64,000 bases of DNA, taken from contig CAZBAF010000005.1 of assembly GCA_964490245.1 (NCBI GenBank), positions 3,216 to 67,215 of the forward strand, given 5' to 3'. Below, piece after piece: positions 1 through 64,000 of the stretch. Within the stretch, counting starts at the first letter, position 1. The number at the start of each line of letters is the position of its first letter. A model generated the notes under the pieces. It saw only the letters and a list, made by a program, of their open reading frames with translations. It did not search any database and was not told the origin of the DNA. The translations under genes were made by a program, and so were the position numbers. Origin of the DNA: an uncultured Candidatus Saccharibacteria bacterium (lineage in GTDB: Bacteria > Patescibacteriota > Saccharimonadia > Saccharimonadales > JACDBH01).

Positions 1-66
1 TATGTTTTTATCCGGACAGGTTCCCTCTCAGACCGTAACTTCAGGCCGGGCTTGCATGTACTATTT

Positions 67-80
67 TGGCTCCTCCCAGA
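67..80 (-). repeat. 14-nt copy of the tRNA-Phe 3' end
   Basis: tggctcctcccaga equals the T-stem/acceptor 3' end of the intact tRNA-Phe at 413-488. No other tRNA parts lie around it. Confidence 0.6.
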
Positions 81-238
81 ATACTCCTGCGCGCCGAGAA
101 ACTATTTTCTCGGGCTTAGGATATAGCCGTTTGGCCGGAAAACTGACCGGCCAAGCCGTTATTGAACCGCCGACAGGCAGCGGTTCAGGTTGGCAATAAC
201 GACCACGAAAAAACCCGCCACAGGGGCGGGTGCTTTCG

Positions 239-256
239 TGGTGGCTCCTCCCAGAC
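239..256 (-). repeat. 18-nt copy of the tRNA-Phe 3' end including CCA
   Basis: tggtggctcctcccagac is identical to 413-430. On the minus strand it is followed by a hairpin (cccgcc/ggcggg, 214-230) and a T-run, like the intact gene. Confidence 0.7.
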
Positions 257-380
257 AGCGGTCTTTGACCTTCTCCAGCCAAAAGGGTCGAAAGCAAGCT
301 TTCGCGTTCCTTTTGGCTTCCGCCGAACTGACCCGCCAATCGGCGGATCCCAGTTCGAGCCTGCAAAGATATCAGCCAAG
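257..380 (-). repeat. right-type structured tRNA-flank module (Phe locus)
   Basis: Read on the minus strand it has an anti-T-loop-like ggctcgaactggg, a ccgcc-gatt-ggcgg hairpin, a 9-bp gccaaaagg/ccttttggc stem, and ends gagaaggtc before the 3' fragment. The order of elements matches the module at 1597-1699. Confidence 0.45.
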
Positions 381-411
381 TAAAAACCCCACGCGCAGGT
401 GGGGGTTTTAC
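381..411 (-). terminator. rho-independent terminator after tRNA-Phe
   Basis: The minus strand reads aaaacccccac-ctgcgc-gtggggttttt directly after the CCA end. Confidence 0.7.
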
Positions 412-412
412 T

Positions 413-488
413 TGGTGGCTCCTCCCAGACTCGAACTGGGGACACAAGGCTCTTCAGGCCTCTGCTCTACCAACTGAGCTAAAGAGCC
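413..488 (-). tRNA. tRNA-Phe (anticodon GAA), CCA encoded
   Basis: The reverse complement ggctctttagctcagttggtagagcagaggcctgaagagccttgtgtccccagttcgagtctgggaggagccacca folds as a cloverleaf with anticodon loop CTGAAGA. Confidence 0.92.
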
Positions 489-620
489 GAATTTAATCGA
501 TCTATGAAGTTGATTGTAAATGCCCTCGTCGCGCTAAAGGCTCTAACGCTCGGTGTTAATAAATTGTAACACCTCGCTACCTTGTCAAGCCGTAAAGGCT
601 TGACCGGCGTCAGGCCATTA

Positions 621-644
621 CTCTACCAACTGAGCTAAAGAGCC
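621..644 (-). pseudogene. tRNA-Phe 5' fragment (acceptor 5' strand plus D-arm)
   Basis: ggctctttagctcagttggtagag is identical to the first 24 nt of the intact tRNA-Phe. It then diverges into 132 nt of hairpin-rich spacer. Confidence 0.7.
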
Positions 645-721
645 GCAAATTACGGATTAGCACGACGCCGCTTATTTTACTGCAGAACGGGGAATTTCTC
701 AAGGTGACTTTATGGGTACGG

Positions 722-1078
722 CTAGGCCATCATGGCCAGGCTTTTTGACAGCTCGCTCAGATCTGCAATCTGCTTGTCTATGTCGACAAACTTCATATCG
801 GCTTCGCCCTGGGCTGCAGTAATGTCCCGTTCGAGCTGCTTGATCTCGTCATCCAGGCGACGCACCTGTGTGTCAAACTGTACTCGTTCGAGCTCGTTCT
901 GGGTCCGGGCCTGCTGCTGGCGAATGATGTTCTGTTGCGATTTAAGTTCGTTTATTTGCTGCATCATCTCATTCTTGCGCGCATCTGTTTGCTCTTTGAC
1001 TTGCTGACGCAGGAGCCTCAGATCATCGGTGGCGCGCAGAATATTGGTAGCGGCGGTCTGTAGGTGAACATTTGGCAT
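722..1078 (-). CDS. hypothetical coiled-coil protein (118 aa)
   Basis: The ORF has a Q/E/R/L-rich heptad-like composition, an aaaggatcatcctc sequence before the ATG, and its own promoter at 1188-1217. Confidence 0.6.
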   Translation of the reverse strand: MPNVHLQTAATNILRATDDLRLLRQQVKEQTDARKNEMMQQINELKSQQNIIRQQQARTQNELERVQFDTQVRRLDDEIKQLERDITAAQGEADMKFVDIDKQIADLSELSKSLAMMA

Positions 1079-1187
1079 GAGGATGATCCTTTATTAATTA
1101 AGGCATCTTAAAGTATAAAAAGAGGAAGCGGTCAGTGTCTGTAAGAAAGATTACAGCGCATTGCACGAAAAATGACCCTATCTTCTT

Positions 1188-1217
1188 ATTATAGCACAGA
1201 TTACGTATGTTTGTCAA
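1188..1217 (-). promoter_or_regulatory. sigma70-type promoter P1 (TTGACA-N18-TGcTATAAT) with conserved leader
   Basis: The minus strand reads cttgacaaacatacgtaatctgtgctataat followed by aagaagatagggtc. It is a member of the 3-copy motif family (see 16615 and 48451). Confidence 0.65.
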
Positions 1218-1277
1218 GTCTCGGCTAAAATTCTTTGCTTATCTCTGTTGATATGATATTATTCTTTGGATAATTCC

Positions 1278-1330
1278 GGGTTGTTAGCTCAGTTGGCCCT
1301 GGTCTCTCGTTTACACCGAGAGGGTCGGGG
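1278..1330 (+). pseudogene. tRNA-Val 5' part (positions 1 to the 5' strand of the T-stem), decayed D-arm
   Basis: The first 19 nt and a further 26 nt (tctcgtttacaccgagagggtcgggg, including the TAC anticodon loop) are identical to the intact tRNA-Val at 1477-1553. It is interrupted right after gtcgggg. Confidence 0.75.
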
Positions 1331-1452
1331 TGAGAACTGCCAGTGGCTCCGCTGAAGAGCGGATCGCAAGGGAATCTTCCGATGCAAGCTGTGCTTGCAA
1401 TCGCGAAGTTCCGGGCCCGCCGGAGGTGGGTCGAGTCCTGGACTCGAACCCC
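1331..1452 (+). repeat. left-type structured module V (122 nt)
   Basis: It starts tgagaactgccagtgg, contains tcgcaagg, a long hairpin at 1371-1412, and a terminal near-palindrome ggtcgagtcc-tg-gactcgaacc. It is collinear with 24143-24262. Confidence 0.6.
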
Positions 1453-1476
1453 AATTAGTTTTACAATTACAAACAA

Positions 1477-1553
1477 GGGTTGTTAGCTCAGTTGGCTAGA
1501 GCATCTCGTTTACACCGAGAGGGTCGGGGGTTCGAGTCCCTCACAACCCACCA
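1477..1553 (+). tRNA. tRNA-Val (anticodon TAC), CCA encoded
   Basis: gggttgttagctcagttggctagagcatctcgtttacaccgagagggtcgggggttcgagtccctcacaacccacca forms a 77-nt cloverleaf. Confidence 0.92.
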
Positions 1554-1555
1554 TG

Positions 1556-1586
1556 AAAAAAGCCGTCACTTGTGACGGCTTTTTTC
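1556..1586 (+). terminator. rho-independent terminator after tRNA-Val
   Basis: aaaaaagccgtca-cttg-tgacggctttttt. Confidence 0.8.
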
Positions 1587-1596
1587 ATGGTATGAT

Positions 1597-1699
1597 CCGG
1601 GGACTCGAACGGGAATGTCCAGTGGACATTCCCCGCCCTTGGCTTTTCGGCTGTGCTGAAAAGTTTCTGTAGCAAAAGTAAGTTTCTTTTGCGCAGGAA
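1597..1699 (+). repeat. right-type structured module V2 (103 nt)
   Basis: ggggactcgaac (complement of a T-loop), hairpin ggaatgtcc-agt-ggacattcc, hairpin cttttc-ggctgtgct-gaaaag, ending gcaggaag. Confidence 0.55.
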
Positions 1700-1723
1700 G
1701 GTCGAGTCCCTCACAACCCACCA
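1700..1723 (+). pseudogene. displaced tRNA-Val 3' part (T-loop to CCA)
   Basis: ggtcgagtccctcacaacccacca matches 1530-1553 of the intact gene at 23 of 24 positions. Confidence 0.75.
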
Positions 1724-1730
1724 ATACAAG

Positions 1731-1758
1731 AGACCCTGCTGCCAAGTAGGGTCTTTTG
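1731..1758 (+). terminator. hairpin plus T-tract after the tRNA-Val 3' fragment
   Basis: agaccct-gctgccaagt-agggtct-tttg. Confidence 0.55.
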
Positions 1759-1878
1759 TACTGACGGATCATAATTCCGCCCGGCGGCAACCTGACAAAA
1801 TGCCGGCAGGCACTATGAAAAAGCAAGCCACAAGTGCTATACTAAAACCATAAACTAACAGGGGAGAGAGACAGAATT

Positions 1879-2445
1879 ATGATGTGGTTACTTATTGTCG
1901 GCGGCGTTGTGTTGCTGCTGGTTATTATTTTTGCAGCAATGTACAACGGCCTGATCAGGCTGAATATTCGTGCCGACGAGGCCTGGAGTGACATAACCGT
2001 TCAGATGAAGCGCCGGCTTGACCTTATCCCAAACCTTATCGAAACAGTCAAGGGATACGCCAAGCACGAAAAGGGCGTGTTTGAAGAAGTTACCCAAGCC
2101 CGTACGGCGATTATGAATGCCCAGGGTCCTGCAGAAACGGGCCGGGCCGAGAACATGCTGGAAGGCGCACTAAAGAGCATTTTTGCAGTTGCCGAGGCAT
2201 ATCCTGATCTGAAGGCTGATGCCAACTTCCGTGATCTGCAAGCCGAGCTGGTTGATACTGAGAACAAAATCCAGGCCTCACGCCGGTTTTATAACGGTGT
2301 AGTACGCGACTTTAACACCAAGCGCCGGGTGTTCCCGACCAATATCTTTGCCAGCATGCTGGGCTTTAAAGCCGACCGCGAGTTCTTTGATGTTGAAGAT
2401 GGCGAACGCGAAGAAGTCAATAAGCCGGTATCGGTCAAATTTTAA
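1879..2445 (+). CDS. lemA: LemA family membrane protein
   Basis: An N-terminal TM helix is followed by YNGLIRL...EAWSDI...RRLDLIPNLIETVKGYAKHE, typical of LemA. Confidence 0.88.
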   Translation: MMWLLIVGGVVLLLVIIFAAMYNGLIRLNIRADEAWSDITVQMKRRLDLIPNLIETVKGYAKHEKGVFEEVTQARTAIMNAQGPAETGRAENMLEGALKSIFAVAEAYPDLKADANFRDLQAELVDTENKIQASRRFYNGVVRDFNTKRRVFPTNIFASMLGFKADREFFDVEDGEREEVNKPVSVKF

Positions 2446-2479
2446 AAGTGTATTTTGTATAGCGTATTACGTATAGCGT

Positions 2480-2854
2480 ATGACTAATCCAATTAACTCA
2501 TTTACGCAGTTGAGGACATGGCAAAAAGCACGCGATTTTGCAGTTGCAGTCTATAAAACTACAGCTGAGTTTCCTGCATCAGGAAAGTACGGGATGTCAT
2601 CACAGTTACGTCGCGCCACCGTTTCGGTTGCGGCAAACATAGCGGAAGGCTTCTCTCGTAACACCGCTAAAGAAAAGTTGAATTTTTATGGAATGAGCCT
2701 CGGTTCACTGACTGAAGTGCAGAGTCATCTATATATCGCACATGATCTTGGGTTTGTCAGCAAATCACAACTTGTGCTGCATATAGACGAGTCGGTAGCT
2801 ATACAGAAGATGATCAATGGTTTAAAGAAAAGTGCGAAAGGGAGAGATACGTAA
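2480..2854 (+). CDS. four-helix-bundle protein (23S rRNA intervening-sequence protein / Avd-like family)
   Basis: TWQKARDFAVAVYKTT..FP....YGMSSQLRRATVSVAANIAEGFSR..........GSLTEVQSHLYIA matches the family pattern. The gene is flanked by ~18-bp inverted repeats. Confidence 0.8.
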   Translation: MTNPINSFTQLRTWQKARDFAVAVYKTTAEFPASGKYGMSSQLRRATVSVAANIAEGFSRNTAKEKLNFYGMSLGSLTEVQSHLYIAHDLGFVSKSQLVLHIDESVAIQKMINGLKKSAKGRDT

Positions 2855-2881
2855 TACGGTATACGTACTACGAGATACGTT

Positions 2882-3763
2882 ATGTATAGTTCAATCACTG
2901 CCAACAAGCGCAAGACCGTCATTATTATGGCGTTCTTTGTGGTGCTGATTGGTGGGCTGGGATGGGTGTTTAGTCAGCTGTATGGCGGCGGGGCGCCCAG
3001 CGTGACGATTGGTGTGCTGATCGGTGCACTGATCTACACGCTGATCAGTTACTACAGTGCGTCAAAGATTGCGCTGGCGGTGAACGGTGCGCAAGAGATC
3101 CAACAAAAGGACAACCCGCGGCTGTACCGGATTGTTGAGAATATTGCCATCACCGAGGGCATGCCTATGCCGAAAGTGTACGTCATGCAGGATGCGGCGC
3201 CGAATGCATTTGCGACCGGCCGCGACCCCAATCATGCGGCTGTCTGTGCAACAACCGGCCTGCTGAAGATTATGGATGACAGCGAGCTGCAGGGCGTCAT
3301 GGCCCACGAGATGGGACATGTGAAGAATTATGATATCCGGGTCAGTATGATTGCCTTTGCTATGGTGGCAGTCATTGGTTTGCTGGCCGATATTCTGCTG
3401 CGCATGACGTTCTTCCGTGACCGCAACAGCAACAACAACCAGATTATGCTGCTGCTGGGTATCGCCGGGGCGATTTTGGCACCGATTGCTGCCATGCTGA
3501 TTCAGCTGGCAATATCGCGGCAGCGTGAATATCTGGCCGATGCCACCGGGGCGCTCAGTACGCGTTACCCAGAGGGGCTGGCCAGTGCGCTCGAAAAAAT
3601 CGGCCAGTACGGATCGGCACTCAAAAGTCACCAAAACTCCAGCACAGCCCATTTGTTTTTTGCCAATCCGCTGAAGGGCAAGAGTATTGCCGCACTGTTT
3701 AGTACCCATCCGCCCATAGAGGAGCGGGTTGCCCGTCTGCGTAGCATGGGGACAAAGGCGTAG
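2882..3763 (+). CDS. htpX: zinc metalloprotease HtpX (M48)
   Basis: HEMGH motif, four TM segments, and a C-terminal STHPPIEERV. Confidence 0.92.
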   Translation: MYSSITANKRKTVIIMAFFVVLIGGLGWVFSQLYGGGAPSVTIGVLIGALIYTLISYYSASKIALAVNGAQEIQQKDNPRLYRIVENIAITEGMPMPKVYVMQDAAPNAFATGRDPNHAAVCATTGLLKIMDDSELQGVMAHEMGHVKNYDIRVSMIAFAMVAVIGLLADILLRMTFFRDRNSNNNQIMLLLGIAGAILAPIAAMLIQLAISRQREYLADATGALSTRYPEGLASALEKIGQYGSALKSHQNSSTAHLFFANPLKGKSIAALFSTHPPIEERVARLRSMGTKA

Positions 3764-3770
3764 CAATCCG

Positions 3771-6739
<2,969 letters not shown>

Positions 6740-6797
6740 AGTCATTGTTTTGCGCTACAATAAGGGTAAACGAGAGGGAGACTGACAAGAGACTGCG

Positions 6798-7376
6798 ATG
6801 ATTGACCTGATTAATCCTGTGGCTAAAGAGGCACTTAGCCAAAGCCTCGATAAATATTTCATGAAGTGGGACGAATATGTCGCGCGCATGGGATTGTATG
6901 GTATTGCCGAAAAGATGCGGCCGGTGGCCGTTGGTTGGAAGGTCGGCAGCCGGGCCGAGTACCGCCGGGTGATGAGCGTGCTGGACAACTATGCGCTGCA
7001 GATCCACAGCGTAACGGTCGGCAAGCGCAAGATTGCTACGGTGGTTTTAAACGAGCCGCTGGCGCGCGGTATTACCGTGATAAAGGTGATCGAGCGGCGC
7101 GAGGGCTCGCGTGATGTGGTGGGGCTGGATCATGTAGATTTTTATCTGCCGATGATTGAGGGTATCGCCGAAATGCTGGAGCGCGGTGAGGCCAATTGGC
7201 GCCGCCAGGGCAGCGGCGAGTACAAGCGCCTGAGCGTGCGTTTTGGGCCCGAATCACTTTACGAGGCCAAAATTATAGATCACACAGTGCTCAATATTGC
7301 CGCTGACGAGCTTAACTACGCCAGCCAGAAAATTCTTAACCCCTCATCAAAACTCAAAAAACCGCACCTGGATTAG
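6798..7376 (+). CDS. hypothetical protein (192 aa)
   Basis: A clean ORF in a coding-dense context. I recognise no motif (possibly a VOC-like fold, unverified). Confidence 0.55.
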   Translation: MIDLINPVAKEALSQSLDKYFMKWDEYVARMGLYGIAEKMRPVAVGWKVGSRAEYRRVMSVLDNYALQIHSVTVGKRKIATVVLNEPLARGITVIKVIERREGSRDVVGLDHVDFYLPMIEGIAEMLERGEANWRRQGSGEYKRLSVRFGPESLYEAKIIDHTVLNIAADELNYASQKILNPSSKLKKPHLD

Positions 7377-7434
7377 GGTTTAAATCTATCGCTGTATCTG
7401 TTATAATTTGCTCCGAGAATTGAAGCTAGTTGAT

Positions 7435-7511
7435 GGGGCTGTAGCTCAGTTGGCTAGAGCGCTTGTATGGCATACAAGAGGTCTGGGGTTCGAGTCCCCA
7501 TAGCTCCACCA
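7435..7511 (+). tRNA. tRNA-Ala (anticodon GGC), CCA encoded
   Basis: ggggctgtagctcagttggctagagcgcttgtatggcatacaagaggtctggggttcgagtccccatagctccacca has a G3:U70 pair. It has no flanking partial copies. Confidence 0.9.
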
Positions 7512-7543
7512 AGTAGTTTCAAACCGGGTTTGCTGCCACTGCA

Positions 7544-8839
7544 GTGGTATACTTAACGGTAATGAAGAATTTCTTAAAAGGTCTCGTTGTTGCCGTTCTG
7601 GGGTGGCAAGTCAGGCGTTTGCGCAAAAAACATCCCATCAAGGTGGTTGGCGTGGTGGGCAGTATCGGCAAAACCAGTACCAAGCTGGCAATTGCCCAGA
7701 CTTTGGGCAAAACCTTGCGGGTGCGGTATCAGGAGGGGAATTATAACGATATTGTCACGGTGCCGCTGATCTTTTTTGGCCAGGAGGCACCGAGTCTGTT
7801 CAATCCATTAGCGTGGCTGAAGGTATTTATCAGTAACCAAAAGCAAATCCGGTCGTATCCGTACGACGTGGTGGTGGTAGAGCTTGGAACAGACGGGCCG
7901 GGGCAGATTGCGGCTTTTGGCAAATATCTGCAGCTGGACATTGCCGTCGTAACCGCAGTCACCCCCGAACATATGGAGTTTTTCGCTGACTTGCAGGCGG
8001 TAGCGGACGAGGAGCTGTCTGTAGCGGCGTATAGCAACCGTGTAATATACAACGCCGATCTGGTCGCCGAAAATTTCCGTACTGCACTGCCCGAGGGTTC
8101 TTTGTCGTACAGCCTCAATACAGCCGGCAGTGATTTTTACCTGGCTAATACGTTTCATTCAGCCGCAGGGTATGAGGGCGATATAAAGCATGGCGGCGAA
8201 ATCTATCTGCATGTCAGCCACGAGGTGGTGTCAAAAGTTCAGTTGTATTCGTTGCTGGCGGCGGTGGTGGTCGGCAAGGAGCTGGGGCTTAAGAACGTGC
8301 AGATTGCCGCCGGACTGGCTGCAATCCGGCCGGTCAGCGGACGGTTTAGGCGTTTGCGCGGTATTAACGGCAGTATGATTATCGATGATACCTATAACTC
8401 CAGTCCTGAGGCGGTCAAAGCCGGTCTGACAACATTATACGAGCTGGATACGCCGCAGCGTATTGCGATCTTAGGCAGCATGAACGAGCTGGGGGCGCTC
8501 TCGCCTGCTGCCCATAAAGAGGTCGGCGAATTTTGTGATCCTGACAAGCTGGCCCTGGTTGCAACCATCGGTACGGAGGCCAACACTTATCTGGCACCTG
8601 CGGCCGAAGCCAAAGGCTGCAGCGTTAAGAAGTTTGATGATCCGCATGCGGCTGGCGAATACATACAAAGCAAGGTAGAGGCAGGGGCGGTGATTTTTGC
8701 AAAAGGGTCGCAAAATGGCGTATTCGCTGAAGAGGCAGTCAAAAAACTGCTGGCCGATCCTGAAGACGCCGGCAAGCTCGTCCGCCAATCGGACTATTGG
8801 CTGGCACAGAAAGCGAAACAATTTAAACGGAAGGTGTAA
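7544..8839 (+). CDS. murF: Mur ligase, MurF-like (UDP-MurNAc-tripeptide--D-Ala-D-Ala ligase)
   Basis: GVVGSIGKTSTK P-loop and a Mur ligase central and C-terminal layout. It is adjacent to ddl. Confidence 0.78.
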   Translation: MVYLTVMKNFLKGLVVAVLGWQVRRLRKKHPIKVVGVVGSIGKTSTKLAIAQTLGKTLRVRYQEGNYNDIVTVPLIFFGQEAPSLFNPLAWLKVFISNQKQIRSYPYDVVVVELGTDGPGQIAAFGKYLQLDIAVVTAVTPEHMEFFADLQAVADEELSVAAYSNRVIYNADLVAENFRTALPEGSLSYSLNTAGSDFYLANTFHSAAGYEGDIKHGGEIYLHVSHEVVSKVQLYSLLAAVVVGKELGLKNVQIAAGLAAIRPVSGRFRRLRGINGSMIIDDTYNSSPEAVKAGLTTLYELDTPQRIAILGSMNELGALSPAAHKEVGEFCDPDKLALVATIGTEANTYLAPAAEAKGCSVKKFDDPHAAGEYIQSKVEAGAVIFAKGSQNGVFAEEAVKKLLADPEDAGKLVRQSDYWLAQKAKQFKRKV

Positions 8840-8840
8840 T

Positions 8841-9761
8841 ATGGCAAAGATATACGAGAAGGTATTCTTTGGTGACAGGTTGATCGGGCTAGATAACGCA
8901 CAGCTTAGTGTGGCCAGTTCGGCGGTTTTGTATGGACTGAGTGTTTATACGGTCTTTCCGCTTTCTATAACAGATGAGGGTGGTTTTGTAGCATTCCGGC
9001 TGGAGGATCACTTTAGGCGGCTGACTGATTCGGCAAAAATCATTGGCATTGATGACTTTGAGAAAAACTGGGATCTTACTAAGTTTACAGACGCTATCAA
9101 AAGGCTGGTGCTGGCAAACAAGCCGGAGGAGTCGGTTTTTGTGCGGGCAACGGTGCACGTTGATGATTTGGTGCCGGGGACCCGGTCGCGTGGCCTGCAC
9201 ACTTCGCTAAGTATTTTTTTGTATGAAGCGACACCGATTTTGCCTAAAAATGGCGCACGGCTTAAGACCAGTGTGTGGCGGCGTATTCCGGACTACGCTA
9301 TTCCGTCGCGCGCAAAAGTGAACGGGGCGTATGTGAACTCTGTGCTGGCTAAGCAGGATGCTATCGACAGCGGTTATGATGACTGTATTTTTCTTGACGC
9401 GCACGGTCATGTTTGCGAACTCAGTGCGGCCAATATTTTTCTGGTGCGCGGCGGCGAGTTGATTACCCCTGATGCGACCAATGACCTGCTCGAGGGCATT
9501 ACGCGGCGGACCGTTATTCAGCTGGCTAAAGATGCAGGCATACCGGTAGTCGAACGTTCAGTTGATTTGACCGAGCTATACATAGCCGATGAGGTATTTG
9601 CCTGCGGTACATCGGCATATCTGACGCCGATTACCGAGATTGATGCGCGCCATATCGGAAAAAACGGCCGCCCCGTTACCCAGAGGTTGCAGGCGCTTTA
9701 TCAGGAAGTCCTGCAGGGCAGCAACGATCACTATGCCCGCTGGTCAACCCGCGTGTCCTGA
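8841..9761 (+). CDS. class IV aminotransferase (D-amino-acid or branched-chain type)
   Basis: The start is moved to the ATG at 8841 (MAKIYEK), just after the murF stop. It has the fold-type IV pattern ...AKVNGAYVNSVLAKQDA...GITR. Its 3' end overlaps ddl convergently by 31 nt. Confidence 0.8.
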   Translation: MAKIYEKVFFGDRLIGLDNAQLSVASSAVLYGLSVYTVFPLSITDEGGFVAFRLEDHFRRLTDSAKIIGIDDFEKNWDLTKFTDAIKRLVLANKPEESVFVRATVHVDDLVPGTRSRGLHTSLSIFLYEATPILPKNGARLKTSVWRRIPDYAIPSRAKVNGAYVNSVLAKQDAIDSGYDDCIFLDAHGHVCELSAANIFLVRGGELITPDATNDLLEGITRRTVIQLAKDAGIPVVERSVDLTELYIADEVFACGTSAYLTPITEIDARHIGKNGRPVTQRLQALYQEVLQGSNDHYARWSTRVS

Positions 9762-10672
9762 AGAGCAAAGCCGAGCAGGCCGTCTATCAGTTGCTCCATA
9801 GAGTAGCCTGCCTGTTTGGCCATGAGCGGAAGCAGGCTTGCATCTGTCAGGCCAGGTATGGTGTTTGTCTCTAGCACGTGCAGATCTTCGTTTTTATCGA
9901 CAATCATGTCAGTGCGCGACATATGTCTGCAGCCGGTCAGGTTATGTATCTGTAATGCGACGTCCTGGGCCTTTCTCTGCACTTTTTCGCTGATATTACG
10001 GGGCGGGCATAGTTCGCGGGTGGAGCCGTTGTATTTGTTTTCGTAATCAAACTCCTTGCCATCGGGCGGTATGATTTCGACGACGGGCAAAGCGATGTCG
10101 CCGAGGATACCGACAGTTATTTCGGCTCCTTCGATAAGCGGTTCAAGCAACATGCCCGCAGGATATTGCTCCAGTAAGCTCATGGCGGCCTCTCTGTCGT
10201 TGTCGGTGGCGTTCCGGGCGATTAGGGTGTCAAGACTGCTGCCGCCCCGATTTGGTTTAAGTACGAACGGTTCTTTAAACTCAGGATGCATAATCTCGTC
10301 AGAAAAATCGTCAAAGACCTCGTGCACAATTGCGCCCCTACTGGCGGGCAGTCCGTTTGCAAGCAGAAGCTGTTTATAATTCCATTTGTTCCAGCACAGC
10401 CTGGAAGCTGCACTGCCGCTGCCCACAAAAGGAATGCCTAGATCTTCGAGCTGGTGTTGCAGAGTACCATCCTCACCGCCCTCTCCGTGCAGGGCAAGAA
10501 ACACTGCGTCAATACCATTTATATATGGTTGGAGGCTGAAGGCTTTATCTGGCGGATCGACTTCTGCGACTGTATGGCCCAGTTGTTCGAGGGCTCTATG
10601 AACCGCCTTACCGGAGCGAATGGAGATTTCGCGCTCGTTAGAATAACCACCGGCGACTAAAAGAATACGCAT
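9731..10672 (-). CDS. ddl: D-alanine--D-alanine ligase
   Basis: MRILLVAGGYSNEREISIRSG... has an ATP-grasp layout, 313 aa. Confidence 0.92.
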   Translation of the reverse strand: MRILLVAGGYSNEREISIRSGKAVHRALEQLGHTVAEVDPPDKAFSLQPYINGIDAVFLALHGEGGEDGTLQHQLEDLGIPFVGSGSAASRLCWNKWNYKQLLLANGLPASRGAIVHEVFDDFSDEIMHPEFKEPFVLKPNRGGSSLDTLIARNATDNDREAAMSLLEQYPAGMLLEPLIEGAEITVGILGDIALPVVEIIPPDGKEFDYENKYNGSTRELCPPRNISEKVQRKAQDVALQIHNLTGCRHMSRTDMIVDKNEDLHVLETNTIPGLTDASLLPLMAKQAGYSMEQLIDGLLGFALQDTRVDQRA

Positions 10673-10798
10673 AGGACAAGTATATCAGGAGCCTTGCTGC
10701 TTTTGCTGCAGCCGTACGGTCGAGGCAGGTTCAGGCAGGTGCAGTATTTAGCTTTTATGTCAGGGCGGTATATAATCTCATGCAAACCAGGAGGCAAG

Positions 10799-11452
10799 AT
10801 GGCTGCATATAATACTGATTTAAGCAAAGACCCGCAACTGGCTGAGGCGTACAGGCCGGGTTGTCATGATATCGATTTGGGCGGCGTAGTGACGATTCAT
10901 CGTGCAGATCCCGAACTCTCCGCAATAGCTTATATCCTGGCCGGGAATAAAGATCAGTGGCTAAAACGTAAGGATTTCTTTGAACGCGATTATGTATCTT
11001 TGGTTGGTCAAGGGAGCGATAATGAGATTGTTGATCGGCTGAAGGTTCGTTTCGGGATCGGCGCAGGTAAGCTGATCGAGCTGAGCGGGGGCATAGTCGA
11101 GTCGTCCGGTCAGCGCGCAAATAAGAAATATCTGCTACCGGGTGCCGTAGAGGTGACGCTTGTGCCTAACGACGTAGCCGGCTGGACAAGTGCCACGGTT
11201 CATATGCCCGAAAAGGTGCAAGAGCCGCCGCAGCAGGAAGCGCCAGACGTCGGTTTGCGATTACGGGTCAGAAACTTTGTCATTCGGGGAGAGGGAGGAT
11301 TGGACGAACTTGCAGAGAGTATTCGCAATGGCGAAGGTGCAGAAGGTATTGCGCGATCAGGACTTCGGGAGGCTTTATGGGAGGACGGATACAGTCATAG
11401 CCCCTCAGCATTGGAGAGGTTTCAGGCAGTCGCTGCAATACTAAAGGGCTAG
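10799..11452 (+). CDS. hypothetical protein (217 aa)
   Basis: The start is moved to the ATG at 10799, preceded by ccaggaggcaag and a TATAAT at 10771. Confidence 0.55.
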   Translation: MAAYNTDLSKDPQLAEAYRPGCHDIDLGGVVTIHRADPELSAIAYILAGNKDQWLKRKDFFERDYVSLVGQGSDNEIVDRLKVRFGIGAGKLIELSGGIVESSGQRANKKYLLPGAVEVTLVPNDVAGWTSATVHMPEKVQEPPQQEAPDVGLRLRVRNFVIRGEGGLDELAESIRNGEGAEGIARSGLREALWEDGYSHSPSALERFQAVAAILKG

Positions 11453-11643
11453 ATGGTGCGGCAGCAGCTTTAGGAGCAGGCCGGTCAGGGGTGCCGGTGT
11501 TTATGGGCTCGACGGATGTGCTATAATAATCTTATGATTTTGCAAAAAGTGTGCAGTTTGCGTCTTCTCGCCCGTTAGGGCAGTTATTCTCTTTCTTTAT
11601 ACTTAGCGCTACACTTAACTAAAGTTTATATAAGGGTTTTTGC

Positions 11644-14076
11644 ATGCAACGATACAATCCAGTAGAAATCGAGCCGAAGTGGCAAAAAATTTGGGACGAA
11701 CGGCAGACATACCGGGCTGACCTGAATAGCGCCAAGCCCAAATATATTGCCATGAGCATGTTTAATTACCCAAGCGGGGCAGGCATTCACATCGGCCACG
11801 CCATGAACTACACCATATCTGACGTTATGGCACGGTATAAGCGTCAGCAGGGGTACGAAAGCTACCACCCGGTGGGTTGGGACGCCTTTGGTCTGCCGGC
11901 CGAGAATTATGCCATCAAAACCGGTGTCAGTCCGCAGGCCAGCATGGCCAAAATTATTCCGGATTACCATGTCCAGTACAAGGCGATGGGCTGGAGCAAT
12001 GACTGGTCTAAAGAGATTTCGACGCACGAGCCGATGTATTACAAGTGGACGCAGTGGATTTTTGCGCAGATGCATAAGCACGGTCTGGCTTATCAGGACG
12101 CGCGCATGCAGTGGTGGTGCGACAAGTGTCAGACCGTGCTTGCCAATGAACAGGTTATAGACGGCAAATGCTGGCGTCATGATGGGCCTGATGACCCGAT
12201 TGTCGAGAAAAAAGAGGTTAAACAGTGGTTCTTTAAGATAACCGAATATGCCGATGAACTGCTGGAAGCCACTGATGCGTTGGATTGGTCCGAGGTGGTC
12301 AAGACCGCGCAGAAGAACTGGATTGGCAAGAGCAAGGGTGCCGAGATTGATTTTGCCGTTGATGGCAGCGACGCAAACATCAAAGTCTTTACTACGCGGC
12401 CGGATACGCTGTTTGGGGCGACCTTTATGGTGCTGGCGCCGGAGCATGACTTGGTAGAAAAAATCACTACCGCTGAGCAAAAGGCAGCCGTTGACGCATA
12501 TGTAAAAGAAGCCACCAAAAAGACAGAGGTAGAGCGCCAGGCTGCCAAAGAAAAAACCGGCGTCTTTACCGGCTCATACGCAATCAATCCAATCAACGGG
12601 GAAAAAATCCCGGTCTGGGTGGCTGATTATGTACTAGCTGGCTATGGCACCGGCGCTATTATGGCCGTCCCGGCGCACGACGAGCGCGACAACGAGTTCG
12701 CCAAAAAGTTCGATTTGCCAATTATTGAGGTTGTAAAAACCGATGAAGACCCTACTAGTGAAGGAGTAATGGTCGGCTCGGGCGAGTATGATGGCATGAA
12801 AAGTTCTGATGCGCGGGAGAAGATAGTGGCGGATCTTGCAGTGAAGGGTCTGGCGACCGCCAAAACTACCTTTAAGATCCGCGATTGGAGCGTCAGCCGA
12901 CAGCGATATTGGGGTGCGCCAATCCCGATCATTAACTGTGAGAAGTGCGGTCCGGTATTGGTGCCGGACGATCAACTGCCGGTGGTGTTGCCAGAGCTCG
13001 AAGACTTTCAACCCAGCGGTGACGGCCGCAGCGCTTTGGCGCGGGCTACCGATTGGCTGGAGGTGGATTGCCCACAGTGCGGGGGACAAGCCGAGCGCGA
13101 GACCGACACGCTGGACACCTATATCTGCAGCAGCTGGTACTTTTTGCGCTACTTTGACCCAACCAACGAAGCAAAGATTTTTGACAGCGCCCGGGCCAAC
13201 AAGTGGATGCCCATAGACTTTTACAACGGCGGTGACCATGCTACCGCGCATATGATTTACGCCCGGTTTGTCACCCGCTTTTTCCATAAACTGGGCCTGG
13301 TGGACGATCCCGAACCGTTTAAGCGGTTTTTGTTTAACGGCAAGGTGACGGCCAGCGACGGCCAGATGTTCAGCAAGAGCAAGGGCAACGGTGTTGATCC
13401 GTTGGATATTATTAATCAGGGGTACGGTGCCGATGCGCTGCGGACTTACCTGATGTTTGCGGCGCCGCTTGATCTGTGGATCCGCTGGGATCCGCAGGGT
13501 GTGCCGGGGGCCTACCGGTTTATAAACCGGGTGTGGAATCTTGTTCAGGAGTACTTAAGCAGCCGACAACAAACGGCGGATGGAAAGCAGTCGGATGGTC
13601 CGCTGCGCGCTATGCATCCGGCGATTCGTAAGGTGACCGAGGATCTGGAAGACCAAAAGTACAATACCGCGATTGCCGCCATGATGAAGGCGACCAATGA
13701 TCTCTACGAACTCAAAGCCAAAGATGGTTTTACAGATAAAGACAGCTGGCAGTCTGCGCTCGAGAGTCTGGTGCAGCTGATTGCGCCGTTTGCGCCGCAC
13801 GCGGCGGACGAGCTGTGGCAGCAACTGGGTCACGAGGACAGTGTTCATATTGACCACTGGCCGGACTGGGAAGAAAAATATCTGGCACAGGATACCATCA
13901 CTATCGCGGTGCAGGTAAATGGCAGGCTGCGCTCTACCCTGCAGCTGCCTGCGGATATTGAAGAAGCTGATGCTATTGAGGCCGCCAAGAACGACGAAAA
14001 AGTAAAAGCCCACCTCAGCGGTGAGCCCAAAAAGGCCATCTACGTACCCAAACGGCTGGTCAATCTAGTGGTCTAG
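11644..14076 (+). CDS. leuS: leucine--tRNA ligase
   Basis: HIGH-type (HIGHAMNY) and KMSKS-type (FSKSKGN) motifs, 810 aa. Confidence 0.96.
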   Translation: MQRYNPVEIEPKWQKIWDERQTYRADLNSAKPKYIAMSMFNYPSGAGIHIGHAMNYTISDVMARYKRQQGYESYHPVGWDAFGLPAENYAIKTGVSPQASMAKIIPDYHVQYKAMGWSNDWSKEISTHEPMYYKWTQWIFAQMHKHGLAYQDARMQWWCDKCQTVLANEQVIDGKCWRHDGPDDPIVEKKEVKQWFFKITEYADELLEATDALDWSEVVKTAQKNWIGKSKGAEIDFAVDGSDANIKVFTTRPDTLFGATFMVLAPEHDLVEKITTAEQKAAVDAYVKEATKKTEVERQAAKEKTGVFTGSYAINPINGEKIPVWVADYVLAGYGTGAIMAVPAHDERDNEFAKKFDLPIIEVVKTDEDPTSEGVMVGSGEYDGMKSSDAREKIVADLAVKGLATAKTTFKIRDWSVSRQRYWGAPIPIINCEKCGPVLVPDDQLPVVLPELEDFQPSGDGRSALARATDWLEVDCPQCGGQAERETDTLDTYICSSWYFLRYFDPTNEAKIFDSARANKWMPIDFYNGGDHATAHMIYARFVTRFFHKLGLVDDPEPFKRFLFNGKVTASDGQMFSKSKGNGVDPLDIINQGYGADALRTYLMFAAPLDLWIRWDPQGVPGAYRFINRVWNLVQEYLSSRQQTADGKQSDGPLRAMHPAIRKVTEDLEDQKYNTAIAAMMKATNDLYELKAKDGFTDKDSWQSALESLVQLIAPFAPHAADELWQQLGHEDSVHIDHWPDWEEKYLAQDTITIAVQVNGRLRSTLQLPADIEEADAIEAAKNDEKVKAHLSGEPKKAIYVPKRLVNLVV

Positions 14077-14410
14077 CAGTCTTTTGGGTAGCTGGCACGT
14101 ACGGCAGGTGCGGGTTTTTAGCTGGCGGGCGGCAGCTCGGGATCTGTCTCGTCCGATATGGCGGGTTGTTGTTCCGTGCGGGCGGGATCTGCATTGCCTG
14201 CCGGCAGGATAGTGACATGGCCAAGCTGTCGGAAGGTGTTGTCCTCGGGCTGATGGCTGGGTTCTTTTCCGGGCCGGTGTAGGCTTTGCTGCAGCAGCGG
14301 GTCAATGGGCGCTTTGTTGCCCGTAGATGATCGTGATGTTTCTATGCAGTTGTTATATACCTAAATATCTGTTTTTGCAAGCACACAGCTGCCCGGGTAT
14401 GATATAGAGA

Positions 14411-14439
14411 TTGAAACAGAGAAGAAAATACGCTATAAT
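14411..14439 (+). promoter_or_regulatory. sigma70-type promoter upstream of rpmF
   Basis: TTGAAA-17 nt-TATAAT. Confidence 0.6.
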
Positions 14440-14476
14440 ACTCTAAAAGAAATAATTTAAGGAGTAATGTTTACTC

Positions 14477-14644
14477 ATGGGTAAGCCCAAGAAGAGGACT
14501 TCACATCGCAAGACCGGCCTGCGCCGGAGCCACCTGGTGGTCAAACTTGCCCGCAGCGTCAACGCAAAGTCGCCGGTCAAGGCCTTTACCACCGTACGCG
14601 AGTCCGGCCGCAGCAAATCCGCTGCTGACACAGCTGTCAAATAA
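14477..14644 (+). CDS. rpmF: 50S ribosomal protein L32 (55 aa, below the ORF-track cutoff)
   Basis: My own translation is MGKPKKRTSHRKTGLRRSHLVVKLARSVNAKSPVKAFTTVRESGRSKSAADTAVK, with the L32 signature K(R/K)RTS..R...RRSH. There is an aaggag RBS-like sequence upstream. Confidence 0.85.
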   Translation: MGKPKKRTSHRKTGLRRSHLVVKLARSVNAKSPVKAFTTVRESGRSKSAADTAVK

Positions 14645-14699
14645 GGTATACTTGTAACGACAAGGTACTATTTAGCGGAAAGTTTAACAAACCAATACT

Positions 14700-15179
14700 A
14701 TGGCTTCAAACCGACACTTAGGACGTATCGTTGCACTGCAGACGCTGTACGAGCAGGATTTTCGTCATGAAGCCGGTGACGCCAGCTTTGAGCTGCCGGA
14801 GGTACTGTCCCGAAATGTTTCGCGCTACCGCGAGACCATCGAGGACACGGAATTTATCGAACAGCTGGTGCGTGGCGTCAGCCAGCGTGCCGGCGAGTTG
14901 GATGCCGTCATCCAGCCGCTTGCGCCCGAGTGGCCGATCTCCCAGATCGCCCGTATGGACCGCGTCGTACTGCGTATTGGTGCGTATGAACTGTTGCATG
15001 CCAAGGATGTGCCGCCTAAAGTGGTCATCAACGAAGCAGTAGAACTTGCCAAAGCCTTTGGCGGCGACAACAGCTCCAAGTTTGTAAACGGTGTGCTGGG
15101 TTCGCTGCTTAGGCAAAAAGAAGGCGTAGCCGACGAAAAGCCCCAGCCGGACAAAGACAAGGCCGACGCTGCACTTTAG
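14700..15179 (+). CDS. nusB: transcription antitermination factor NusB
   Basis: [13 protein letters not shown]...[27 protein letters not shown]. Confidence 0.9.
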
Positions 15180-15216
15180 CTAACTAAGATTAACCTAACT
15201 AAGAATTTCAACTTTT

Positions 15217-15801
15217 GTGAGCTCTGCACAACCTCAATCAAGCCCGAATCCAGGCAAGCCCGAACGGCACAGCAAGCGTGCCAGGATTAAGAATATGATG
15301 AAGCGGCCAACTGCCCCGATCAAGGGGTTTAAGACCTTTATTAACCGTCACCGCCCGGCTATCTCAGAGGTTCTGCGTGAGCCGACTGCCGGCGGTATTG
15401 TGTTTCGCCGTTCCAAAAACGGCAAGGATATCGAATTCCTGCTGATTCAGGATGCCAAAGGACGATGGACCATCCCGAAGGGGCATATCGAAGAGGGCGA
15501 AGAATCCAAAAAAACCGCCGAACGCGAAATCCGCGAAGAAACCGGCCTGCAGGAGATGGAAATCCTCCAGTGGCTGGGCAAAATCAACTTCCGCTACCGC
15601 CGCCAGACCAGTCTGGTGCTGATGACAACCGAGATTTTTCTGGTGCGGGCGCTGGGCGACAGTGACAAGCTGCAGCCCGAGGAGTGGATGAACGGCTGCG
15701 AATGGCTTAAGAGTGCCGACGCGCTGGACAAAATCGAATACGAAGACATCGGCAAGCTTATGCTGGTGGCGCTAAATAAAATACGAAAGGGAAATCTTTA
15801 A
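15217..15801 (+). CDS. NUDIX hydrolase
   Basis: Nudix box GHIEEGEESKKTAEREIREETGL. The start is uncertain: GTG at 15217 or ATG at 15295. Confidence 0.8.
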   Translation: MSSAQPQSSPNPGKPERHSKRARIKNMMKRPTAPIKGFKTFINRHRPAISEVLREPTAGGIVFRRSKNGKDIEFLLIQDAKGRWTIPKGHIEEGEESKKTAEREIREETGLQEMEILQWLGKINFRYRRQTSLVLMTTEIFLVRALGDSDKLQPEEWMNGCEWLKSADALDKIEYEDIGKLMLVALNKIRKGNL

Positions 15802-15807
15802 AAATTT

Positions 15808-16509
15808 ATGGATGTGGCTGCCTATCAGACATTTGCTAAGGATAAGCTTGGCTTTGAATTTAACGATACCGAACTGCTGATTACTGCCCTGACGCACCGC
15901 TCATACCTCAACGAACACCGCAGCACGGTGAAGGAGCACAACGAGCGGCTGGAGTTTTTGGGTGATGCGGTGCTGGAGCTGGTCGTTACCGAATATCTTT
16001 ATAATAACTATGCCGAGCCCGAGGGGATACTGACCAACTGGCGCAGCGCTTTGGTGCGTACCGAGAGCATCAGTGCGGCTGCCAGCGCCCTGGGCCTTGA
16101 GCCGTTGCTGCGTCTGAGCCGGGGCGAAAAGCGCGGCACCGAGCGCGCCCGGGCGCAGATTTTGGCCAACAGTTTTGAAGCCGTCGTTGGCGCCCTGTAC
16201 CTGGATAAGGGATATGATGCCGCCAAGCAGCTTATCGAGCGTATTATCCTGAGCACCTTTGCCAAAATACTCGAGACCGGTTCGTGGCTGGATCCCAAGT
16301 CGCGCCTGCAGGAACTGGCACAGAGCCAGCTGGGCTTTACGCCTTCGTACAAGGTTATGGACGAGGCCGGTCCGGATCATGACAAAACCTTTACCGTCGG
16401 CGTGTATGTAGACAGTCAATTGTTCGGTAAGGGGACGGGGCCGTCCAAGCAGGCTGCCCAGCAGGCCGCCGCCGAGAAGGCACTGGTCAAACTGGCCGCC
16501 ACGGCATAG
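15808..16509 (+). CDS. rnc: ribonuclease III
   Basis: ERLEFLGDAVL catalytic motif and a C-terminal dsRBD. Confidence 0.94.
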   Translation: MDVAAYQTFAKDKLGFEFNDTELLITALTHRSYLNEHRSTVKEHNERLEFLGDAVLELVVTEYLYNNYAEPEGILTNWRSALVRTESISAAASALGLEPLLRLSRGEKRGTERARAQILANSFEAVVGALYLDKGYDAAKQLIERIILSTFAKILETGSWLDPKSRLQELAQSQLGFTPSYKVMDEAGPDHDKTFTVGVYVDSQLFGKGTGPSKQAAQQAAAEKALVKLAATA

Positions 16510-16544
16510 TCAATCCCTACCGCCGATAGCGGGTTGTTCGGTAT

Positions 16545-16608
16545 AAAAATAACCGCCCTTTTTATGTAAAAAAGAGCGGCCGGGGTTTGCTGTTATTTAA
16601 GACCCTAT
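16545..16608 (-). ncRNA. candidate small RNA (~65 nt) bounded by promoter P2 and a terminator
   Basis: Minus-strand promoter P2 at 16615-16643 is followed by the leader gagaagatagggtc, then hairpin ccgctcttttt-tacat-aaaaagggcgg plus ttattttt. No ORF is present. Confidence 0.45.
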
Positions 16609-16614
16609 CTTCTC

Positions 16615-16643
16615 ATTGTAGCACACTTTGTATGGTTTGTCAA
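16615..16643 (-). promoter_or_regulatory. sigma70-type promoter P2 (TTGACA-N17-TGcTACAAT) with conserved leader
   Basis: The minus strand reads cttgacaaaccatacaaagtgtgctacaatgagaagatagggtc. Confidence 0.65.
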
Positions 16644-16772
16644 GAGGGGCATATCACCTCTGTAAACGCCCGATTTGCCAGGGGCTGTGCATAAGTCAAA
16701 TGAATTTGCCTGCACTATCAAGATCGGTGCGTGTACTATTACGCGTAATAGTCAAAGAATAAAAACGCCAAA

Positions 16773-17408
16773 ATGGCCAGCAAAAAACAAAAATCCAAGA
16801 TAGCCGCCGCGTCCGCCCTGACTGCCGTGGTGGTGTGCTGTATTAATATGGCCGGCGCGCTGGTTGCCTATAATCTCTTGTTACCTAAAGACCGCGGCGT
16901 ACAGCAGGCACCGCTTATTTCAAATGAGGCGGCACCGGTGGCCGCCCTGCCGACGCCCGATGCGCCCCAGCCGGCTGCGGCCGGCCCGACCCCGTCATCC
17001 GGTGTAGTCTCAAGTCAGCCGCTCAGGCTGCCGGACGAGCCGCTTAAGGTGGGCCAGACACCGCGCCCGACTGCCGTGGTGACCGACAGTAGCGGCCGGC
17101 AGGTATATCGCTGGTGCAGCGGCTTCAACCCCGACCTGGAGGACGGTGTCTGCCAGGCCATCATGAGCCTGGCCGCCAATCTGACTGAAAGCAATCCGCA
17201 CCTGGGCAAAAAGGCCCGCGAATCGCTGTCGCTGCTGCCCCGTGACGCTTCGTTCGTTATGGACGAAGGCAGCTGGTTGGCGAGCTCGCCAAATGCCGGG
17301 TCGATGATGGTGACCGCCCGAACCAAAGACTATGGTGATGTCCGGCTGAAGATTTTTATGGAAAAGCAAAATAACATTTGGGTACTGAGCGATGGCCAAC
17401 TTGCATAA
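16773..17408 (+). CDS. membrane-anchored hypothetical protein
   Basis: N-terminal TM helix, a proline/alanine-rich linker and a globular C-terminus. Confidence 0.6.
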   Translation: MASKKQKSKIAAASALTAVVVCCINMAGALVAYNLLLPKDRGVQQAPLISNEAAPVAALPTPDAPQPAAAGPTPSSGVVSSQPLRLPDEPLKVGQTPRPTAVVTDSSGRQVYRWCSGFNPDLEDGVCQAIMSLAANLTESNPHLGKKARESLSLLPRDASFVMDEGSWLASSPNAGSMMVTARTKDYGDVRLKIFMEKQNNIWVLSDGQLA

Positions 17409-17688
17409 AACCAGAACGCACCGGCGCGCGCATAAATTATGGAAGTTCTGCAGCGCCTATTACGCGGTGTCGGTCGTGGCGACTATTCTGTTTGTAGTGT
17501 ACGCGTATAAGGATATTCTATCGCTGCGGTTCAGGTCGGAGTTTTTTAGCGGGACGTATGATCACTCTGACGAGCTGGGCCGGCTGCCGCTACTGGGTAT
17601 TTCGGTGGCGGTGCTGATTGGATTGACGCTGCTGACCCAGGCCGGGCTGGTGTTTACGCGCATGGCAATAAGATTATTTAAGGTATAA
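17392..17688 (+). CDS. small membrane protein, hypothetical
   Basis: Two predicted TM helices. It overlaps the upstream gene by 17 nt. Confidence 0.5.
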   Translation: MANLHKTRTHRRAHKLWKFCSAYYAVSVVATILFVVYAYKDILSLRFRSEFFSGTYDHSDELGRLPLLGISVAVLIGLTLLTQAGLVFTRMAIRLFKV

Positions 17689-17701
17689 AAGGGGTAAAAG
17701 A

Positions 17702-18451
17702 ATGAGATCACAAACCAACACACGCGGATTTGCCCATCCTTTGCTGCTGCTGGTGGCACTGGTGGGTATTATGGGGCTGATCGGCTTTGCCGGATGCAAG
17801 GTTATGACCAAAGAAGATCCGGCTCAGCAAGAGGTTGCTGCCACATTGCCCGGTCATATTCTAATTAGCGGCAGCGGCGACAGTACCAGCGCCACCGAGG
17901 ATTCGCCTAGCACCATAACGGTCCGTCGGAGCGGCAGTGCCGCGGCAGAAGCCAGTCAGCAGCAGGCGGCCGGCAACGCCGCCGGTCAGAGCTTGCCCGA
18001 GTCCAAGCAGCTTGAGACAAAATATGATGTCTCAACACCGACCGGATCGCTGGGTCAGCTGATTTATGACGCAAAGGCCAAGCGGTTCAGTAATGTACTG
18101 TACTTTATAACGCCGCGGCTGATGTTCCGGGCTTATGATGTTGTCAGTGCGCAGAACATCGGTGATTTTGCCGCGCAGTGTCAGTCCAACAGCGCCTGCA
18201 AGTCACTGCTCATTACCGATGTATCGGTTGACCGATCACACCTGGATGAAAGCGAATGTTACGGCGAATCTTATAGTGTCGAATGTAAAAAGATCACCAC
18301 AAAAGTCACGCTTAAAGACGGCAAGTTTACCACGCTGTACTATAAGGCGGTCGGCAATGATATTCATCAGGTAACGATCTACATGCTGCGCTCGCCGGGT
18401 GCGCCCAACTGGGTGGTGGACAAGGTGTCGGTGAACGAGTTTACGCTGTAG
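17702..18451 (+). CDS. secreted or anchored hypothetical protein
   Basis: N-terminal hydrophobic segment and a Cys-containing C-terminal domain. Confidence 0.6.
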   Translation: MRSQTNTRGFAHPLLLLVALVGIMGLIGFAGCKVMTKEDPAQQEVAATLPGHILISGSGDSTSATEDSPSTITVRRSGSAAAEASQQQAAGNAAGQSLPESKQLETKYDVSTPTGSLGQLIYDAKAKRFSNVLYFITPRLMFRAYDVVSAQNIGDFAAQCQSNSACKSLLITDVSVDRSHLDESECYGESYSVECKKITTKVTLKDGKFTTLYYKAVGNDIHQVTIYMLRSPGAPNWVVDKVSVNEFTL

Positions 18452-18499
18452 CCTGCGGTCAGGGCGCCGCTCTTTGCCTTAGTGCCAGGGCGGATAGTC

Positions 18500-18528
18500 T
18501 TGACAACAGAGGTGGTTATCTGTAAAAT
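18500..18528 (+). promoter_or_regulatory. sigma70-type promoter upstream of rpsP
   Basis: TTGACA-17 nt-TAAAAT. Confidence 0.6.
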
Positions 18529-18568
18529 AGCCATCTGTATTACATAACTAAGAAGGGATGCAGCAGAA

Positions 18569-18997
18569 ATGCTCGTTATTCGTATGCAACGCATCGGCCG
18601 CAAGGGCCATGCACAATTCCGCGTTGTCGTTCAGGACAGTCGCCGGACCCCTACCAGCGGTAAGCTCGTGGCCATGCTTGGCAGCCACAACCCGCACAGC
18701 AAACAAACAGTTATCGACAAAGAAAAGGCCCAGTTCTATCTGGATCATGGCGCGCAGCCAACCAGCCGGACAGCTATGCTGTTAAAGGCTGAGGGTGTTA
18801 AGCTGCCTGACTGGGTCAAGATTGATACCGGCAAGCAGCGGGCTGTGCGCAACGCTGACAAGCGCCGCAGCACCCGACCGGCGGAAGAAGTCGCCGAAGA
18901 AACTCCGGCAGAGCCGGCCGAATCAGCCGAAGCACCGGCAGAGTCTGAGGCACCGGTTGCCGAAGAGGCGCCAGCTGAAGCCGCTGAAGCAGAATAA
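18569..18997 (+). CDS. rpsP: 30S ribosomal protein S16 with an Ala/Glu-rich C-terminal extension
   Basis: MLVIRMQRIGRKGHAQFRVVV... Confidence 0.93.
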   Translation: MLVIRMQRIGRKGHAQFRVVVQDSRRTPTSGKLVAMLGSHNPHSKQTVIDKEKAQFYLDHGAQPTSRTAMLLKAEGVKLPDWVKIDTGKQRAVRNADKRRSTRPAEEVAEETPAEPAESAEAPAESEAPVAEEAPAEAAEAE

Positions 18998-19092
18998 ACG
19001 CGTCGTCTAAAAAACATAAGCATTTTCATTGCCCCGCCGCTGAGGGTTCTTGTATAATGGACTCAGGAAATTAACACCCAGGGAGACCGTAC

Positions 19093-19515
19093 ATGAGCAA
19101 CAGTATCGACCAGCAATTCATAGAATATATCGTTAAGTCCCTAGTCGGAAAACCGGATGAAGTGGTGGTAGAGCGCCGTATCGACGAGAAAGGCGTTTTA
19201 TTGGAGCTGACTGTTGATCCCGAGGATCTGGGGCGGGTAATTGGCAAGCGCGGGGCGACTGCACAGTCTTTGCGGACGCTATTGCGGGCTTTGGGCACCA
19301 AGAACGATGCCCGTTATAATCTTAAGATTGTTGATAACGGCGCACCTGCAGAGGACCGCGGCAACGGAGACGGCTGGGCCAGCAGGCCGGATGCCGCTGA
19401 TGTATCTGCCGATGATACGGAAGACGCTGCACCGGATGAAGACAGCGATGATCGCAGTGCGGTTGTGTCCAAGACTCGTAAAGAGCTCGAAGACCTCGAC
19501 GACCTGGATATTTAG
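19093..19515 (+). CDS. KH-domain RNA-binding protein (YlqC/UPF0109-like) with an acidic tail
   Basis: GRVIGKRGATAQSLRTLL KH motif, in the conserved position between rpsP and trmD. Confidence 0.85.
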   Translation: MSNSIDQQFIEYIVKSLVGKPDEVVVERRIDEKGVLLELTVDPEDLGRVIGKRGATAQSLRTLLRALGTKNDARYNLKIVDNGAPAEDRGNGDGWASRPDAADVSADDTEDAAPDEDSDDRSAVVSKTRKELEDLDDLDI

Positions 19516-19622
19516 TCTTTTTCCTGGTGGCTGATAGTCGGAATGCCCGGTGTGGCGGGGTGTTGTGCATCATAGATGACTTGTAGATGTAAATACAAAA
19601 CAATGGTATAATATAAAAATCC

Positions 19623-20264
19623 ATGAAAATTCAAGTCATTACGCTTTTCCCTGAGGTGGTTGCGCCCTATCTTGGCGCCAGCATGCTTTGGAAGGCATCA
19701 GACAAGGGCATTGCCGAATACAGTGTCATAGATCTGCGTCAGTTTGGTCTCGGTGCGCGCAAGACGGTTGATGATACGCCCTATGGCGGCGGTGACGGCA
19801 TGCTGCTTAAACCCGAACCGGTAGTGGCGGCTATTGAGCACGCCAAAACAATCGACCCGGATGCGCTGGTGCTGCTGCCGACCCCGCGCGGAAAGTTATA
19901 TAAACAATCCGATGCCAAACGTTTGGCAGGCCTAAAGCGGGGGCTGATAATCGTCTGTCCGCGCTACGAGGGCTATGACGAGCGTATTACCAATTGGGTG
20001 GATGAGCAGATTTGTATTGGCAACTATGTGCTGACGGGCGGTGAGCTGCCGGCGCTGACAATTATTGATAGTGTGGTGCGGCTGCTGCCCGGAGTGCTTG
20101 GCGGCGAAACATCGGCAGATATAGAATCATTCCAGGCTGATGACCAGACGGTCGAGTTCCCGCAGTATACCCGCCCGGATGAATTCCGCGGCCATAAAGT
20201 ACCCGAAGTGCTGCGTAATGGCAATCATGCCGAAATTGCCAAGTGGCGCAAGGAAAACGTATGA
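19623..20264 (+). CDS. trmD: tRNA (guanine37-N1)-methyltransferase
   Basis: ITLFPE....YL..S....A.......DLR........VDD.PYGGG.GM. Confidence 0.93.
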   Translation: MKIQVITLFPEVVAPYLGASMLWKASDKGIAEYSVIDLRQFGLGARKTVDDTPYGGGDGMLLKPEPVVAAIEHAKTIDPDALVLLPTPRGKLYKQSDAKRLAGLKRGLIIVCPRYEGYDERITNWVDEQICIGNYVLTGGELPALTIIDSVVRLLPGVLGGETSADIESFQADDQTVEFPQYTRPDEFRGHKVPEVLRNGNHAEIAKWRKENV

Positions 20265-20314
20265 AGTTGAAGACAAGCAGGGACGAAGGGAAAAGAGCAG
20301 CCGGAGCGGCGGGC

Positions 20315-20419
20315 TATGCCCGCGCACCGCGCGTTGAGAAAAACCGTAGGTTTGTCTCAAACGGCGAAGCCGCTGATAACCACGCCGAAATCGCCAAGTG
20401 GCGCAAGGAAAACGTATGA
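20315..20419 (+). pseudogene. remnant of a second trmD 3' end
   Basis: In-frame translation gives YARAPRVEKNRRFVSNGEAADNHAEIAKWRKENV*. The last 42 nt match 20223-20264 at 39 of 42 positions, and the differences are synonymous. Confidence 0.7.
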
Positions 20420-21231
20420 GCGAATTCTTTCCCGGAGATTTATCATCGCACGAATCCCGCTACGATCCACAAGAGTGGCAGAAGGAGTTCAAAGACGTTG
20501 TTGAGATAGTCGGTAATGCCCTTGGCAGTTCCGGGGCAATGTTGGCGAAATATGCCCACATCAGACTAGTTAGTGGCGACGAAGCTTTTTCGCCATTTCC
20601 GGATTTTAAGTTCATCGATAATAACGAGATTGAAGTAACCTGTAATACTGAAGCGTTTGAAGAATGGGAACGCGCAATCGGGCATGTGCCCGGCGTGGGC
20701 TACGCTGGTACAAGGCGCCTGTATTTGGCTGCGGCTGCCGCGCCGGTAGAACTGGCATTTGCAGCCAAGACAGCCAATGTTGAGCGTAATTTCGTTTCGC
20801 GTAGCCGGTCGATGAGGCGGTCCAAAGAAATAATGGAGAAACTCGATACAAAAGAAGAGCTCCTGCATCGGGCGTGGATTCTCGAATCAGAGCACGGTTT
20901 CGTGGGTGCGAGGGAAGCCATAGAATCGAACCTAAATGAAAGGCAAGTAGTAGAACTTAACTTGCTGCGCTACGGTCTTGGCGTTGCCTTCTATGCGCTG
21001 GAAATCGAACCAGAGTTGCAAGCGGATATAACAGAAGCTTTTAGGCAGACTCTGAAGGCAGAGCTGGAGAATTATGAAGAGACATTAATGGAATTCATGA
21101 TTGCATTTGCCCAGAGATATCCTTATGACGATATTGTTGAGAAGTACAAAACAGCCAAAAGAAACGCTTTTCCAGAGTTTCTGTTCGCGGGTACTATTCC
21201 GTTGGGCTACGATGGTGGCGCCAGCCGTTGA
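20416..21231 (+). CDS. hypothetical protein (271 aa)
   Basis: Its ATG overlaps the stop of the trmD remnant (ATGA). No motif recognised. Confidence 0.6.
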   Translation: MSEFFPGDLSSHESRYDPQEWQKEFKDVVEIVGNALGSSGAMLAKYAHIRLVSGDEAFSPFPDFKFIDNNEIEVTCNTEAFEEWERAIGHVPGVGYAGTRRLYLAAAAAPVELAFAAKTANVERNFVSRSRSMRRSKEIMEKLDTKEELLHRAWILESEHGFVGAREAIESNLNERQVVELNLLRYGLGVAFYALEIEPELQADITEAFRQTLKAELENYEETLMEFMIAFAQRYPYDDIVEKYKTAKRNAFPEFLFAGTIPLGYDGGASR

Positions 21232-21233
21232 GA

Positions 21234-22277
21234 TTATTTTGACGACATATCGGCAAGGACTTTTTCGTAAGCTGCTACGTATTGCTCGGACATAATCTTG
21301 TAATTAAACTTTTCGCGGAAGCTTCTAGCCACTATGGCACGGTCGAGCTTGAAACATTCCTCTAACCGGTGGAAGCCTTCCATAAAATCTTCAACCAGTA
21401 TGCCCGTCTTGCTGTCTTTAATAAGTTCTGGTAGTGCGCCGCGGGCGATGGCTAGCGTTGGTGTGCCGCAATATGCGGCCTCTAACACATTTAGTCCAAA
21501 AGGTTCCCGGAAGGTGGTGGGGTGCAGATTGCACTTTGCGTTGCTGAGCAGCTTTATCTTTTCCTCGAATCCGAGCTCGCCCAAGTATTCTACGAGCGGA
21601 TGTTTGAAGTAGGGCTCGATTTCTTTCTTGAAGTATTCTTCGCCCTTGAAGTCTATTTTCCCAGCCAGTTTGATCTTTATTTTTGCTGCCAGCGCTAGTT
21701 GGATGGCAAGATGAGGGTTTTTGTCCCGATCGAACCGGCCCAAGAAACAGACATAATTTTTTGGCTTGGCCACAAAGGGGAATTTATTCGGATCCTCACC
21801 GTTATATACATTGGCAACATAATTCAGCGAAGGAAATGATTTTTGCTGGTTGTGTGAGATTGATATATAGGGCAAAGCTTTTCGCTTGACGTAATACCCG
21901 ATCTGTCCGAACTCAAAAGGATTATGCAGTGTGGTGAGGTTTGGGAAGTCCCGGAATCCCCACATGTCAAAACCGTGCGAATGGATAATGTCAATGCGGG
22001 GCAGAAGCTCTCGCAATTTGTGGGCGATTACTTTGTTGATCCGTTTCAGGGCAGCTTCGTATGCGGGCACTTCGCTGCTGGTACGAGGGAAAAAGAGGTG
22101 GGTTTTTGCAATGGGGATAATTTCGCAATCAATAGTAGAGTCCGCCGTTCCAAGCAGTATGGGTTCATGCCCCATTTCCTTGAGTCCGGTGATAAGATGA
22201 TAAATTACTTGTTCGGTACCACCATATTTGACTGGTGGAATAGGTAAGCAAGGCGCAGCTACAACACCGACACGCAC
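21234..22277 (-). CDS. glycosyltransferase family 4
   Basis: The C-terminal EPFGLNVLEAAYCGTPTLA motif of GT4/GT-B enzymes. Confidence 0.85.
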   Translation of the reverse strand: MRVGVVAAPCLPIPPVKYGGTEQVIYHLITGLKEMGHEPILLGTADSTIDCEIIPIAKTHLFFPRTSSEVPAYEAALKRINKVIAHKLRELLPRIDIIHSHGFDMWGFRDFPNLTTLHNPFEFGQIGYYVKRKALPYISISHNQQKSFPSLNYVANVYNGEDPNKFPFVAKPKNYVCFLGRFDRDKNPHLAIQLALAAKIKIKLAGKIDFKGEEYFKKEIEPYFKHPLVEYLGELGFEEKIKLLSNAKCNLHPTTFREPFGLNVLEAAYCGTPTLAIARGALPELIKDSKTGILVEDFMEGFHRLEECFKLDRAIVARSFREKFNYKIMSEQYVAAYEKVLADMSSK

Positions 22278-22364
22278 ACACTAACTCCTCTGTCACACAT
22301 AAAGTGATATATACTACTATACTATACCACGGCAGGCCCGTGTGAATTATGCGGTGAAGTTGGC

Positions 22365-23951
22365 CTATTTATTCTTCTCTTGGCGGTTGAGGCGGTAGTG
22401 GTAAGTGGGGTAGCGTGAGCCTAATGTAAATGGATTGATGTATACATTTACCCGCGGCATTACGGCAAGCATTTTTGCTTCTAGCTGTTTTGTCCACGCT
22501 TGCCGCTGGCCGCGGTTTTTTGGCAGCAAGTCTACCCGCAGCGGTTTCGAGAGGATTGCCATTATCGCCGAGACAGTCCATGCCTGAATACGCTCTGGTT
22601 TGTTGGTGCTATTGACTTCTATAACATTCCCGTGGGAATGCTTAACTGGTTGCTTGGTGAGAACCCGGCCGTTTTTGTCCACGAACACAAATTCTTGGTA
22701 ATGCCGGCTCTTGAGGAACACGTTCAATAGGCGGCTCTCCAGTTGTGCCGCCAGCTTTGGAAAGCCCTGGCGTCTTAAACCTTTGGCGATGTCGTATGTT
22801 TCTTTGGGCCAAGATACGAAGGATCCATGATAATCCCAGTGGCCAACAAGATCTGCGGCTTCCAATGAGCGGCTGCGGATACCTGCACGGGTAAGAAAGT
22901 TACTACTTAGTATGTGCTCCACAATTCCCGTAACATACAGCTTCTTGTCTTTTTGGGGCAGACCGTCAAAGAAACCAGTATCCAAGAGTGCGGCCGGGTT
23001 GGCGGTAGTGGTCTGGATAATGCGTAGCTTTCCGTCTGGTCCATAATCGGTACCGAGTGCAAAGTAATTAGCTTCGGGTTGCCAAAGCAATTCTATCGTC
23101 CGGTCACGGACTTTTTGCGCGGCGGCCTGGTAATCTTCTGCTTTTTCGGGGAACAATTTAGCTGCGGTTTGCAGGGCATCGTATGTCAGGCCCTGCACCT
23201 CGATTGATGCGATAGGTGCGTTGTGATTCACGGGCTGTTTATCGGCGTGGATGTAGAATTCGTCAGAATCTTTCCATACTTGATTGAGTATGCTGTGCGG
23301 GTTTTGGTGTTGGAACTCTAATAAGCCAGAACGGGATTCTGCAAGGCGGGAGAAAAGCCAATCTACCGAAGCTTGGGCGGCTTCGGCCATGGTGTAGCCC
23401 ATTCCGTCGTAGCGGATGACAAGGCTTTGCAAGATACGCTTACCGTATAAGTCTACATAACAGCCAAGTGTTCTTAGGAATTGCGGTGTGGCATCAATGG
23501 ATCCGTAGTATCTTAGCTCGTCGTCGGTGCCGCCCCATTTGTCGCTGAGCTCTTTGAATATTTTGCGAGAGGCGTCATTGATTGGCTTTTTATCTACCAA
23601 AGTAGTACGGTATTCGTGGATTATTTTTCCTGGTTCTTCCTCGTTATCTTTGCGGTTTTCGGCTCCTTGCAAACTGGCAAGCGTCATAAGGATATTGCGG
23701 GCCAGCCGCGGTTTGATCCGCATAAGATCCTCGGCAACTTCTAGCGAGTCGCGGCCAAAAACTGCTCCTTTGTACAAAATATCAGAGCTAGCATAGACGC
23801 CTAGACCGGACTTAGAAGTGACACTCCGAAGGGCAAGGGTAGGTATAACTAACGCATTCTCTGGCTGTGTTAAGCCGGCAATAATCGCTTTGACCATAAG
23901 GGCATTATACCTCTCTAAAGTTTTTGTAAAAGTTAAACGGGGCTCTACCAA
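22365..23951 (-). CDS. amylo-alpha-1,6-glucosidase / glycogen-debranching-type (alpha/alpha)6 hydrolase
   Basis: GKIIHEYR...YYGSIDATPQFL pattern. The start is either TTG at 23951 or ATG at 23897. Confidence 0.7.
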   Translation of the reverse strand: MVEPRLTFTKTLERYNALMVKAIIAGLTQPENALVIPTLALRSVTSKSGLGVYASSDILYKGAVFGRDSLEVAEDLMRIKPRLARNILMTLASLQGAENRKDNEEEPGKIIHEYRTTLVDKKPINDASRKIFKELSDKWGGTDDELRYYGSIDATPQFLRTLGCYVDLYGKRILQSLVIRYDGMGYTMAEAAQASVDWLFSRLAESRSGLLEFQHQNPHSILNQVWKDSDEFYIHADKQPVNHNAPIASIEVQGLTYDALQTAAKLFPEKAEDYQAAAQKVRDRTIELLWQPEANYFALGTDYGPDGKLRIIQTTTANPAALLDTGFFDGLPQKDKKLYVTGIVEHILSSNFLTRAGIRSRSLEAADLVGHWDYHGSFVSWPKETYDIAKGLRRQGFPKLAAQLESRLLNVFLKSRHYQEFVFVDKNGRVLTKQPVKHSHGNVIEVNSTNKPERIQAWTVSAIMAILSKPLRVDLLPKNRGQRQAWTKQLEAKMLAVMPRVNVYINPFTLGSRYPTYHYRLNRQEKNK

Positions 23952-23994
23952 GAAACGCCGTTATCTGTTAAAATAGGGCAGTTCCAAAAAATAC

Positions 23995-24142
23995 TGGGGA
24001 TTGGCCATTCGCTGGCTAGCGAAGGTAAGGCAACGGTGAGAACTGCCAGTGGCAGTTTGGAAACGAACCTTCTCTTGAGAACTTGTTTTCAAAGTTGAAG
24101 TTCGGGGGTCGCGGAACGTGACTCTAGGTCCCGTGATCGGGG
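23995..24142 (+). pseudogene. mosaic tRNA-Gln 5' part: three exact tRNA pieces separated by insertions in the D-loop and anticodon loop
   Basis: Pieces 23995-24007, 24024-24036 and 24127-24142 are identical to the intact tRNA-Gln. A 16-nt hairpin (24008-24023) replaces agt, and a 90-nt module (24037-24126) replaces gttct of the anticodon loop. Confidence 0.75.
24037..24126 (+). repeat. structured module I2 (90 nt) in the anticodon-loop position
   Basis: It starts tgagaactgccagtggcagtt and has a long hairpin at 24064-24104 and a small hairpin gtcgcg-gaa-cgtgac. It is a paralogue of 24143-24262. Confidence 0.6.
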
Positions 24143-24262
24143 AGAGACATGCCACTGGCATGTCGCAAGGACATCAACTCTTGAGAACTATGTTCTCAAA
24201 GATGTTGTGTCGGGGTCGCAGGATGTGACGGCGGAACGTCGGTCGAATCCGGGTTCGAACCC
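24143..24262 (+). repeat. left-type structured module I3 (120 nt) in the T-loop position
   Basis: agagacatgccactggcatgtcgcaagg, a long hairpin at 24171-24210, gtcgca-gga-tgtgac, and a terminal ggtcgaa-tccggg-ttcgaacc. It is collinear with 1331-1452. Confidence 0.6.
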
Positions 24263-24289
24263 TTTGTATGTTAAAATCAGAGTAATTAT

Positions 24290-24363
24290 TGGGGATTGGC
24301 CAAGTGGTAAGGCAACGGGTTCTGGTCCCGTGATCGGGGGTTCGAATCCCTCATCCCCAGCCA
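24290..24363 (+). tRNA. tRNA-Gln (anticodon CTG), CCA encoded
   Basis: tggggattggccaagtggtaaggcaacgggttctggtcccgtgatcgggggttcgaatccctcatccccagcca. Confidence 0.9.
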
Positions 24364-24381
24364 AGCATAAGCACTATGAAA
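24358..24381 (+). repeat. 24-bp direct repeat DR1 (tRNA-Gln 3' end plus flank)
   Basis: cagccaagcataagcactatgaaa is identical to 26625-26648. Both copies are followed by a gacttc/gaagtc-type hairpin. Confidence 0.85.
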
Positions 24382-24406
24382 GACTTCCATCAGAGAAGTC
24401 TTTTTG
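24381..24406 (+). terminator. terminator hairpin after tRNA-Gln
   Basis: agacttc-catcaga-gaagtct-tttt. Confidence 0.7.
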
Positions 24407-24423
24407 TTTGTTATGATAATCCT

Positions 24424-24903
24424 ATGTCTTATTCTCAAAAATATTGTTTAGTCTCATTTATTAACCCAATTGGTACTAATACCGAGTTTGATATGACTGA
24501 TTGGCCATTACACGTTACATTGGCTGATGTGTTTGCAATAGATCTTCGCAAAACCAAAATTGAAGCTAAGCTAGAAAAACTATTATCAAGCCATCATCCA
24601 ATTAAAACGCTTGCAGGTATTGAAGCTACTCTAGGAACCACGGAAGTAATCTTGTTAGATAAAACCAAGGAGCTTGATGCTCTACATTCTAGTACGGTTG
24701 ATCTACTTGAGGATAACGGTGCACAATTTAATACTCCGGAATTCACAAGAGGGGGATTTGTGCCTCATTGCACCATTCAGAAGGTGGAGAGGCTACTTAT
24801 GGGTGATGAAGTGATTATTAGAAACATAGCACTCGTTGATATGTTCCCTAATGAAAATTGGCAGCAAAGAAAGATCATTAACATATTCAGATTACAGGAT
24901 TAG
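24424..24903 (+). CDS. 2H phosphoesterase superfamily protein (LigT / 2'-5' RNA ligase-like)
   Basis: Two H-x-T-x motifs (LHVTL and PHCTI) lie about 85 aa apart. The start is moved to the ATG at 24424, past the terminator hairpin. The sequence is AT-rich. Confidence 0.65.
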   Translation: MSYSQKYCLVSFINPIGTNTEFDMTDWPLHVTLADVFAIDLRKTKIEAKLEKLLSSHHPIKTLAGIEATLGTTEVILLDKTKELDALHSSTVDLLEDNGAQFNTPEFTRGGFVPHCTIQKVERLLMGDEVIIRNIALVDMFPNENWQQRKIINIFRLQD

Positions 24904-24949
24904 GCTTAAACTCTGTGATATAGATAGAGTTGCGAAGTACGTCACGTAA

Positions 24950-25012
24950 CCCCAGCCAGCAGCAAATTGAACTAATAGGTTCGAATGAAAGACTTCTTCG
25001 GAAGTCTTTTTT
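24950..25012 (+). repeat. middle att-like unit: ccccagcca (tRNA-Gln end) plus ggttcgaat plus terminator hairpin
   Basis: ccccagcca at 24950-24958, then atgaaagacttc-ttcg-gaagtcttttt, which resembles the segment after DR1. Confidence 0.6.
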
Positions 25013-25042
25013 ATTTGATTGACATAGGTTACATTACTTCAT

Positions 25043-26584
25043 ATGCCCTCTCTCTACATTAATCAGCAAACTGAAGCCGAGAAGGACGATTACTTATTCG
25101 ATTGCTTTCACGACACAGGCGTCATTTCGGAATTGGTTCATTCAAGGTATACAATTTTGGCAGGCCGTAAAGGCATGGGAAAATCAGCAGTCGCAAGATA
25201 TCTTGAAAAGAATGCTGAAAAATACGATCTTGATTTTGTTTTCAAGTTATCGATCCGCAATTTTAACATAAAGCGGTTTGATACTGAAAAGAACACTCTT
25301 GACTCTATTCTGTACTATGTAGTGGTCAAGTCTATACAGAAAATGCTTAATGTTAATTATTTTTCTAATGAAGCAGCCAAATACTGGAAGGACTTTTTAC
25401 TAGATAATGGCCTACAGCAGCTAGCCGATTATGAATCTTTTGTGACCACAAAAAAATCCCGAAAAACTGGGTTTTCTATAAAAGCAGTAGCTTCCTACCT
25501 ATTTGCTAAAGGCGAAGGCAGCACAAAGTTGAATTTCGAAACTGAAAAGCAACGTGCCGAAATTGCCGACTCACCATCTTCTCTATTTGATTCTCTTCGA
25601 CAGAGTATTAATCCTAAACATAAAGTAATCATTTTTATTGATGATATTAGCGATTACCTAGACGAATCTGACAGAAACGTATTATTAAAAGATCTTGCTA
25701 TCATTCAAAACCTTCTATTAAATTTGCAAACCTATAACCTTAATTTTGCAGAGGAGGAGCTGAATCTTCGTTTTGTATCATTGGTTAGAGACGACATCTT
25801 TGAGTACATGGAAGGCTCGAATGTAAATAAATTAAAAACGGATAGCTTGAAACTTGTTTGGGATGAAAAGGCTTTTGCAAGTTTGCTTATTCGACGAATG
25901 CCCTATTTTGCCGACAAGCTAGATGAGGCGCTTGAAAACCCAGTGACTTCACTTAAGGAACGTTTTCCCGATGATATATTTACGGACTTCCTAAAGTCAT
26001 TCTCGACAAACCGATACGGCAGTAACTTCTATGCATACATGGCGGCAATATCATTCAACAGACCCCGTGATTTCCTTCAGTTTTGCTATGCGTTGCGTAA
26101 TCGTTTAAGTTTACGCCACCCTGCAACATTTGAGAACATTGATGCCGCAGAAATCGAATATTCCAATTATTTTATACAGGAACTGCGTGACGAACTATAC
26201 GTAGCTAGCAGGGTTTTTGATTATGACTTTAGTCAGGAGCGCATCGATCACTTAGTAGATATATTGAGTAAGAATGACATGTTTAACTCATCCCAATTAA
26301 AAACAGATCTCTCTGCCTTTATAGGCACAAAGACCAGCATCGGAAATAAAAAAATTGAAGCCTTACTCGCAGAGTTGTGGAGATACGGGGTAATAGGTGT
26401 TTCCGAAAAACCTACTAAATCTATAAAGCCAGCCAAAAAGACTACTCCCGAGAAAACAGAAAAATTAATACTTTTTAAGTATTTATCTGATTCAGCGGTC
26501 TTCACATCAGAGAAAATAAAAAACTACACATTTTACCTACATCGAGGCTTGTGGTGGTTTGCTAAAAAGAGACGAAACGATTAA
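25043..26584 (+). CDS. P-loop NTPase, uncharacterised (513 aa)
   Basis: Walker A GRKGMGKS, Walker B-like VIIFIDDISD, a later RPRD motif, and a long helical C-terminal region. The sequence is AT-rich. Confidence 0.7.
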   Translation: MPSLYINQQTEAEKDDYLFDCFHDTGVISELVHSRYTILAGRKGMGKSAVARYLEKNAEKYDLDFVFKLSIRNFNIKRFDTEKNTLDSILYYVVVKSIQKMLNVNYFSNEAAKYWKDFLLDNGLQQLADYESFVTTKKSRKTGFSIKAVASYLFAKGEGSTKLNFETEKQRAEIADSPSSLFDSLRQSINPKHKVIIFIDDISDYLDESDRNVLLKDLAIIQNLLLNLQTYNLNFAEEELNLRFVSLVRDDIFEYMEGSNVNKLKTDSLKLVWDEKAFASLLIRRMPYFADKLDEALENPVTSLKERFPDDIFTDFLKSFSTNRYGSNFYAYMAAISFNRPRDFLQFCYALRNRLSLRHPATFENIDAAEIEYSNYFIQELRDELYVASRVFDYDFSQERIDHLVDILSKNDMFNSSQLKTDLSAFIGTKTSIGNKKIEALLAELWRYGVIGVSEKPTKSIKPAKKTTPEKTEKLILFKYLSDSAVFTSEKIKNYTFYLHRGLWWFAKKRRND

Positions 26585-26624
26585 GCCAGACTTAAAACTT
26601 GGTTCTAATATTGTCGCTGATGCT

Positions 26625-26648
26625 CAGCCAAGCATAAGCACTATGAAA
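26625..26648 (+). repeat. 24-bp direct repeat DR2
   Basis: Identical to 24358-24381. It is followed by a degenerate hairpin aaaaactt-ttccgg-aagtcttt. Confidence 0.85.
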
Positions 26649-26711
26649 AACTTTTCCGGAAGTCTTTCATTTTATGCTTGTTTATAAAATTATAAATTCT
26701 AGTATGTCGGT

Positions 26712-27119
26712 ATGAGGCCGAGTGTGACCCAGAAGCTGGATTATGGATGTGGTGTTGCCTGCTTTGCCTTTATCTGTGATATGACATTTGAGCAGGCGGT
26801 AGAGTTCTTGGGTAAAGAGTATAGCGTTAAGCATGGCTGGCGCCCAAGTGATCTAGTGATTAAATTGAATGAAAGAGGCTATAAATACAAGAACCGCTAT
26901 GTTCGCAAAAAACCAAACATTACTTTTCCTATCGGAACCATCGTTTTAATTGAGAGGTCAGCAAAGTATCCTGTCGGGCACTACTTGGCTTTGGGCGAAG
27001 GTGGCTGGATGGACCCTTGGATTAATTTGCCTATTTCGAATAATTTATCATTTGCAAAATCAGGGTTTAGGGAAAAACTTCCGGGCAAGGCTATATACGC
27101 CCTTATACCAATTCCATAG
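26712..27119 (+). CDS. papain-fold cysteine peptidase-like protein (C39-like)
   Basis: Q-x5-GCGVAC (oxyanion Gln plus catalytic Cys context), then GHYLAL and a later DPW, which is the order seen in C39-type peptidases. 135 aa. Confidence 0.5.
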   Translation: MRPSVTQKLDYGCGVACFAFICDMTFEQAVEFLGKEYSVKHGWRPSDLVIKLNERGYKYKNRYVRKKPNITFPIGTIVLIERSAKYPVGHYLALGEGGWMDPWINLPISNNLSFAKSGFREKLPGKAIYALIPIP

Positions 27120-27240
27120 CTGAAAGTTGCGAAGTACGTCTACTAAGGGCGGCCAAGTTAAGTGCCCGCTTTCGAGCGGGCTTTTAACTTGGTGCGGATC
27201 AAAGAGCAAGCTGCTTTGCCTTTAGGGTTTCGGCTCGTAA

Positions 27241-27265
27241 GTCGAATCCCCTTATCCGGTGCCGC
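27241..27265 (+). pseudogene. possible degenerate tRNA-Gln 3' part (T-loop to acceptor)
   Basis: gtcgaatccccttatccggtgccg against gttcgaatccc-tcatccccagcca gives a 9-mer plus 8 of 13 matches. It is preceded by a gcaagctgctttgc hairpin like the module hairpins, and it overlaps the last codons of the FMN reductase gene. Confidence 0.3.
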
Positions 27266-27833
27266 GTAGCCTGCGGGTCCATACGCCGAGCGCTCGCATG
27301 AGTTCACTGATTCTTTCCAGGGTAGGCTCGTCGGCCAGTTTGCCGTTATCCATCTTTTCGTGCACGGATGACACCATAACTTCCGGCTTGTTGAGGAGGT
27401 GAACGTTGAGCGATACGCAGACTTGCCGCAGTATGTACTGGGCCCTTGCGCCACCGAACATGCCTGGCGAGGCGCTCATGATAGCACCGGGCTTGTCATC
27501 AAGACTATTGTCTCCGGCGGGCCGGCTTGCCCAATCGAGAACGTTTTTTAAAAAGCCGGGGATTGCATAGTTGTATTCGGGCGTTACGATGAGGATGGCG
27601 CCGGCTGACTGTATCTTTTGTTTAAAATCCTTGACTGCGCTTGGCATTTCCTGTTCCAGTTCCTGGTTGTATAAGGGGAAATCGCCAATCTTGTCATAGA
27701 TTTCTAAAGACATGTCGTCGGGACAGATGTCGGATGATGCCTGAAGTAAGCAGCTTGTCTCTAGCAGGGTTTGATTAAAGGACTCTTCCCGCAAACTGCC
27801 GCCAAACCCTAAAATACGCACCACATCATTCAT
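27252..27833 (-). CDS. NAD(P)H-dependent FMN reductase family oxidoreductase
   Basis: ILGFGGSLREESFN...ILIVTPEYNYAIPGFLKNVLDWASRP. Confidence 0.85.
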   Translation of the reverse strand: MNDVVRILGFGGSLREESFNQTLLETSCLLQASSDICPDDMSLEIYDKIGDFPLYNQELEQEMPSAVKDFKQKIQSAGAILIVTPEYNYAIPGFLKNVLDWASRPAGDNSLDDKPGAIMSASPGMFGGARAQYILRQVCVSLNVHLLNKPEVMVSSVHEKMDNGKLADEPTLERISELMRALGVWTRRLRGTG

Positions 27834-27851
27834 AAACGCTCCGCGTGCTGC

Positions 27852-28610
27852 TCATTGCGCCAGATACCCTCCGTCGACAGGATAGTATGATCCTGTGACG
27901 AAAGAAGATTGGCCGGTGCTGAGCCAAAAGATAGTTTGGGCTACCTCTGAGGCTTCGCCGAGCCGGCCGAGCGGATGCAGTGCGACGAGCTCGTCCATGG
28001 CTTCTTTGCCCAGGCCTTCCCGCACAAGCGGTGTGTTTATATAGCCCGGGCCAACGGCATTAATGCGGATTTGCCGGTCGGCGTATTCCAGCGCCGCAGC
28101 TTTTGTGAGGCCGACAACCCCGTGCTTGGCTGCTATGTATGCGGGTGAATTTTTAGTACCGACTGCCCCTAATATTGAAGCAACATTAACGATGCAGCCC
28201 CCGCCGCTTTTTAGAAGCGCGGGGATTTGATAACGCATGCCATAAAAGACACCTGAGAGATTAATTGCAATTACCTTATCCCAGTCATCCAAAGGGTAAT
28301 CGGCGACAGGTGCCAATTGGCCGCCGATACCTGCATTGTTGCAGGCCACATGCAAACCGCCGAACTGTTCGACTGTTTGCCGCACCAGTTCTTCTACCTG
28401 GTGATGATCGGCGGTGTCGGCCTTAATAAACGAAGCTTCACCTTCGTTGCCGGTTATCTCGTCTTTGACCTTTTGGCCGGCCGTCTCATCAATATCTGAC
28501 ACCACTACCCGTGCACCTGCCTGAGCATATAAAAGCGCAACTTCCCGGCCAATCCCCGACCCTGCGCCAGTTACAATAGCAACCTTGTTTTCGAGTTCTT
28601 TCATAGCCAA
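27852..28610 (-). CDS. short-chain dehydrogenase/reductase (SDR)
   Basis: TGAGSGIG cofactor motif and a YxxxK (YIAAK) active site. Confidence 0.9.
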   Translation of the reverse strand: MAMKELENKVAIVTGAGSGIGREVALLYAQAGARVVVSDIDETAGQKVKDEITGNEGEASFIKADTADHHQVEELVRQTVEQFGGLHVACNNAGIGGQLAPVADYPLDDWDKVIAINLSGVFYGMRYQIPALLKSGGGCIVNVASILGAVGTKNSPAYIAAKHGVVGLTKAAALEYADRQIRINAVGPGYINTPLVREGLGKEAMDELVALHPLGRLGEASEVAQTIFWLSTGQSSFVTGSYYPVDGGYLAQ

Positions 28611-28854
28611 GCCTCTTATGACGAGTCGTTAATTTACTGCCCCTCTGCAGGTAGCTGCATAATACTGCCAGCTGGCCGCCATGTCAGTAATATAATTTAC
28701 AGTATCTTAGGTCTGCCGAGCGTTGCCGTGGACATTCGGCTATGGTCAGGGTGCGCGAATTCGAATGTTTTTCTTGGCAAAATATTTCAGGAACAGGCGT
28801 GAAGTACGCCACTATTTTGTAAAGACAGCCATGTTTTTATGAGATAATGCCATC

Positions 28855-29283
28855 ATGAAAGAAATGCGGTTCGCGGTTGACATACATGCTACCAAAGAAA
28901 AAGTCTGGGACACATTGTGGCAGGACGAAACGTTTCGGGAGTGGGCAGGCATCATAGATCCGGGTACGCATTTAGTCGGTGATTTAAAGGTTGGCGGCGA
29001 GGTGCAGTTTATCTCTGCGAACGGCTATGGGGTGACCAGTCTGGTTGAGGAGTTGGTAATGAACGAGTTTTTACTGCTGAGGCACCAGGCCGATACTCAA
29101 GAGTACGGCCAGCAGGGGCGCGAAAAGGAATGGACAGGCGGCGCCGAAAGCTACACACTGACAGAAAAGGATGGCATGACCACCCTGACGGTTGCGTTCG
29201 GTGTCCCGCCGGACCTTGAAGAGTATTTTAAGATTAACTATCCCATAGCCTTAGCAAGAATCAAGCAGCTGGCCGAGCAATAA
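28855..29283 (+). CDS. SRPBCC (AHSA1/START-like) domain protein
   Basis: The pattern ...KEKVWDTLWQDETFREW... and the length (142 aa) are typical of the family. Confidence 0.7.
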   Translation: MKEMRFAVDIHATKEKVWDTLWQDETFREWAGIIDPGTHLVGDLKVGGEVQFISANGYGVTSLVEELVMNEFLLLRHQADTQEYGQQGREKEWTGGAESYTLTEKDGMTTLTVAFGVPPDLEEYFKINYPIALARIKQLAEQ

Positions 29284-29452
29284 TTAAAGTTGGCGTTTTG
29301 GCGCGGTTTGATGTATCGGCCGACGGCTGCCAAGCATAATCAGGACTTTGTTTGCTGCCACGCGGACCGATGACTCTGCTTAATATTATTGCGGGTATTG
29401 TAAGATTTTTTACAGTAACAAAGCGTTTTAACGCTGTAGAGTGGTCGATAGG

Positions 29453-31225
29453 ATGAATATCAGGAAAGTACTTCGGCTGACGCACCGCGAGCTGACGGCA
29501 AGCCCAATGGTGCCCGCGGTTTTGGTGTTCTTGACGTTTTTAGTATTGATTGCCTCGGGTTGGCGGACGGCGTATGTCGATATAGACAATACGCGCGACA
29601 GGCTGGTGGGTGAACGGGCAATATTGAACGAGAATAACGTGCTTCAACAGGTGCACTCGTACGAGAATGCACTGCTTGCAGCACGCGGCCTAATGCTTAG
29701 CAGTGATGAAGTGAATCGCGAGGAGTGGACGAGTTTTGTGGGCGCGCTGAGATTGGGCGAGCGGCGGCGGGGCATGCTTGGATTGGGGTATGCTGAATTT
29801 GTTGCTGCTGACAATCTTGACCGGTACGAACGCACGGTGCGCGCCGACGGGGCGACGGGTTTTCGCATTTGGCCGAAAGAACCGCGGCGTGATGCCTATA
29901 CAACCATTAAATACATTGAGCCTTTCAATAATATCAACCGCTCGGCACTTGGTTATGACATGTACTCTGAACCAACCCGCCGCAAAGCTATGGACCGCGC
30001 AGCCGAAACCGGGCAGCCGGCTATGACCTCAAAATTACTGCTGGTGCAGGGCGGCGAAAACCGGATGGTAGGTCTGAACCTGTATCAGGCTTTGTATCGA
30101 GAGGGAGTGCCGCTTGAGACGGAAGAACAGCGGCGGGCAGCCGTTAAAGGTTTTGTCTACGCTCCGTTTATAACCGAGCAGCTGTTCTCGAGCGTGTTTG
30201 AAGAGCGTGATCAGCGTTATAATGTCCGGGTTTATGACGGGCTTGAAGCCAATCCGGATAATCTGCTTTATGCCCAGCACGAAAGCGACCATGGCTATAG
30301 CTGGGTTCGCACCGATACCGTGGGGGTGGCTGGAGCGCACTGGACCTTTGAGTTTGGTATAAGCGATACGGCCATACCAAAAGCTATTCGCGATCGTCCG
30401 CGCAATGTGCTGGGCGGCGGCCTTATCCTGGCCTTTGGTGTGGCGACATTGGTCTATCTGCTTTTGCAGCGCCGTATGAAAAGTCTGGCCGAGAAAGAAG
30501 AGCGCCGGGTGCAAAAGGCTAAGGACAGTATGCTCTCGTTGGCTTCGCACCAGCTCCGCACACCGGCGACCGGCGTCAAGCAGTATGTCGGCATGGTGCT
30601 GGAGGGCTTTACCGGCGATCTGTCCCCCGAACAGCAGGCTATGCTGCAGAAAGCCTACGACAGCAATGAACGGCAGCTGCGTATCATCAACGAGTTTCTA
30701 TACCTGGCCAAGACAGAGGCCGACAGAATTATCGTGACGCCGCAGCGGTTTGAGCTGCGGCCGCTGGTGCAGGATGTGCTGGACACCATGCAGGACGAAA
30801 TTCGGGAGGCCGGCCATACCGTCCGGCTTATGTCGCCTAAAAGGCGCGTTTATGTGGCTGCAGATATTCACAGTACCCGGATGATAATCGAAAATCTTAT
30901 CAGCAATGCAGTTAAGTACACGCCGCCAGGTGGCAAAATTGATATTACGATTAAAGATAAAAGGGGCGAGGTGCAGGTTGTTGTCAAAGATTCGGGCGTG
31001 GGCATAGCAGAGAAGGATTTTCCAAAACTTTTCCGTCAGTTTTCGCGTATTCCCAACGAGCTGACCAAGCAAACGCCGGGCAGCGGCATCGGACTGTACC
31101 TGGCCTGCCAGCTGGCCATAAGAAATAAGGGTTCTATCACGGTCGCTTCGGAGCAGGGTAAAGGTTCTGAGTTTACTCTGCATCTGACAGCGAAAACAGT
31201 AAGAAATTTTACAGAAAACCAGTGA
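29453..31225 (+). CDS. sensor histidine kinase with an extracytoplasmic CHASE domain
   Basis: CHASE-like segment (YTTIKYIEPFNNINRSALGYDMYSEPTRR), a second TM helix, a HisKA H-box SHQLRTP and an HATPase_c domain. An alternative GTG start lies at 29441. Confidence 0.85.
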   Translation: MNIRKVLRLTHRELTASPMVPAVLVFLTFLVLIASGWRTAYVDIDNTRDRLVGERAILNENNVLQQVHSYENALLAARGLMLSSDEVNREEWTSFVGALRLGERRRGMLGLGYAEFVAADNLDRYERTVRADGATGFRIWPKEPRRDAYTTIKYIEPFNNINRSALGYDMYSEPTRRKAMDRAAETGQPAMTSKLLLVQGGENRMVGLNLYQALYREGVPLETEEQRRAAVKGFVYAPFITEQLFSSVFEERDQRYNVRVYDGLEANPDNLLYAQHESDHGYSWVRTDTVGVAGAHWTFEFGISDTAIPKAIRDRPRNVLGGGLILAFGVATLVYLLLQRRMKSLAEKEERRVQKAKDSMLSLASHQLRTPATGVKQYVGMVLEGFTGDLSPEQQAMLQKAYDSNERQLRIINEFLYLAKTEADRIIVTPQRFELRPLVQDVLDTMQDEIREAGHTVRLMSPKRRVYVAADIHSTRMIIENLISNAVKYTPPGGKIDITIKDKRGEVQVVVKDSGVGIAEKDFPKLFRQFSRIPNELTKQTPGSGIGLYLACQLAIRNKGSITVASEQGKGSEFTLHLTAKTVRNFTENQ

Positions 31226-31248
31226 TCGGAATCAGTAGGATTATATAA

Positions 31249-31617
31249 ATGAGTCACAAGAAAATTTTGGTGGTTGAAGACGAAAAAACACTAAACAGCG
31301 CTTATCAAGCCATACTCGAAAAGGCCGGCTATATTGTAGAGGTCGCTTATGATGGCAGCGAGGCGCTGGAGGTTCTTAAAAATTTTCAACCCGATATTAT
31401 TCTGCTTGATTTAAAAATGCCGACACTTGACGGCATAGGATTTCTTAAAGAGTATCAGGCGCTGGAGACCGGACCGCGCAGTAAGATAATTCTGTTTAGC
31501 AATTACGATTTGCAGCAGGAAATCGACGAGGCATATAATCTCGGCGCCGACAAGTACGTGCTCAAAGCATGGGCTTCGCCCAAAGATCTGCTGAAGATTA
31601 TTGAAGACATCGATTAG
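31249..31617 (+). CDS. single-domain response regulator (receiver only)
   Basis: KILVVEDE...DIILLDLKMP...K, 122 aa. Confidence 0.9.
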   Translation: MSHKKILVVEDEKTLNSAYQAILEKAGYIVEVAYDGSEALEVLKNFQPDIILLDLKMPTLDGIGFLKEYQALETGPRSKIILFSNYDLQQEIDEAYNLGADKYVLKAWASPKDLLKIIEDID

Positions 31618-32255
31618 CTGACAAAATTGCTGGTGATTTCCCTGCCGACTGTTTTCATGAGTAGTGACCTGTCAACCACATAATGTTTGCGGCGGTGCAT
31701 AATGACATTGGCTTTTTTAAGCTTGCTCATTTCGCCTGCGACTGTTTCACGGGTCAGGCCAAGATTGTCGGCGATGAACTGATGGGTAACCGGCAGGCCA
31801 AGACTGAGCAATCCATTGCCCTTTGTCTGGCCATGACGCATCGCGAGATAAAAAAGAAAATAGAGAATCTTGTTGGTGGCGTGTGACTGTTGAAGCGCTA
31901 AATTTCTGATCAGCGAACTGGCTGATTCGCGCGACATAAATGCGTGCAGATGTTCAAAAAGATCCTGATCTTCGCACTCGGACTTTAAAATTGGTATAAG
32001 TACAGAATCTTCGAGAGTTTCGTGATAGAACATGGCAGACTTGCTTGCTCCGGTAAGCCAGTCAACCGGGAAAATGTCACCTTTTGAGTATGCCCCCACT
32101 ACTTTTTGGTTGCCGTCATTATCAATCGCATACACCTTTAGGCAGCCTTTGCGGACCAGAAAGCCATAGCGCGGCACCTCACCCTGAAACAGTACTACGC
32201 TGGCTTTAGGATAACGAACGGAAGAGATTTTTCCTTTGTAGCTGGGTAGTTTCAT
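31614..32255 (-). CDS. Crp/Fnr family transcriptional regulator
   Basis: A cNMP-binding beta-barrel is followed by a C-terminal HTH (FIADNLGLTRETVAGEMSKLKK). Confidence 0.85.
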   Translation of the reverse strand: MKLPSYKGKISSVRYPKASVVLFQGEVPRYGFLVRKGCLKVYAIDNDGNQKVVGAYSKGDIFPVDWLTGASKSAMFYHETLEDSVLIPILKSECEDQDLFEHLHAFMSRESASSLIRNLALQQSHATNKILYFLFYLAMRHGQTKGNGLLSLGLPVTHQFIADNLGLTRETVAGEMSKLKKANVIMHRRKHYVVDRSLLMKTVGREITSNFVS

Positions 32256-32441
32256 ATGCTTACAGTGTACGTTTTGTAAGTATTTTTACAAAATTGATGT
32301 TGGACAGGTTACAGAACAGGACGGACAGCTGTCCTATGATGGACGTAATCGTTTAGCGATAAACGATTAATCAACCAAAGGGTACTTTAAAAATTCAGCA
32401 TCCAACAAAGTCATTAATTAACTTCAAAAAAGGAGGAGATT

Positions 32442-32528
32442 ATGAAACAGCCACCCGCAAATGTAGACACCATGATCAGGCATTTCCTGAAGCGGAAGTT
32501 CGAGCAGTTTCCGGAATTAACTGAATAG
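32442..32528 (+). CDS. possible 28-aa small protein
   Basis: A strong aaaggaggag RBS lies 5 nt before the ATG. Translation: MKQPPANVDTMIRHFLKRKFEQFPELTE. It is not in the ORF track. Confidence 0.3.
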   Translation: MKQPPANVDTMIRHFLKRKFEQFPELTE

Positions 32529-32560
32529 TCTAGGCCATAGCCAGGCAAAAAGGAGGCATT

Positions 32561-32956
32561 ATGGCAGAAACATATCGTAAAGTATCACGCTACCGCGAAC
32601 CGGTCGAAGATCGTAATGCGGTAGTGGAAGAAGAAAATTTGGCAGTTGCAGATGCGAACCCGGGGGTAACACGGGCACAGATGATTGTGCGCTTCGTGCT
32701 TGGAGTTTTGCTCAGCCTGCTTGCTCTGCGCTTTATATTGGCGCTTTTTGGAGCAAACCAGGCAAACGGTTTTGTGAACCTGGTATACGACGTGACCTCT
32801 CCGTTGGTGGCGCCGTTCCGGGGCCTGTTTAACCTGGAGGCCTCATCCGGAGTTGCGCGCTTTGAGACAGAAACCCTCGTTGCCGCATTTGTGTATATGC
32901 TGATTGGGATTGGCATTATCCGCCTCTTGGATATTTTCAGACAGCGGAGTGTCTAG
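32561..32956 (+). CDS. membrane protein, YggT-like
   Basis: aaaggagg RBS. Two TM helices follow a charged N-terminus, with the pattern ...LLALRFILALFGAN..N.F...VY..T.PL..PF. Confidence 0.5.
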   Translation: MAETYRKVSRYREPVEDRNAVVEEENLAVADANPGVTRAQMIVRFVLGVLLSLLALRFILALFGANQANGFVNLVYDVTSPLVAPFRGLFNLEASSGVARFETETLVAAFVYMLIGIGIIRLLDIFRQRSV

Positions 32957-32995
32957 GCGGCGGAGTAGGTAATCAAAGAAAGGAAGGAGGAGTAC

Positions 32996-33253
32996 ATGAG
33001 TATACTCGCATGGATCGTATTAGGGGCATTAGCCGGATGGATTGCTTCCATCTTCATGAATACTAATGAAGAGCAGGGGGCGCTGGCTAATATTCTGGTA
33101 GGTATATTTGGTGCCGTTATCGGCGGACTGATTATGGGATTCTTTGGCGCAGAAGGCGTCAGCGGACTCAACCTGTATAGTCTTCTGGTAGCCACTGGTG
33201 GCGCCGTCGTCTTAATCGCTGTATACCGTGCGCTGCGCGGTCACGCAAGATAG
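32996..33253 (+). CDS. GlsB/YeaQ/YmgE (transglycosylase-associated) stress membrane protein
   Basis: ILAWIVLGALAGWIA......G....ILVGIFGAVIGG. Confidence 0.85.
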   Translation: MSILAWIVLGALAGWIASIFMNTNEEQGALANILVGIFGAVIGGLIMGFFGAEGVSGLNLYSLLVATGGAVVLIAVYRALRGHAR

Positions 33254-33262
33254 GACTGGCAT

Positions 33263-33493
33263 ATGAGTGAGGGCTTTTTCATATTCGCAGGCCAGGCCTC
33301 AATGGTGGTCGGTGCGCTCATGGCCGGGCTTATTTACGGCAGTGTTCTGGTACTAAGGGTTGTAGAGCTGGTGTACACCAAGCTGCACGAACTTATGTAC
33401 ACAGGCTCTAACCGGGTTAAGACATATAAAAAGCAGGTGCTGGCGCATAAGCCGGCACCAATACTCAACAAGTCTAAGGTAATAGGAGCATAA
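33263..33493 (+). CDS. small membrane protein, hypothetical
   Basis: One or two hydrophobic helices, in an operon with stress-type small proteins. Confidence 0.45.
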   Translation: MSEGFFIFAGQASMVVGALMAGLIYGSVLVLRVVELVYTKLHELMYTGSNRVKTYKKQVLAHKPAPILNKSKVIGA

Positions 33494-33494
33494 T

Positions 33495-33752
33495 ATGGCA
33501 TTAGCAACCTCTAACAAAGTGTTACTCGCAGGTGTACTCGGGTTTGCGGCAGGTATTCTGTACGCACCGAGGAAGGGAAGCGAAACCCAGGCAAAGCTAA
33601 AGGAGCGGATGGAGGGAATGAAATCAGAAGTAGAGACAAAGGCCAAGCGGGCAAAGTCCAAGTTTGAGGACATGAGGAAGAATAAAGGCGATAAGGAGAT
33701 GGACAAAGTTGATCGCGAGATTAACGAAACTGCTGATACTCTTCTTCCTTAA
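33495..33752 (+). CDS. YtxH domain protein
   Basis: GFAAGILYAPRKGSETQAKLKE. Confidence 0.8.
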   Translation: MALATSNKVLLAGVLGFAAGILYAPRKGSETQAKLKERMEGMKSEVETKAKRAKSKFEDMRKNKGDKEMDKVDREINETADTLLP

Positions 33753-33787
33753 ACGGCTGTTGCAGCGTGGCTTTGCCGGCACCAGGA

Positions 33788-33814
33788 GACGCGGTTAGGA
33801 GGCCGCGTCTTTTT
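33788..33814 (+). terminator. rho-independent terminator
   Basis: gacgcgg-ttaggagg-ccgcgtc-ttttt. Confidence 0.75.
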
Positions 33815-33876
33815 GGCGTCTGCGTTTGTTTAGGGACGGTTTTGAGGGCTGGCCTCAGCGCCGCGTCCCGCGCCGG

Positions 33877-34341
33877 TTAGTACTTTTGTCTGTCCGGTTT
33901 TTGCACCCACTCCTGCATGATGGCCTGCACCTGGTCGCTGGCAACTTTTATAAACGGTATGCTGCGTGCTTCTGCCGGTTTGGCGGTTTCGGTATAAATA
34001 AAAGCGTCGTCAAAGCCGATAGCGGCGGCGTCACTGGCGGTGGCGGCATAATAGACTTTTTGCGGCCGGGCCCAGTAAATCGCGCCGAGACACATGGGGC
34101 ATGGTTCACACGAGACGTATATCTCGCAGTCGGACAGGTCAAAGCGCCCCAGCTTATTGGCGGCCTGGCGGATGGCAACAATTTCGGCATGGGCAGTCGG
34201 GTCCTGGCTAGAGAGCACCTGGTTGTTGCCTTCGGCAATGATTTCGCCGTTTCGCACCACCACAGCACCAAACGGCCCGCCCATGCCGGTATCCATGCCA
34301 TACTTTGCCAGTTGGACGGCGCGGTTCATAAAATCTGTCAT
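33877..34341 (-). CDS. CDA-fold nucleoside/guanine deaminase
   Basis: HAE...CEPCPMC zinc-binding motifs, 154 aa, with a guanine-deaminase-like C-terminus. Confidence 0.85.
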   Translation of the reverse strand: MTDFMNRAVQLAKYGMDTGMGGPFGAVVVRNGEIIAEGNNQVLSSQDPTAHAEIVAIRQAANKLGRFDLSDCEIYVSCEPCPMCLGAIYWARPQKVYYAATASDAAAIGFDDAFIYTETAKPAEARSIPFIKVASDQVQAIMQEWVQKPDRQKY

Positions 34342-34400
34342 AGGTATAATATATCCTGATTAAATTGATGTTTTAACGAAGCCGCCTACTAAAAGTGACA

Positions 34401-34715
34401 CTACTCCGCGACCCTGAGACCGATAATGCAGATAACAATCCCCGCCACCAGCAGTATTTTAATAAGTGAGGCCGTCTCAGCACCGGTAAACATTGCATAT
34501 GCAACAGTCAGCGCACTGCCGACGCCTACCCATACGGCGTATGAAGTGCCGGTGGGCAGCGTACGCAGGGCGTAGGCCAGACCCGCCATGCTGGCAGCAA
34601 GGGCTGCAAAAAAGATCAGGCTGGGTGATAGTCTTGTCAGACCATCAGATTTACCGAGCGCAGTGGCCCAGACCGCCTCTAAAACACCTGACAGAACCAG
34701 AATAACCCATGCCAT
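34401..34715 (-). CDS. sugE: SMR-family small multidrug/guanidinium exporter (SugE/Gdx-like)
   Basis: MAWVILVLSGVLEAVWATALK-like N-terminus with the conserved Glu, four TM helices, 104 aa. Confidence 0.85.
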   Translation of the reverse strand: MAWVILVLSGVLEAVWATALGKSDGLTRLSPSLIFFAALAASMAGLAYALRTLPTGTSYAVWVGVGSALTVAYAMFTGAETASLIKILLVAGIVICIIGLRVAE

Positions 34716-34806
34716 AAGCCCTCCTTAATAAATATGTCTTTCTTGATGCCCGGTACGAGGATTGTCCGGTGCAATACCAAAGTCAATCTCATTTTAGCAT
34801 AAGCTA

Positions 34807-34840
34807 AAACGAGGCTCTTTGCAGGCGAGCCTCGTTTTTG
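34807..34840. terminator. bidirectional-looking terminator hairpin
   Basis: aaacgaggctc-tttgcaggc-gagcctcgttt is flanked by A-runs and T-runs. It lies downstream of the minus-strand DUF1801 gene. Confidence 0.6.
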
Positions 34841-34867
34841 GTTTTGATTTGTAGTTTCAGCGGTTGG

Positions 34868-35239
34868 CTAGCTTACGGCCATTTTGGCGATCTCAGCAAT
34901 TTTTTGCTCTGTTGCCGCGTTGAGATCGGTAAAGAACCAGGCGCACGGCATGAGCAGATCACTGGCGCCGGTCTCAGGTTTGAGGTTGACTGCTTCAGTC
35001 AGTCCGAATGTCATGTACTTTTCATCCTCACGGAAAAAGCACAGCACTGCGCTGTCTTTGGTTTTGGCGTAGCCGGGCATGCCGTACCACAGGCGCGGAT
35101 GCAGCTCGGGTGCGGCCTCCATAATGACGGCATGGATCCGCTCGGCTAACGATTGATTGCGCTCAGAAAACTGAGCAATTTTGTCCAGTACCTCTGCCTG
35201 CATCTCGGCACTAGACATATTCCTTTTATTGGCAGCCAT
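34868..35239 (-). CDS. DUF1801 (YdhG-like) domain protein
   Basis: ...RIHAVIMEAAPELHPRLWYGMPGY... pattern. Confidence 0.7.
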   Translation of the reverse strand: MAANKRNMSSAEMQAEVLDKIAQFSERNQSLAERIHAVIMEAAPELHPRLWYGMPGYAKTKDSAVLCFFREDEKYMTFGLTEAVNLKPETGASDLLMPCAWFFTDLNAATEQKIAEIAKMAVS

Positions 35240-35400
35240 AAAATAGCTCCTTATTGTTTAAAGTTTATGTGTAGTGTGGATCAGGATGAGACAGCTCAAC
35301 TTAATCAGTGTTCTTAGTACATTAAAAGTGACAATGAAGTCAAACAGACAGACGTTAGCGTCCGGATGTTTTAGTAGCGGATGCGATTAAGAGGTGCGGT

Positions 35401-37119
35401 TCAGGCGGCGTTTTCGGCTGCGAGCTGTCGGCCGGCGGGCTCGGTTTGTGGTGGTGCTTGTTCAGTCTGCGGTTGTGATGCGTCCAGCGGCAAGGTCAGG
35501 ATAAAGGTCGAGCCGGCTCCTGCCTCGCTTTCGACCTCCAAAGAACCACCCAAAGTTTGGCTTAACTGCCGTGAGATGAACAGCCCCAGGCCGGAACCTC
35601 CCGTGTCACGGGTTTCATAGTCCTGCGCTTGATTGAAGGGTTTGAATATCCTTTGCTGGTCGGCTCGCGCAATGCCTTTGCCGGTGTCTTTTACGTACAA
35701 CTGCAGCGTGCGGTCGCTGGAGGTAAGGCTGATCTGTATCCCGCCCTCATCGGTATGTTCAATTGCATTCTCGATCAAATGCCTGAGAATCTCGCCTATA
35801 TACAGCGCGCGGGTTGGGTAGCTGAGCAGGCGTTCATCGTGATCTCCGGCATCAATACGAAAGTCAAGACCCTTGCTTTGGGCAGCGGGCTCAAACTTTT
35901 GTTTTAACTCCTCCAGAAGCTGGTATAAATTGAGTCTGGTTTGATCCCGGCCGTTGTCGGGCTGATCGCCAACCTCTAAAAACATGCTGAAGTTGTTGAT
36001 AATGCGGGAGAGGTTCATGATTTGGTTGTGCGCCTGATCGGCAGCGGCAACGGTTTTTGGGGAGGCATCCTGTTCGTTAAGCAGCAGTTTTATGGTGGAC
36101 AGGTCGGCCTCTGCGGTAGTCAGCGGTGTCCTTAGTTCATGCGACATCACCGATACAAAGACGCGCCGTTGTTCCTCAAGAGATTTTTCCTGAGTGATAT
36201 CACGTATGATAAGAACACTGTTTTCGTGGTCGGCATGGCTTTCGGTGTGAACTCCGGCGACTGCGAGGTAAATATGAATTTTTTCCTCATTGCCATACAT
36301 AAGCCACAGGTCGCTTGTCTGATAACGCTCCTTGCCTTTTGCAAGCAGTGAGTCAAGCGGCACGGTCGCCTCGTTTGCGTCCACAAAACGGACAAATGAT
36401 TCGAGTCGTTTCCGGTTCAGTCGCTCGCCACTGTCAACGCCTAAGAGGTTTAGTGCGGATGTGTTATGGAAAGTGATTGACCCCTGCTGATCGATACCTA
36501 TGACTGCTTCTTCCATGCTGTTAACCAGCGAATTGATGCGCTCTTCCTCGAATTCTGCTTTCTCGAGACTGCTGATCAGCATTTTTCGGTCTTCTTCACT
36601 GATGCTTAAAGTATCGATAAAAAACAGACACAACGCCAGAAAGAATAAATACTGGCCGATGCCATAAAGATAATCTTCATTATTAGTGATGTGTTCAATG
36701 TAGGTTGCAAAACTTAGAAACAGACTGAGAGAGGCCAAGCCGATAATAATCAGGGCGCCCTTCCTGCCATAATAGAAGCTTGCTAGAAACAACGGCACCA
36801 GCCAGATAAAAAACCAGAACCCGCGAATATCTGTCAGGTAGGTAATGGCATAGAACGTAATAATAGAGTAGAGCGCAATGGCGATAATCGGCTTGCGGTT
36901 TAGAATTGATTGCGGCCGCAACCGGAAAACACCGATTATCATATAGGCGGCTACACAGCAGAGGACAAGAATCTTCCCTCTGGTATCAAAATAGGGCTCC
37001 CACAACACATCCAGAAGCGCTGCAATCCCGATTGCAAAGTGGGATGCAATAATACTGTTACGGACAATCACCCGTTGCAGACGCTCGGTTAAAAGATTAG
37101 GATAGCGCGACATGACCAT
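35401..37119 (-). CDS. multi-pass membrane sensor histidine kinase (PAS plus HisKA plus HATPase_c)
   Basis: About 6 N-terminal TM helices, an H-box SHELRTPLT and a G-box GGSGLGL. Confidence 0.88.
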   Translation of the reverse strand: MVMSRYPNLLTERLQRVIVRNSIIASHFAIGIAALLDVLWEPYFDTRGKILVLCCVAAYMIIGVFRLRPQSILNRKPIIAIALYSIITFYAITYLTDIRGFWFFIWLVPLFLASFYYGRKGALIIIGLASLSLFLSFATYIEHITNNEDYLYGIGQYLFFLALCLFFIDTLSISEEDRKMLISSLEKAEFEEERINSLVNSMEEAVIGIDQQGSITFHNTSALNLLGVDSGERLNRKRLESFVRFVDANEATVPLDSLLAKGKERYQTSDLWLMYGNEEKIHIYLAVAGVHTESHADHENSVLIIRDITQEKSLEEQRRVFVSVMSHELRTPLTTAEADLSTIKLLLNEQDASPKTVAAADQAHNQIMNLSRIINNFSMFLEVGDQPDNGRDQTRLNLYQLLEELKQKFEPAAQSKGLDFRIDAGDHDERLLSYPTRALYIGEILRHLIENAIEHTDEGGIQISLTSSDRTLQLYVKDTGKGIARADQQRIFKPFNQAQDYETRDTGGSGLGLFISRQLSQTLGGSLEVESEAGAGSTFILTLPLDASQPQTEQAPPQTEPAGRQLAAENAA

Positions 37120-37239
37120 ATGCCCCTCAGTATAGCATCGTATGCCGAGCGCCAGAGAGAGGCAGCTCGAAAGCGTTCTGCTATTGGTTGTCAGCCCGCG
37201 CTGGCACTTATGCCGGATGTCGGCTTATACTTAAGGGTA

Positions 37240-38475
37240 ATGGAACTCAAACAGCATCGCTATAGTCAGGCGGTAAAGCGCAAGAGACGCATAGGCTGGC
37301 TGCATCTTCTTGTGGCCGGTATATTTATGCTGACTGCCGGATACACCACCCTGGCTCTGACGGCGCCCGTAGACGGACTGCGTGTTGCGCTGGAAGCGCC
37401 GTATACAAGCGAGCCTGAGCCTGTGCCGATCAGCTGGCCCCGGCAGGGTGCAGCCGCAGTGGGCAGTGCTGATCAGGGCGTATTAGCTACATCCGAAAAC
37501 GCCCAAACGCCTCTGCCGATTGCCAGCATGACAAAAGTTGTGACCGCATTGGCTGTTATGGAGCGCGCGCCTTATCGGCTCGGCGAAACGGGCCGGATGT
37601 TTACGCTGGATGCCGACGATGCGCAGCTTTGGCGTTCGTACCTTGCCCGGGGCGGCTCGGTGTTCCCGGTGCATGCCGGCCAGACGCTTACCCAGCAGCA
37701 GGCTCTGGAGGCGCTGTTGGTGATCTCGGGTAATAATATTGCCGATAGTCTGGCGATAAAACTGTTTGGATCGCTTGATGAATATGTGGCGTTTGCCAAT
37801 AAACTGGTCAGCCAGATCTATGGCTTGCAGCATACAACCATCACAGATGCCAGCGGGTTTTCGCAGGATACGGTCAGTACGCCCGGCGATATGATTCTGA
37901 TTGGTCAAAAGCTGCTTGAGCAGCCCGTGCTGGCGGCAATTGTAGCCAAGCGCCAGGTGAGTCTGCCTGGTATAGGCGTTGTCACCAATACGAACCGCCT
38001 GCTGGCTGATGAGGGTGTGATTGGTGTCAAAACAGGTACGACATATGCGGCGGGTTACTGTCTTTTATTTGCAGCCGACCACGTAGTTGAGGAGGGGGAG
38101 TCAGTCAGGATCATCGGCGTCGTCATGGGCAGCGTGTCTGCGAATGGCCTGCTGGCCGACGCACGTCAGCTGCTTGCCAGCGCCAAACAGGGCTTTGGCC
38201 GGATTGAGGTGGTGCCGGCGGGTGCCAGGTTTGGTTCGGCGCACAGTGAATGGGATCAGTCTGCCTCTTTGGTGACCAAAGAACCGCTGGCAATATTTGG
38301 CTGGAAGGCCGACGCCTATGAGGCTGTCGCCGAGACGGAGGTATTGATGCCGGCAACGCTTGAGTCCGGTCAGCCGGTTGGGCTGGTTCGTGCGCATGGC
38401 ACTACCGTGCAGCTTGTCAGTGACGATGCAGTTACGCGGCCGTCGATTTGGTGGCGTTTGACCAACTATTTTTAA
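37240..38475 (+). CDS. serine-type D-Ala-D-Ala carboxypeptidase (S11, PBP5/DacB-like)
   Basis: SMTK (SxxK) and SGN motifs. The start is moved to the ATG at 37240, before the TM anchor. Confidence 0.8.
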   Translation: MELKQHRYSQAVKRKRRIGWLHLLVAGIFMLTAGYTTLALTAPVDGLRVALEAPYTSEPEPVPISWPRQGAAAVGSADQGVLATSENAQTPLPIASMTKVVTALAVMERAPYRLGETGRMFTLDADDAQLWRSYLARGGSVFPVHAGQTLTQQQALEALLVISGNNIADSLAIKLFGSLDEYVAFANKLVSQIYGLQHTTITDASGFSQDTVSTPGDMILIGQKLLEQPVLAAIVAKRQVSLPGIGVVTNTNRLLADEGVIGVKTGTTYAAGYCLLFAADHVVEEGESVRIIGVVMGSVSANGLLADARQLLASAKQGFGRIEVVPAGARFGSAHSEWDQSASLVTKEPLAIFGWKADAYEAVAETEVLMPATLESGQPVGLVRAHGTTVQLVSDDAVTRPSIWWRLTNYF

Positions 38476-38522
38476 TATGCTTGACGCGCATAATCCGCCT
38501 ATGGTTAGATTGGGTTGTAATT

Positions 38523-39080
38523 ATGGCAAAACAAAAAATTCAAAATAATCCCCTTCAGCACCTTGTGCTGCGTCTAACGCGGGTGCATTTTTTGTACGTT
38601 GCTGCCTATATGCTGGCAATTATTATATTTGACTCGTGGAATCTGCTGGCTCACGAGGCGGTGGTGCAGCGCTGGACATTAGTGGCAGGCCTGCTGTTCG
38701 TTAATATTGCTATATGGTACGCCAGCCGTCTGAAAGTTTCCAATCAGGCTTTTTGTAAGGCGCTGCTTATTACGCTGCTGACAGCTGACATAATTTTTGC
38801 CGCTGTTAATGTGTACTGGCAGCGGGGTATGGCCAGCAAAGAGGTGATGCTGTTTGTGGTGCCGATTATTGCCGCCGGCCTGGCAAGAAGCCGCAGTTTG
38901 CTGCTGGGCGTGACGGCACTGTCGGTCGGAGCATACTCGCTAGCCGCGGTAAAATATTTTCACGAAAATTACGGTCAGGGCTTTCGGGTGCAACTGTATG
39001 GAGAAATATTCTTCTATGGCGCGCTGATGTTTGTGCTGGCTTACATGATGATGATAGGGTTTCGATCGGCAAAAGAGTAG
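38523..39080 (+). CDS. polytopic membrane protein, hypothetical
   Basis: Five or six hydrophobic helices. The start is moved to the ATG at 38523. Confidence 0.55.
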   Translation: MAKQKIQNNPLQHLVLRLTRVHFLYVAAYMLAIIIFDSWNLLAHEAVVQRWTLVAGLLFVNIAIWYASRLKVSNQAFCKALLITLLTADIIFAAVNVYWQRGMASKEVMLFVVPIIAAGLARSRSLLLGVTALSVGAYSLAAVKYFHENYGQGFRVQLYGEIFFYGALMFVLAYMMMIGFRSAKE

Positions 39081-39189
39081 CGGCATAATCAGGGCGCGTT
39101 ACCGCACTGGATATAAGACTGATAAATTTTTCAAGAAAATGTACGTTCCGGTGGTAATCAAAATTGCCGCCTCTGCAGCGCCGATGCTG

Positions 39190-40374
39190 TCACGCAAACA
39201 GATCTAGATCGGCTAAGGCTTCCGGCAAAAATCCCTGCTCATGCTGGAAGCCTGCCTGCCACTGATAGTCTTTACCGTGTCCAAGCTCTTTCATGAGTTT
39301 GGTCGGCGCGTTGCGAAGATGCAGGGGTACGGGCACATCCTGATGCTGTTCGGCTGCTGCTAGAGCCTTGTTCATGGCATCTGTTACTACCCGCGATTTC
39401 CGGGCTTTGGCCAGCACCAGCGCGCAGTGAAACAGGTTGTATTGACACTCCGGCATGCCAATGCGCTCGACTGCCAGAAAGGTGCTGACGGCCAGGTTGA
39501 GCGCCGGCGAGGCCGCAATGCCAACGTCTTCGCTGGCAAAAATAACCATACGGCGTGCAATGAACTTGGGGTCTTCGCCGGCACGCAGCATGCGCGCCAG
39601 ATAGTAGAGCGCGGCATTTGCATCGCTGCCGCGCATGGACTTTATGAAGGCGCTGATAACGTCGTAATGCATGTCGCCCTGTTTGTCATAGCCGGGCAGG
39701 CGTTTTTGGGCCGCTGCCTGAACGACCTCTTTAGTAATCGGACGGCCGCCGCTTAGCTGCAGCGCCAGCTCAAGGGTGCCGAGCGCAACCCGGGCATCAC
39801 CGCCCGAAAGTTCGGCCAACATGTCTAGCGACACTTTGGGCAGGCGTGACTGCCGGATGCCCTCTTGCTTGAGTGCGCGTTTTAAAATAGCCGCTACATT
39901 ATCTTTAGAAAGCGCGTCAAGCACTACCACGCGGCTTCGGCTGAGCAGCGGGTTGATGATTTCAAAGCTTGGGTTTTCGGTAGTCGCCCCAATCAGGGTG
40001 ATGAGACCGCTCTCAACGTGCGGCAAAAAAGCATCCTGCTGAGCTTTGTTAAAGCGGTGAATCTCGTCAACGAACAGCACGGTACGCTGGCCCAGGCGCT
40101 GATTAACACGCGCATCTTCGATGACTTTGACGACATCTTTTTTACCGGCGGTTACCGCGCTCAGCTCAATGAACTCGGCCTCTATTTCCTGGGCGATAAT
40201 CCGCGCCAGTGTGGTCTTGCCGCTGCCGGGCGGCCCCCAAAAGATTAGCGAAAACGGCTGTTTGCTGGCGACCAGTTCGTGCAGCAGCGTGCCTTTTGCC
40301 AGTATATGCTCCTGGCCGACCACTTCCTCGAGTGTCCGGGGCCGCATCCGCTCCGCCAAAGGCATATAACTCAT
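39190..40374 (-). CDS. rarA: replication-associated recombination protein A (AAA+ ATPase)
   Basis: GPPGSGKTT, DEIHRFNK and a MgsA C-terminal domain. Confidence 0.93.
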   Translation of the reverse strand: MSYMPLAERMRPRTLEEVVGQEHILAKGTLLHELVASKQPFSLIFWGPPGSGKTTLARIIAQEIEAEFIELSAVTAGKKDVVKVIEDARVNQRLGQRTVLFVDEIHRFNKAQQDAFLPHVESGLITLIGATTENPSFEIINPLLSRSRVVVLDALSKDNVAAILKRALKQEGIRQSRLPKVSLDMLAELSGGDARVALGTLELALQLSGGRPITKEVVQAAAQKRLPGYDKQGDMHYDVISAFIKSMRGSDANAALYYLARMLRAGEDPKFIARRMVIFASEDVGIAASPALNLAVSTFLAVERIGMPECQYNLFHCALVLAKARKSRVVTDAMNKALAAAEQHQDVPVPLHLRNAPTKLMKELGHGKDYQWQAGFQHEQGFLPEALADLDLFA

Positions 40375-40404
40375 GCCTTTAGTATAGCTTAAGAGCAGGG
40401 CTGT

Positions 40405-41154
40405 CTAGTTGCCAAACGAGCCGAAGCCGCTAAAGTCCGGCATGTCAACCACGGGGGAAGGTTCGGTAATAGGCGCGACCTGATATTCAAAAGTTATGTC
40501 ACTGCTGCCGGCAGAGCTGGTGACGCCTATGCGGCGCAGGCGGTATTCGCTGTCGTCGAACCAGAGCGTGGTGACTTCGTCAGGCGCGCTTGAGTCAGTT
40601 ATGGTGTATTTAAAGCAGGTCAGGTTACCGCAGGCTTCTTTGCCGTCTTTGGTAAGAGTGGTCGTGTCTTTGGCGGCTTCAGACTCGAAATCAAAATCCA
40701 TTCCTATTTCTTCTGACGGGTCAGAAAGAATATCCTCGCTGGTGTCACTAGTAGACTTCATCCAGCTGCCGTCTTCAACATTCTTCATGTAACTGGTGTT
40801 GCCGATGGAGATAAAACCGGACTCTTCGGCGCCGTCGCGGGTGGTGACCATGCGCGTGTTTCCATTCCCGTCTGTTTCCATTACGGTGACAGAATTAACA
40901 TCGCTTGAACGGATGGTCATCTTTTGTTCACCGCCGTACGTCCAGCTACTGGCAAAGCGGCAAAAGTCTTTATCATTAAAGTGCTTTTCACACTCAGACT
41001 GCGCGGCAGTGTTTCGGACGGTCGTACCGTTGTCTGACTTATCCTTATTGCGGTTGAGGACATAGTACCCGGCGCCGGCAATGCCCAACAGCAGCACCAG
41101 AATAATCACTATTTCAACGACGCCAAGCCCGCGTTGGTTTTTGTGTAATTTCAT
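40405..41154 (-). CDS. type IV pilin-like (prepilin-type N-terminus) protein
   Basis: The N-terminus KNQRGLGVVEIVIILVLLLGIAG has a Gly and then a Glu at +5, followed by a hydrophobic helix. Confidence 0.6.
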   Translation of the reverse strand: MKLHKNQRGLGVVEIVIILVLLLGIAGAGYYVLNRNKDKSDNGTTVRNTAAQSECEKHFNDKDFCRFASSWTYGGEQKMTIRSSDVNSVTVMETDGNGNTRMVTTRDGAEESGFISIGNTSYMKNVEDGSWMKSTSDTSEDILSDPSEEIGMDFDFESEAAKDTTTLTKDGKEACGNLTCFKYTITDSSAPDEVTTLWFDDSEYRLRRIGVTSSAGSSDITFEYQVAPITEPSPVVDMPDFSGFGSFGN

Positions 41155-41271
41155 AACACCCCCTAGTTTATGCTTATGGTTGAGCCCATTATCTGGCTTT
41201 GCTTTTGGTAAGTCAATGACGTTTGTGTTTTTACGTCCGCTTCGTTATAGTGAAAGTGCTTAACAACCTAA

Positions 41272-41384
41272 ATATCAAGAGTGCAGCGAGAGTCCTAGCT
41301 CTGTGACCTGCCAGCAACCTGCTTAATAAGGCGAAGCCGTAAGTAAGGTGCTTCATCTAGCCGCCTGTATGGGTGGAAAGATAT
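41272..41384 (+). promoter_or_regulatory. SAM riboswitch (SAM-I clan) upstream of metK
   Basis: aUAUCAAGAG...GAGAG...GCAACC...AAGGUGC...aaGAUAU, with P1 pairing auauc/gauau. The downstream hairpin tatcctttc/gaaaggata plus T-run (41394-41429) covers the RBS. Confidence 0.65.
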
Positions 41385-41429
41385 GTTTTCTCGTATCCTT
41401 TCAGCTATATAGGCAGAAAGGATATTTTT

Positions 41430-42419
41430 ATGTCAAAACCAATTTACAGAACTGCAGAGTCGGTAAGTCCAAGGCACCCGGACAAAATCTGCGATCAACT
41501 ATCGGATGCGATTTTGGACGCATACCTGGCAGAAGATCCTGATGCGCGTGTGGCTGTCGAGGCTGTCGGCGGACACGGCAAAGTATTTGTGACGGGTGAG
41601 GTGACTAGCATTGCACATCCGAACATAGAGCCCATCATCAAGCGCATCGCAGGCGAGAATATTGAAGCAGAAGTGCGGTTGGTCAGGCAGAGTCCGGAGA
41701 TTGCGCAGGGCGTTGACATAGGCGGCGCTGGCGACCAAGGCATAATGGTAGGCTATGCTACGGATGAGACTCCGGAACTTTTGCCGCTTGAAGTTGTGCT
41801 AAGTAGAAAACTCAACCAACACCTTTACAGTATCTGGCCGCATGACGGCAAAACGCAGGTAACGCTCAAGAATGGCATTATCCAATCGGCTGTTGCCAGC
41901 TTTCAGCACGCGTCAGGACGTGAGCTGAGGAAAGCGGTTGCCAGGTGGCTAGAGGAAAACGGGTATGACCCCGGCAACGTTGAAATACACGCCAACCCGG
42001 CGGGCGATTGGCAGCAGGGCGGGTTTGACGCTGATACTGGCCTGACTGGACGTAAACTGGTGGTTGATAATTATGGTCCCCGGGTCCCAATTGGGGGTGG
42101 CTGTTTCAGCGGCAAAGACCCGAGCAAAGTCGACCGTTCGGCAGCCTACATGGCGCGTAAGGTTGCGGTAGATTACTTGAAAAAGCATGACGCCAAAGAA
42201 GTCTTTGTATACCTTGCCTATGCCATCGGCTACGCCCAGCCGCTTGAGGCGACGGTCATTATTGACGGCAGGCACGAAGAAATCAAGGGCTATGATTTGA
42301 CGCCGCGCGGGATAATCCAGGCCCTGGAACTGAGGCGCCCGATTTACGAACAGACTGCCAGGTACGGGCATTTTGGGCACGCCGGGTTACCGTGGGAGGA
42401 TGCTATACTCAAAGCATGA
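41430..42419 (+). CDS. metK: S-adenosylmethionine synthetase (short, 329 aa)
   Basis: [22 protein letters not shown]...[12 protein letters not shown]...[19 protein letters not shown]. Confidence 0.9.
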
Positions 42420-43318
42420 GCAAAGACACCAGCCTCGTTATCGAGGTTAAAAATTTAGTTAAAACTTTTGGAAAAACAAAGGCGTTGGACGGGCTGGACC
42501 TGGCAGTCGTACCGGGCGAGGTGCACGGCTTTTTGGGGCCAAACGGCTCCGGTAAATCCACTACCATCCGCGTGCTTTTGGGTCTGCTTCAAAAAACCAG
42601 CGGGCATGCTGTCCTGATGGGCGGTGATCCGTGGAAAGACGCGGTAAAGCTTCACAGAAACCTGGCGTATGTGCCGGGGGATGTAAATCTGTGGCCAAAC
42701 CTCACGGGCGGCGAGTCAATTGATTTGCTGGGCAGTTTGCGCGGGGGGTTGGATAAAAAGCGGCGGGCCGACCTGCTAAAACGGTTCCAGTTGGATCCGC
42801 GTAAGAAATTCCGCACCTACAGCAAAGGCAACCGGCAGAAAGTGGCGCTAGTTGCGGCGCTGGCAAGCGACGTCGATCTGTATATTTTGGACGAGCCAAC
42901 CTCGGGGCTTGACCCGCTGATGGAGGCGGTGTTTCAGGATTGTATCCGTGAGCTAAAAGCGCGCGGTAAGACAGTACTGCTTTCAAGTCATATCCTCGCT
43001 GAAGTGGAGGCTCTATGTGACCGCGTGACCATCATCCGGAATGGCAAGAATATCCAATCGGGCTCGCTTGACGACCTGCGCAAGCTGCACAGGACGGCGT
43101 TTAAAGTCCAGACCGAGAAGAAAATGCCGCACCTTAAGACCAAAGGCATCTCAAACTTCACGATTACCAATGACGGGTTCGGGGCGGAATTTGATGCGGA
43201 GAGCGAGGCTTTGGACGTGGTGCTGGCAGAACTGACAAAACTGAACGTGCGCGCGCTCACCAGCCATCCGCCGACACTTGAGGAATTATTCCTCTCGCAT
43301 TACGAGGATAAAAAATGA
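42416..43318 (+). CDS. ABC transporter ATP-binding protein (ABC-2/DrrA-like)
   Basis: Walker [10 protein letters not shown], signature YSKGNRQK and Walker [13 protein letters not shown]. The start overlaps the metK stop (ATGA). Confidence 0.9.
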
Positions 43319-43349
43319 CGGGTCTGTCGGCAGTAATGGGAGTCAAGCG

Positions 43350-44981
43350 ATGAATGCATTCACCGGCATGTGGCGATTGCTGCGTTTGGCTATTCGGCGC
43401 GACCGTGTCAAATTAGCTGTCATACTATTAGTTTTGACGGCGATATTCGCTTCGTCTGTTTCGGCAACCATTGATTTTTACGGCAAAAGCCAGGAAGACA
43501 CTGTCAAGTACGTTATGACTGCTGCGCCAAGTGTGGTTTCGCGTGTCTTTAGCGGACCGATCGGCGGGGCAAATATAGGCGCAGTGGTCCTGAATGAAAC
43601 ATTTGTGATGATGATAATTGCTACCTCATTCACGAGCACCATGGCGGTGGTTAGGCATACGCGGCAAAACGAAGAGCAGGGACGGTCAGAGCTGATTGAA
43701 TCAGGCGTGACCGGGCGATACGCCAGTATCAGCGCGGCGCTGATTACGGCACTCATTTTCAACCTGCTTGTTGCGGCAATGATGGCTGCGGTTCTGATTG
43801 GCTATAAGTTGCCTGTATCTGGTTCGCTTGCGGCCGGAGCGGCTGTGGCGGCAACCGGGATGGTCTTTGCCGGGATTGCCGCCGTCGCGTCTCAGTTGGC
43901 TGATAGCGCACGCGGCGCCAATGCCTACAGTGCGCTTGCCATCGGGGCTGCCTTCATAGTGCGCGCCATCGGTGATGTCGGCGGTTCGCTTGCGCCGGAC
44001 GGGTTGTCGGTTTCAAGCTCTTTTCTATCCTGGCTCAGCCCCTTTGGCTGGGCGCAGCAGATATTCCCTTTCAACGCCTTAAGGGTTTGGATTTTCTGGC
44101 TGTTCGCCGGTTTGTTTATTGTGGCGGTGGCGACAGCGGTGGCGCTGATGTCGAAGCGAGATATCGGTATGGGTATGATATCCACCCGCCCGGGTCCGGC
44201 GGCAGCAAAGCCGTCATTACTCAGCCTTTTCGGGCTTGCGCGGCGGTTGCAGCGCGGCATTTTGCGTGGCTGGGCGATTGCGATTGTGGTGTTCAGCGCA
44301 TTGTTTGGCATTACGGTGAAGGAATTCGAAAGTTTCCTGGCGGAAAACGAAGACATGAAAGCCGCCTTAAGCCAGTTCGGCACCGGTAATAACTATCATG
44401 ATATTTTTCTGGCGGTGCTTATCAGTATGATGGCGATACTTATTTCCGGATATGCGGTGCAGGCGTTACTGAGGATGCGCAGCGAAGAATCAGGCGGGCA
44501 ACTGGAGTCGGTTTTGGCCGGCAGCGCGAGCCGGTATCGCTGGCTCTTGAGTCATATCGGCTACATATTTGGCGGTGTCGTAGTGCTATTGGTATTAATG
44601 TCACTTAGCATGGGTTTGTCATATATGATATCGGTCGGCGCTTCAATAGGTGAGCTGTGGCGTATCATCGGCGCGGCGATAGTGCAGGGTGCAGCGATTG
44701 TTGCCTTCAGCGGCTTTGTGGTAGCTGTCTTTGCAGTGTTGCCGCGTGCCGCGGTTGCCGTGGCGTGGGGTGGCTTGGCTGCGAGTCTTATGATTGTGCA
44801 ATTGGGATCGCTTTTAAAGCTGCCGCAATGGTTTATGAATATATCACCGTTTATACATTTGCCTGCCATGCCGGCCAGCGACTTTAAGCTAGCGCCCGTA
44901 ATCTGGCTGCTCGCTATCGGGCTGGGCTTATTGGCTGGCGGTTTAGTCTGGTTAGGGCGCAGGGACATAGCGACAGGGTAA
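43350..44981 (+). CDS. ABC-2 type exporter permease (12-TM, fused)
   Basis: A highly hydrophobic 543-aa protein directly after the ATPase gene. Confidence 0.75.
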   Translation: MNAFTGMWRLLRLAIRRDRVKLAVILLVLTAIFASSVSATIDFYGKSQEDTVKYVMTAAPSVVSRVFSGPIGGANIGAVVLNETFVMMIIATSFTSTMAVVRHTRQNEEQGRSELIESGVTGRYASISAALITALIFNLLVAAMMAAVLIGYKLPVSGSLAAGAAVAATGMVFAGIAAVASQLADSARGANAYSALAIGAAFIVRAIGDVGGSLAPDGLSVSSSFLSWLSPFGWAQQIFPFNALRVWIFWLFAGLFIVAVATAVALMSKRDIGMGMISTRPGPAAAKPSLLSLFGLARRLQRGILRGWAIAIVVFSALFGITVKEFESFLAENEDMKAALSQFGTGNNYHDIFLAVLISMMAILISGYAVQALLRMRSEESGGQLESVLAGSASRYRWLLSHIGYIFGGVVVLLVLMSLSMGLSYMISVGASIGELWRIIGAAIVQGAAIVAFSGFVVAVFAVLPRAAVAVAWGGLAASLMIVQLGSLLKLPQWFMNISPFIHLPAMPASDFKLAPVIWLLAIGLGLLAGGLVWLGRRDIATG

Positions 44982-45052
44982 TTTCTCTCCCTCTATCAGG
45001 TATGGTTATCCATGTCCGTTGAGTAAATCTTTCAAAGGGGCATAATGGAGGT

Positions 45053-45613
45053 ATGTCTAAAAGCCGTATAGACGAAGCGTTTAAAGCAGTGCCAAGAGCG
45101 GCGTTTCTGCCGGACGATAGGCGGCATCTGGCCTCTGCAGACTTGCCGATCGGGATCGGGTTCGGCCAAACCAACAGCCAGCCTACAACTGTCAGGATGA
45201 TGCTTGAGTGGTTGGATGTGCGTCCGGGTGACAATGTGCTTGATGTCGGGTCAGGTTCCGGCTGGACGACGGCGCTGCTCGGCTACCTGACGGGCAGTAA
45301 GGGCAAGGTGACGGCCGTTGAGGTCATTCCTGAGCTTCTGGAGTTTGGCAGGAAGAATTGCGAACAGTTGGGTATTAAGAATGTCGAATTCCGCCAGCCG
45401 GGCGATTGCTTCGGCTGGCCTGACAATGCGCCGTACGACCGCATACTCGTCAGTGCCGCCGCGAGAGAACTGCCGCCCGGACTGGGCCGGCAGCTGGCAC
45501 CCGGTGGCCGCGCGGTTATACCTGTAAAGTCGAGTATTTGGATATTGAATAAGACCAAAAAAGGGCTTACCGGACAGGAGATGCCCGGCTTTGCTTTTGT
45601 GCCGCTTAAATAA
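45053..45613 (+). CDS. pcm: protein-L-isoaspartate O-methyltransferase
   Basis: VLDVGSGSGW SAM motif and the ...QPTTVRMMLE... pattern. Confidence 0.8.
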   Translation: MSKSRIDEAFKAVPRAAFLPDDRRHLASADLPIGIGFGQTNSQPTTVRMMLEWLDVRPGDNVLDVGSGSGWTTALLGYLTGSKGKVTAVEVIPELLEFGRKNCEQLGIKNVEFRQPGDCFGWPDNAPYDRILVSAAARELPPGLGRQLAPGGRAVIPVKSSIWILNKTKKGLTGQEMPGFAFVPLK

Positions 45614-45724
45614 CGGACTATCTAAAGAAAACCAGGCTGGGAACATAAATTTTTTGCCTATACTCAGCGATTATGCTAAAATATGTTCAAGATTCTAGCA
45701 AATAATCACGAAGGACAGGCGGGC

Positions 45725-45787
45725 TATGGCTTCGCACGTGCAGGATTCCGGTAAAATTCGAAACATTGCAGTTATCGCCCATGTTGA
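45725..45787 (+). pseudogene. remnant of a second typA 5' end
   Basis: It encodes MASHVQDSGKIRNIAVIAHVE, against MAVSVQDPSKIRNIAVIAHVD for the real typA. Nucleotide differences are largely synonymous, and the frame breaks after the AHV codons. Confidence 0.65.
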
Positions 45788-45877
45788 GCGCATTGCTTTT
45801 GAGACACCCCTTCGGGGTTTCTCAACGCGCCGGCAAAATGAAATACATTTTGTCGGGCTGCTCTTCCCGACAGGAGT

Positions 45878-47713
45878 ATGGCTGTGAGTGTCCAAGACCC
45901 ATCCAAGATACGTAATATTGCAGTTATAGCTCATGTTGATCATGGCAAGACGACGCTTGTTGATGGCCTGCTCAAGCAGTCCCAGACTTTCCGCGACAAT
46001 CAGGCAGAGATGGGCCAGGAGCTCCTGATGGACAGCGACGATCAGGAGCGAGAACGCGGTATTACGATTACCGCCAAAGTAACAGCTGTACAGCATGGCG
46101 AGTATCGTATCAATATTATTGACACGCCAGGCCACGCTGACTTTAGCGGCGAGGTCGAGCGCACCCTCAATATGGCTGACGGCTGTTTGCTAATTGTTGA
46201 TGCGCAGGAGGGTCCGATGCCTCAGACCAAGTTTGTGCTGTCAAAGGCGCTTGGTGCCGGACTGCAGCCCATCGTTATTATCAATAAAATAGACAAACCA
46301 GGCGCCCGCATTAAAGCGGTCGAAGACGAGCTGTCGGATCTCTTTTTGGAGCTGGCAATACATGAGGATCAGTTGCGCTATCCGGTCTACTATGCAGTCG
46401 GCCGGCTTGGCAAAGCCTGGTCCATAGCGCCGCAGGATTTTGAGCAGCAGGCTGATTTTGGGCCGATTTTTGATGCCATAGTCACGCAGATTCCGGCGCC
46501 CCGGGTCGAGCTTGAAAAGCCGTTTCAGATGCTGGTCACCGCACTGGCGTGGGATAATTTTAAAGGTAAGTACGCAATCGGACGGATTGCGCGCGGTCAG
46601 GTTAAGGCGGGCGATCACGTCGCTTTATGCAGGAAGGATGGATCCGTCCTCAAGACCAAAGTTGACACAGTGTATATGAGCCGCGGCCTTAACAGGTTTG
46701 AGGTTGATGGCGGAATCGCCGGTGACATTGTTCAGCTAACCGGCATTGCCGAGGCACAGATTGGTGAGACGCTTGCCGATGCAAATATGCCTGAGGCGTT
46801 GCCGGTGCTGGAGGTTGAAGCCCCGACGCTCAGGATTTATCTTGGCCCCAACACCAGCCCGCTTAAGGGCAAAGAGGGCGAGTTTACCACTTCGCGGCAA
46901 ATCAGCGAGCGCCTGCAAAAAGAGCTTGAGACCAATGTCGGCCTGCGGGTAGAAGAGGACGGCATCGGCTTTTTAGTGTCGGGCCGCGGTGAGCTGCACC
47001 TCAGCGTCCTGATCGAGACCATGCGCCGCGAAGGCTTTGAGATGGAAGTCGGCCGCCCGCAGGTGGTAACACGTGAAGAAAACGGGCAGACAGTGGAACC
47101 GGTCGAAGAAGTCATTGCCGAGGTGCCGGCCGAGCATGTCGGTGCGGTTCAGATGGAGCTGGGCCGCCGCCGCGCCGAACTGGTCGAACAGTTCAGTTCG
47201 CCCAAAGGTGTCACCAGACTGGTGTATAAAATGCCGACCCGCGCCTTGCTGGGTGCGCGCAACATCCTGCTGACGGCCACAAAGGGCACCATTATCATGA
47301 ACAGTTTGCTGGATTCGTACGCGCCACTGGGTACGCCGCTCGAGCAGTTGCGCAATGGTGTGCTGATTGCCTGGGAGGCCGGTGTCAGCACCCCTTATGC
47401 GCTGCAAAATGCCGAAGAGCGCGGCATCCTGTTTGTCGGTCCGGGCGAACCTATCTATGCCGGGCAGATTGTCGGTCTGAACGGCCGCAATGACGATCTT
47501 GAGGTTAATGTCTGTAAAGAAAAACACCTCACCAATATGCGCAGCAAATCATCGGACGGCGTCGTGCAGCTGACCCCGCCGACCATACTTAGTCTGGAGC
47601 AGTGTCTGGACTTTATCGAAAACGACGAGCTGCTGGAGGTGACACCAAAGTCACTGCGCCTCAGAAAGCGCGAGCTCGATCACAACAAGCGCAAGCGCGC
47701 CGCCAAAGGCTAG
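45878..47713 (+). CDS. typA: translational GTPase TypA/BipA
   Basis: AHVDHGKTT, DTPGH, NKID, 611 aa. Confidence 0.95.
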   Translation: MAVSVQDPSKIRNIAVIAHVDHGKTTLVDGLLKQSQTFRDNQAEMGQELLMDSDDQERERGITITAKVTAVQHGEYRINIIDTPGHADFSGEVERTLNMADGCLLIVDAQEGPMPQTKFVLSKALGAGLQPIVIINKIDKPGARIKAVEDELSDLFLELAIHEDQLRYPVYYAVGRLGKAWSIAPQDFEQQADFGPIFDAIVTQIPAPRVELEKPFQMLVTALAWDNFKGKYAIGRIARGQVKAGDHVALCRKDGSVLKTKVDTVYMSRGLNRFEVDGGIAGDIVQLTGIAEAQIGETLADANMPEALPVLEVEAPTLRIYLGPNTSPLKGKEGEFTTSRQISERLQKELETNVGLRVEEDGIGFLVSGRGELHLSVLIETMRREGFEMEVGRPQVVTREENGQTVEPVEEVIAEVPAEHVGAVQMELGRRRAELVEQFSSPKGVTRLVYKMPTRALLGARNILLTATKGTIIMNSLLDSYAPLGTPLEQLRNGVLIAWEAGVSTPYALQNAEERGILFVGPGEPIYAGQIVGLNGRNDDLEVNVCKEKHLTNMRSKSSDGVVQLTPPTILSLEQCLDFIENDELLEVTPKSLRLRKRELDHNKRKRAAKG

Positions 47714-47975
47714 GATCATCCTGTGTGCCGGGCCAAACCCGTCAGATTTCTCTATCAGACTTTCAAAAACGCGCTCTCTTAGGCGCAGCGGCAGTTATGG
47801 GCGGATATCCCGCCTGTGTTTTTATGTCCCTGCCGATATCCTGAATGCATTTCAGGGCATCGGTAGAGTGCAGAGTAAATGAAGGGTCAGGTGGTGCGGG
47901 GCGGGGTTGCGGCAAAAGCCATGAACATCCGGCCTTTGCCAGCAACCCCTCGGCACCCTCGGACCTGCCTGCGGC

Positions 47976-48272
47976 TCAAACGTGCACCGCCGGCTCGAAG
48001 CCGTAGCTTTCCCGCAGCGCCCGCAGCAGACGCTGCGCATCTTCGGCGCTGCGGGCCTGGAAGTACAGGCTCACGTCGCTTTCGTTTGCGAACATGACGT
48101 CCTTGTCTCCAAAGAACCGGCCATGCAGGCCGAGCTCATAGGCGATCAGCTTGACACGAGTGGCGTGCTGGTAGGTCTCGCGGGACGCTCGCCCCGGGAG
48201 GCGCACCAACACCAGGTTGGGCAGGCCCGCCTTCGAAAGGCGGATCTCACGGGGCAGGGTGAGCGTAGTCAT
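47976..48272 (-). CDS. hypothetical protein (98 aa) in a locally GC-rich patch
   Basis: An agaggtg RBS lies 5 nt before the ATG. No motif recognised. Confidence 0.5.
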   Translation of the reverse strand: MTTLTLPREIRLSKAGLPNLVLVRLPGRASRETYQHATRVKLIAYELGLHGRFFGDKDVMFANESDVSLYFQARSAEDAQRLLRALRESYGFEPAVHV

Positions 48273-48450
48273 TTGACCACCTCTTTCTTTTATGTTTTTA
48301 AGGTCATTTACTCTGCAAATGCGACGCTAATTCAAGCAACGCAAGTGCTAATTATACAAAAAAACTATAAAAATGTCAATAGATACTGTCCAGTAAACTG
48401 GTCTGGCCGCCTCAGGCAAAGACAGCCTAAACAGAAGTTCGATTAGGCTA

Positions 48451-48479
48451 TTGACAAAACATAAGCGCTATGCTATAAT
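48451..48479 (+). promoter_or_regulatory. sigma70-type promoter P3 (TTGACA-N17-TGcTATAAT) with conserved leader
   Basis: ttgacaaaacataagcgctatgctataat is followed by gagaagatagggcc (48480-48493). Confidence 0.7.
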
Positions 48480-48526
48480 GAGAAGATAGGGCCTCTTTAG
48501 TCACTTCTCTTGATACAATACATTTT

Positions 48527-49186
48527 ATGCTTAAAACACCGCTACGGCTCAAGCAACTTCTTGCCCGGCACGGGGATGGTTTCGTTGCCTGCGGGTTGTT
48601 GTTTGTCGCTTTTGTGCTGATTAACCATGTCTCTATCCAAAGCTACCGACAGTATTTTATCGATCAAAACACTGCCGATGTGCCCGAGGTGGCGGTCGTC
48701 TTGGGTGGCGGTATTTCCGGCGGCAAACCGCGGCCGCTTTTAAAAGGGCGGCTGGATACGGCGGCGGCTTTGTACGAACAGGGCGTGGTCAGTAGAATAC
48801 TAGTCTCAGGTGATAATCGTTATGAGAATTACAACGAACCGGCTGTAATGAACCGGTATCTTGTTGAAGAAAAGAACCTCCCGGACAACGTTATCCACCA
48901 GGACATGGCCGGCCGCAGTACGTATGAAACCTGCGAACGCGCCAGCAAGATTTTTCAGCTGGATAGGATAGTGTTGGTATCAGAACGGACGCATTTGCCG
49001 CGGGCAATTTACCTTTGCCGCAGCTTTGGGCTTGAGGCTTACGGCGCACCCAGCCAGGCCGAGGCGGCATCCGGTCTGCGGCTCGGGCAGCGCTGGCGTG
49101 AGCTTCTGGCGAGTCAAAAAGCTTTTGTCAACGTATATGTTAAGGGCGAGGATACGGTGCTTGGCGAACCTTTGCCCATACAATAA
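48527..49186 (+). CDS. DUF218 / SanA-YdcF family protein
   Basis: N-terminal TM helix, then VAVVLGGGI....P...L..RLD.A..LY......ILVSGDN. Confidence 0.8.
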   Translation: MLKTPLRLKQLLARHGDGFVACGLLFVAFVLINHVSIQSYRQYFIDQNTADVPEVAVVLGGGISGGKPRPLLKGRLDTAAALYEQGVVSRILVSGDNRYENYNEPAVMNRYLVEEKNLPDNVIHQDMAGRSTYETCERASKIFQLDRIVLVSERTHLPRAIYLCRSFGLEAYGAPSQAEAASGLRLGQRWRELLASQKAFVNVYVKGEDTVLGEPLPIQ

Positions 49187-49216
49187 GCCGCCAGTATTGT
49201 CAGCCGGCGGCTTATT
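49182..49216. terminator. hairpin between the convergent sanA-like and hsp20 genes
   Basis: aataagccgcc-13 nt-ggcggcttatt. Confidence 0.5.
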
Positions 49217-49237
49217 ATGGCTTTTGTGACGGCCGTG

Positions 49238-49666
49238 TTATTTATTCTTGGCCTTGATGGCAATCTTTTTGGGCTGCGGCAGCTCTTTAAACGGCACCGT
49301 TACCTTTAGTACGCCGTCCTCCATATGGGCATTAATATTGTCGGCGTCAGCCCGCTCCGGCAGGTGGATGCGCCGGTAAAAGCTGCTGGCGCTTTCGCGT
49401 ACGACATATTTCTTTTTCTTGTCTTCCTCTTTTTCGTGGCGCTCGGCCGAGATAACCAGCGAGCCGTCGTCGAGATGGATGTCGATATCATCCTGTTCGT
49501 AATTAGGCAGATGAGCCTCGACCACCAGCTCTTTGTCATCATTGGTATAAACATCGGTGGTCGGGATAGCCAGTCCTTTGAGCGGCGTAAAGAAATCATC
49601 GCCAAAGAACTGACGCTGCAGAGCATTCAGCTCTGCAAAAGGGTCAAATCTTGTTAATTTGTTCAT
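49238..49666 (-). CDS. Hsp20 / alpha-crystallin small heat-shock protein
   Basis: ACD pattern ...TDVYTNDDKELVVEAHLPN.....IDI.......L.I.A.......F.R...LP...D...I.A....GVL.V..P. The start is at the ATG at 49666, with an aaggagagg RBS. Confidence 0.9.
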   Translation of the reverse strand: MNKLTRFDPFAELNALQRQFFGDDFFTPLKGLAIPTTDVYTNDDKELVVEAHLPNYEQDDIDIHLDDGSLVISAERHEKEEDKKKKYVVRESASSFYRRIHLPERADADNINAHMEDGVLKVTVPFKELPQPKKIAIKAKNK

Positions 49667-49791
49667 AGTACCTCTCCTTTCTTTACTTTGCGATACGCAC
49701 GTTGAAGTTTGAAGAAGCATATGCTTCCTTTTATAGTGTAGAAAATTAGCACTCACTTGTCAAGACTGCTAATACCGCTTATACTGGCTGT

Positions 49792-50175
49792 ATGCTTGAT
49801 GTTACAGATAAGGCGTTTAATGACCTGATTGCCGAAGCGCTTGACGAGTTGCCGCCGGAATACACCAGCCGGCTGAATAATGTGCTTATAACCTATGAGG
49901 ATGAACCGTCGCCTGAGCAGCGGACCCGGCTCCGGCTGCATCATGGCCAGACTTTGTTTGGACTGTACGAGGGTGTGCCGCTGACAAAACGCGGTAATGG
50001 GTACAATATGGTGCTGCCCGACAGGATAACCATTTTTAAGCGTCCCATGCTGCATACGGCGGCGGATATGCCCGGATTGAAGGCTCAGGTTAAGCATACG
50101 TTATGGCACGAAATCGCTCACTACTTTGGGCTGGATCATGACCGCATCCATGAGATAGAGGCGCGCTGGCAGTAA
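49792..50175 (+). CDS. zinicin-like metallopeptidase family protein (DUF1025-type)
   Basis: C-terminal HEIAHYFG motif, 127 aa. Confidence 0.7.
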   Translation: MLDVTDKAFNDLIAEALDELPPEYTSRLNNVLITYEDEPSPEQRTRLRLHHGQTLFGLYEGVPLTKRGNGYNMVLPDRITIFKRPMLHTAADMPGLKAQVKHTLWHEIAHYFGLDHDRIHEIEARWQ

Positions 50176-50182
50176 GCGAGCG

Positions 50183-52258
50183 TTAATCCTGGGCGGCAAA
50201 GCGGGACAGCAGGTCAGTGCGCGTAATCACCAGATAACCCGTTGTCAGGACGCTGAGTACGATAAGGAAGGTAGGGTTAAACCCGTTTGTCGCGGGTGCG
50301 CTGGCGGATGCTGCGCTGGCGGCGGATTCGGCAGGCTGGCTTGGGGCGGCCGGACCAATCTCGTAAGCGCTGGCCAGCACGGCGTTGCCATCGTCATCGG
50401 CATTAAAACTGACTGCAAAGGTTCGTACTGCGCTGACTGCGGGCCGCCTGGCCGTTAATGACGGGCTGCCCATACCCATGCCGCCGGCTGGTCTGACGGG
50501 CTGCGGTCCGGACGGGGCAGGTCCTGCTGCGACAGAATTGCCATAGGGCGTGTTCGTGCCAAAGCTGCCGTACCAGTTTCCAAAAATGTTGATAAAGAGC
50601 AGGCCGAACCAGCCGTTAAGCGAAAAGTGATTGCCGGCGATGTTGCCGATATTGACGCCGGCATAGGCATTGCCGGATCGGGCGCTGCCCGCCTGTGTAT
50701 TGTTGCTGACTTCGGCATCGCCGCTGTATGCGCCGACGTTAACGTTGTTATGTATGGCCGCGGTTGTGTTTATGTCGTACGAAGCGTTGCCGCCGGCCGG
50801 ATTGTAGCTAGTCAGACCGCCGCCGAGAGCCGCAGCGGTTGCACCCTGCGGTGCATTGGTAATAAAACCAATCCACTCGCCTGAGACATTCACAAAGACC
50901 AGCAAAGCATCACGTCCCACCACGCTGTGTCCGGTCAGGTTAAAGACCGTTACATTTGTCTCGGCGCTGCCGGATGCGGCGCCGCCGGCAATGGTGTTGC
51001 CCGCCACTGTGGCCGAACCGCTGGCTGCAGTAGCGTTGACATTATTTGTAATGGTGGTGTCTGAATTGATATCAGCCAGGGCATCGCCGCAGGCGCACGG
51101 ACCGATGTCCACTGTCGGCACGTTGGCGGCAATTAATGTGTCCACAACCTCTTGCGGCATCAGTACATCGCCTTCGTAATTGCCGTGGATGTTCAGCACG
51201 CCTATAAAAGATTGGCCGGCGGTTATCGAGCTGTTGATCATATTAATAATATTGGCAACCGCAGTCGCGTCGCCGGTGGTGGCATCACCGGCTTTTGTGT
51301 TGGCGCTGACGGTGGCGTCACCGCTTTGCGCCAGCAGATCAACGGTATTATTGATGTTGCCATCGACACTGGCATTGACGCTCAGCTCGCCGCAGGCACA
51401 GTCCTGCGATCCCGTCCCGCCGAACAGCGTGGGATCAATCAATATATCGCCATAGTAATCGCCCTGAATAGTCGAGGTGTAGATTTCAGGCAGCAAGCCC
51501 TGCCAGCCAAAGTTGGATTGAAGCATATTCATAACAGTGGCCATTGCTGTTGCATCACCGGAAGCAGCACTGCCGGCAACGGTGTTTTGCAGCACGGCGG
51601 CATTGCCGCTTATGGCTGATGAGGAAAGGCCGGTATTAAGACTCGCATCTACGTCCACGTTGAGCGTGGTGCCGCCGTTTTGACCAGGCAAGATGCTGTT
51701 ATGGGTTTGTCCGGATACAGTCGGCAGGAGGGCTGAGCCAGAGGTTGTCGGCGCGATACTGTCATTCGAATCTGTTTGATCGGCACCAGATGGTACAGAT
51801 GGTGTAGTGGTATTGTTATTGTCGGACGGGTTGTCCTGAGGTGTATTCTCAGCCGGGGGTGCAGGCTGCACCACGGGTGCATAGGTGCTCGTTATCTCGT
51901 AGGCGTAAGCACCGCGCGGGGCGTGATATACCCATTCGTATACCTCCCAGCGGTTGAGTTCGGCGTTAAAGCGGTGTTCTGGTGTGTATTTTGGTATGGC
52001 GGTGCCGGCGGCCGAATCCCAGGTGTAATAGGCATTCTGCCAGGCATTGATGGTGCAATCATAGGTATAGGTGTGGGCGGCAGAGCCGGTTGGCCGGCGG
52101 GCAGTGTCCGGTGCCACACAGACAGGCTCGGGCTCAGGCGGTGCGGCCTCTTGGGCCAGCGCGCGCGAAGCCAGCGGAAGTGATAAAACCAGGCAGTAGG
52201 CTGCAGTGATCAAGCAGATTACCGATGATTTGATGGCGTTTACCGCGCTAACTTTCAT
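50183..52258 (-). CDS. large secreted repeat protein with a C-terminal TM anchor
   Basis: Signal peptide and a gaggagg RBS. At least four repeats of C-x-C-G ... SG(D/N/S)A-x-V-x-x-NT-x-AG-x-A-x-(S/T)G-x-A. Pro/Ala-rich stalk and a final hydrophobic helix. Confidence 0.75.
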   Translation of the reverse strand: MKVSAVNAIKSSVICLITAAYCLVLSLPLASRALAQEAAPPEPEPVCVAPDTARRPTGSAAHTYTYDCTINAWQNAYYTWDSAAGTAIPKYTPEHRFNAELNRWEVYEWVYHAPRGAYAYEITSTYAPVVQPAPPAENTPQDNPSDNNNTTTPSVPSGADQTDSNDSIAPTTSGSALLPTVSGQTHNSILPGQNGGTTLNVDVDASLNTGLSSSAISGNAAVLQNTVAGSAASGDATAMATVMNMLQSNFGWQGLLPEIYTSTIQGDYYGDILIDPTLFGGTGSQDCACGELSVNASVDGNINNTVDLLAQSGDATVSANTKAGDATTGDATAVANIINMINSSITAGQSFIGVLNIHGNYEGDVLMPQEVVDTLIAANVPTVDIGPCACGDALADINSDTTITNNVNATAASGSATVAGNTIAGGAASGSAETNVTVFNLTGHSVVGRDALLVFVNVSGEWIGFITNAPQGATAAALGGGLTSYNPAGGNASYDINTTAAIHNNVNVGAYSGDAEVSNNTQAGSARSGNAYAGVNIGNIAGNHFSLNGWFGLLFINIFGNWYGSFGTNTPYGNSVAAGPAPSGPQPVRPAGGMGMGSPSLTARRPAVSAVRTFAVSFNADDDGNAVLASAYEIGPAAPSQPAESAASAASASAPATNGFNPTFLIVLSVLTTGYLVITRTDLLSRFAAQD

Positions 52259-52433
52259 AAAAAATTGCCTCCTCAATTACCCCGCTTTCGCGGCAAGAGT
52301 GAGAGCAGACCTTTGCTCACTCTTGCCGCATGTTGACGTCCGCCTGGGGCCTCTCTGTCCATCACGTTAACGTAAAAGTGAGTGATGCCGTCGGCTCCCG
52401 GTCGGTTATCAAAAAGCTGCTAAAGTACGAACC

Positions 52434-53021
52434 TTAGTTTGTGACCGATAGACTGAATACCACGCTGCTGGTGTTGGTGGCGCTGCCGGTGGAGGCGTCA
52501 CCGCCGGTGGTGTTACCCCAGACTTTGGCATCGCCGCTGCTGGCGTTCTGATCGACGTCAACATCCACATCGACATCGGTGTCGTTATCAACGCGCACTG
52601 ATGACTCGTTCTTAAAGTGGACACGGTTATCCGAGCTTTGTCCGGTGGTGTCGATGCTGGCCTCATGATCGCCGCCGTTCACACAGCCGCAGGTCAATGC
52701 GTCAGATGACGAACCGCTGTTGTCGATTGTCAGCGCCGCTTCTATCTCTGACTCGTTTGTTGCGTCACCGGTTTCGGCATCACCGCCGGTTGTATTGGCA
52801 GACATGCGGGCATCGCCGCTGTCGGCATCCTGGTCGAGATCTACATCGAACTCTACGTCCGTTCTGTTATCCAGGTAGACCTCTGACTCGCTCTCCCAGA
52901 CGATGTCATTATCCGACCCCTGGCCCGTGTTTTCGATGGACCCCGTTGCGGCTGCTGCCATGCCGCCCGTAACCCCCATGCTTACGAGCACTGCGGCAAA
53001 CAACCGTAGTAACTTTCTCAT
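52434..53021 (-). CDS. small secreted repeat protein (two ~85-aa repeats)
   Basis: Signal peptide, then two copies of SI-x-(N/T)TGQ-x-SDN...DN-x-TDV...SGDA-x-x-x-x-NTTGGDA-x-TG-x-ATN. It shares the SGDA/NT..G.A..G.A core with the large protein. Confidence 0.75.
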   Translation of the reverse strand: MRKLLRLFAAVLVSMGVTGGMAAAATGSIENTGQGSDNDIVWESESEVYLDNRTDVEFDVDLDQDADSGDARMSANTTGGDAETGDATNESEIEAALTIDNSGSSSDALTCGCVNGGDHEASIDTTGQSSDNRVHFKNESSVRVDNDTDVDVDVDVDQNASSGDAKVWGNTTGGDASTGSATNTSSVVFSLSVTN

Positions 53022-53134
53022 AAGTTTCCCTCCTTTATTATTTAGTTAATTATTGTTGTCTCGGACACCTCGTCCGACCGCGGCCAGGCATGCGGATGAT
53101 AAGCCTGGCCCTGGCCGGACGATGTTCCGGCCAG

Positions 53135-53719
53135 TCAGTCCGCCTCCATGTTCATTTTGGAGTCGGTCGAAATAGTAATATTGGCGCCGCTGCCAGCGTC
53201 GATGCGGCCGCGAATACGGGTGCTGCTGTGCTCGTCTTCCAGATCCTGCTTGACCCGCCCATTCTCTGGCAGGTCAACCGGCTGGCCGTTAACGGTCAGG
53301 GACGGCTGCACTGCTTCACCGCTGGCTGTGCCCTCGGTATTGGTGGTCATTTCTATATGCAGGGAGGCCCTGGACTGGTTCGTCTGCTGCGGCTCGTCAG
53401 GTTTTTCGTTGTTGGCCGGCGGCGTAACAGCTGCATCGTCGGGGTCATGATTATCGGGTTTCAGGCTGGCGGCAGGTTGCGGACTGGCGACGGCAGGGGT
53501 CAGGGTGGTTAGTTCCGGCGGCTCGTCAACTGGTGCCAGCGAGCCGTACATAAGCGCAGGTACTGAATAAACGATTAATAAAAATCCTGCTACTAAAGCA
53601 ATGGCACCTGCGGTGCGTGCGGCGCCGGGCACGGTGTCTTTTGTCCTGATTGTCTTCGTTTCAAGTGTATTTGTGTGTGTTTGGTGTTGTTTGTTGCCGA
53701 TATGCTTGGCAATTTTCAT
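53135..53719 (-). CDS. membrane-anchored extracytoplasmic protein, first gene of the repeat-protein locus
   Basis: The start is at the ATG at 53719 with a gggagg RBS. One TM helix, a Pro-rich linker and a small beta-rich C-terminus. Confidence 0.6.
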   Translation of the reverse strand: MKIAKHIGNKQHQTHTNTLETKTIRTKDTVPGAARTAGAIALVAGFLLIVYSVPALMYGSLAPVDEPPELTTLTPAVASPQPAASLKPDNHDPDDAAVTPPANNEKPDEPQQTNQSRASLHIEMTTNTEGTASGEAVQPSLTVNGQPVDLPENGRVKQDLEDEHSSTRIRGRIDAGSGANITISTDSKMNMEAD

Positions 53720-54009
53720 AACAAAACCTCCCACTTGTTGATAACGAATGTGCGTTAAGCCTCCCAAAAAGCTTACGTTTTCATGATGTGCCTTAAACTA
53801 TGCATTGTCAATAGAAAATGCATAAGCACTATGTGGATAAGTTTTGCTAACCCCTATATTTTTGTAGTGTAGCGATCCTCTATTACGTTCTTAAGTAAGA
53901 TAATAGCATGAGCATAATTTAATATGCAAGACCATAAGCGTTCGCTTTCTCAATCCCGTGGCTGCAGGGCCAAAATCACAATCTGCTACAATAAATTCTT
54001 AGAGAAAGG

Positions 54010-54336
54010 GTGCGGATGAGATCAGCCAAAAAATCAGGAATAGTGCGCAGGCCTCTCGAGTACCTGTTACTCACGGTGGTCGGGCTGCTGATTGCCGTAC
54101 TGGTGTATGCGAACATGGTGATAGGTCGGGACGAAGGACTGCTGTCAGATGCCGTCTCGGCCCCGGCGCAGCAGTATACCGGCACGCCGCAGGAAATTGA
54201 CAGCTTGACCCAGGCCGACCTTTTATCAGAGGCCGCTTTGCTAAAAACCGGCGATCAAACCGAGCTGACTGCAGCCGATCAGGCGGCAGCAGCGGCAGAC
54301 CATATCAGCGGAGTTTATGATGAATCGCTTTACTAG
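54010..54336 (+). CDS. small membrane-anchored protein, hypothetical
   Basis: One TM helix. It overlaps the next ORF by 20 nt. Confidence 0.45.
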   Translation: MRMRSAKKSGIVRRPLEYLLLTVVGLLIAVLVYANMVIGRDEGLLSDAVSAPAQQYTGTPQEIDSLTQADLLSEAALLKTGDQTELTAADQAAAAADHISGVYDESLY

Positions 54337-55069
54337 ATTGCTTGCAGTGCTGGTTATGGCCTGTGTTTTACTGACGCAGCTGCCGGTGCCGGCGGTGGCC
54401 CAGGATACGACCGATCACCCCGGGGATATCTGTCAGGTTGTGGCGGACAGGCGCGGCGGCGTTGAAGGGGAGTTTGCCGAGCGGGTGGCCCGGTACCGCC
54501 AGGTCGACGAGTCGGCCGCCGACAGAGTTGCGCGCCAGCGCGAAACACTTAACGATAAGGTTGCTGCTGCACGCCAAAAGGCCGATGCCGCCCGGGCAGA
54601 GGCATTTAAACTTATGCTGGACAGACAGTCAGATCCGGAAGCAGCCGGTGCGGTTGAAACATACCGTCAGGCAGTTGAGCAGGCGGTAACGGCGCGGCGG
54701 CAGGCGGATGATGCCGCCCGTGACAACTTCAGGCAGCAGATTGATACTATCAGGAATAATCGGCGTGCCGAGATCGAGGCCCGCACGGACCGGTTCCGCA
54801 CGGCCGCTCTTGAGGCTCTCAGTTCGGCGGCTGCCGTCTGCCGCAGAGGCCGTCCGGACCAGGCTGCTATTCGCAGCGCGGTGCGCTCCGGCTTGCAGAG
54901 CGCCCGACTGGAGTTTGGTGATTATCGCCGCACCGTAGGTCTGCCCTCAGAGCAGATTAAGGCTTTTATAGCTGAACGCGATAAAGCCCTGGAGTCGTCA
55001 CGGGCCGCTTTTGAGCAGGCAATGCAGGCGGCCCGCCACCAGCTTATGCTCAGCGGATTTGCAGATTAG
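54317..55069 (+). CDS. secreted alpha-helical Ala/Arg/Gln-rich protein, hypothetical
   Basis: A signal peptide ending PAVAQD, then low-complexity helical sequence. Confidence 0.55.
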   Translation: MMNRFTRLLAVLVMACVLLTQLPVPAVAQDTTDHPGDICQVVADRRGGVEGEFAERVARYRQVDESAADRVARQRETLNDKVAAARQKADAARAEAFKLMLDRQSDPEAAGAVETYRQAVEQAVTARRQADDAARDNFRQQIDTIRNNRRAEIEARTDRFRTAALEALSSAAAVCRRGRPDQAAIRSAVRSGLQSARLEFGDYRRTVGLPSEQIKAFIAERDKALESSRAAFEQAMQAARHQLMLSGFAD

Positions 55070-55473
55070 CGGCAGCGCGCGCAGATGCCGCTAATCTCCA
55101 GTGAATGATTTTGCGCCGTAAAGCCGCCTTTGGCTGCTATTTCATTAATGGTGTTTTCGAAATCTGCCGGCTCGGTAAAGCTGACCACGCGGCCGCAGAC
55201 AGTGCAGACCAGGTGGTGATGATGAGGCGAAAATTTGTCGCTGAGCTCTATCTTGTATTTCCATCCCTGTTGAACGCGCACCACAATGCCGAGCTCTTCG
55301 AACAGGCTGACCGTGCGGTAGATGCTTGCGCGGTCAATAACACTGGCCAGATCCAGGATAAGTTCACGCATGCTGCGGGGCACACCTGCCTGCAGAGCGC
55401 TGAAAACCGCCTGGCGGGGTTTTGTCAGGCTGTAACCGTGCGCTTTGAGGGTTTTTGCCAGCTCATCTTGCAT
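55066..55473 (-). CDS. Fur-family metalloregulator (Zur-like)
   Basis: Winged-helix N-terminus, an HHHH..C..C motif and a C-terminal C..C. It is divergent from the ZIP transporter gene. The start is moved to the ATG at 55473. Confidence 0.85.
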   Translation of the reverse strand: MQDELAKTLKAHGYSLTKPRQAVFSALQAGVPRSMRELILDLASVIDRASIYRTVSLFEELGIVVRVQQGWKYKIELSDKFSPHHHHLVCTVCGRVVSFTEPADFENTINEIAAKGGFTAQNHSLEISGICARCR

Positions 55474-55627
55474 GGCGCAATAGTAACATAAATTGCGACA
55501 AATTTGCAAAAATAATTCTGTCTCAAATAAAATAAACAACATAATGCTGCAAACAGGGAAACGTACGTAAAATCCCCCTGCAGTTCAGGGGTACTATCGA
55601 TGCACTAAATACAAAAGGAAAGGGTTT

Positions 55628-56545
55628 ATGACTGAATATCTCCAACTGATCGGATTAACGCTTATTGGCGGGGTTCTCTCGCTTATTGGTGCCGTCCTGC
55701 TGCTCAAGCGCAAAGATACCGCACGGATATTGGCCAAATATGCCACACCGTTTGCGGCCGGAGCGCTGCTGGCGGCGGTTTTTTTGGATCTGTTACAGGA
55801 CGGAATCGAGCATTCTTCTGCTGACCGGGTGCTGTTGGCGACTCTTGTAGGTATGGTGCTCTTCTTTTTGGGCGAGCGTTTTCTGCGCTGGTTTCATCAT
55901 CATAATCATGGTGTTGAAGAAGCTCATGCCGACAAGCCCCTGATAATTATCGGTGATACCGTACATAATGCACTGGACGGTGTGGCAATTGCAGCAGCTT
56001 TTTTGGTTAATCCGGCGACCGGACTGGTGACCGCAATAGCTGTAGCCGCGCACGAGATTCCGCAAGAGATTGGTGATTTTGGACTGCTGCTGAGCCGGGG
56101 GATGTCACGCGGCAAGGTACTTTTAGTAAATGTGCTGAGTGCGCTTGCGACCACTGCAGCTGCCCTGATAGTGTTTGCGCTGGGCAGCGCAGATGTGCTG
56201 CCGATTGGCGTGATTCTGGGCCTGAGTGCCGGCTTTTTGTTGTACATTGCCGCCAGTGATATTATCCCGGATATCCATGATCAGGCGCCCAAGCATAAAC
56301 TGTTCGATTGGCCGGTGGTTATGCTGCTGTCAGGCGTAATACTCGTTGGGCTGGTTATCCAGGTGGCGCACCGCTACATTCATACATCGCACGATCATAA
56401 GGCAGAACATCATCTGTCTGAACATCATCATGAGCACGGACATACCGAATGCGTAGCACCGGCACCCGGTACCGAATTGCCGCCTGTCTGTGCGGAAGAA
56501 GCGCACGGTCACGAAAACGATGGCGAGCACCAGCACGAACACTGA
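55628..56545 (+). CDS. ZIP-family metal (zinc) transporter with a His-rich C-terminal tail
   Basis: HNALDGVAIA and HEIPQEIGDF motifs. The tail contains many His residues (HDHKAEHHLSEHHHEHGH...). Confidence 0.88.
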   Translation: MTEYLQLIGLTLIGGVLSLIGAVLLLKRKDTARILAKYATPFAAGALLAAVFLDLLQDGIEHSSADRVLLATLVGMVLFFLGERFLRWFHHHNHGVEEAHADKPLIIIGDTVHNALDGVAIAAAFLVNPATGLVTAIAVAAHEIPQEIGDFGLLLSRGMSRGKVLLVNVLSALATTAAALIVFALGSADVLPIGVILGLSAGFLLYIAASDIIPDIHDQAPKHKLFDWPVVMLLSGVILVGLVIQVAHRYIHTSHDHKAEHHLSEHHHEHGHTECVAPAPGTELPPVCAEEAHGHENDGEHQHEH

Positions 56546-56563
56546 TCTGCTACAATAAACCAT

Positions 56564-57622
56564 ATGCTTATAGCAGTAATTGTGCTTGGGGTGATTTGTC
56601 TGGTGCTGGGTGCGCTGGTGTTTAAGAATGCCCAAAAGCCGCCGGCCGACAAAGAAAGCACACTGATGCTCAAACAGGATTTGGTGACTATTAACGAGCA
56701 AATGCTGGCTCTGCGCGAAGGGCTGCAGGGGCACTTGACGCAGCGCCTGGATAAAAACCAGGAGAGCATGAGCAAACAGCTGGCGGCCAGTGCGCAGCTG
56801 ATTAAAGATGTCACCGAACGGCTGACCAAGCTGGATGACACCAATAAACGGGTGGTTGACGTGGCGGACGAGCTCAAGCAGCTGCAGAATGTCTTGCAAA
56901 ACCCTAAACAGCGCGGGGTGCTGGGCGAATTCTATCTGGAGCAGATTCTTCAAAATCTGCTGCCGCCGGGCAGTTATATCTTACAGCATCGTCTGGCCGA
57001 GGGGCTGGTGGTGGATGCTGCAATCAAGCTTGACGGCAAGGTGCTGCCGATTGACAGCAAATTCTCGCTCGAAAATTACAATCGTCTGATGGAGACAAAG
57101 GGTGAGGCGCGTGTGGTGCTGGAGCGCCAGTTTAAGGAAGATCTCAAAAAACGCATAGACGAGACAGCCAAATATATCCAACCCAAAAAAGGCACACTTG
57201 AGCAGGCGCTGATGTTTATTCCGTCTGAGGCGATTTACTATGATCTGCTGGCAAACAAAGTTGGCGCCGGCGGGGTAAACGGGCGCGACCTAATGCAATA
57301 TGCGGCTGTTGACAAGCATGTCACGATAGTTGGCCCCAGTACACTCAGCGCCATGCTGCAGGTGATTGTACAGGGTCTGCGCAGCCTTGAGATTCAAAAA
57401 GACACCGAGGTAATCCGCAAAAACGTTGAACAGCTGACGCGGCATCTGGTTAGTTATGATGGCTATTTTAAAAAGCTTGGTGTCAGCCTGGGTGCTACGG
57501 TGGGTCACTATAATAATGCCAGCAAAGAGCTGGGCCGCATCGATAAAGATATTGTCAAAATCGCGGGCAGCGAGTCCGTTCTGGAGCCGCTTTTGCTTGA
57601 CCGGCCGCAGTCCGAGGATTAG
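56564..57622 (+). CDS. rmuC: DNA recombination protein RmuC
   Basis: N-terminal TM helix plus coiled coil, and a C-terminal RmuC nuclease-like region (...GVLGEFYLEQIL...MFIPSEAIY). Confidence 0.85.
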   Translation: MLIAVIVLGVICLVLGALVFKNAQKPPADKESTLMLKQDLVTINEQMLALREGLQGHLTQRLDKNQESMSKQLAASAQLIKDVTERLTKLDDTNKRVVDVADELKQLQNVLQNPKQRGVLGEFYLEQILQNLLPPGSYILQHRLAEGLVVDAAIKLDGKVLPIDSKFSLENYNRLMETKGEARVVLERQFKEDLKKRIDETAKYIQPKKGTLEQALMFIPSEAIYYDLLANKVGAGGVNGRDLMQYAAVDKHVTIVGPSTLSAMLQVIVQGLRSLEIQKDTEVIRKNVEQLTRHLVSYDGYFKKLGVSLGATVGHYNNASKELGRIDKDIVKIAGSESVLEPLLLDRPQSED

Positions 57623-57634
57623 TCTAGTCATTTA

Positions 57635-57868
57635 ATGGCAGAGATTTTTCCCGGCGAGAATCAGGAGGATATTTGGGTTGGTGCAGATATCTTCTGTAAA
57701 TACGGCAGTTATGTATTTGACAGGTTCATAGAATTTTGTGAACTTGGCCTGGATGAGCACCAAGCTGCTGTCGAAATCTATAGTACCGACGGTAAAAAGC
57801 CGTCCGAAAGGGAGCAGCACTTCGCTCATATTATTAAGGATTTAGAAAAAAGCCAGGGAAGAATATGA
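57635..57868 (+). CDS. hypothetical protein (77 aa)
   Basis: Preferred over the antisense 65-aa ORF on composition and operon direction. Confidence 0.4.
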   Translation: MAEIFPGENQEDIWVGADIFCKYGSYVFDRFIEFCELGLDEHQAAVEIYSTDGKKPSEREQHFAHIIKDLEKSQGRI

Positions 57869-57876
57869 ACCGGAAC

Positions 57877-59226
57877 CTAAGGACGCGATCTCTTTAGTAG
57901 GTCAATTGTCAGCGCCGCGGTCCAGGCAAAGTTGGCCGCACCCAGGCCCCTTCCGTCTATCGGATCAAAGTATTCGTAGGGGCCGGAATTGTGTACGACG
58001 TCTATGGTGCGCTCGCGCAGTTCGCGCGCCACATCCATAAAGCCGTAGCGTTCCAGGCCGTCAATAATCAGCCAGTTGGTGTTGACCCAGGATGGTCCCT
58101 GCCAATAGCGGTCTGAATCAAAGAACTTACTGTTCAGCGGCACGCTTGGCACCGGGTGATGCAGCCAGAAAGTCCGGTGATCCTTCAGAAGCTCAACCAG
58201 CTCGGCTGCACGTGCTTTGCTGATGCTGCCCGCGTACAGCGGCATAAAGGTGCCGATGGTGGGTTCGGCAATCAGCTTGTGGGTAATAAAATCGCGTGAG
58301 AAATACTGGCCGCTGGACGGGTCATAGAGCTTCTCCAGCGCTTCTTCGGAATATTTCATCTTATCCACCAGATCTTTTGGTAATTTGCGGCGCAGCGTCG
58401 TGGCAATTGCCTGAAGCTGCGTGTTATTGCGCACCAGGATGCTGTTAAACGTTATGTCCTGGGTACAGAACAGTGAGCGGTGCAGGATTTTGTCGATGTC
58501 GTAGCGCTTGCGGCGCAGTCGGCGCACCACGTCCCACAGCAACAGTGCTTCGAGGCTGCTGATACGCTGACCGGGGTTGACGCGGCGGGTGTCGCGGCGC
58601 AGCCAGTTGACGACTTTTTGCAGCCGTAATTTTTCGATCAGCGCAATCCACCAGGGCCGGCTGTGCTCATACAGCTGGTGAACCCAGGGCGGTGTATTGT
58701 CGAGGCCGACTTCGTATGGGTGGATGAGCAGGGCCAGACCTTCGTTGTGCGGGTCGCGTTCGGCGTAAATCCACTTGTGGTATGCCACCAGCGGTTCGTA
58801 CATGGACCGGTAGAGGGCGAGCTGTTCATCTTTTTGCAGCTTTTCGCCCACTTTGACCACAGCATCTGCAACCATCGGCGGCTGGGTAATACCGCTGGTA
58901 GCAACCGAGTCAGGCGCAAACGGACTAAGCCAGCTGCGCCATGCTTCGCGCTCAAACCGGTATGCCCGGCCCGCACTGAAAATCATGTTGGGCATCATGC
59001 CGTTGGCCCATTGGCCGCGCAGCAGGCTGGTCAACTCTTTAACAGCCCGCTTGCTATCGAGATGGCGCAGGCCGATAGCTATGAATGCACTGTCCCATAG
59101 CCATTGGTGCGGGTAGAGCAGCGCCGGCGAGGTGTGGGTGCCGCGGTCATTCTCTTTCAAAACTGCGGCCATATGCTCAATCATATCGGCGCGATCAAGC
59201 GTCTTTTCGGTCAATTGTTCTGTCAT
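57877..59226 (-). CDS. GH63/MGH1-like (alpha/alpha)6 glycoside hydrolase
   Basis: LYPHQWLWDSAFIAIG motif. The start is moved to the ATG at 59226 to clear yajQ. Confidence 0.75.
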   Translation of the reverse strand: MTEQLTEKTLDRADMIEHMAAVLKENDRGTHTSPALLYPHQWLWDSAFIAIGLRHLDSKRAVKELTSLLRGQWANGMMPNMIFSAGRAYRFEREAWRSWLSPFAPDSVATSGITQPPMVADAVVKVGEKLQKDEQLALYRSMYEPLVAYHKWIYAERDPHNEGLALLIHPYEVGLDNTPPWVHQLYEHSRPWWIALIEKLRLQKVVNWLRRDTRRVNPGQRISSLEALLLWDVVRRLRRKRYDIDKILHRSLFCTQDITFNSILVRNNTQLQAIATTLRRKLPKDLVDKMKYSEEALEKLYDPSSGQYFSRDFITHKLIAEPTIGTFMPLYAGSISKARAAELVELLKDHRTFWLHHPVPSVPLNSKFFDSDRYWQGPSWVNTNWLIIDGLERYGFMDVARELRERTIDVVHNSGPYEYFDPIDGRGLGAANFAWTAALTIDLLKRSRP

Positions 59227-59338
59227 TATCTTAAGTATAGCGTATATGCTTGCGATGTCATCCGACGGAGGATATTCTTTAGGAAAGACGAGGAGGTTGG
59301 CGTGACGACACGGACAGGCTGCTATCGGACTTGGCTGG

Positions 59339-59836
59339 CTAACGGTAATTGATGAACTGCAGCGGGAAGTCAAAGTCCTGCTCACGCAGGAGCTGAATGA
59401 CAGCCTGCAGTTCGTCCTTGCTGCCGCTTGAAACGCGGACTTCCTGGCCCTGAATCTGGGTTTTGACTTTAGGTATTTTGTCCCGAATAAGCGAGGTAAT
59501 CTTTTTGGCCTTTTCCTGATCGAGCCCTTTTTTGAACGGCACTTCTTTGGTGGTCTTTAGATTAGAGGCAATCGGCTCCTTAGTGGTATCCAGGATTTTC
59601 TGGCTTTGGTTACGGGCAGCCAGTTTTTTACGCACGATATCTAAAATAGCGTCAATCTGCCAGTCGGAATTACCGGTAATTTTAAGCCCGGTTTTGTCAT
59701 CATCAAGCCACTCAACCGCCGCGGGCGTGCCTTTAAAGTCGTAGCGGTTCTGCAGCTCGCGCTGCGTCTGATCAAAGACATTATTAAGCTCTGCTTTGTC
59801 GTAGTCCGAGACAATGTCAAAAGAAAAATTTGCCAT
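59339..59836 (-). CDS. yajQ: YajQ family nucleotide-binding protein (UPF0234)
   Basis: FDIVS..D..E..NA..Q...E...R.DFKG. Confidence 0.88.
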   Translation of the reverse strand: MANFSFDIVSDYDKAELNNVFDQTQRELQNRYDFKGTPAAVEWLDDDKTGLKITGNSDWQIDAILDIVRKKLAARNQSQKILDTTKEPIASNLKTTKEVPFKKGLDQEKAKKITSLIRDKIPKVKTQIQGQEVRVSSGSKDELQAVIQLLREQDFDFPLQFINYR

Positions 59837-59841
59837 AAGTA

Positions 59842-60291
59842 TTATATGTTTAGCGGTATACCAAGGTTTTTAGAAGCTTTTTGAGCCCAGCTTATGATTT
59901 CTGTCACAATCCGTTTGGCTTCCTCTTTTTCTTCGGGTGTGATGCTGGCGCCTCTTTTTTCGAGCTCATCCAATCTGTCAAGTATGTTTGATATGTCACT
60001 GACTTGCGCACGCTGTTCGTTGGATATGCGCCTAACGCCTTCTTTTAGTTCGGTTAAATCCTGACCATGCGAGCTTAGGGTAGAATTCATAACCCTTAAT
60101 TCTCCTTCAATATTGTCAAACCGCTCATCTATTTTCTCAAATCGCTGATCTATACTCGTAAATCGCTGATCTATCCCCGTAAATCGCTGATCTATCCGCG
60201 TAAATTGTTCGCTTGAAATTTGCATACTCTCTTGCAGAAGCTCCAGAATATCTTCGTTGGTGACCGGCTTATTCATATCTGTATTATACAT
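59842..60291 (-). CDS. coiled-coil protein with heptad tandem repeats (IDQRFTx)
   Basis: RIDQRFTGIDQRFTSIDQRFEKIDERF is encoded by 21-bp tandem repeats. The start is uncertain (ATG at 60291 or 60276). Confidence 0.55.
   Translation of the reverse strand: MYNTDMNKPVTNEDILELLQESMQISSEQFTRIDQRFTGIDQRFTSIDQRFEKIDERFDNIEGELRVMNSTLSSHGQDLTELKEGVRRISNEQRAQVSDISNILDRLDELEKRGASITPEEKEEAKRIVTEIISWAQKASKNLGIPLNI
60117..60205. repeat. about four tandem copies of a 21-bp unit (coding)
   Basis: aaatcgctgatctatNcNcgt occurs three times exactly in phase, with one degenerate copy. Confidence 0.85.
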
Positions 60292-60317
60292 GGTTTGCTT
60301 GATATAATGCGTGCAAG

Positions 60318-61346
60318 ATGAGTTACCAGAACCAAGACATAGCCCGCGTGGCGGGGGAGCTGAAAGGCAAACTTGACACGCTTGATGACAAGCGGGCAAT
60401 TATGCGCGACCCGGCACTGAAAGGTCTGTTCGAGCAAATCAAGACCCTGCCGCCAGAGCAGCGCGGCGCTTTCGGTAAAGAAGTAAACCAGCTTCGCCAG
60501 GAGCTGCAGCAGCTGGTGGCGAGCTCGCAGGCTGCATTAGAGATATTGCCGCCGATTGACATAACCGCGCCGTTTGACGCCAACGTACCTGCCGATAAGC
60601 GGCCGGCGTTCTTTCCGGTTGACCAGGCCAGCCTGCATCCGTTAACACAAGAGATTGCCCGGATAACGGACATTTTCTGCCGCATGGGTTTTACGGTCGA
60701 AGAGTCGCGCGAAATCGACGACGATTTCCACATGTTCGAAAGCCTCAACTTCCCAGAGGGGCATCCCGCCCGGGACGATTGGGATACTTTCATGACTGAC
60801 GAGGGGCTTATTGCACCCGCGCACACCAGCACCATGCAGAACCGCGTGCTGCAAAAATACAAGCCAAACTTAGAGAATGGCGAACCGATAGCTGTAGTGG
60901 TGCCGGACCGCGTGTTCCGTAACGAAGATCTGGACGCCACGCATGAGCACACGTTCTACCAGGTGGAAGGCGTTTTTGTGGGCAGGGGTGTGAATGTGGG
61001 GAACCTGATTGCGACATTGCGGGCGTACATGAGCGAGTTCTTTGGCCAGGAGCTTAATGTCAAAATCCAGCCGTTTTACTTCCCCTTTACCGAACCAAGT
61101 TTTGAATTTGCCGTAGAGCGGCCCGATGCACTTAAAAAGGACGATTCAGAAGAGCAGAAGTGGTTAGAGATCGGCGGCTGCGGCATGATTCATCCCAACG
61201 TATTAAAGATGGCTGACATTGACCCGACAGTGTACACCGGCTTTGCCTGGGGTTTTGGGGTCGAGCGTATGGTGATGCTGCGTAATGGCATCGAGGATAT
61301 CCGCCATTTCGAGAGCGCCAATCTAAAGTTTTTGAGGCAGTTTTAA
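60318..61346 (+). CDS. pheS: phenylalanine--tRNA ligase alpha subunit
   Basis: Class II aaRS motifs (...FRNEDLDATHEHTFYQVEG..., GFAWGFGVERM). TGaTATAAT at 60300-60308 lies only ~10 nt before the ATG. Confidence 0.94.
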   Translation: MSYQNQDIARVAGELKGKLDTLDDKRAIMRDPALKGLFEQIKTLPPEQRGAFGKEVNQLRQELQQLVASSQAALEILPPIDITAPFDANVPADKRPAFFPVDQASLHPLTQEIARITDIFCRMGFTVEESREIDDDFHMFESLNFPEGHPARDDWDTFMTDEGLIAPAHTSTMQNRVLQKYKPNLENGEPIAVVVPDRVFRNEDLDATHEHTFYQVEGVFVGRGVNVGNLIATLRAYMSEFFGQELNVKIQPFYFPFTEPSFEFAVERPDALKKDDSEEQKWLEIGGCGMIHPNVLKMADIDPTVYTGFAWGFGVERMVMLRNGIEDIRHFESANLKFLRQF

Positions 61347-61347
61347 T

Positions 61348-61761
61348 ATGAAACCGAAATACAACCGGCTGGAAGACAGCAAAATCTGGAAAAACGTTTT
61401 TGAAATAAGCAAGCAGGTACAGGGCGAGTACGAGGCTCTGCATGCCGACGATAAATTTCCGTATGAGTATGACCTTAAGCACGATGCGATTTCTTGCGTT
61501 AAATATGCCGCCGAAGCAGCCGGTTCGCTTGATCCGCGTGATTGCACCTGGCAGCTGGGCTTGCTGCGTTCTCGCTTGTTTGCAGTCAAAAGCACGCTCA
61601 AGATGGTTTACGGCTCCAAGCTACTGGATGTGAATGTCGAGCTCATGGTACTGATAGACAAGACGATCAAGTTAATAGACGCCGAAGCCAGCGGTCTGCC
61701 TGCCGAGATAAAGCACTGGCAAAAATCCTTCGAAACCCCAAAAAGGAACGAAACCGTATGA
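61348..61761 (+). CDS. hypothetical helical protein inserted between pheS and pheT (possibly a distant four-helix-bundle/IVS-type protein)
   Basis: Tightly coupled (TAAtATG upstream, ATGA downstream). The helical pattern K.W...F.....V is loosely like 2480-2854. Confidence 0.5.
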   Translation: MKPKYNRLEDSKIWKNVFEISKQVQGEYEALHADDKFPYEYDLKHDAISCVKYAAEAAGSLDPRDCTWQLGLLRSRLFAVKSTLKMVYGSKLLDVNVELMVLIDKTIKLIDAEASGLPAEIKHWQKSFETPKRNETV

Positions 61762-64000
61762 AAGTCAGTCTGAATTTAGCGCAAGAATACAGTAATGTTG
61801 ATCTGAAATCTATTCCTCGTGAAGAGTTGCTCAGGCGTATTGGCGCACAGCTGGGTGCAGTTGAGGATATCACTGATTGGGCGCCGAAGTTTGAGGGTGC
61901 GGTTATCGTAAGGGTCGCAAGCTGCGAAAAGCATCCAAATGCGGACAAGCTCAGTGTCTGCCGGGTTGATGACGGCGGCAAGAACCAGCATGTCGAGCGC
62001 GGCGAGGACGGACTTATTCAGGTTGTGTGCGGTGCGCCAAATGTGCGTGCGGATATGTTTGCTGTCTGGCTGGCACCGGGTGTAACAGTACCGAGCAGCC
62101 GCGACAAGGATCCGTTCGTACTGGAGGCGCGCGAGATCCGCGGTGTTGTGTCGGGCGGCATGCTGGCCAGCGCCAGCGAACTTGGAATCAGTGATGATCA
62201 CTCAGGCATTGTTGACGTTACAACAGAAGCAGCTGGTAAAGAACCCATTGCTGGCGCACCTTTGACCGATTATTTTGGCCTGGATGATTTCGTAATCGAT
62301 TGCGAAAACAAGATGTTCACGCACCGGCCGGACTGCTTTGGGGTATTGGGCGTGGCACGCGAGCTGGCCGGTATCAGCGGACTTACTTTCAAAAGTCCGG
62401 ATTGGTATCTGAATCCGCCGCAGTTTGAAGATAAGCAGGAACTTCCTATCGGGGTAAAGAACGAGGCGCCGGATCTGGTGCCGCGCTTTATGGCCGTTGC
62501 CATGAGCGGTATCACCGTCAGGCCCAGCCCGCTGTGGCTACAGGCGCTTCTGACCAGAGTTGGTATCAAACCAGTCAACAATGTTGTTGATGCGACAAAT
62601 TATGTCATGCACTTGACCGGTCAGCCGCTGCATGCCTTTGACTATGACAAGATAAAGGCCCGCGCCGAAGCGCCGGGCATCTTCCCGCGTCTCAGTAAAA
62701 AGGGCGAGAAACTCATTCTGCTCGGTCAAAAAGAAGTTGAACTGACAGGCGAGGAAATTGTTATCAGCACCGATAGGCAAGCAGTAGCAATGGCGGGTGT
62801 GATGGGCGGACACGAGACAGAAGTGGATGAGACAACAAAAAGCATCATCATCGAATGTGCAACATTCGACATGTACAGCGTCCGTCGCACCAGCATGCGC
62901 CACGGGTTGTTTACCGACGCCGTGACACGCTATACCAAGGGCCAAAGTCCGCTGCAGAACCCCTCAGTGCTGGCTTTTGCCATGAAGATGATGTCCGAGT
63001 TAACAGGCGCTGTGCAAGCCAGCAGCGTCGCTGATGTGCAGTCAAGGAACGACCGAAAGCACATAGTCGAAACCAGTACGGACTTTATTAATTCGCGACT
63101 TGGCTCGCAGCTTGGAACGGAAGAGATCAAAAAGTTGCTGGAATCTACAGAAGTCAGCGTGGAAGCGCAGGACGATACATTGCGCGTCATGCCACCGTTT
63201 TGGCGCATGGATTTGGAAATTCCGGAAGATATTGTTGAAGAAGTCGGCCGGCTGTACGGTTACGATAAATTGCCGGTTGTTTTGCCGGCGCGCAGCTCAA
63301 AGCCGACGCCAATAAATGCCTTAGTTGACTTCAAGCAGCAGCTGAGGTGCAAATTGAAAGAGGCTGGCGTTAACGAAGTGCTGACATACAGCTTTGTACA
63401 CGGCGACCTGATGCGTAAGACCGGCACTGATCCGGACCAGTGGGCATATCACATTCGTAATGCGATCAGTCCCGACCTGCAGTACTACCGGACTTCACTG
63501 ATGCCTAGTCTGCTGGCTAAAGTGCATCCGAACATTAAGGCGCAGGCTGGCGATACGGATAACCAGTTTGCTTTGTTCGAGATCGGCAAGGCACATGTGA
63601 AAGATCAGAAAGAAAACGGTTTACCCTCACAAATGGAGCGGCTTGCCCTGCTTGTCGCTGCCGATGATAAGACGGCGAAAGCCCGCCAGGCGGGTGCGGC
63701 ATACTATCTGGCAAAGAAATACCTGGACCGTGTCACGGACAATCAGGCGGTATATGAGCCGCTTGACGATACCAGGTTTCCGATAACCGCCCCGTACCAG
63801 CCGGGCCGTAGCGCCATGATCGTGGTTGGCGGCGAGGTCCTGGGCGCAATCGGCGAATTTACATCAATAGTCCGCAGTAATTTGAAGTTGCCGGAGTTTG
63901 CGGCCGGCTTTGAGCTGGATATTGCGGCTCTGCAGAAGTACCTGCAGCCGCGCCGTTACCGATCTTTGCCGCAATACCCTTCTGTCCAGCAGGACTTAAC
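61758..64000 (+). CDS. pheT: phenylalanine--tRNA ligase beta subunit (3'-truncated by the window end)
   Basis: My own translation starts MKVSLNLAQEYSNVDLKSIPREELLRRIGAQLGAVEDI...CEKHPNADKLSVCRVDDGG (tRNA-binding domain). The frame stays open to position 64000, so it is absent from the ORF track. Confidence 0.9.
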   Translation, partial: MKVSLNLAQEYSNVDLKSIPREELLRRIGAQLGAVEDITDWAPKFEGAVIVRVASCEKHPNADKLSVCRVDDGGKNQHVERGEDGLIQVVCGAPNVRADMFAVWLAPGVTVPSSRDKDPFVLEAREIRGVVSGGMLASASELGISDDHSGIVDVTTEAAGKEPIAGAPLTDYFGLDDFVIDCENKMFTHRPDCFGVLGVARELAGISGLTFKSPDWYLNPPQFEDKQELPIGVKNEAPDLVPRFMAVAMSGITVRPSPLWLQALLTRVGIKPVNNVVDATNYVMHLTGQPLHAFDYDKIKARAEAPGIFPRLSKKGEKLILLGQKEVELTGEEIVISTDRQAVAMAGVMGGHETEVDETTKSIIIECATFDMYSVRRTSMRHGLFTDAVTRYTKGQSPLQNPSVLAFAMKMMSELTGAVQASSVADVQSRNDRKHIVETSTDFINSRLGSQLGTEEIKKLLESTEVSVEAQDDTLRVMPPFWRMDLEIPEDIVEEVGRLYGYDKLPVVLPARSSKPTPINALVDFKQQLRCKLKEAGVNEVLTYSFVHGDLMRKTGTDPDQWAYHIRNAISPDLQYYRTSLMPSLLAKVHPNIKAQAGDTDNQFALFEIGKAHVKDQKENGLPSQMERLALLVAADDKTAKARQAGAAYYLAKKYLDRVTDNQAVYEPLDDTRFPITAPYQPGRSAMIVVGGEVLGAIGEFTSIVRSNLKLPEFAAGFELDIAALQKYLQPRRYRSLPQYPSVQQDL

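Follow-up and report, generated by a model that had tools for sequence, protein, structure and literature searches.

The closest described counterparts of the locus reported here are the tRNA-linked repeats (TLRs) of Escherichia coli, which have been known since 1978 and for which neither an origin nor a function has been established. [quoted passage not shown] The class covers the 178-bp repeats distal to tyrT and tyrV (RtT, RF00391) as well as rrA, rrB and rrF after 5S rRNA. The tyrT/tyrV repeats comprise an inverted piece (GGGGAAGGAT), a sense piece (AAGGTTCGA), an insert of approximately 70 nt in the T-loop and a 19-nt 3′ copy, and in the Rfam RtT consensus the inverted piece is paired with the 3′ copy, leaving ccaCCACCA unpaired. 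RtT is listed by Rfam in enterobacteria. For some E. coli TLRs, expression as well as in vitro binding to Hfq and CsrA has been reported, and a study of the E. coli mobilome detected raised coverage at the rttR/tyrT region but no circular DNA.

We analysed a stretch of 64,000 nt from an uncultured Candidatus Saccharibacteria bacterium (contig CAZBAF010000005.1; hereafter the window), near the start of which a tRNA-Phe gene is accompanied by partial copies of itself. The intact gene, a tRNA-Phe(GAA) with its CCA encoded, was placed at 488–413 by the initial annotation, and both ARAGORN and Rfam confirmed it there (413–488, minus strand); its sequence is identical over 76/76 positions in three relatives, L002, L007 and L009. 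All the copies lie on the same, minus strand as the gene. Upstream, an exact copy of tRNA positions 1–24 (621–644) reaches tRNA position 36 at 92% identity (36 nt, 645–610). Downstream, two exact units and one decayed unit are found, ending respectively in a first 3′ copy of 18 nt (GTCTGGGAGGAGCCACCA, tRNA positions 59–76; 239–256), a second of 14 nt (tRNA positions 60–73; 67–80) and a decayed further copy (GTCTGAGAGGGAACC, about 19–33, 10/15 positions matching when counted by hand). In the alignment with relatives, this last copy faces an 18-nt copy that is perfect and has its terminator in L007, and one that is degenerate in L002. The serial fragments claimed initially (644–621, 256–239 and 80–67) were thus recovered exactly, by k-mer mapping as well as by pattern scans. 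The 5′ 24-mer occurs twice, versus 0.00 expected from shuffles, and the 3′ 14-mer has three exact occurrences inside 430 nt, versus 0.34 expected when two mismatches are allowed in the expectation; start-to-start spacings of the 3′ copies are 174 and 175 nt. None of the five ORFs in 1–480 has a Pfam match, which is consistent with the earlier view that they are spurious.

The sequences between these copies are structured (all coordinates of the array refer to the minus strand). The tRNA is followed by a first terminator (376–415), a palindrome with 17-nt arms whose stem takes in the CCA of the tRNA, with a terminator-like hairpin and U-tract at 404–387. Module 1 (257–375) then consists of an inverted T-arm piece (363–349, the reverse complement of tRNA 63–49 with one mismatch), a hairpin, a sense CAGTTCG equal to tRNA 51–57, and two hairpins (approx. 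66 nt); its folding energy is −59.1 kcal/mol (z = −3.4). After 3′ copy 1 comes a second terminator (208–238; hairpin and U-tract at 231–213), followed by module 2 (81–207), which contains three hairpins, including GGCCGG.../...CCGGCC, and folds with z = −4.5. The proposal that each 3′ copy possesses its own terminator therefore holds for the 18-nt copy, whereas none was recognizable for the 14-nt copy (80–67) within the window. Although the 3′ copies begin at tRNA positions 59 and 60, the likeness between the tRNA and copy 1 continues through their terminators (71% over 49 nt of copy and terminator). Modules 1 and 2 share only a weak similarity of 31 nt (z = 2.7, reached by 6/300 shuffles).

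Downstream units have a recurrent order: an inverted T-arm piece, two or three hairpins, a sense stretch running from the T-loop to the CCA and, usually, an intrinsic terminator, the hairpins occupying the place of the T-loop. The same order of elements (inverted T-arm, hairpins, 3′ copy, terminator) had been noticed in module 1 and in the right arm of a neighbouring tRNA-Val locus, and this correspondence is real (inverted T-arms at 363–349 and 1599–1610, respectively). Both are predicted to fold into a compact multi-hairpin RNA closed by pairing between the inverted piece and the 3′ copy, from which the acceptor 3′ strand and the CCA emerge single-stranded; in the predicted fold of module 2, the 3′ copy is unpaired.

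This architecture is close to that of the TLRs. Indeed, units of approximately 150–180 nt lie directly downstream of the tRNA, on the same strand and one to five per locus, and end in a match to the tRNA 3′ end (18–19 nt in TLRs; 18/18 and 14/14 at the Phe locus). As in RtT, a sense 5′ part of the T-arm precedes the T-loop insert, and an inverted T-stem/acceptor piece is predicted to pair with the 3′ copy, leaving the ...CCA tail single-stranded (module 1 and Val right arm). The rRNA-operon TLRs, for their part, have dual terminators. However, the RtT model gave no match at E ≤ 10 in window positions 1–1900, when the same model scored 133–138 bits on E. coli, so that the resemblance is architectural only. 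Moreover, E. coli TLRs are handled as one family (rrA, rrB and rrF being more than 98% identical to each other), whereas many unrelated modules share the layout here; tRNA-Phe and at least one 3′ copy have an intrinsic terminator, mirror-image 5′ copies occur upstream, and the host is a CPR bacterium. We give about an even chance to the reading that we prefer, namely that tRNA-Phe sits in a stack of TLR-like units which arose as local duplications and are transcribed together with it, and which would correspond in Saccharibacteria to the TLR/RtT repeats of E. coli.

The upstream side represents the mirror case, in which the 5′ part of the tRNA, from position 1, is followed by hairpins. A promoter-like site, TTGAGA-17-TAAAAT (674–702), precedes the 5′ copy and aligns with TTGAGT-17-TAGAAT in L002; it probably drives a transcript comprising leader and tRNA-Phe. 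As the upstream unit, with its hairpin-rich spacer (489–620), lies downstream of this conserved promoter, it is probably a pre-tRNA leader. The 5′ copy and part of the spacer (644–545) fold as a rod with an acceptor-like closing helix, GGCUCU/AGAGCC (−52.7 kcal/mol, z = −5.2), and 644–538 gives a weak Rfam tRNA match (18.6 bits). Copy and spacer together (644–489) match L002 at 63% identity, and the hairpin differences between the two appear, by eye, to be compensatory; next to tRNA-Phe, conservation of the spacer is not visible in the L002 alignment.

Two further tRNA genes in the window, both on the plus strand, display related arrangements. At the tRNA-Val locus (1278..1757), a copy of tRNA positions 1–53 (1278-1330) is followed by a structured element that we call type A (1332-1429), an inverted T-arm (1440-1452), the tRNA gene itself (1477-1553), its terminator (1550-1591) and the right arm, composed of the inverted T-arm already mentioned, a hairpin module, a 3′ copy of tRNA positions 56–77 (1702-1723) and, at about 1727-1757, a hairpin carrying a short run of T that the terminator scan did not list. 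At the tRNA-Gln locus (23995..24363), the gene (24290-24363) is preceded by a pseudo-copy retaining positions 1–13, 17–29 and 35–50, which is broken by a D-loop hairpin and by two type A elements (24038-24122 and 24144-24229). The suspected kinship of the Phe fragments with the Val and Gln modules is upheld. The Phe modules do not, however, belong to the dispersed type A family: when modules 1 and 2, the leader and the distal segment were used as nhmmer queries on approximately 2 Mb of fetched loci, the matches were limited to orthologues of module 2 and the leader, and module 1 had no homologue elsewhere.

Across Saccharibacteria loci, partial copies of their own sequence accompanied 34 of 202 tRNAs (about one in six): a 5′ part lay upstream of 24 and a 3′ part downstream of 17, while four went against this polarity. 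Among the 27 tRNAs with a downstream 3′ copy, 17 had an inverted match, exact over 8 nt or more, in the interval; 15 of these 17 matches fell in the T-arm third of the tRNA, and nearly all of the 17 were situated 42–60 nt past the tRNA end (range 30–86). The modules form at least three families. Type A, approximately 85 nt long and without an Rfam entry, resides inside partial tRNA copies and accompanies at least 11 tRNA specificities; its covariation is strong and strand-specific, and its G·U pairs point to RNA. In metagenome locus L174, a 24-nt 5′ copy identical to that of the window lies upstream of tRNA-Phe and is followed by a type A element. The type A model scored a non-significant 6.7 bits on rttR, and at E ≤ 10 Rfam returned only tRNAs and noise for the Phe/Val, Gln and L008 regions, with no ribozyme, intron or RtT. 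A homology of the type A stem P1 to the T-arm was considered and rejected, as the stem covaries freely and its resemblance to GTTCG is coincidental. In locus L008 (contig JACDBH010000004.1), an otherwise complete tRNA-Gly(GCC) is interrupted by an insert, the sole exception to the rule that interrupted copies are incomplete.

Orthologues of the Phe array are present in the independent MAGs L002, L007 and L009, which argues against an assembly artefact. These genomes are distant: third codon positions of LemA agree at only 47% between the window and L007, i.e. near saturation. Searches for sequence beyond the window start found LemA only on a 2.3-kb Logan contig beginning inside tRNA-Val, and a 118-aa ORF had no record; nor did that ORF yield homologues leading to further orthologous arrays. 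Module 2 is nonetheless 78% identical in L002, 61% in L009 and 55% in L007, against 27–50% for the flanks, and its GGCCGG.../...CCGGCC hairpin is altered on both strands in L002 and L009; L002 and L007 keep 13/14 positions of 3′ copy 2, which L009 has lost. Likewise, 3′ copy 1 and terminator 2 are 85% identical to L007, terminator 1 only 43%. The retention of module 2 and its copy despite such divergence is unlike what decaying scars would display. Other parts have changed rapidly. The unit formed by module 1, copy 1 and terminator 2 is polymorphic for presence among relatives (module 1 is missing from L002 and L009), the module 1 interiors of the window and L007 are unrelated, and the right arms of Leu-TAA tRNAs carry three different module types at orthologous sites; such unrelated modules at orthologous sites indicate turnover rather than long-term function. 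The conservation of the short copies could also result from gene conversion by the invariant tRNA instead of selection.

These observations bear on a first alternative, namely that the array consists of neutral scars without RNA function, produced by template switching at a highly transcribed, hairpin-rich tRNA and terminator through duplication, inversion and duplication, tolerated while one gene is intact, and kept similar to the tRNA by gene conversion alone. The layout is that of duplication–inversion–duplication, turnover is fast, distal copies decay (to the point of loss of copy 2 in L009), and no sequence related to module 1 or 2 turned up at any other locus, all of which such scars would explain. 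They would not explain why module 2, as well as copy 1 with terminator 2, is conserved far above the flanks and terminator 1, nor the alteration of both strands of the module 2 hairpin; the related type A modules moreover display strand-specific covariation typical of functional RNA, and the design recurs independently in E. coli, where expression and in vitro binding of Hfq and CsrA are on record for some TLRs. We thus consider neutral scars to be rather unlikely.

The initial annotation had read the array as the footprint of repeated site-specific integration, and tRNA-targeting integrative elements (attL/attR pairs, tandem islands and CIMEs) do leave comparable arrays, with serial direct repeats of the tRNA 3′ part starting in the T-arm, an intact gene at one end, more decayed copies at the distal end and, possibly, displaced fragments of another allele. 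However, the evidence does not support this reading. Pfam detected neither an integrase nor a transposase in approximately 40 window ORFs (a set that excludes about 17 ORFs at 41–64 kb), which comprised housekeeping genes only. The intervals measure 120–160 nt, too short to hold elements, as had been recognized from the outset, and in L002 the array ends approximately 540 nt before tRNA-Cys, leaving no room for one. Nor, within the window, are the copies accounted for by the attL and attR of an ordinary element. In addition to the retained module 2 and the RtT-like design, the 5′ copies upstream, the inverted T-arm piece, the locally duplicated terminators and promoters, and the conserved, structured module interiors set this array apart. 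Other loci show that duplication occurred in place: at L097 both copies have identical terminators, and at L089 the duplicated promoter region is identical, both of which indicate local copying; at L036, the 3′ copy and the sequence after it are exactly duplicated.

A more specific version invokes miniature, non-autonomous integrative elements (compare CIMEs and the Xer-exploiting IMEX), mobilized by a recombinase encoded elsewhere through recombination of a small circle with the T-loop. Each insertion, bringing a T-loop-to-CCA segment and a terminator, would restore the tRNA and shift the old 3′ end outward, so that the array would grow on its tRNA-proximal side. The 3′ copies do begin in the T-arm, a classic crossover site of integrases; the copy nearest the tRNA is the newest and most exact, the distal one the most decayed; and the polymorphic presence of the unit made of module 1, copy 1 and terminator 2 would follow from insertion or its absence. 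Exactness of the copies could similarly reflect a selfish need for intact att cores, and type A appears to move between tRNA loci. Displaced fragments of an allele other than that of the intact gene, found at L002 Ala, L063 Ala and L044 Val, would also fit; yet the whole tRNA-Ala of L002 differs, including its 5′ half, which an element carrying the 3′ part only cannot explain. Besides the recombinase missing from the ORFs tested and the local copying described above, the upstream 5′ copies would call for another class of element that mirrors the first, neither attL nor attR would be expected to contain an inverted T-arm piece, and the 18-nt copies are not visible as bounds of the indel that separates the window from L002. 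When viral contigs were scanned with the 18-nt Phe 3′ copy, two matched and neither showed an attP-like site, one carrying an ordinary host-type tRNA-Phe in a Gly-Phe-Gly cluster and the other matching at the end of its stored locus. Miniature elements are therefore, in our opinion, improbable as the source of the array.

Under the preferred reading of TLR-like units, the array would have originated by partial tandem duplication in place with small inverted fill-ins, a process supported by the near-equal periods of the Phe array, 174 and 175 nt. Breakpoints would fall within the hairpin loops of the tRNA itself, mainly the T-loop, and as only outcomes keeping one intact single-copy tRNA survive, the polarity of the fragments would be mostly consistent. 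New units would be added beside the tRNA, while distal units decay. By analogy with the E. coli TLRs, the units may be transcribed with the tRNA by read-through, and the 3′-end copy may provide the trailer RNA with the determinant by which the tRNA itself is end-processed. Nevertheless, abundant read-through is hard to reconcile with the strong terminator that follows the tRNA, and the clustering of breakpoints in the T-loop lies far above what random duplication gives, so that a site-specific process fits at least as well.

Units made of a scaffold, then a 14–22-nt tRNA match, then a terminator also recall guide-type RNAs, in which the match would direct a nuclease or transposase to intact tRNA genes as in omega RNA-like systems; alternatively, as the tail of the 3′ copy could pair with the acceptor strand that the 5′ copy carries, the two fragment RNAs might assemble in trans into a tRNA-like molecule. 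The 5′ flank of type A, GG then T and occasionally GGTC in nearly all copies inspected, could be seen in the same light, and together with the hairpins at both ends it invites comparison with IS200/IS605 miniature elements (PATE) and omega-RNA. Type A, however, terminates in a covarying stem without a conserved 3′ terminal motif, and neither TnpB, IscB or Cas (among the ORFs tested) nor a transposase (Pfam, approx. 40 window ORFs) was seen. Furthermore, the copy lengths equal the T-loop-to-CCA distance, 5′ copies of 53–65 nt exceed the length of a guide, and most loci are one-sided, so that assembly in trans cannot be the general rule. Guide or split-tRNA functions thus appear highly improbable.

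[quoted passage not shown] 2026, PMC13011429). The inserts described here differ in measuring 66–100 nt, in lying mostly in the T-loop and in residing in partial copies beside an intact gene (L008 excepted), and neither a group I core nor any ribozyme was matched at E ≤ 10 in the Rfam search of the Phe/Val, Gln and L008 regions. In archaea, tRNA fragments beside intact genes come from element integration (PMC9897764). Disrupted archaeal tRNAs (multiple-intron, split or fragment) resemble the present loci in their D-, anticodon- and T-loop interruptions and in the fragments found by intact genes, but the host here is a bacterium, and the interrupted copies are incomplete, with an intact gene adjoining. 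Bulge-helix-bulge introns require a splicing endonuclease, of which none is known from bacteria. Three other candidates were set aside: IS91-type rolling-circle targeting of GTTC, because the junctions do not fit; integron attC-like sites, because their core motifs were not matched; and a T-loop intron, because all copies but one lie in incomplete genes.

The unit design of the E. coli repeats, with its inverted T-arm, T-loop insert, 3′ copy and terminator, is thus now found in a distant, genome-reduced phylum. It occurs there in many unrelated versions, upstream as well as downstream of the tRNA and at about one tRNA in six, which makes it look like the product of a general process acting on tRNA genes and not an enterobacterial curiosity, and the many independent instances allow mutual comparison. 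Tentatively, and with more doubt than confidence, one may go further and envisage in Saccharibacteria a general system that builds structured RNA modules into the T-loops of partial copies beside an intact tRNA, either as tRNA-scaffolded ncRNAs borrowing promoters, terminators and end-processing, or as a mobile RNA or DNA element that creates the copies on insertion. If such a system exists, the E. coli TLR/RtT repeats would be one enterobacterial offshoot of the same process. In practice, the fragments can mislead tRNA annotation as well as att-site and prophage prediction in CPR genomes, and, as the interrupted tRNA-Gly of L008 indicates, the tRNA inventories of such genomes may be miscounted.

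The tRNA-Phe(GAA) gene (488–413, minus strand; identified by ARAGORN and Rfam) lies among partial copies of itself. When all its k-mers were mapped back onto the window, three exact copies were recovered, all on the tRNA strand: a 5′ copy of tRNA positions 1–24 (644–621), a 3′ copy of positions 59–76 (256–239) and a second 3′ copy of positions 60–73 (80–67), which bears out the fragments reported in the initial annotation. With a repeat finder, the 5′ copy could be followed over 36 nt (92% identity), and the 3′ copies were found to be spaced at 174 and 175 nt from start to start. Against expectations of 0.00 for the 24-mer and, allowing two mismatches, 0.34 for the 14-mer, the window contains two and three occurrences, respectively, the latter all exact; these patterns are far above chance, and the array is a genuine, non-random feature. 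A decayed fourth copy (approx. 33–19, minus strand) aligns with a perfect 18-nt copy and terminator in L007, one of three relatives (L002, L007 and L009) with an orthologous Phe array. Both the tRNA and the 18-nt copy are followed by a terminator-like hairpin with a U-tract, whereas the 14-nt copy has none inside the window, so that the claim of a terminator for each 3′ copy holds for the 18-nt copy only. The overlapping ORFs in 1–480 have no Pfam match. The Phe terminators begin with the CCA of the tRNA, as at tRNA-Val, where the terminator (1550–1591, plus strand) is a perfect 20-bp palindrome including the ACCA of the tRNA; since these palindromes take in the ACCA or CCA, the mature tRNA 3′ end would be sequestered within the stem of the terminator in the primary transcript.

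The array is best described as a tRNA-linked repeat array, composed of leader and trailer units derived from partial tRNA self-copies. Its fragments had been read as the footprint of repeated site-specific integration, an interpretation that the orthologous locus does not support: in L002, the array is followed by approximately 540 nt, tRNA-Cys, tRNA-Leu and LemA, with no element-sized gap. The orientation of the array relative to LemA is inverted between the window and L002.

Segments of the array were aligned with those of the three relatives, LemA DNA (75–76% identical; 47% at third codon positions between the window and L007) providing the scale. The tRNA is invariant (76/76 in all three). 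Identities to the window for L002, L007 and L009, respectively, are 74%, 43% and 56% for the first terminator, 78%, 55% and 61% for module 2, and 33%, 39% and 27% for the distal segment (66–1). The 5′ copy and leader (644–489) are 63% identical in L002 and 44% in L007 (the L009 locus begins approx. 11 nt before the tRNA), and the region upstream of the 5′ copy 50% and 42%; the second 3′ copy is retained at 13/14 in both and lost in L009. In one module 2 hairpin, both strands of the stem differ among genomes (window, GGCCGG/CCGGCC; L002, GGCTGG/CCAGCC; L009, GGCCGC/GCGGCC). Of the three relatives, L007 alone has the unit formed by module 1, copy 1 and terminator 2, which L002 and L009 lack; in L007, copy 1 and terminator 2 are 85% identical and module 1 only 40%, its unrelated interior holding a reversed type A element (see below). 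The 5′ copy is preceded by a promoter-like site (TTGAGA-17-TAAAAT; 702–674, minus strand), which aligns with TTGAGT-17-TAGAAT of L002, and the spacer adjoining the tRNA displays no visible conservation in the same alignment; thus, the 5′ copy probably belongs to the pre-tRNA leader.

Module 1 comprises, in order, the reverse complement of tRNA positions 63–49 (363–349, minus strand), a hairpin, sense positions 51–57, approximately 66 nt forming two hairpins, and sense positions 59–76, an arrangement that we interpret as a T-arm fold-back carrying an insert at the T-loop. Inverted partial T-arm copies also occur around tRNA-Val (1477–1553, plus strand), at 1440–1452 and 1599–1610; this gene is flanked by a 5′ copy of 53 nt and a 3′ copy of 22 nt, which lie 199 nt upstream and 170 nt downstream, respectively, measured from start to start. 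In the predicted fold of the Val right arm (z = −5.2), the inverted piece pairs with the 3′ copy in a 10-bp closing helix around three hairpins, leaving ...ACAACCCACCA unpaired, and module 1 is predicted to fold likewise (z = −3.4). Unusual stability is also predicted for module 2 (z = −4.5) and the Phe 5′ leader (z = −5.2).

[quoted passage not shown] Run through the same fragment map, each 178-bp repeat of the MG1655 tyrT/tyrV locus displayed an inverted GGGGAAGGAT, the sense 5′ part of the T-arm AAGGTTCGA, an approximately 70-nt T-loop insert and a 19-nt 3′ copy. In the consensus of RtT, the Rfam model built on these repeats, the inverted piece is paired with the 3′ copy and the CCA tail is free, as in the Saccharibacteria units; however, the two share no sequence homology, and the RtT model has no match at E ≤ 10 in the part of the window searched (1–1900). 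Approximately 30 nt upstream of tyrT (MG1655 1287622–1287660) lies a 10-nt sense match to tRNA-Tyr positions 21–30 (AAGGGAGCAG), which may represent either a faint 5′ equivalent of the TLRs or a coincidence.

The closest relatives of the neighbouring LemA are found in Candidatus Saccharibacteria metagenome-assembled genomes (85–90% identity), and we surveyed 63 Saccharibacteria LemA loci together with the window (202 tRNAs) for exact same-strand fragments (12 nt or longer) no more than 400 nt from the tRNA. Such fragments accompany 34 of the 202 tRNAs (specificities Phe, Val, Leu, Ala, Gly, Cys and Gln), with a marked polarity: the 5′ part lies upstream in 24 cases and the 3′ part downstream in 17, against only four contrary cases. 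In almost all clear cases, 5′ copies begin at tRNA position 1, and 3′ copies begin in the T-arm and reach the CCA end or nearly so. Among 27 tRNAs with a 3′ copy downstream, 17 have an inverted piece (an exact match of 8 nt or more) in the intervening sequence; 15 of these matches fall within the T-arm third of the tRNA, and nearly all 17 lie 42–60 nt beyond the tRNA end (range 30–86), just past the terminator. Controls (1/14 actinobacterial tRNAs and 1/6 tRNAs in unrelated metagenome contigs) are too small for a comparison of rates. The region upstream of LemA in L002–L064 is a tRNA hotspot (Gly-GCC, Phe, Val, Leu-GAG, Cys, Leu-TAA) whose gene order and strand vary between genomes.

Type A, an insert of approximately 85–100 nt beginning with GAGAAC, was first met while following the Val and Gln modules, and is present in the window at 1332–1429, 24038–24122 and 24144–24229 (plus strand). 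Its consensus is GAGAACUGCC-NGU-GGCAGUUCGCAAGG, a long hairpin, then CGGG and a GAA-loop hairpin. Applied to an alignment of eight copies taken from various tRNAs and genomes, RNAalifold predicted 33 pairs, 20 of them with compensatory changes, and a covariance model built from this alignment retrieved 34 copies, 12 strong ones in LemA loci and 22 in metagenome contigs recovered by a degenerate pattern (outside the window: L002, L007–L009, L032, L034, L037, L044, L063 and 18 metagenome loci). When the first set of metagenome matches (18 sequences) was fitted to the model, pairing held in 97.7% of cells and double changes occurred at 26 of the 33 pairs, with shuffled or slid controls nowhere near. 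One position of helix P3 is G·U in 13 sequences and G–C in four, so that the structure is strand-specific, which points to RNA. Sequence contexts place 32 of the 34 copies in sense with respect to the tRNA fragment, over at least 11 specificities; with a single exception, the host is a partial copy next to an intact gene. Most sit between T54 and the T-loop bases that follow it, and some occupy the D-arm, anticodon stem or variable loop; in nearly every copy inspected, the last bases of the 5′ flank are GG followed by T, or occasionally GGTC. Since the orthologous Ala site carries different subtypes in L002 and L009, and an extra hairpin is common to the Val-left copy of the window and the Ala-right copy of L002, type A appears to move or to be exchanged. 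The exception (L008, 1484–1646, minus strand) is a stand-alone, otherwise complete tRNA-Gly(GCC) between two ORFs, its T-loop interrupted by type A, with its own TATAAT box, a perfectly paired acceptor stem and an A·C mismatch in the anticodon stem; ARAGORN finds no intact tRNA-Gly in this 20-kb locus, and the gene may be either an intron-like case or, given the mismatch, a fresh pseudogene. Type A has no Rfam match, differs from the group I introns of Patescibacteria tRNAs, and scores a non-significant 6.7 bits on rttR, although GAGAAG...CUUCG..CAAGG does line up. The Phe modules were ruled out as members despite the common layout, and have no relatives found beyond their orthologues.

As for the origin of the units, in-place duplication is suggested by identical 35-nt terminators behind a tRNA and behind its 3′ copy (L097), by the same promoter region preceding pseudo-copy and real gene (L089) and by an exact duplication of a 3′ copy with its following sequence (L036). 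The near-equal Phe periods, the 71% similarity of the copy-plus-terminator segments across 49 nt and a weak resemblance of modules 1 and 2 over 31 nt (z = 2.7) agree with such duplication, and the recurrent layout of sense 3′ region, inverted T piece and sense 3′ region is a duplication–inversion–duplication pattern. Other cases speak rather for a substitution by foreign or different alleles. Comparison of orthologous Ala sites (L002 11610–11686, L009 6336–6412 and window 7435–7511, the last free of self-fragments by the same mapping) indicates replacement of the whole gene at the same site in L002, since the displaced 3′ fragment (...TAGCTCC) keeps the L009 allele while the intact gene (GGGGCAT...ATGCTCC) has a different T-arm. 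Intact gene and displaced fragment differ likewise in L063 and L044, and in the pseudo-Gln of L137 the anticodon stem pairs perfectly, two compensatory changes distinguishing it from that of the real gene next to it. Moreover, breakpoints cluster in hairpin loops more than random duplication would yield, so that the origin of the units is only partly settled; a miniature integrative or mobile mechanism may make them.

Several neighbouring features were noted. A pseudo-copy in three pieces lies upstream of tRNA-Gln (24290–24363, plus strand), no 3′ copy was found downstream, and a low-GC patch (GC falls to 0.40 in 24–26 kb) directly follows, with genes for a 2′-5′ RNA ligase/2H phosphoesterase family protein (24376–24903, plus strand) and an AAA_16 ATPase (25043–26584, plus strand); the proximity of an RNA-end-healing type enzyme to this heavily rearranged locus may or may not be coincidence. 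Between the Phe and Val arrays, a 118-aa coiled-coil-like ORF (722–1078, minus strand) is preceded by a perfect TTGACA-18-TATAAT promoter with TG extension (1217–1188, minus strand), and has no Pfam match, no homologue in a search of 5.8 billion proteins and no exact copy on record. A 23S rRNA-intervening-sequence/bAvd-like four-helix-bundle protein is encoded between LemA and HtpX (2480–2854, plus strand), and a SAM (S-box) riboswitch (41269–41387, plus strand; 54.7 bits) upstream of the ORF at 41373–42419.

The comparisons establish the anatomy of the Phe array, its lineage-wide recurrence, its partial conservation and its architectural identity with RtT. Beyond this, we infer that the units would originate by duplication in place and, at the RNA level, would be co-transcribed with the tRNA, the 3′ copy serving as a putative end-processing determinant.

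What the first reader, a model, noticed from the sequence alone, without database searches (positions are those of the whole stretch)
1278..1723. tRNA-Val gene split in its T-loop by a 369-bp insertion that carries its own intact tRNA-Val between two structured arms
Positions 1278-1330 reproduce tRNA-Val from position 1 to the 5' strand of the T-stem. The first 19 nt and a further 26 nt, including the TAC anticodon loop, are identical to the intact gene. Positions 1700-1723 reproduce the T-loop-to-CCA end (23 of 24 identical). Joined, the two parts would make a full-length but decayed tRNA with an altered D-arm and G at the T54 position.

Between them lie five elements:
- a 122-nt left arm (1331-1452);
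- a 24-nt AT-rich spacer;
- an intact tRNA-Val (1477-1553);
- a terminator;
- a 103-nt right arm (1597-1699).

The left arm ends in the near-palindrome ggtcgagtcc-tg-gactcgaacc, which is T-loop sequence plus its complement. The right arm starts with ggggactcgaac, which can pair with gtcgagtcc of the displaced 3' fragment. The 10-mer ggactcgaac recurs at 1440-1449 and 1601-1610, on either side of the intact tRNA. No recombinase gene is inside.

This looks like a small element that destroys a tRNA gene and brings its replacement. I do not know of a described element class with this layout.
Basis: partly seen in the sequence, partly recalled or inferred. Interest (0 to 1): 0.85.

Follow-up and report, generated by a model that had tools for sequence, protein, structure and literature searches.

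The report
Structured RNA modules inside tRNA fragments
The intact tRNA-Val gene is bracketed by two partial copies of itself, each carrying a conserved folded RNA-like module; the left-hand module belongs to an undescribed family with at least 141 copies beside tRNA genes of Saccharibacteria-type bacteria, so this is a new tRNA-associated element rather than one odd insertion.

Summary

**What the arms are**
- The left arm (1331-1430) belongs to a conserved 86-nt, four-helix module that has no Rfam match.
- I found 141 copies in the 124 fetched loci and the window that were searched with the model.
- In the broader alignment, 28 of 31 base pairs show compensatory changes. A conserved G·U pair fixes the strand.
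- All 108 copies that lie near an intact tRNA are on that tRNA's strand.
- The base before the module was G in all 70 junctions examined, and the module always sits in a D-, anticodon- or T-loop of a partial tRNA or tmRNA copy.
- Copies occur nested, in tandem, and with flanks from two different tRNAs.

**Two kinds of unit**
- Upstream units and downstream units mostly occur alone: 43 and 41 tRNAs, against 7 with both.
- The Val locus is therefore best read as two independent units around a tRNA gene with its own promoter-like site, not one 369-bp insertion.
- The right arm is a divergent, module-like element. It has an 84%-identical homologue beside other tRNAs.

**Mechanism (inferred, about 0.4)**
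- A mobile intervening module inserts at GG^NN^CR in tRNA-type hairpins. It persists only in redundant gene fragments that form and rearrange by recombination with the tRNA gene.
- The main rival is a host leader/trailer RNA with a function of its own.
- No recombinase is encoded inside. The only recombinases seen nearby are large serine recombinases, on islands inserted at tRNA CCA ends.

The parts
1278..1330 (+). 5' copy of tRNA-Val (positions 1 to about 52, up to the T-stem 5' strand) with a disrupted D-arm. This is the host part of the upstream unit.
   Evidence: 47 of 53 positions identical to 1477-1529.
1331..1430 (+). Conserved structured module (R1 family) with a 14-nt extra hairpin inside P1.
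   Evidence: cmsearch 76.5 bits, E = 1.8e-15, full-length match. BLAST matches to dozens of module copies in other loci.
1431..1452 (+). Rest of the T-loop (TCGAGTCC), then an inverted T-arm copy (GGACTCGAACCCC). Together they form a hairpin. The inverted part doubles as a -35-like hexamer.
   Evidence: Sequence; predicted fold; promoter-like site TGGACT-17-TACAAT at 1439-1467.
1453..1476 (+). AT-rich spacer containing the -10-like TACAAT (1462-1467), 10 nt upstream of the intact tRNA.
   Evidence: By my reading of the sequences, TACAAT-like boxes also occur in the spacers of L124, L134, L156 and L225.
1477..1553 (+). Intact tRNA-Val (anticodon TAC).
   Evidence: ARAGORN; Rfam tRNA model, 68.7 bits.
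1554..1587 (+). Symmetric terminator-like hairpin that could work in both directions (A-tract, hairpin, T-tract).
   Evidence: Sequence; folds as a perfect hairpin. The consensus terminator scan did not list it.
1588..1612 (+). Inverted, diverged copy of the tRNA-Val 3' part. It starts with TGG, the complement of CCA, and includes GGGGACTCGAAC.
   Evidence: Sequence. The same layout is seen in the downstream units of other loci.
1611..1699 (+). Second, divergent module: the P1-like hairpin GGGAAUGUCC-AGU-GGACAUUCCC followed by two more hairpins.
   Evidence: Only the P1-like hairpin scores with model R1, as weak and partly minus-strand matches. L225 429-542 is 84% identical over 114 nt and sits after tRNA-Trp. 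The predicted fold is a closed four-way junction.
1700..1723 (+). 3' copy of tRNA-Val, from the T-loop to CCA.
   Evidence: 23 of 24 positions identical to 1530-1553.
1724..1762 (+). Terminator hairpin after the 3' fragment.
   Evidence: Sequence; fold. The consensus terminator scan did not list it.
23995..24262 (+). Upstream unit of tRNA-Gln. In order:
- 23995-24036: 5' tRNA-Gln fragment, with a hairpin inserted in the D-loop.
- 24037-24122: module 1.
- 24123-24142: middle piece of tRNA-Gln.
- 24143-24229: module 2.
- 24230-24240: extra bases (GGCGGAACGTC).
- 24241-24250: T-loop.
- 24251-24262: inverted T-arm.
   Evidence: Modules score 98.9 and 87.3 bits; sequence.
61..412 (-). Two tandem downstream units of tRNA-Phe (the gene is at 413-488). 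Each consists of terminator, inverted copy, divergent module and 3' fragment TCTGGGAGGAGCCA(CCA).
   Evidence: Weak R1 match with the same four-helix layout at 258-352 (17 bits, E = 0.04). An orthologous unit in L247 shows compensatory changes in the last hairpin. Repeat family D7.
27193..27258 (+). Probable decayed downstream-type remnant with no adjacent tRNA: terminator, inverted-like segment, then GTCGAATCCCCTTATCCGGTGCC.
   Evidence: Sequence only. No R1 match. Low confidence.

Best explanation
**Shown: what the locus is.** It is an intact tRNA-Val gene with its own promoter-like site, flanked by two separate tRNA-fragment/module chimeras. The upstream chimera belongs to a family common in Saccharibacteria-type genomes. 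The downstream one has that family's typical layout but carries a divergent module.

**Shown: the module.** Each chimera is a partial copy of the neighbouring tRNA. One of its hairpin loops carries a conserved module of about 86 nt with four helices (P1 to P4).
- It follows a G in all 70 junctions examined and runs in the tRNA sense wherever an intact tRNA is nearby (108 of 108).
- It replaces about two loop nucleotides.

**Shown: the two layouts.**
- Upstream unit: tRNA 5' part, module, rest of the hairpin, inverted T-arm, spacer with a -10-like box, intact tRNA.
- Downstream unit: intact tRNA, symmetric terminator, inverted copy of the tRNA 3' third, variable region plus T-stem 5' strand, module, T-loop-to-CCA, terminator. 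It is predicted to fold into a closed multi-helix junction in which the inverted copy pairs with the 3' fragment.

**Inferred: how it works.**
- The module is a small non-coding intervening element that is, or once was, mobile.
- It targets GG^NN^CR in tRNA-type hairpins: the T-loop, the tRNA-Pro anticodon loop, and its own T-arm-like P4.
- A copy in a single essential tRNA gene would be lethal, so copies survive only in redundant gene fragments.
- These fragments arise and are reshuffled by recombination with the tRNA gene. The routes would be Campbell-type exchange through the shared tRNA segment, unequal exchange giving tandem arrays, recombination between modules giving chimeric flanks, and fold-back copying at the terminator or T-arm hairpins giving the inverted segments.
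- The fold is under selection on the tRNA-sense strand, as RNA or as single-stranded DNA.
- No enzyme is encoded inside. Any machinery acts in trans and was not identified.
For: **Family and fold**
- 141 covariance-model hits.
- Alignment A1: 96.9% of cells paired, 21 of 31 pairs with compensatory changes, 0 of 500 shuffles as good, slid controls 28-42% paired.
- Broader alignment A4: 28 of 31 pairs covary, including P1.
- A G·U pair is conserved in 55 of 58 sequences.
- No Rfam match, even at E up to 5.

**Link to tRNAs**
- 108 of 108 modules near an intact tRNA are on the same strand. 56 are upstream and 52 downstream. They sit beside tRNAs for 17 amino acids and also beside tmRNA.

**Behaviour like an insertion**
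- Base -1 is G in 70 of 70 junctions and base -2 is G in 55 of 70.
- Four kinds of site are used.
- Nested copies sit at GGG^GU^CGC of P4, for example in L134 and L159.
- Tandem arrays occur in L134, L144 and L148.
- L225 has chimeric Pro/Trp flanks.
- Units are lost or decayed in close relatives: in L242 there is no unit at tRNA-Leu and only a decayed remnant at tRNA-Phe.

**Independence of the two unit types**
- 43 tRNAs have only an upstream unit, 41 only a downstream unit, 7 both.

**The intact gene has its own promoter-like site**.

**Fixed layout of downstream units**
- The module usually starts 72-91 nt after the tRNA end.
- The 3' fragment matches the tRNA at 19 or more of 21 positions in 18 of 41 tRNA/module pairs.
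- Closed junction folds are predicted.
Against: - No transposase, integrase or reverse transcriptase was tied to the module. No excised form or clean empty site was seen, so mobility is inferred from the pattern only.
- Copies within the window are only about 60-65% identical to each other by my estimate from the sequences, so there has been no recent burst.
- The same tRNA carries a unit at the same position in several divergent genomes: tRNA-Leu(TAA) next to LemA in four loci, tRNA-Gln(CTG) in the T-loop, and tRNA-Gly after the D-arm.
- Orthologous copies differ by compensatory changes in place. This pattern fits a host-selected RNA at least as well as a selfish element.
- The junctions are not clean insertions, because about 2 nt are replaced.
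- Nothing shows that the units are transcribed.
- Retrieval was seeded with an exact 15-18-nt motif, which biases the sample toward one subfamily.
Confidence: 0.42

Rival explanations
1. **Host-functional leader/trailer RNAs.** The units would be expressed small RNAs kept by the cell. The module would be a protein-binding, tRNA-binding or catalytic domain. The tRNA-derived part would be a recognition or processing handle, or a sequestered copy of the tRNA 3' end. Possible roles are in tRNA processing, quality control, decoy or repair, or in offering extra landing sites at tRNA 3' ends.
For: - Units persist at orthologous positions across divergent, streamlined genomes, with compensatory changes in place.
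- The module is much better conserved than the adjacent spacers (my reading).
- Strand bias is strict: 108 of 108.
- Units have their own -10-like boxes and terminators.
- Downstream units have a fixed 72-91-nt layout, and the 3' fragments track the local tRNA sequence.
- Gene cassettes are inserted right after unit 3' fragments in L137 and L231.
Against: - Individual units are dispensable: they are lost or decayed in L242 and truncated in L247.
- Nested, tandem, truncated and chimeric copies look like selfish or recombining DNA.
- Host tRNA parts are variably damaged: the Val D-arm, and acceptor ends lost in many 3' fragments.
- No expression data and no partner protein are available.
Confidence: 0.3
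2. **Scars or miniature derivatives of tRNA-targeting integrative elements.** The repeated tRNA 3' (or 5') part would be an attL/attR duplication. The 150-200-bp segment between the repeats would be what remains of, or a non-autonomous version of, an element moved in trans by an integrase. The module would be an element-end RNA or a folded recombination site.
For: - A direct repeat of the T-loop-to-CCA segment bounds the downstream unit, as in classic tRNA islands.
- Large serine recombinase islands and ORF cassettes really do sit at these tRNA CCA ends: L229, L140/L164, L224, L137 and L231.
- A plain 3' fragment with no module lies beside tRNA-Gln in L140.
- The element side supplies the terminator (downstream units) or the promoter-like box (upstream units).
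Against: - The repeated block is split by the module in the displaced copy, which att-site duplication does not produce.
- The units carry tRNA-specific sequence for 17 amino-acid identities, so a single element cannot have moved between them.
- In L229 the serine-recombinase island lies between the tRNA and the unit. The unit therefore belongs to the target locus, not to the island.
- The inverted copies are not explained.
- No tyrosine integrase appeared among the 25 Pfam families shown, and the only recombinase families there matched the three serine-recombinase ORFs I had deliberately included.
Confidence: 0.13
3. **The first reader's model.** One composite element (module, spacer, tRNA-Val, terminator, module) inserted into the T-loop of a resident tRNA-Val, destroying it and supplying the replacement.
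For: - At Val the 5' fragment ends at about position 52 and the 3' fragment starts at about position 53, so the two are complementary.
- Seven other tRNAs also have modules on both sides. One example is tRNA-Glu in L156, where the second upstream module and the downstream module are both in the T-loop.
Against: - 84 of 91 tRNAs have a unit on one side only. R1 misses divergent modules, so this may be an overcount.
- Break points do not complement each other in L124, L134 and the window's tRNA-Phe.
- The two Val arms are different module types.
- The upstream unit keeps extra T-loop sequence, so the two fragments overlap rather than abut.
Confidence: 0.08
4. **Ordinary duplication and decay, or a true intron.** Either this is tandem tRNA duplication with neutral decay, or the module is a self-splicing or enzyme-spliced intron of a working tRNA.
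For: - Partial tRNA copies and tandem arrays exist.
- Group I introns are known in Patescibacteria tRNA genes (PMC13011429).
Against: - Neutral decay cannot produce an 86-nt element with 21-28 covarying pairs shared across at least 141 sites.
- There is no hit to intron models.
- The boundary bases are G|U...C|C rather than U|...G|.
- The host copies are truncated and would not give a complete tRNA after removal.
Confidence: 0.04

Closest known systems
tRNA/tmRNA-targeting genomic islands (attL/attR duplication of the tRNA 3' part, with crossover in the T-loop or at the CCA end)
   Same: - An intact gene is followed by a displaced copy of the T-loop-to-CCA segment.
- The inserted side supplies the 3' end and the terminator.
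- tmRNA is also used.
- Real serine-recombinase islands and cassettes sit at the same tRNA ends.
   Different: - The unit is only about 150-200 bp and encodes no integrase.
- The displaced copy is interrupted by a conserved structured module.
- 5' fragments and inverted copies are also present.
- Units exist for 17 amino-acid identities, each with locus-specific flanks.
Group I introns in tRNA and tmRNA genes, including those reported in Patescibacteria (PMC13011429)
   Same: Structured RNA sits inside tRNA loops, in the same phylum, without an encoded endonuclease, and always in the sense orientation.
   Different: - The module is 86 nt with four simple helices.
- It has no Rfam intron match.
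- Its boundary bases are wrong for a group I intron.
- It sits in truncated pseudo-copies next to an intact gene, not in the working gene.
Rickettsia palindromic elements and other small structured selfish repeats (REPINs, IS200/IS605-derived miniature elements). This comparison rests on my own knowledge and was not tested.
   Same: - Size of about 100 nt, with stable hairpins.
- Many copies per genome and no coding capacity.
- Inserted into functional-gene sequence at tolerated positions, with orthologous copies kept across species.
- The insertion mechanism is obscure or acts in trans.
   Different: - Here the specificity is strict: tRNA-type hairpin loops, after a G.
- Orientation is strictly sense.
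- There are no terminal inverted repeats and no target duplication.
- Primary sequence is conserved, not only structure.
Archaeal and algal disrupted tRNA genes (multiple non-canonical introns, split and permuted tRNAs)
   Same: Interruptions lie at D-loop, anticodon and T-loop positions, sometimes two in one copy, as in the window's tRNA-Gln and in L156.
   Different: - The host is bacterial.
- No bulge-helix-bulge motif is present.
- The pieces do not add up to a complete tRNA.
- An intact gene lies alongside.
Integron attC sites and cassette arrays
   Same: - Strand-specific folded elements of about 60-140 nt whose structure is conserved.
- They are interspersed with promoterless ORF cassettes in arrays at a fixed attachment site (L137, L231).
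   Different: - There is no GTTRRRY core.
- No IntI-type tyrosine recombinase was seen.
- Consecutive cassettes are joined by a tRNA 3'-end core with no module between them.
- The module's sequence is conserved, not only its structure.

Membership tests
Group I intron | Conserved catalytic core (P3-P8) detectable with Rfam model RF00028 | tested here: not met
   No intron hit in 1-1900 or 23900-24450, even at E up to 5. None at gathering threshold in the whole window.
Group I intron | The 5' exon ends in U, the intron ends in G, and removal restores the gene | tested here: not met
   The base before the module is G in 70 of 70 junctions. The module ends in C (56 of 70) or G (13 of 70). Host copies are truncated and lack 1-2 loop bases.
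MITE / DDE-transposon derivative | Terminal inverted repeats and a target-site duplication | tested here: not met
   The ends, UGAGAAC... and ...GUGAC, are not inverted repeats. The flanks show replacement of about 2 nt, not duplication.
IS200/IS605-type miniature element / REPIN | Strand-specific element with hairpins near both ends and no inverted repeats or target duplication | tested here: met
   P1 lies at the 5' end and P4 at the 3' end. A conserved G·U pair and 108 of 108 same-strand copies fix the strand.
IS200/IS605-type miniature element / REPIN | A cognate HUH (Y1) transposase, and a fixed 4-5-nt target sequence 5' of the insertion | tested here: inconclusive
   No Y1 transposase family appeared in the Pfam families shown for the 115 ORFs chosen among those nearest the modules, but only the top 25 families were listed. 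The 5' context is only (R)GG. The two end hairpins are unlike each other.
Integrative-element att scar at a tRNA gene | A direct repeat of the tRNA 3' part bounds the inserted DNA | tested here: met
   1530-1553 against 1700-1723, 23 of 24 identical. The 3' fragment matches the tRNA at 19 or more of 21 positions in 18 of 41 tRNA/module pairs.
Integrative-element att scar at a tRNA gene | An integrase lies within the bounded segment, and the identity block is uninterrupted in both copies | tested here: not met
   There is no ORF in 1554-1699. In the displaced copy the identity block is split by the module. In L229 the serine-recombinase island lies outside the unit.
Archaeal-type (bulge-helix-bulge) tRNA intron / split tRNA | A bulge-helix-bulge motif at the junctions, and pieces that reconstitute a full tRNA | tested here: not met
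   Both junctions abut the module's own P1 and P4 hairpins at the same end of the host stem, so no 3-nt bulge / 4-bp helix / 3-nt bulge can form (structure, junctions). The pieces are incomplete.
Integron attC | R''/L''-L'/R' imperfect palindrome with a GTTRRRY core, plus an IntI recombinase | tested here: not met
   The boundaries are G|UGAGAAC and GUGAC|C. No tyrosine recombinase appeared among the families listed (partial listing).
Any described RNA family (Rfam 15) | Score at or above the family's gathering threshold | tested here: not met
   Only tRNA and one SAM riboswitch reach threshold in the window. The best sub-threshold match on a module is whalefall-1, at 12 bits against a gathering score of 37.
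Rickettsia palindromic elements | Homology to the RPE consensus sequences | not testable with these tools
   No RPE models or Rickettsia sequences were available. The resemblance is by analogy only, from my own knowledge.

The most novel reading that the evidence does not exclude
The module could be an autonomous functional RNA of a new class: a small ribozyme or a specific protein handle.

Two readings remain open.
- It inserts itself into exposed loops of tRNA and tmRNA transcripts and is written back into DNA beside the gene. That would make it a minimal mobile element acting at the RNA level. The snap-back inverted copies at A-tract/U-tract terminators would be the footprint of self-primed copying.
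- It has been domesticated. Each unit would present a copy of its neighbour tRNA's 3' end, masked by an antisense copy, as a decoy, guide or repair substrate for tRNA ends, or as the landing pad for the serine-recombinase cassettes that accumulate there.
Probability: 0.12. Interest if true: 0.95.

Novelty: categorically new. Interest (0 to 1): 0.82.

Why it matters
**What is new.** A strongly covarying 86-nt element is confined to the loops of partial tRNA or tmRNA gene copies that sit beside intact tRNA genes. It always lies in the sense orientation where that could be checked, and it is present at many tRNA loci of ultra-small Saccharibacteria-type genomes. I found no counterpart in Rfam or in the papers I could search.

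**If it is mobile.** It would define a new kind of gene-less element with a structural target, tRNA-type hairpins. It would also help explain why tRNA loci in these genomes are rearrangement and island hot spots.

**If it is a host RNA.** It would be a whole family of tRNA-linked RNAs, about one per tRNA gene, in organisms whose RNA biology is almost unexplored but which can now be cultured and genetically manipulated.

**Practical consequences.**
- The covariance model built here makes the question directly testable.
- The units can break assemblies and confuse tRNA annotation. Contig L001 ends inside the repeated tRNA-Val sequence.

Tried and rejected
**Known RNA families.** Rfam at gathering threshold and at permissive thresholds gave nothing on the arms.

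**Phage origin.** Zero motif hits in viral contigs.

**Genome-collection scan.** The 15-mer scan of the genome collection returned mostly chance hits in a conserved coding motif. Only eight loci were clearly real, with one further possible.

**Search for a partner enzyme.**
- ORFs from all loci were clustered. Of the non-redundant ORFs of 110-620 aa nearest a module, 113 plus two added serine-recombinase ORFs were scanned with Pfam.
- The only recombinases found were three large serine recombinases, two of which I had added to the set deliberately. They belong to islands inserted at the CCA end, not to the units.
- The listing showed only the top 25 families, so families represented once could have been missed.

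**An empty site for the Val unit.** In close relatives (LemA 88-91% identical) LemA is preceded by tRNA-Phe/Cys/Leu or by another gene. The locus is rearranged, so no clean filled-versus-empty comparison was possible.

**Matching the right arm to model R1.** Only its P1-like hairpin scores. BLAST found one homologue, in L225.

**Mechanistic ideas considered and dropped**
- Serine-recombinase crossover at a 2-bp core: the junction dinucleotides do not match.
- IS91-type GTTC targeting: the flank is wrong.
- HDV-like, hammerhead or other known self-cleaving ribozymes: no Rfam hit and a different topology.
- TnpB-type or CRISPR-type guide RNA (scaffold plus 21-nt guide): the adjacent intact tRNA gene would be its own target, and no such nuclease was seen.
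- Cloverleaf mimicry by the downstream unit: the inverted T-arm usually cannot fold on itself.

**Literature.** Six searches found nothing on this element. The nearest paper describes group I introns at position 35/36.
Full report
**1. Observation**

The sequence is as described.
- 1278-1330 copies tRNA-Val from position 1 to the T-stem 5' strand: 47 of 53 positions match, and only the D-arm differs.
- 1477-1553 is an intact tRNA-Val(TAC).
- 1700-1723 copies the T-loop-to-CCA end, 23 of 24 identical.
- The 10-mer GGACTCGAAC flanks the intact gene on both sides.
- No ORF of 100 aa or more lies inside.
- The region is far more structured than shuffled sequence (z = -11.8).
- An independent assembly, L001, is identical over window 1514-3836, which covers the right arm and the 3' fragment but not the left arm.

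**2. The left arm belongs to a large family**

Its first 19 nt, GGTGAGAACTGCCAGTGGC, recur exactly upstream of tRNA-Gln at 24035.

Scanning public collections with this motif gave:
- Eight clearly real hits, plus one possible, in the genome collection. Three are labelled Candidatus Saccharibacteria and the rest are unclassified metagenome-assembled genomes.
- At least 120 metagenome loci.
- No hits in viral contigs.

The window's LemA protein is 79% identical to a protein annotated as Candidatus Saccharibacteria. The window therefore probably comes from that group. This is an inference.

Fifty-eight canonical copies align into an 86-nt module: UGA, P1 (GAACUGCC-AGU-GGCAGUUC), GCAAGG, P2 enclosing P3, CGGGG, P4 (GUCGC-GGA-ACGUGAC).

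The fold is strongly supported.
- 96.9% of cells are paired.
- 21 of 31 pairs carry compensatory changes.
- 0 of 500 shuffles do as well, and slid controls give 28-42% pairing.
- In a broader model-derived alignment P1 covaries too, giving 28 of 31 pairs.
- A G·U pair kept in 55 of 58 sequences fixes the functional strand.

Rfam has no match, even at E up to 5.

The model finds three strong copies in the window: 24037-24122, 24143-24229 and 1331-1430. The last of these is the left arm, which has a 14-nt hairpin inserted in P1. A weak copy with the same architecture lies in the tRNA-Phe arm at 258-352 on the minus strand.

**3. Context rules**

Of 141 hits, 108 lie within 450 nt of an intact tRNA, and all 108 are on its strand.
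- 56 are upstream and 52 are downstream.
- They sit beside tRNAs for 17 amino acids, and also beside tmRNA.

The module always sits inside a tRNA-derived hairpin. Sites used are the T-loop (between G53 and C56, the commonest), the D-loop, position 25/26, and the anticodon loop or stem.

At the junctions:
- The preceding base is G in 70 of 70 cases, and the base before that is G in 55 of 70.
- The following base is C in 47 cases and T in 19.
- About two host bases are replaced.

Modules also sit inside other modules, at GGG^GU^CGC of P4, which resembles the T-loop site GGG^UU^CGA (L134, L159, L220).

**4. Two unit types**

*Downstream units* read as: intact tRNA, symmetric terminator, inverted diverged copy of the tRNA 3' third starting with TGG, short turn, variable region plus T-stem 5' strand, module, T-loop-to-CCA, terminator.
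- The module usually starts 72-91 nt after the tRNA end.
- The 3' fragment matches the local tRNA at 19 or more of 21 positions in 18 of 41 tRNA/module pairs. The inverted copy is more decayed.
- The predicted fold is a closed multi-helix junction in which the inverted copy pairs with the 3' fragment.

*Upstream units* read as: tRNA 5' part, module (sometimes two), rest of the hairpin, inverted T-arm, spacer, intact tRNA. They can be tandem: three in L134 and two in L144.

Of 91 tRNAs with modules, 43 have only an upstream unit, 41 only a downstream unit, and 7 have both.

**5. Reading the Val locus**

The Val locus combines one upstream unit (1278-1452) and one downstream unit (1554-1723) around the gene.
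- The right arm is a different, divergent module. It has a P1-like hairpin and two further hairpins.
- It has an 84%-identical homologue after tRNA-Trp in L225, where it is followed by a tRNA-Gln 3' end.
- The inverted T-arm plus the 'AT-rich spacer' form a promoter-like site, TGGACT-17-TACAAT, 10 nt before the intact gene.
- I also read an extended -10 box (TGaTATTAT, about 1255-1263) ahead of the 5' fragment. This comes from the sequence only, not from a tool.

The exact fit of the two Val fragments is expected, because the T-loop is the favoured site for both unit types. At other loci with units on both sides the break points do not match (L124, L134, the window's tRNA-Phe).

In L225 one module joins a tRNA-Pro left flank to a tRNA-Trp right flank. 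Modules therefore recombine, or are recombined.

**6. Surroundings**

These tRNA ends are also integration hot spots.
- In L229 a 13.4-kb island with a large serine recombinase lies between the CCA end of tRNA-Arg and a downstream unit. A partial core, GCGTGTACCA, marks the island's far end.
- L140/L164 and L224 have similar recombinases abutting tRNA-Gln and tRNA-Gly.
- In L137 and L231 small ORF cassettes with conserved ends are each bounded by GGCCCTCCA, the 3' end of tRNA-Lys. They follow a downstream unit and are interspersed with further units.
- In the window, a 2.27-kb low-GC island follows tRNA-Gln. It encodes a 2H/2'-5' RNA-ligase-like protein and an AAA/STAND-like ATPase (sub-threshold Pfam matches), and it is bounded by a 23-nt repeat.
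- A Pfam scan of 115 ORFs chosen among those nearest modules showed no recombinase family other than Resolvase/Recombinase. Those hits are the three serine-recombinase ORFs, two of which I had added to the set. Only the top 25 families were listed.

**7. Evolution**

- A downstream unit between tRNA-Leu(TAA) and LemA is present in four divergent genomes. The module subtype differs among them, and the 3' fragment tracks each genome's tRNA.
- Close relatives of the window either lack it (L242) or keep the tRNA-Phe unit with compensatory changes in its last hairpin (L247).
- Orthologous tRNA-Gln(CTG) T-loop modules differ by compensatory changes in P2 and P4.
- By my estimate from the sequences, copies within the window are only about 60-65% identical, while similar subtypes at different tRNAs in other genomes reach about 90%.

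**8. Interpretation**

*Shown:* the left arm belongs to a new, widespread structured element that is strand-specific and strictly associated with tRNA fragments. The Val locus holds one member of that family, plus a divergent unit with the same layout.

*Inferred (confidence about 0.4):* the module is a small intervening element that is, or once was, mobile.
- It targets GG^NN^CR in tRNA-type hairpins.
- It is tolerated only in redundant gene fragments.
- Recombination with the tRNA gene creates the partial copies, arrays and chimeras.
- Fold-back copying at hairpins creates the inverted segments.

*Main rival (about 0.3):* these are host-selected leader/trailer RNAs. Retention at orthologous sites and compensatory evolution in place fit this reading well.

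**9. Novelty**

Six literature searches found no description of this element. The nearest paper concerns group I introns at position 35/36 of Patescibacteria tRNAs (PMC13011429).

It fails the defining tests for group I introns, MITEs, bulge-helix-bulge introns, attC sites and plain att scars. It shares only general traits with small structured selfish repeats. I rate it categorically new, with the caveat that neither transcription nor mobility has been demonstrated.

Noticed in passing
window 24364-26653 (repeats at 24347-24386 and 26614-26653): A 2.27-kb low-GC island (GC about 0.40) lies directly after the CCA end of tRNA-Gln. It encodes a 2H/2'-5' RNA-ligase-like protein (24376-24903) and an AAA/STAND-like ATPase (25043-26584; sub-threshold Pfam matches). 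It is bounded by the repeat AGCCAAGCATAAGCACTATGAAA. No integrase is present. It looks like a defence-type cassette.
   Followed up: partly
L137 11163-12700; L231 (reverse strand) 267-2130: Integron-like arrays of small ORF cassettes (GNAT acetyltransferases, a zinc-ribbon protein) lie at the 3' end of tRNA-Lys. Each cassette is bounded by GGCCCTCCA and has conserved ends (AAC..TTATGCTTAAA at the start, AATAGnnnACACAATG at the end). The cassette content differs between two related strains.
   Followed up: partly
L229 218-13764; L140 45-1505 / L164 312-1850; L224 3316-4812: Large serine recombinase genes (Resolvase plus Recombinase domains) abut the 3' ends of tRNA-Arg, tRNA-Gln and tRNA-Gly. 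In L229 the recombinase belongs to a 13.4-kb island inserted at the CCA end.
   Followed up: partly
window 2480-2854: A gene for a '23S rRNA intervening-sequence protein' (PF05635, bAvd-like) sits between LemA and the M48 peptidase. It is absent from that position in most close relatives (L242, L243, L245, L247, L248), so it is a recent insertion.
   Followed up: partly
window 1-1280 compared with L242 1-930 and L247 700-2500: tRNA-Phe and the adjacent gene of about 117 aa are inverted in the window relative to close relatives. Relatives carry tRNA-Cys and tRNA-Leu(TAA) before LemA, where the window has tRNA-Val. The region between tRNA loci that carry these units has been rearranged.
   Followed up: partly
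window 1808-1838, 24978-25008, 26636-26666, 31013-31043: The motif CACTATGAAA followed by a hairpin recurs at the start of genes or cassettes, including just upstream of LemA. It may be a shared cassette-start or promoter/terminator signal.
   Followed up: no
L030 7560-7760; L090 (reverse strand) about 3950-4125; L144 (reverse strand) about 1890-2000: A conserved, apparently structured stretch containing GGGTACCCACC/GGGCACCCACC lies upstream of the tRNA-Pro(GGG) units. It may be another RNA motif.
   Followed up: no
window 41269-41387: SAM riboswitch (S-box), 54.7 bits, upstream of the ORF at 41373-42419.
   Followed up: no
window 50666-52539 and 60107-60190: 61-nt repeats spaced about 300 nt apart lie mostly inside the large minus-strand ORF 50183-52276, with one further copy at 52479-52539 (a repetitive protein). 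Separately, there are three overlapping 42-nt copies of a 21-nt-period tandem repeat at 60107-60190.
   Followed up: no
window 489-660 (minus strand): A 5' fragment of tRNA-Phe (610-645, 92% identical to the gene) lies upstream of the intact gene. It is followed by hairpins that do not match the R1 module. This may be another variant of the upstream unit.
   Followed up: partly

What the first reader, a model, noticed from the sequence alone, without database searches (positions are those of the whole stretch)
23995..24363. tRNA-Gln locus repeats the tRNA-Val architecture: three exact tRNA pieces interleaved with paralogous structured modules, then an intact tRNA-Gln
Upstream of the intact tRNA-Gln (24290-24363) are three segments identical to it: 13, 13 and 16 nt at 23995-24007, 24024-24036 and 24127-24142. 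They are separated by three insertions:
- a 16-nt hairpin replacing agt of the D-loop;
- a 90-nt module (I2) replacing gttct of the anticodon loop;
- a 120-nt module (I3) starting right after the 5' T-stem strand ..gatcgggg.

I3 (120 nt plus a 27-nt spacer) parallels the Val left arm (122 nt plus a 24-nt spacer) in length, position and motif order. That order is (t/a)gaga, a CC-AGT/ACT-GG hairpin, tcgcaagg, a long hairpin, and a terminal ggtcga..tcgaacc hairpin with a bulged A. All three modules begin right after CGG(GG).

The stems differ by compensating changes:
- aactgcc/ggcagtt against gacatgcc/ggcatgtc against ggaatgtcc/ggacattcc;
- gtcgcg/cgtgac against gtcgca/tgtgac;
- the long hairpins at 1371-1412, 24064-24104 and 24171-24210.

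This argues for a conserved RNA or DNA secondary structure rather than random decay.
Basis: seen in the sequence. Interest (0 to 1): 0.85.

Follow-up and report, generated by a model that had tools for sequence, protein, structure and literature searches.

The report
Structured RNA module invading spare tRNA copies
Next to the working tRNA-Gln and tRNA-Val genes lie truncated spare copies of those genes whose loops carry an ~88-base, tightly folded module. The module recurs, with compensating base changes, beside tRNA genes of nearly every amino-acid type in about 85 Saccharibacteria genome assemblies, and it matched no Rfam family and no paper I found.

Summary
The three exact tRNA-Gln pieces and the 16, 90 and 120 nt insertions sit exactly where stated.

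Two of the insertions (24035-24122, 24141-24229) and the tRNA-Val left arm (1329-1430) are copies of one ~88-nt module, which I call M. M has three hairpins, P1, P2 and P3, on a junction.

A pattern scan and a covariation model found more than 120 M copies in about 85 genome assemblies, almost all Saccharibacteria. In the alignment 96% of cells are paired, and 26 of 33 pairs show compensatory changes. Rfam 15 has no match.

M nearly always sits after a G-G inside a truncated tRNA copy that flanks an intact tRNA of the same identity:
- Type A: a 5' fragment with M lies upstream of the intact gene.
- Type B: a 3' fragment with M lies downstream of it.

M is not an intron of a working gene: only 5 of 112 copies give a tRNA when removed in silico.

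Several features look like insertion. Position differs between orthologous loci. Copies are nested. Orientation is occasionally reversed. M is absent from 318 kb of related contigs.

Best reading (about 0.4): an intron-like, non-coding insertion element, folded as RNA, that survives only in redundant tRNA fragments. A host-useful RNA domain is a close rival. Mechanism and function are untested.

The parts
23966..23974 (+). TGTTAAAAT, an extended -10-like box upstream of the truncated tRNA-Gln copy. The same 9-mer recurs at 24269-24277 before the intact gene.
   Evidence: Read from the sequence. Not called by the consensus promoter scan. Promoter duplication is also seen in L095 and L098. Function is inferred.
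23995..24007 (+). Truncated tRNA-Gln copy, positions 1-13 (acceptor 5' strand and D-stem 5' strand)
   Evidence: Exact match to the intact tRNA
24008..24023 (+). 16-nt hairpin (TTCGCT GGCT AGCGAA) replacing AGT of the D-loop
   Evidence: Similar small hairpins replace the D-loop in truncated tRNA-Phe copies in L008 and L066.
24024..24036 (+). Truncated tRNA-Gln copy, positions 17-29
   Evidence: Exact match
24035..24122 (+). M copy I2, inserted in the anticodon loop at GG|GT|TC. It has a GGAAAC variant in place of GCAAGG.
   Evidence: Model hit of 81.4 bits, E = 1e-17. The orthologous truncated copy in L113 has an uninterrupted anticodon loop. L103 and L086 carry M at the same loop.
24127..24142 (+). 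Truncated tRNA-Gln copy, positions 35-50 (anticodon stem 3' strand, variable loop, T-stem 5' strand)
   Evidence: Exact match
24141..24229 (+). M copy I3, inserted at the T-loop after G-G-G-G
   Evidence: Model hit of 92.9 bits, E = 2e-20. 76% identical to I2.
24230..24242 (+). GGCGGAACGTCGG, a partial P3-like repeat of the kind left 3' of the inner copy in nested M-in-M loci
   Evidence: Compared by eye with L009, L108, L111, L064, L078 and L100. Inferred.
24243..24262 (+). T-loop remainder TCGAATCC plus its reverse complement GTTCGAACCC, forming the terminal hairpin with a bulged A. This is the end of the truncated copy.
   Evidence: reverse complement of tRNA positions 60..49 at spacer positions 22-33.
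24290..24363 (+). Intact tRNA-Gln(CTG) with encoded CCA
   Evidence: ARAGORN. Rfam tRNA, 61.7 bits.
24378..24404 (+). Terminator-like hairpin after tRNA-Gln. The trailer AGCATAAGCACTAT is shared with other tRNA loci.
   Evidence: The same trailer follows tRNA-Gly(GCC) in L121.
1278..1330 (+). Truncated tRNA-Val copy, positions 1-52, with an altered D-arm
1329..1430 (+). M copy at the Val locus (left arm), with an extra 18-nt hairpin inside the P1 loop
   Evidence: Model hit of 81.2 bits
1431..1452 (+). T-loop remainder TCGAGTCC plus reverse complement GACTCGAACCCC (terminal hairpin). TGGACT-17-TACAAT (1439-1467) overlaps it.
1477..1553 (+). Intact tRNA-Val(TAC)
1591..1698 (+). Non-canonical right-hand module: a reverse-complement T-arm piece, a P1-like hairpin, CCGCCCTTGG, and two more hairpins
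   Evidence: Only the P1-like part scores with the model. The module is conserved, with compensating changes, in the orthologous L073 locus.
1699..1723 (+). Displaced tRNA-Val 3' fragment (T-loop remainder to CCA, one T missing), followed by its own hairpin and T-run

Best explanation
M is a previously undescribed, non-coding insertion element of about 88 nt that behaves like an intron in where it sits but is not spliced to make a tRNA.

Anatomy: a G|UGAGA lead-in; P1, a roughly 10-bp hairpin with an AGU-type loop; UCGCAAGG; P2, a roughly 17-bp hairpin with bulges; GGG; and P3, a 6-bp hairpin with a fixed G.U pair and a GAA or GGA loop.

It lands after a G-G, most often at the start of the T-loop (GG|GT|TCGA). 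It also lands at look-alike sites in the anticodon loop, the variable loop and the D-arm, and in its own CGGGGTCGC stretch. It replaces 2-3 nt at the site.

Hitting a single-copy tRNA gene would be lethal. M is therefore seen only in redundant, truncated tRNA duplicates beside the intact gene:
- Type A: 5' fragment + M + T-loop hairpin + promoter + intact tRNA.
- Type B: intact tRNA + terminator + reverse-complement piece + positions ~43-53 + M + positions 57-77 + terminator.

The Gln locus is a type A fragment hit twice (I3 at the T-loop, I2 at the anticodon loop) and also carrying a small D-loop hairpin.

Shown:
- the fold and its covariation;
- the association with tRNA fragments;
- the lack of complete exons;
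- differing positions in orthologous loci, and presence in some related loci but absence in others;
- nesting.

Inferred:
- that the fold acts as RNA transcribed with the tRNA (fixed G.U pair, co-orientation, duplicated -10 boxes);
- that spread is by copying into GG...TCGA-like sites, either by microhomology or gene conversion or by an unidentified enzyme acting in trans.
For: - **Fold:** 26 of 33 pairs show compensatory changes and 96.2% of cells are paired.
- **Family size and range:** 118 loci, mostly Saccharibacteria, from one capped scan, and 125 model hits there.
- **Link to tRNAs:** 84 of 154 tRNAs in those loci have M within 130 nt, covering 19 amino-acid identities, with a regular type A or type B layout.
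- **Not an intron:** removing M in silico gives a junction-spanning tRNA in only 5 of 112 copies, and those still have an intact copy next door.
- **Position varies between orthologous loci:**
  - Val: M sits at 53/54 in the window but at about 45/46 in L073 and L051, with LemA synteny.
  - Gln: I2 is absent from L113.
- **Nested copies:**
- **Reversed orientation:** M is antisense at tRNA-Phe in three species, with its fold intact.
- **Patchy distribution:** no M in 318 kb with about 95 tRNAs of LemA-linked relatives, including tRNA-Gly(GCC) and tRNA-Leu(TAA), which carry M elsewhere.
- **Empty versus filled site:** L155 and L156 are empty; L058 and L068 are filled.
- **No linked protein:** no recurrent protein gene lies nearby, and there are no mobile-element genes among the window ORFs tested.
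- **RNA strand:**
  - The G.U at the fourth P3 pair is kept even in copies found independently of the search pattern.
  - Orientation relative to the nearest tRNA is 82 same strand to 5 opposite.
Against: - There is no target-site duplication, no terminal inverted repeats, no identified transposase, reverse transcriptase or integrase, and junctions are sloppy. No known transposition chemistry fits.
- Copies within one genome are rarely each other's closest relatives (2 of 41), yet every copy keeps the fold. For an element sitting in dead gene fragments this is unexpected, unless each copy is useful or turnover from conserved master copies is fast.
- Elsewhere in the helices, G.U-type pairs (42) only modestly exceed A.C-type (31). 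RNA rather than single-stranded DNA is therefore not proven.
- The 5' fragments are often 100% identical to the intact tRNA over 50 nt. That needs gene conversion, recent origin or selection.
- No expression data exist.
Confidence: 0.4

Rival explanations
1. M is a host-useful structured RNA domain, for example a stable leader or trailer RNA acting on tRNA transcript processing or stability, or a protein-binding RNA. On this view the truncated tRNA pieces are merely its carriers, supplying promoter, closing helix and terminator. Its insertion-like behaviour reflects how new copies arise, not why they persist.
For: - Every copy keeps the fold through compensatory change, although copies within a genome are old and diverged.
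- The surrounding reverse-complement and forward flank helices decay freely (20% mismatches), so constraint is specific to M.
- M is co-oriented with tRNAs 82 to 5.
- The -10 boxes or promoters are duplicated before M-bearing fragments, and terminators follow type B units.
- M persists in very compact genomes across many genera.
- Single-stranded nucleotides are conserved (UGAGA, GCAA/GAAA, GGG).
- The flank retained on the short side ends at the T-stem or closing helix.
Against: - Individual copies are dispensable. The same tRNA has M in some species and not in others, and 318 kb of relatives have none.
- Positions differ in orthologous loci.
- Nested and antisense copies exist.
- No partner protein or target is identified.
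Confidence: 0.3
2. M works at the DNA level. It is the folded single-strand end of a miniature integrative or transposable element of about 190 nt, mobilised in trans. This element targets the T-loop of tRNA genes and brings a replacement tRNA part, as tRNA-targeting integrative elements do. Alternatively, M is an OMEGA-like guide scaffold whose 21-nt 3' flank (tRNA positions 57-77) acts as the guide.
For: - In type B, the intact tRNA is followed by a displaced 3' fragment. The terminator after the displaced fragment in L058 resembles the single terminator of the empty site in L155.
- L104 holds a perfect 194-nt tandem repeat of the unit.
- T-loop and anticodon-loop locations are the classical integrase sublocations (my knowledge of Williams 2002, not re-read here).
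- M is followed by exactly about 21 nt and then a terminator in type B.
- Insertion always follows G-G.
Against: - There is no integrase, transposase, TnpB or IscB gene near any copy.
- Rfam's IS605-orfB and HEARO models do not match.
- M sits inside the repeated core, which att sites do not show.
- Type A (5' fragments) has no counterpart among known integrases.
- A fixed G.T and GNRA-like loops fit RNA better.
- Reverse-complement pieces are degenerate.
Confidence: 0.15
3. M is a genuine tRNA intron, or the joint of a split tRNA. The interrupted copies would then be functional genes whose transcripts are cut and ligated, perhaps by the neighbouring 2H-family enzyme, or type A and type B halves would be trans-spliced.
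For: - M sits at D-loop, anticodon-loop and T-loop positions, as in the multi-intron tRNAs of Thermoproteales (my knowledge).
- The stems of the truncated Gln copy are 100% conserved.
- A gene of the 2'-5' RNA ligase superfamily lies directly downstream of tRNA-Gln.
- Both halves are present at Val, L116, L067 and L014.
Against: - 107 of 112 copies lack one exon.
- An intact tRNA of the same identity is always adjacent.
- Many fragments have disabling changes, for example the anticodon stem in L116 and the D-arm in window Val.
- Junctions lose 2-3 nt, so exact exon joining would not restore the T-loop.
- The 2H gene follows a different tRNA (tRNA-Gly(GCC)) in the related contig L121 (LemA 82% identical), so its adjacency to tRNA-Gln is not conserved.
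Confidence: 0.04
4. These are ordinary decaying pseudogenes or chance hairpins with no specific family.
For: Truncated tRNA fragments are common next to tRNA genes in bacteria (PMC9897764, title and abstract only).
Against: - Model hits of 70-107 bits in more than 120 places, and none in the non-Saccharibacteria chance matches.
- Covariation is far above the shuffled and slid controls.
Confidence: 0.01

Closest known systems
Mobile non-canonical tRNA introns and split or multi-intron tRNA genes of Thermoproteales and Nanoarchaeota (archaea)
   Same: - Related short structured insertions sit in D-, anticodon- and T-loops of tRNA genes, with up to three per gene.
- Sequence-related copies occur at different positions and in different tRNAs, implying transposition.
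- 5' and 3' halves can be separate.
   Different: - The archaeal introns sit in complete, essential genes. They are removed at bulge-helix-bulge motifs by a splicing endonuclease, and the exons are ligated.
- Here the host is bacterial, 107 of 112 copies lack an exon, an intact gene is always adjacent, and junctions are not exact.
- The comparison with the archaeal literature rests on my own knowledge and was not re-read.
[quoted passage not shown]
   Same: Same bacterial superphylum, also in tRNA genes, also overlooked by standard annotation, and mostly without homing endonuclease genes.
   Different: - Those are ribozymes found with Rfam's group I and II intron models, in the anticodon loop (position 35/36 and others) of otherwise complete genes, and shown to self-splice.
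- M is 88 nt, has no Rfam match at E up to 10, sits mainly at the T-loop and lies in truncated copies.
- That paper's text does not contain the terms T-loop, pseudogene or repeat.
tRNA-gene-targeting integrative elements and the tRNA gene fragments they leave (PMC9897764; T-loop attB as for phage Ms6, PMC1762012)
   Same: - An intact tRNA is followed by a displaced direct repeat of its 3' part, starting in the T-loop.
- Arrays of such fragments occur.
- The filled versus empty site comparison looks like an insertion that restores the gene.
   Different: - The 'element' is only about 190 nt and has no integrase.
- The structured module sits at the crossover point inside the repeat.
- Mirror-image 5' fragments (type A) exist.
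- Reverse-complement pieces accompany the repeats.
Structured intergenic repeats and miniature transposons (REP/BIME, BOX, Correia, IS200/IS605-derived palindrome-associated elements and their omega RNAs)
   Same: They are short, non-coding, hairpin-rich, multi-copy, modular and sometimes nested, and they depend on factors acting in trans.
   Different: - Those elements scatter in intergenic regions generally. Most have terminal inverted repeats, target-site duplications or defined cleavage tetranucleotides, and they decay quickly.
- M is confined to tRNA-derived sequence, has none of those end features, and keeps a three-hairpin fold by covariation across genera.

Membership tests
Any Rfam 15 family (including hammerhead, twister, twister-sister, pistol, hatchet, hairpin and HDV ribozymes; group I and II introns; T-box; IS605-orfB; HEARO; retron msr; YrlA) | Score at or near the family's gathering threshold with the covariance model | tested here: not met
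   - Whole window at gathering thresholds: only 4 tRNAs and a SAM riboswitch.
- 23900-24420 at E up to 10: apart from the intact tRNA, only four chance-level matches of 12-16 bits.
Group I intron in a tRNA gene | Ribozyme core detected by Rfam's group I intron model | tested here: not met
   M is 85-96 nt with three hairpins, and there is no Rfam group I hit.
Group I intron in a tRNA gene | Both exons complete, so that splicing yields a tRNA | tested here: not met
   In-silico removal gives a tRNA in 5 of 112 cases.
Archaeal-type (bulge-helix-bulge) tRNA intron or split tRNA | Complete exons, or complementary halves that together make the only copy of that tRNA | tested here: not met
   An intact gene of the same identity lies 40-100 nt away, and exons are truncated or mutated.
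Archaeal-type (bulge-helix-bulge) tRNA intron or split tRNA | Bulge-helix-bulge motif at both junctions and a splicing endonuclease (EndA) in the genome | not tested
   No whole genome was available and the motif was not modelled.
tRNA-targeting integrative element (tyrosine recombinase) | Intact tRNA plus a displaced direct repeat of its 3' segment flanking the element | tested here: met
   Type B layout in about 45 loci. Filled versus empty site comparison.
tRNA-targeting integrative element (tyrosine recombinase) | Integrase gene within or next to the element | tested here: not met
   - The unit is about 190 nt.
- No recurrent neighbouring protein family within 2.5 kb.
- Window neighbours are a glycosyltransferase, a 2H enzyme, an AAA ATPase and LemA.
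Miniature inverted-repeat transposable element or classical IS | Terminal inverted repeats and a target-site duplication | tested here: not met
   - Ends are GGTGAGA... and ...GTGAC/G, a weak direct rather than inverted similarity.
- 2-3 nt of target are lost, not duplicated.
IS200/IS605-type element or omega RNA (TnpB/IscB guide) | Sub-terminal hairpins, insertion 3' of a fixed tetra- or pentanucleotide, seamless junctions | tested here: inconclusive
   - Hairpins lie at both ends (P1, P3) and a G-G always precedes M.
- However, junctions are not seamless and the hairpin-to-end distances (5 and 0 nt) differ from those I recall for IS608 and ISDra2.
IS200/IS605-type element or omega RNA (TnpB/IscB guide) | A tnpA, tnpB or iscB gene in the genome whose presence tracks the RNA | not testable with these tools
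   Only 8-kb loci were held. None of the recurrent neighbouring ORFs is shared by more than 7 loci.
Structured non-coding RNA (generic: conserved fold supported by covariation) | Significant covariation in an alignment of many independent copies | tested here: met
   Caveat: parts of UCGCAAGG, GGG and P3 were fixed by the search pattern. P1, P2 and the GAGA lead-in were not.
Structured non-coding RNA (generic) | Evidence that it is transcribed | not testable with these tools
   Only indirect evidence: co-orientation with tRNAs, duplicated -10-like boxes and a fixed G.U pair.

The most novel reading that the evidence does not exclude
M is a catalytic or guide-type RNA of a new class. Two forms of this reading remain open:
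- A small self-cleaving or self-inserting ribozyme whose roughly 190-nt tRNA-linked units (perfect tandem repeat in L104) behave like retrozyme or viroid-like cassettes.
- A scaffold that presents the adjacent tRNA-derived 21-nt segment as a guide for an unidentified nuclease or recombinase that targets the T-loop region of tRNA genes.

Either would make it a new RNA-based mobility system specific to ultra-small Saccharibacteria.
Probability: 0.12. Interest if true: 0.95.

Novelty: new variant of a known kind. Interest (0 to 1): 0.78.

Why it matters
Saccharibacteria have genomes of about 1 Mb that shed almost everything dispensable. Yet many of them carry structured units of 100-400 nt around a large share of their tRNA genes.

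If M is mobile, it would be an unusual bacterial case of an intron-like element spreading through tRNA loops. The nearest analogy is the archaeal intron-transposition story. It would also give a concrete model for how tRNA genes become split, duplicated or moved between neighbourhoods.

If M is a working RNA, it is a new, widespread RNA family tied to tRNA biology in a phylum with medical relevance (the oral TM7 group) and very few known regulators.

In practical terms, these units confuse tRNA annotation and create repeats that break assemblies and drive rearrangements.

Tried and rejected
- **Rfam:** gathering thresholds on the whole window and E up to 10 on the locus gave nothing.
- **Viral contigs:** the 5' motif gave one chance hit (L119) with no model match.
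- **Window genome in the protein-position index:** not on record.
- **Literature:** five full-text searches found no description. The nearest paper concerns group I introns.
- **Spliced-intron idea:** rejected by in-silico removal.
- **Autonomous version:** I looked for M halves split by an ORF. Orphan halves turned out to be nested copies or a longer variant with a different 3' domain, in L057, L107 and L109.
- **Linked protein gene:** none recurrent.
- **Recent bursts within genomes:** only 2 of 41 copies have their nearest relative in the same genome. Sampling of 1-3 copies per genome limits this test.
- **RNA-strand bias in the flanking reverse-complement and forward helices:** weak (59 against 41, p = 0.09) with many plain mismatches, so the flanks look like decaying inverted duplications.
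- **Other ideas considered:**
  - A T-loop-motif reading of UGAGA is weakened, because GA covaries with UC.
  - Hammerhead or hairpin-ribozyme cores are absent.
  - A -35 role for the reverse-complement hairpin fails on spacing in most loci and fits only at Val.
Full report
**1. The observation.**
The sequence is as described. The intact tRNA-Gln(CTG) lies at 24290-24363. Upstream, 23995-24007, 24024-24036 and 24127-24142 are exact copies of its positions 1-13, 17-29 and 35-50, separated by insertions of 16, 90 and 120 nt.

The identical pieces are the stems of the cloverleaf, and each of the three loops carries an insertion. The 3' strand of the acceptor stem is missing, so this copy cannot make a tRNA.

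The Val locus has both sides:
- a 5' fragment (1278-1330);
- a left module (1331-1452);
- the intact tRNA-Val (1477-1553) with a terminator;
- a right module (about 1591-1698);
- a displaced 3' fragment (1699-1723) with a second terminator.

The tRNA-Phe locus on the minus strand (1-700) shows the same plan with other modules. tRNA-Ala at 7435 is plain.

**2. A family, not a local oddity.**
Rfam 15 has nothing here beyond the tRNAs.

One scan of species-representative genomes used a pattern taken from I3 and the Val left arm (TCGCAAGG, a gap, then the P3 consensus). All but 13 obvious chance matches in high-GC coding DNA share the whole module, including parts the pattern did not specify.

These loci come from about 85 assemblies labelled Saccharibacteria, Saccharimonadales, Saccharimonadia or Patescibacteria. 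A few are labelled otherwise, and I did not verify those labels.

An alignment of 109 distinct copies gives a consensus of three hairpins. Of the 33 pairs, 26 show compensatory changes.

| Measure | Observed | Control |
|---|---|---|
| Cells forming a standard pair | 96.2% | 72.2% (shuffled) |
| Cells with a change on both sides | 781 | 196 (shuffled) |
| Covariation score | 0.597 | 0.05-0.10 (partners slid 1-3 columns) |

A covariation model built from this alignment finds exactly three copies in the window: I3, I2 and the Val left arm, at 81-93 bits. It finds 125 copies in the fetched loci and none in the chance-match loci.

Caveat: UCGCAAGG, GGG and the centre of P3 were fixed by my search pattern. 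P1, P2 and the UGAGA lead-in were not. In addition, copies found only by the model keep the G.T at the fourth pair of P3 while the neighbouring pairs covary.

**3. Anatomy of the module (M).**
In order, M consists of:
- a G-G of the host sequence, then UGAGA;
- P1, with an AGU-type triloop;
- UCGCAAGG;
- P2, about 17 bp with small bulges and a conserved CU...G in its loop;
- GGG;
- P3, 6 bp with a GAA or GGA loop.

UCGCAAGG either extends P1, with GA pairing to UC (two double changes and four G.U cases support this). Or it forms a 2-bp mini-hairpin with a GNRA loop: the variants CCGCAAGG, UCGCAAGA, UGGAAACG and CGGAAACG keep both the closing pairs and a GNRA loop. I could not decide between these two.

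Other module forms exist:
- A longer variant keeps P1 and UCGCAAGG but has another 3' domain (L057, L107, L109).
- The Val right-hand module (CCGCCCTTGG type) is a third form. It is conserved, with compensating changes, between the window and L073.

**4. Where M sits.**
M is almost always within 40-100 nt of an intact tRNA on the same strand. In the M-bearing loci, 84 of 154 tRNAs have M within 130 nt, covering 19 amino-acid identities. Orientation is 82 same strand to 5 opposite.

Mapping the flanks onto the neighbouring tRNA shows two regular layouts.

*Type A (upstream of the intact gene):*
- tRNA positions 1 to about 53, then M, then positions 57 to about 64;
- a reverse complement of about 64-50, forming the terminal hairpin;
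- a -10-like box;
- the intact tRNA of the same identity.

*Type B (downstream of the intact gene):*
- the intact tRNA;
- a terminator whose stem includes ACCA and TGGT;
- a degenerate reverse complement of about 77-45;
- positions about 43-53, then M, then positions 57-77 including CCA;
- a second terminator.

Both types occur together at window Val, L116, L067 and L014. Type B units can be tandemly repeated, for example as a perfect 194-nt repeat in L104.

M also sits after position 23/24 (tRNA-Gly(GCC) in at least 9 assemblies), in anticodon loops (tRNA-Gln, tRNA-Pro) and in the variable loop (tRNA-Val in L073 and L051).

Promoter-like boxes are duplicated together with the 5' fragment in L095 and L098. 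The window has TGTTAAAAT at both 23966 and 24269.

**5. Not an intron of a working gene.**
Cutting M out in silico, with several junction repairs, yields a junction-spanning tRNA in only 5 of 112 copies, and those still have an intact copy beside them.

Many fragments carry disabling changes. The junction loses 2-3 nt, so exact joining would not restore the T-loop.

**6. Insertion-like behaviour.**
- **Common target.** The shared feature is G-G on the 5' side. The T-loop site is GG|GT|TCGA. The tRNA-Gln anticodon loop offers the same GGGTTC, and M's own CGGGGTCGC is a look-alike that receives nested copies.
- **Different positions in orthologous loci.**
  - Val loci anchored by LemA carry M at 53/54 in the window but at about 45/46 in L073 and L051.
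  - The orthologous truncated Gln copy in L113 lacks I2 and the D-loop hairpin.
- **Reversed orientation.** At tRNA-Phe in three species, M is inverted relative to the tRNA yet scores 94-102 bits.
- **Patchy distribution.**
  - Eighty metagenome loci anchored on LemA (59-88% identical to the window's) hold 318 kb and about 95 tRNAs and contain no M at all, by model or by regular expression.
  - These include tRNA-Gly(GCC) and tRNA-Leu(TAA), which carry M in other genomes.
- **Empty versus filled site.**
  - Empty (L155, L156): tRNA-Leu(TAA), terminator, LemA.
  - Filled (L058, L068): tRNA-Leu, terminator 1, reverse-complement piece, positions 43-53, M, positions 57-77, terminator 2, LemA.
  - Terminator 2 of L058 resembles the single terminator of L155. 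This fits either an insertion that restored the gene or an old duplication. Terminator 1 also resembles terminator 2, so I cannot separate the two.
- **No linked protein.** No protein family recurs near M. The window neighbours tested are housekeeping genes.

**7. What is and is not under constraint.**
M keeps its fold everywhere. The reverse-complement and forward helices around it show 20% mismatches, most of them incompatible with pairing. They have only a weak excess of G.U-type over A.C-type changes (59 against 41, p = 0.09). The flanks therefore look like decaying fold-back duplications of DNA, whereas M is selected.

Within M, G.U-type pairs (42) only modestly exceed A.C-type (31), apart from the invariant G.U in P3.

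Copies in one genome are seldom each other's nearest relatives (2 of 41). Module subtypes are shared between genomes and between different tRNAs, and the same site carries different subtypes in different species. With only 1-3 copies sampled per genome, this does not exclude young copies. It does show that many copies are old yet still folded.

**8. Interpretation.**
The data fit an intron-like, non-coding insertion element whose fold matters, most likely as RNA read from the tRNA strand. It is tolerated only in spare, truncated tRNA duplicates.

How it moves is unknown. Possibilities are copying by microhomology at GG and TCGA, an enzyme acting in trans, or reverse splicing. How the duplicates arise is also unknown. 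Fold-back template switching at the terminator and T-arm palindromes would give the observed forward-reverse-forward pattern.

The main rival is that M is useful to the cell and that the fragments are its carriers. Persistent per-copy constraint in very compact genomes argues for that view. Dispensability and positional variation argue against it.

A DNA-level miniature integrative element, or a guide scaffold, remains possible but has no protein partner in sight. A true spliced intron is largely excluded.

**9. Relation to known systems.**
The closest analogies are:
- the transposing non-canonical tRNA introns and split tRNAs of some archaea (my knowledge);
- group I introns in Patescibacteria tRNAs (PMC13011429);
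- tRNA fragments left by integrative elements (PMC9897764, PMC1762012);
- structured miniature repeats.

M fails a defining test for each (see the membership table). I found no description in Rfam 15 or in five full-text searches. A paper outside the searchable library cannot be excluded.

**10. Limits.**
- There is no expression data and no complete genome of the window's organism.
- Taxon labels of MAG contigs are unverified.
- The Saccharibacteria assignment of the window rests on its similarity to those MAG loci.

Noticed in passing
window 1-700 (minus strand): The tRNA-Phe locus has the same plan with other modules: a 5' fragment (about 642-608), the intact tRNA-Phe (488-413), and then two successive units of reverse-complement piece + structured module + ...TCTGGGAGGAGCCA 3' fragment. 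The M model does not detect these modules, although their apical hairpins resemble P2 of M.
   Followed up: partly
window 24364-24377; L121 (downstream of tRNA-Gly GCC); also L043 and L118: The trailer AGCATAAGCAC(T) follows the CCA of different tRNAs. In L121 (LemA 82% identical to the window's), the orthologue of the 2H gene follows tRNA-Gly(GCC) instead of tRNA-Gln. tRNA genes therefore seem to be exchanged between otherwise conserved neighbourhoods.
   Followed up: partly
window 24376-24903 (+): The ORF directly downstream of tRNA-Gln matches the 2'-5' RNA ligase (2H phosphoesterase) superfamily (E = 5e-10). The adjacency to an interrupted tRNA copy is suggestive, but it is not conserved in relatives.
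   Followed up: partly
window 41269-41387 (+): SAM riboswitch (S-box), 54.7 bits, upstream of the ORF at 41373-42419.
   Followed up: no
L057:2633, L107:7595 (minus), L109:1020: A longer variant keeps UGAGA, P1 and UCGCAAGG but continues with a different conserved 3' domain (CCGGAGCC..GGATGACGAA..GTCAC..TGAGGCGGG..). It is also inserted in tRNA-like fragments.
   Followed up: no
L014:1372-2993: An array of five M or M-like copies surrounds one tRNA-Leu(TAG) in a Saccharimonas MAG. Several 3' fragments each have their own terminator.
   Followed up: partly
L174:2135-2441: An M-free relative has a type B-like unit with an unrelated insertion of about 120 nt between GGGGTTCGATC and ACCCCCACCA, downstream of tRNA-Leu(TAA). 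The habit of displacing 3' fragments is therefore wider than the M family.
   Followed up: no
L098:3200-3330: The second tRNA-Leu copy, downstream of the M-bearing fragment, is itself not called as a tRNA. It continues after the anticodon region into unrelated structured sequence, possibly a group I intron of the kind reported for Patescibacteria.
   Followed up: no
L005, L042 (labelled Parcubacteria), L006 (labelled Calothrix), L072 (labelled Burkholderiaceae, 150-kb contig): Canonical M copies occur in MAGs that are not labelled Saccharibacteria. These may be binning or labelling errors, or a wider host range.
   Followed up: no
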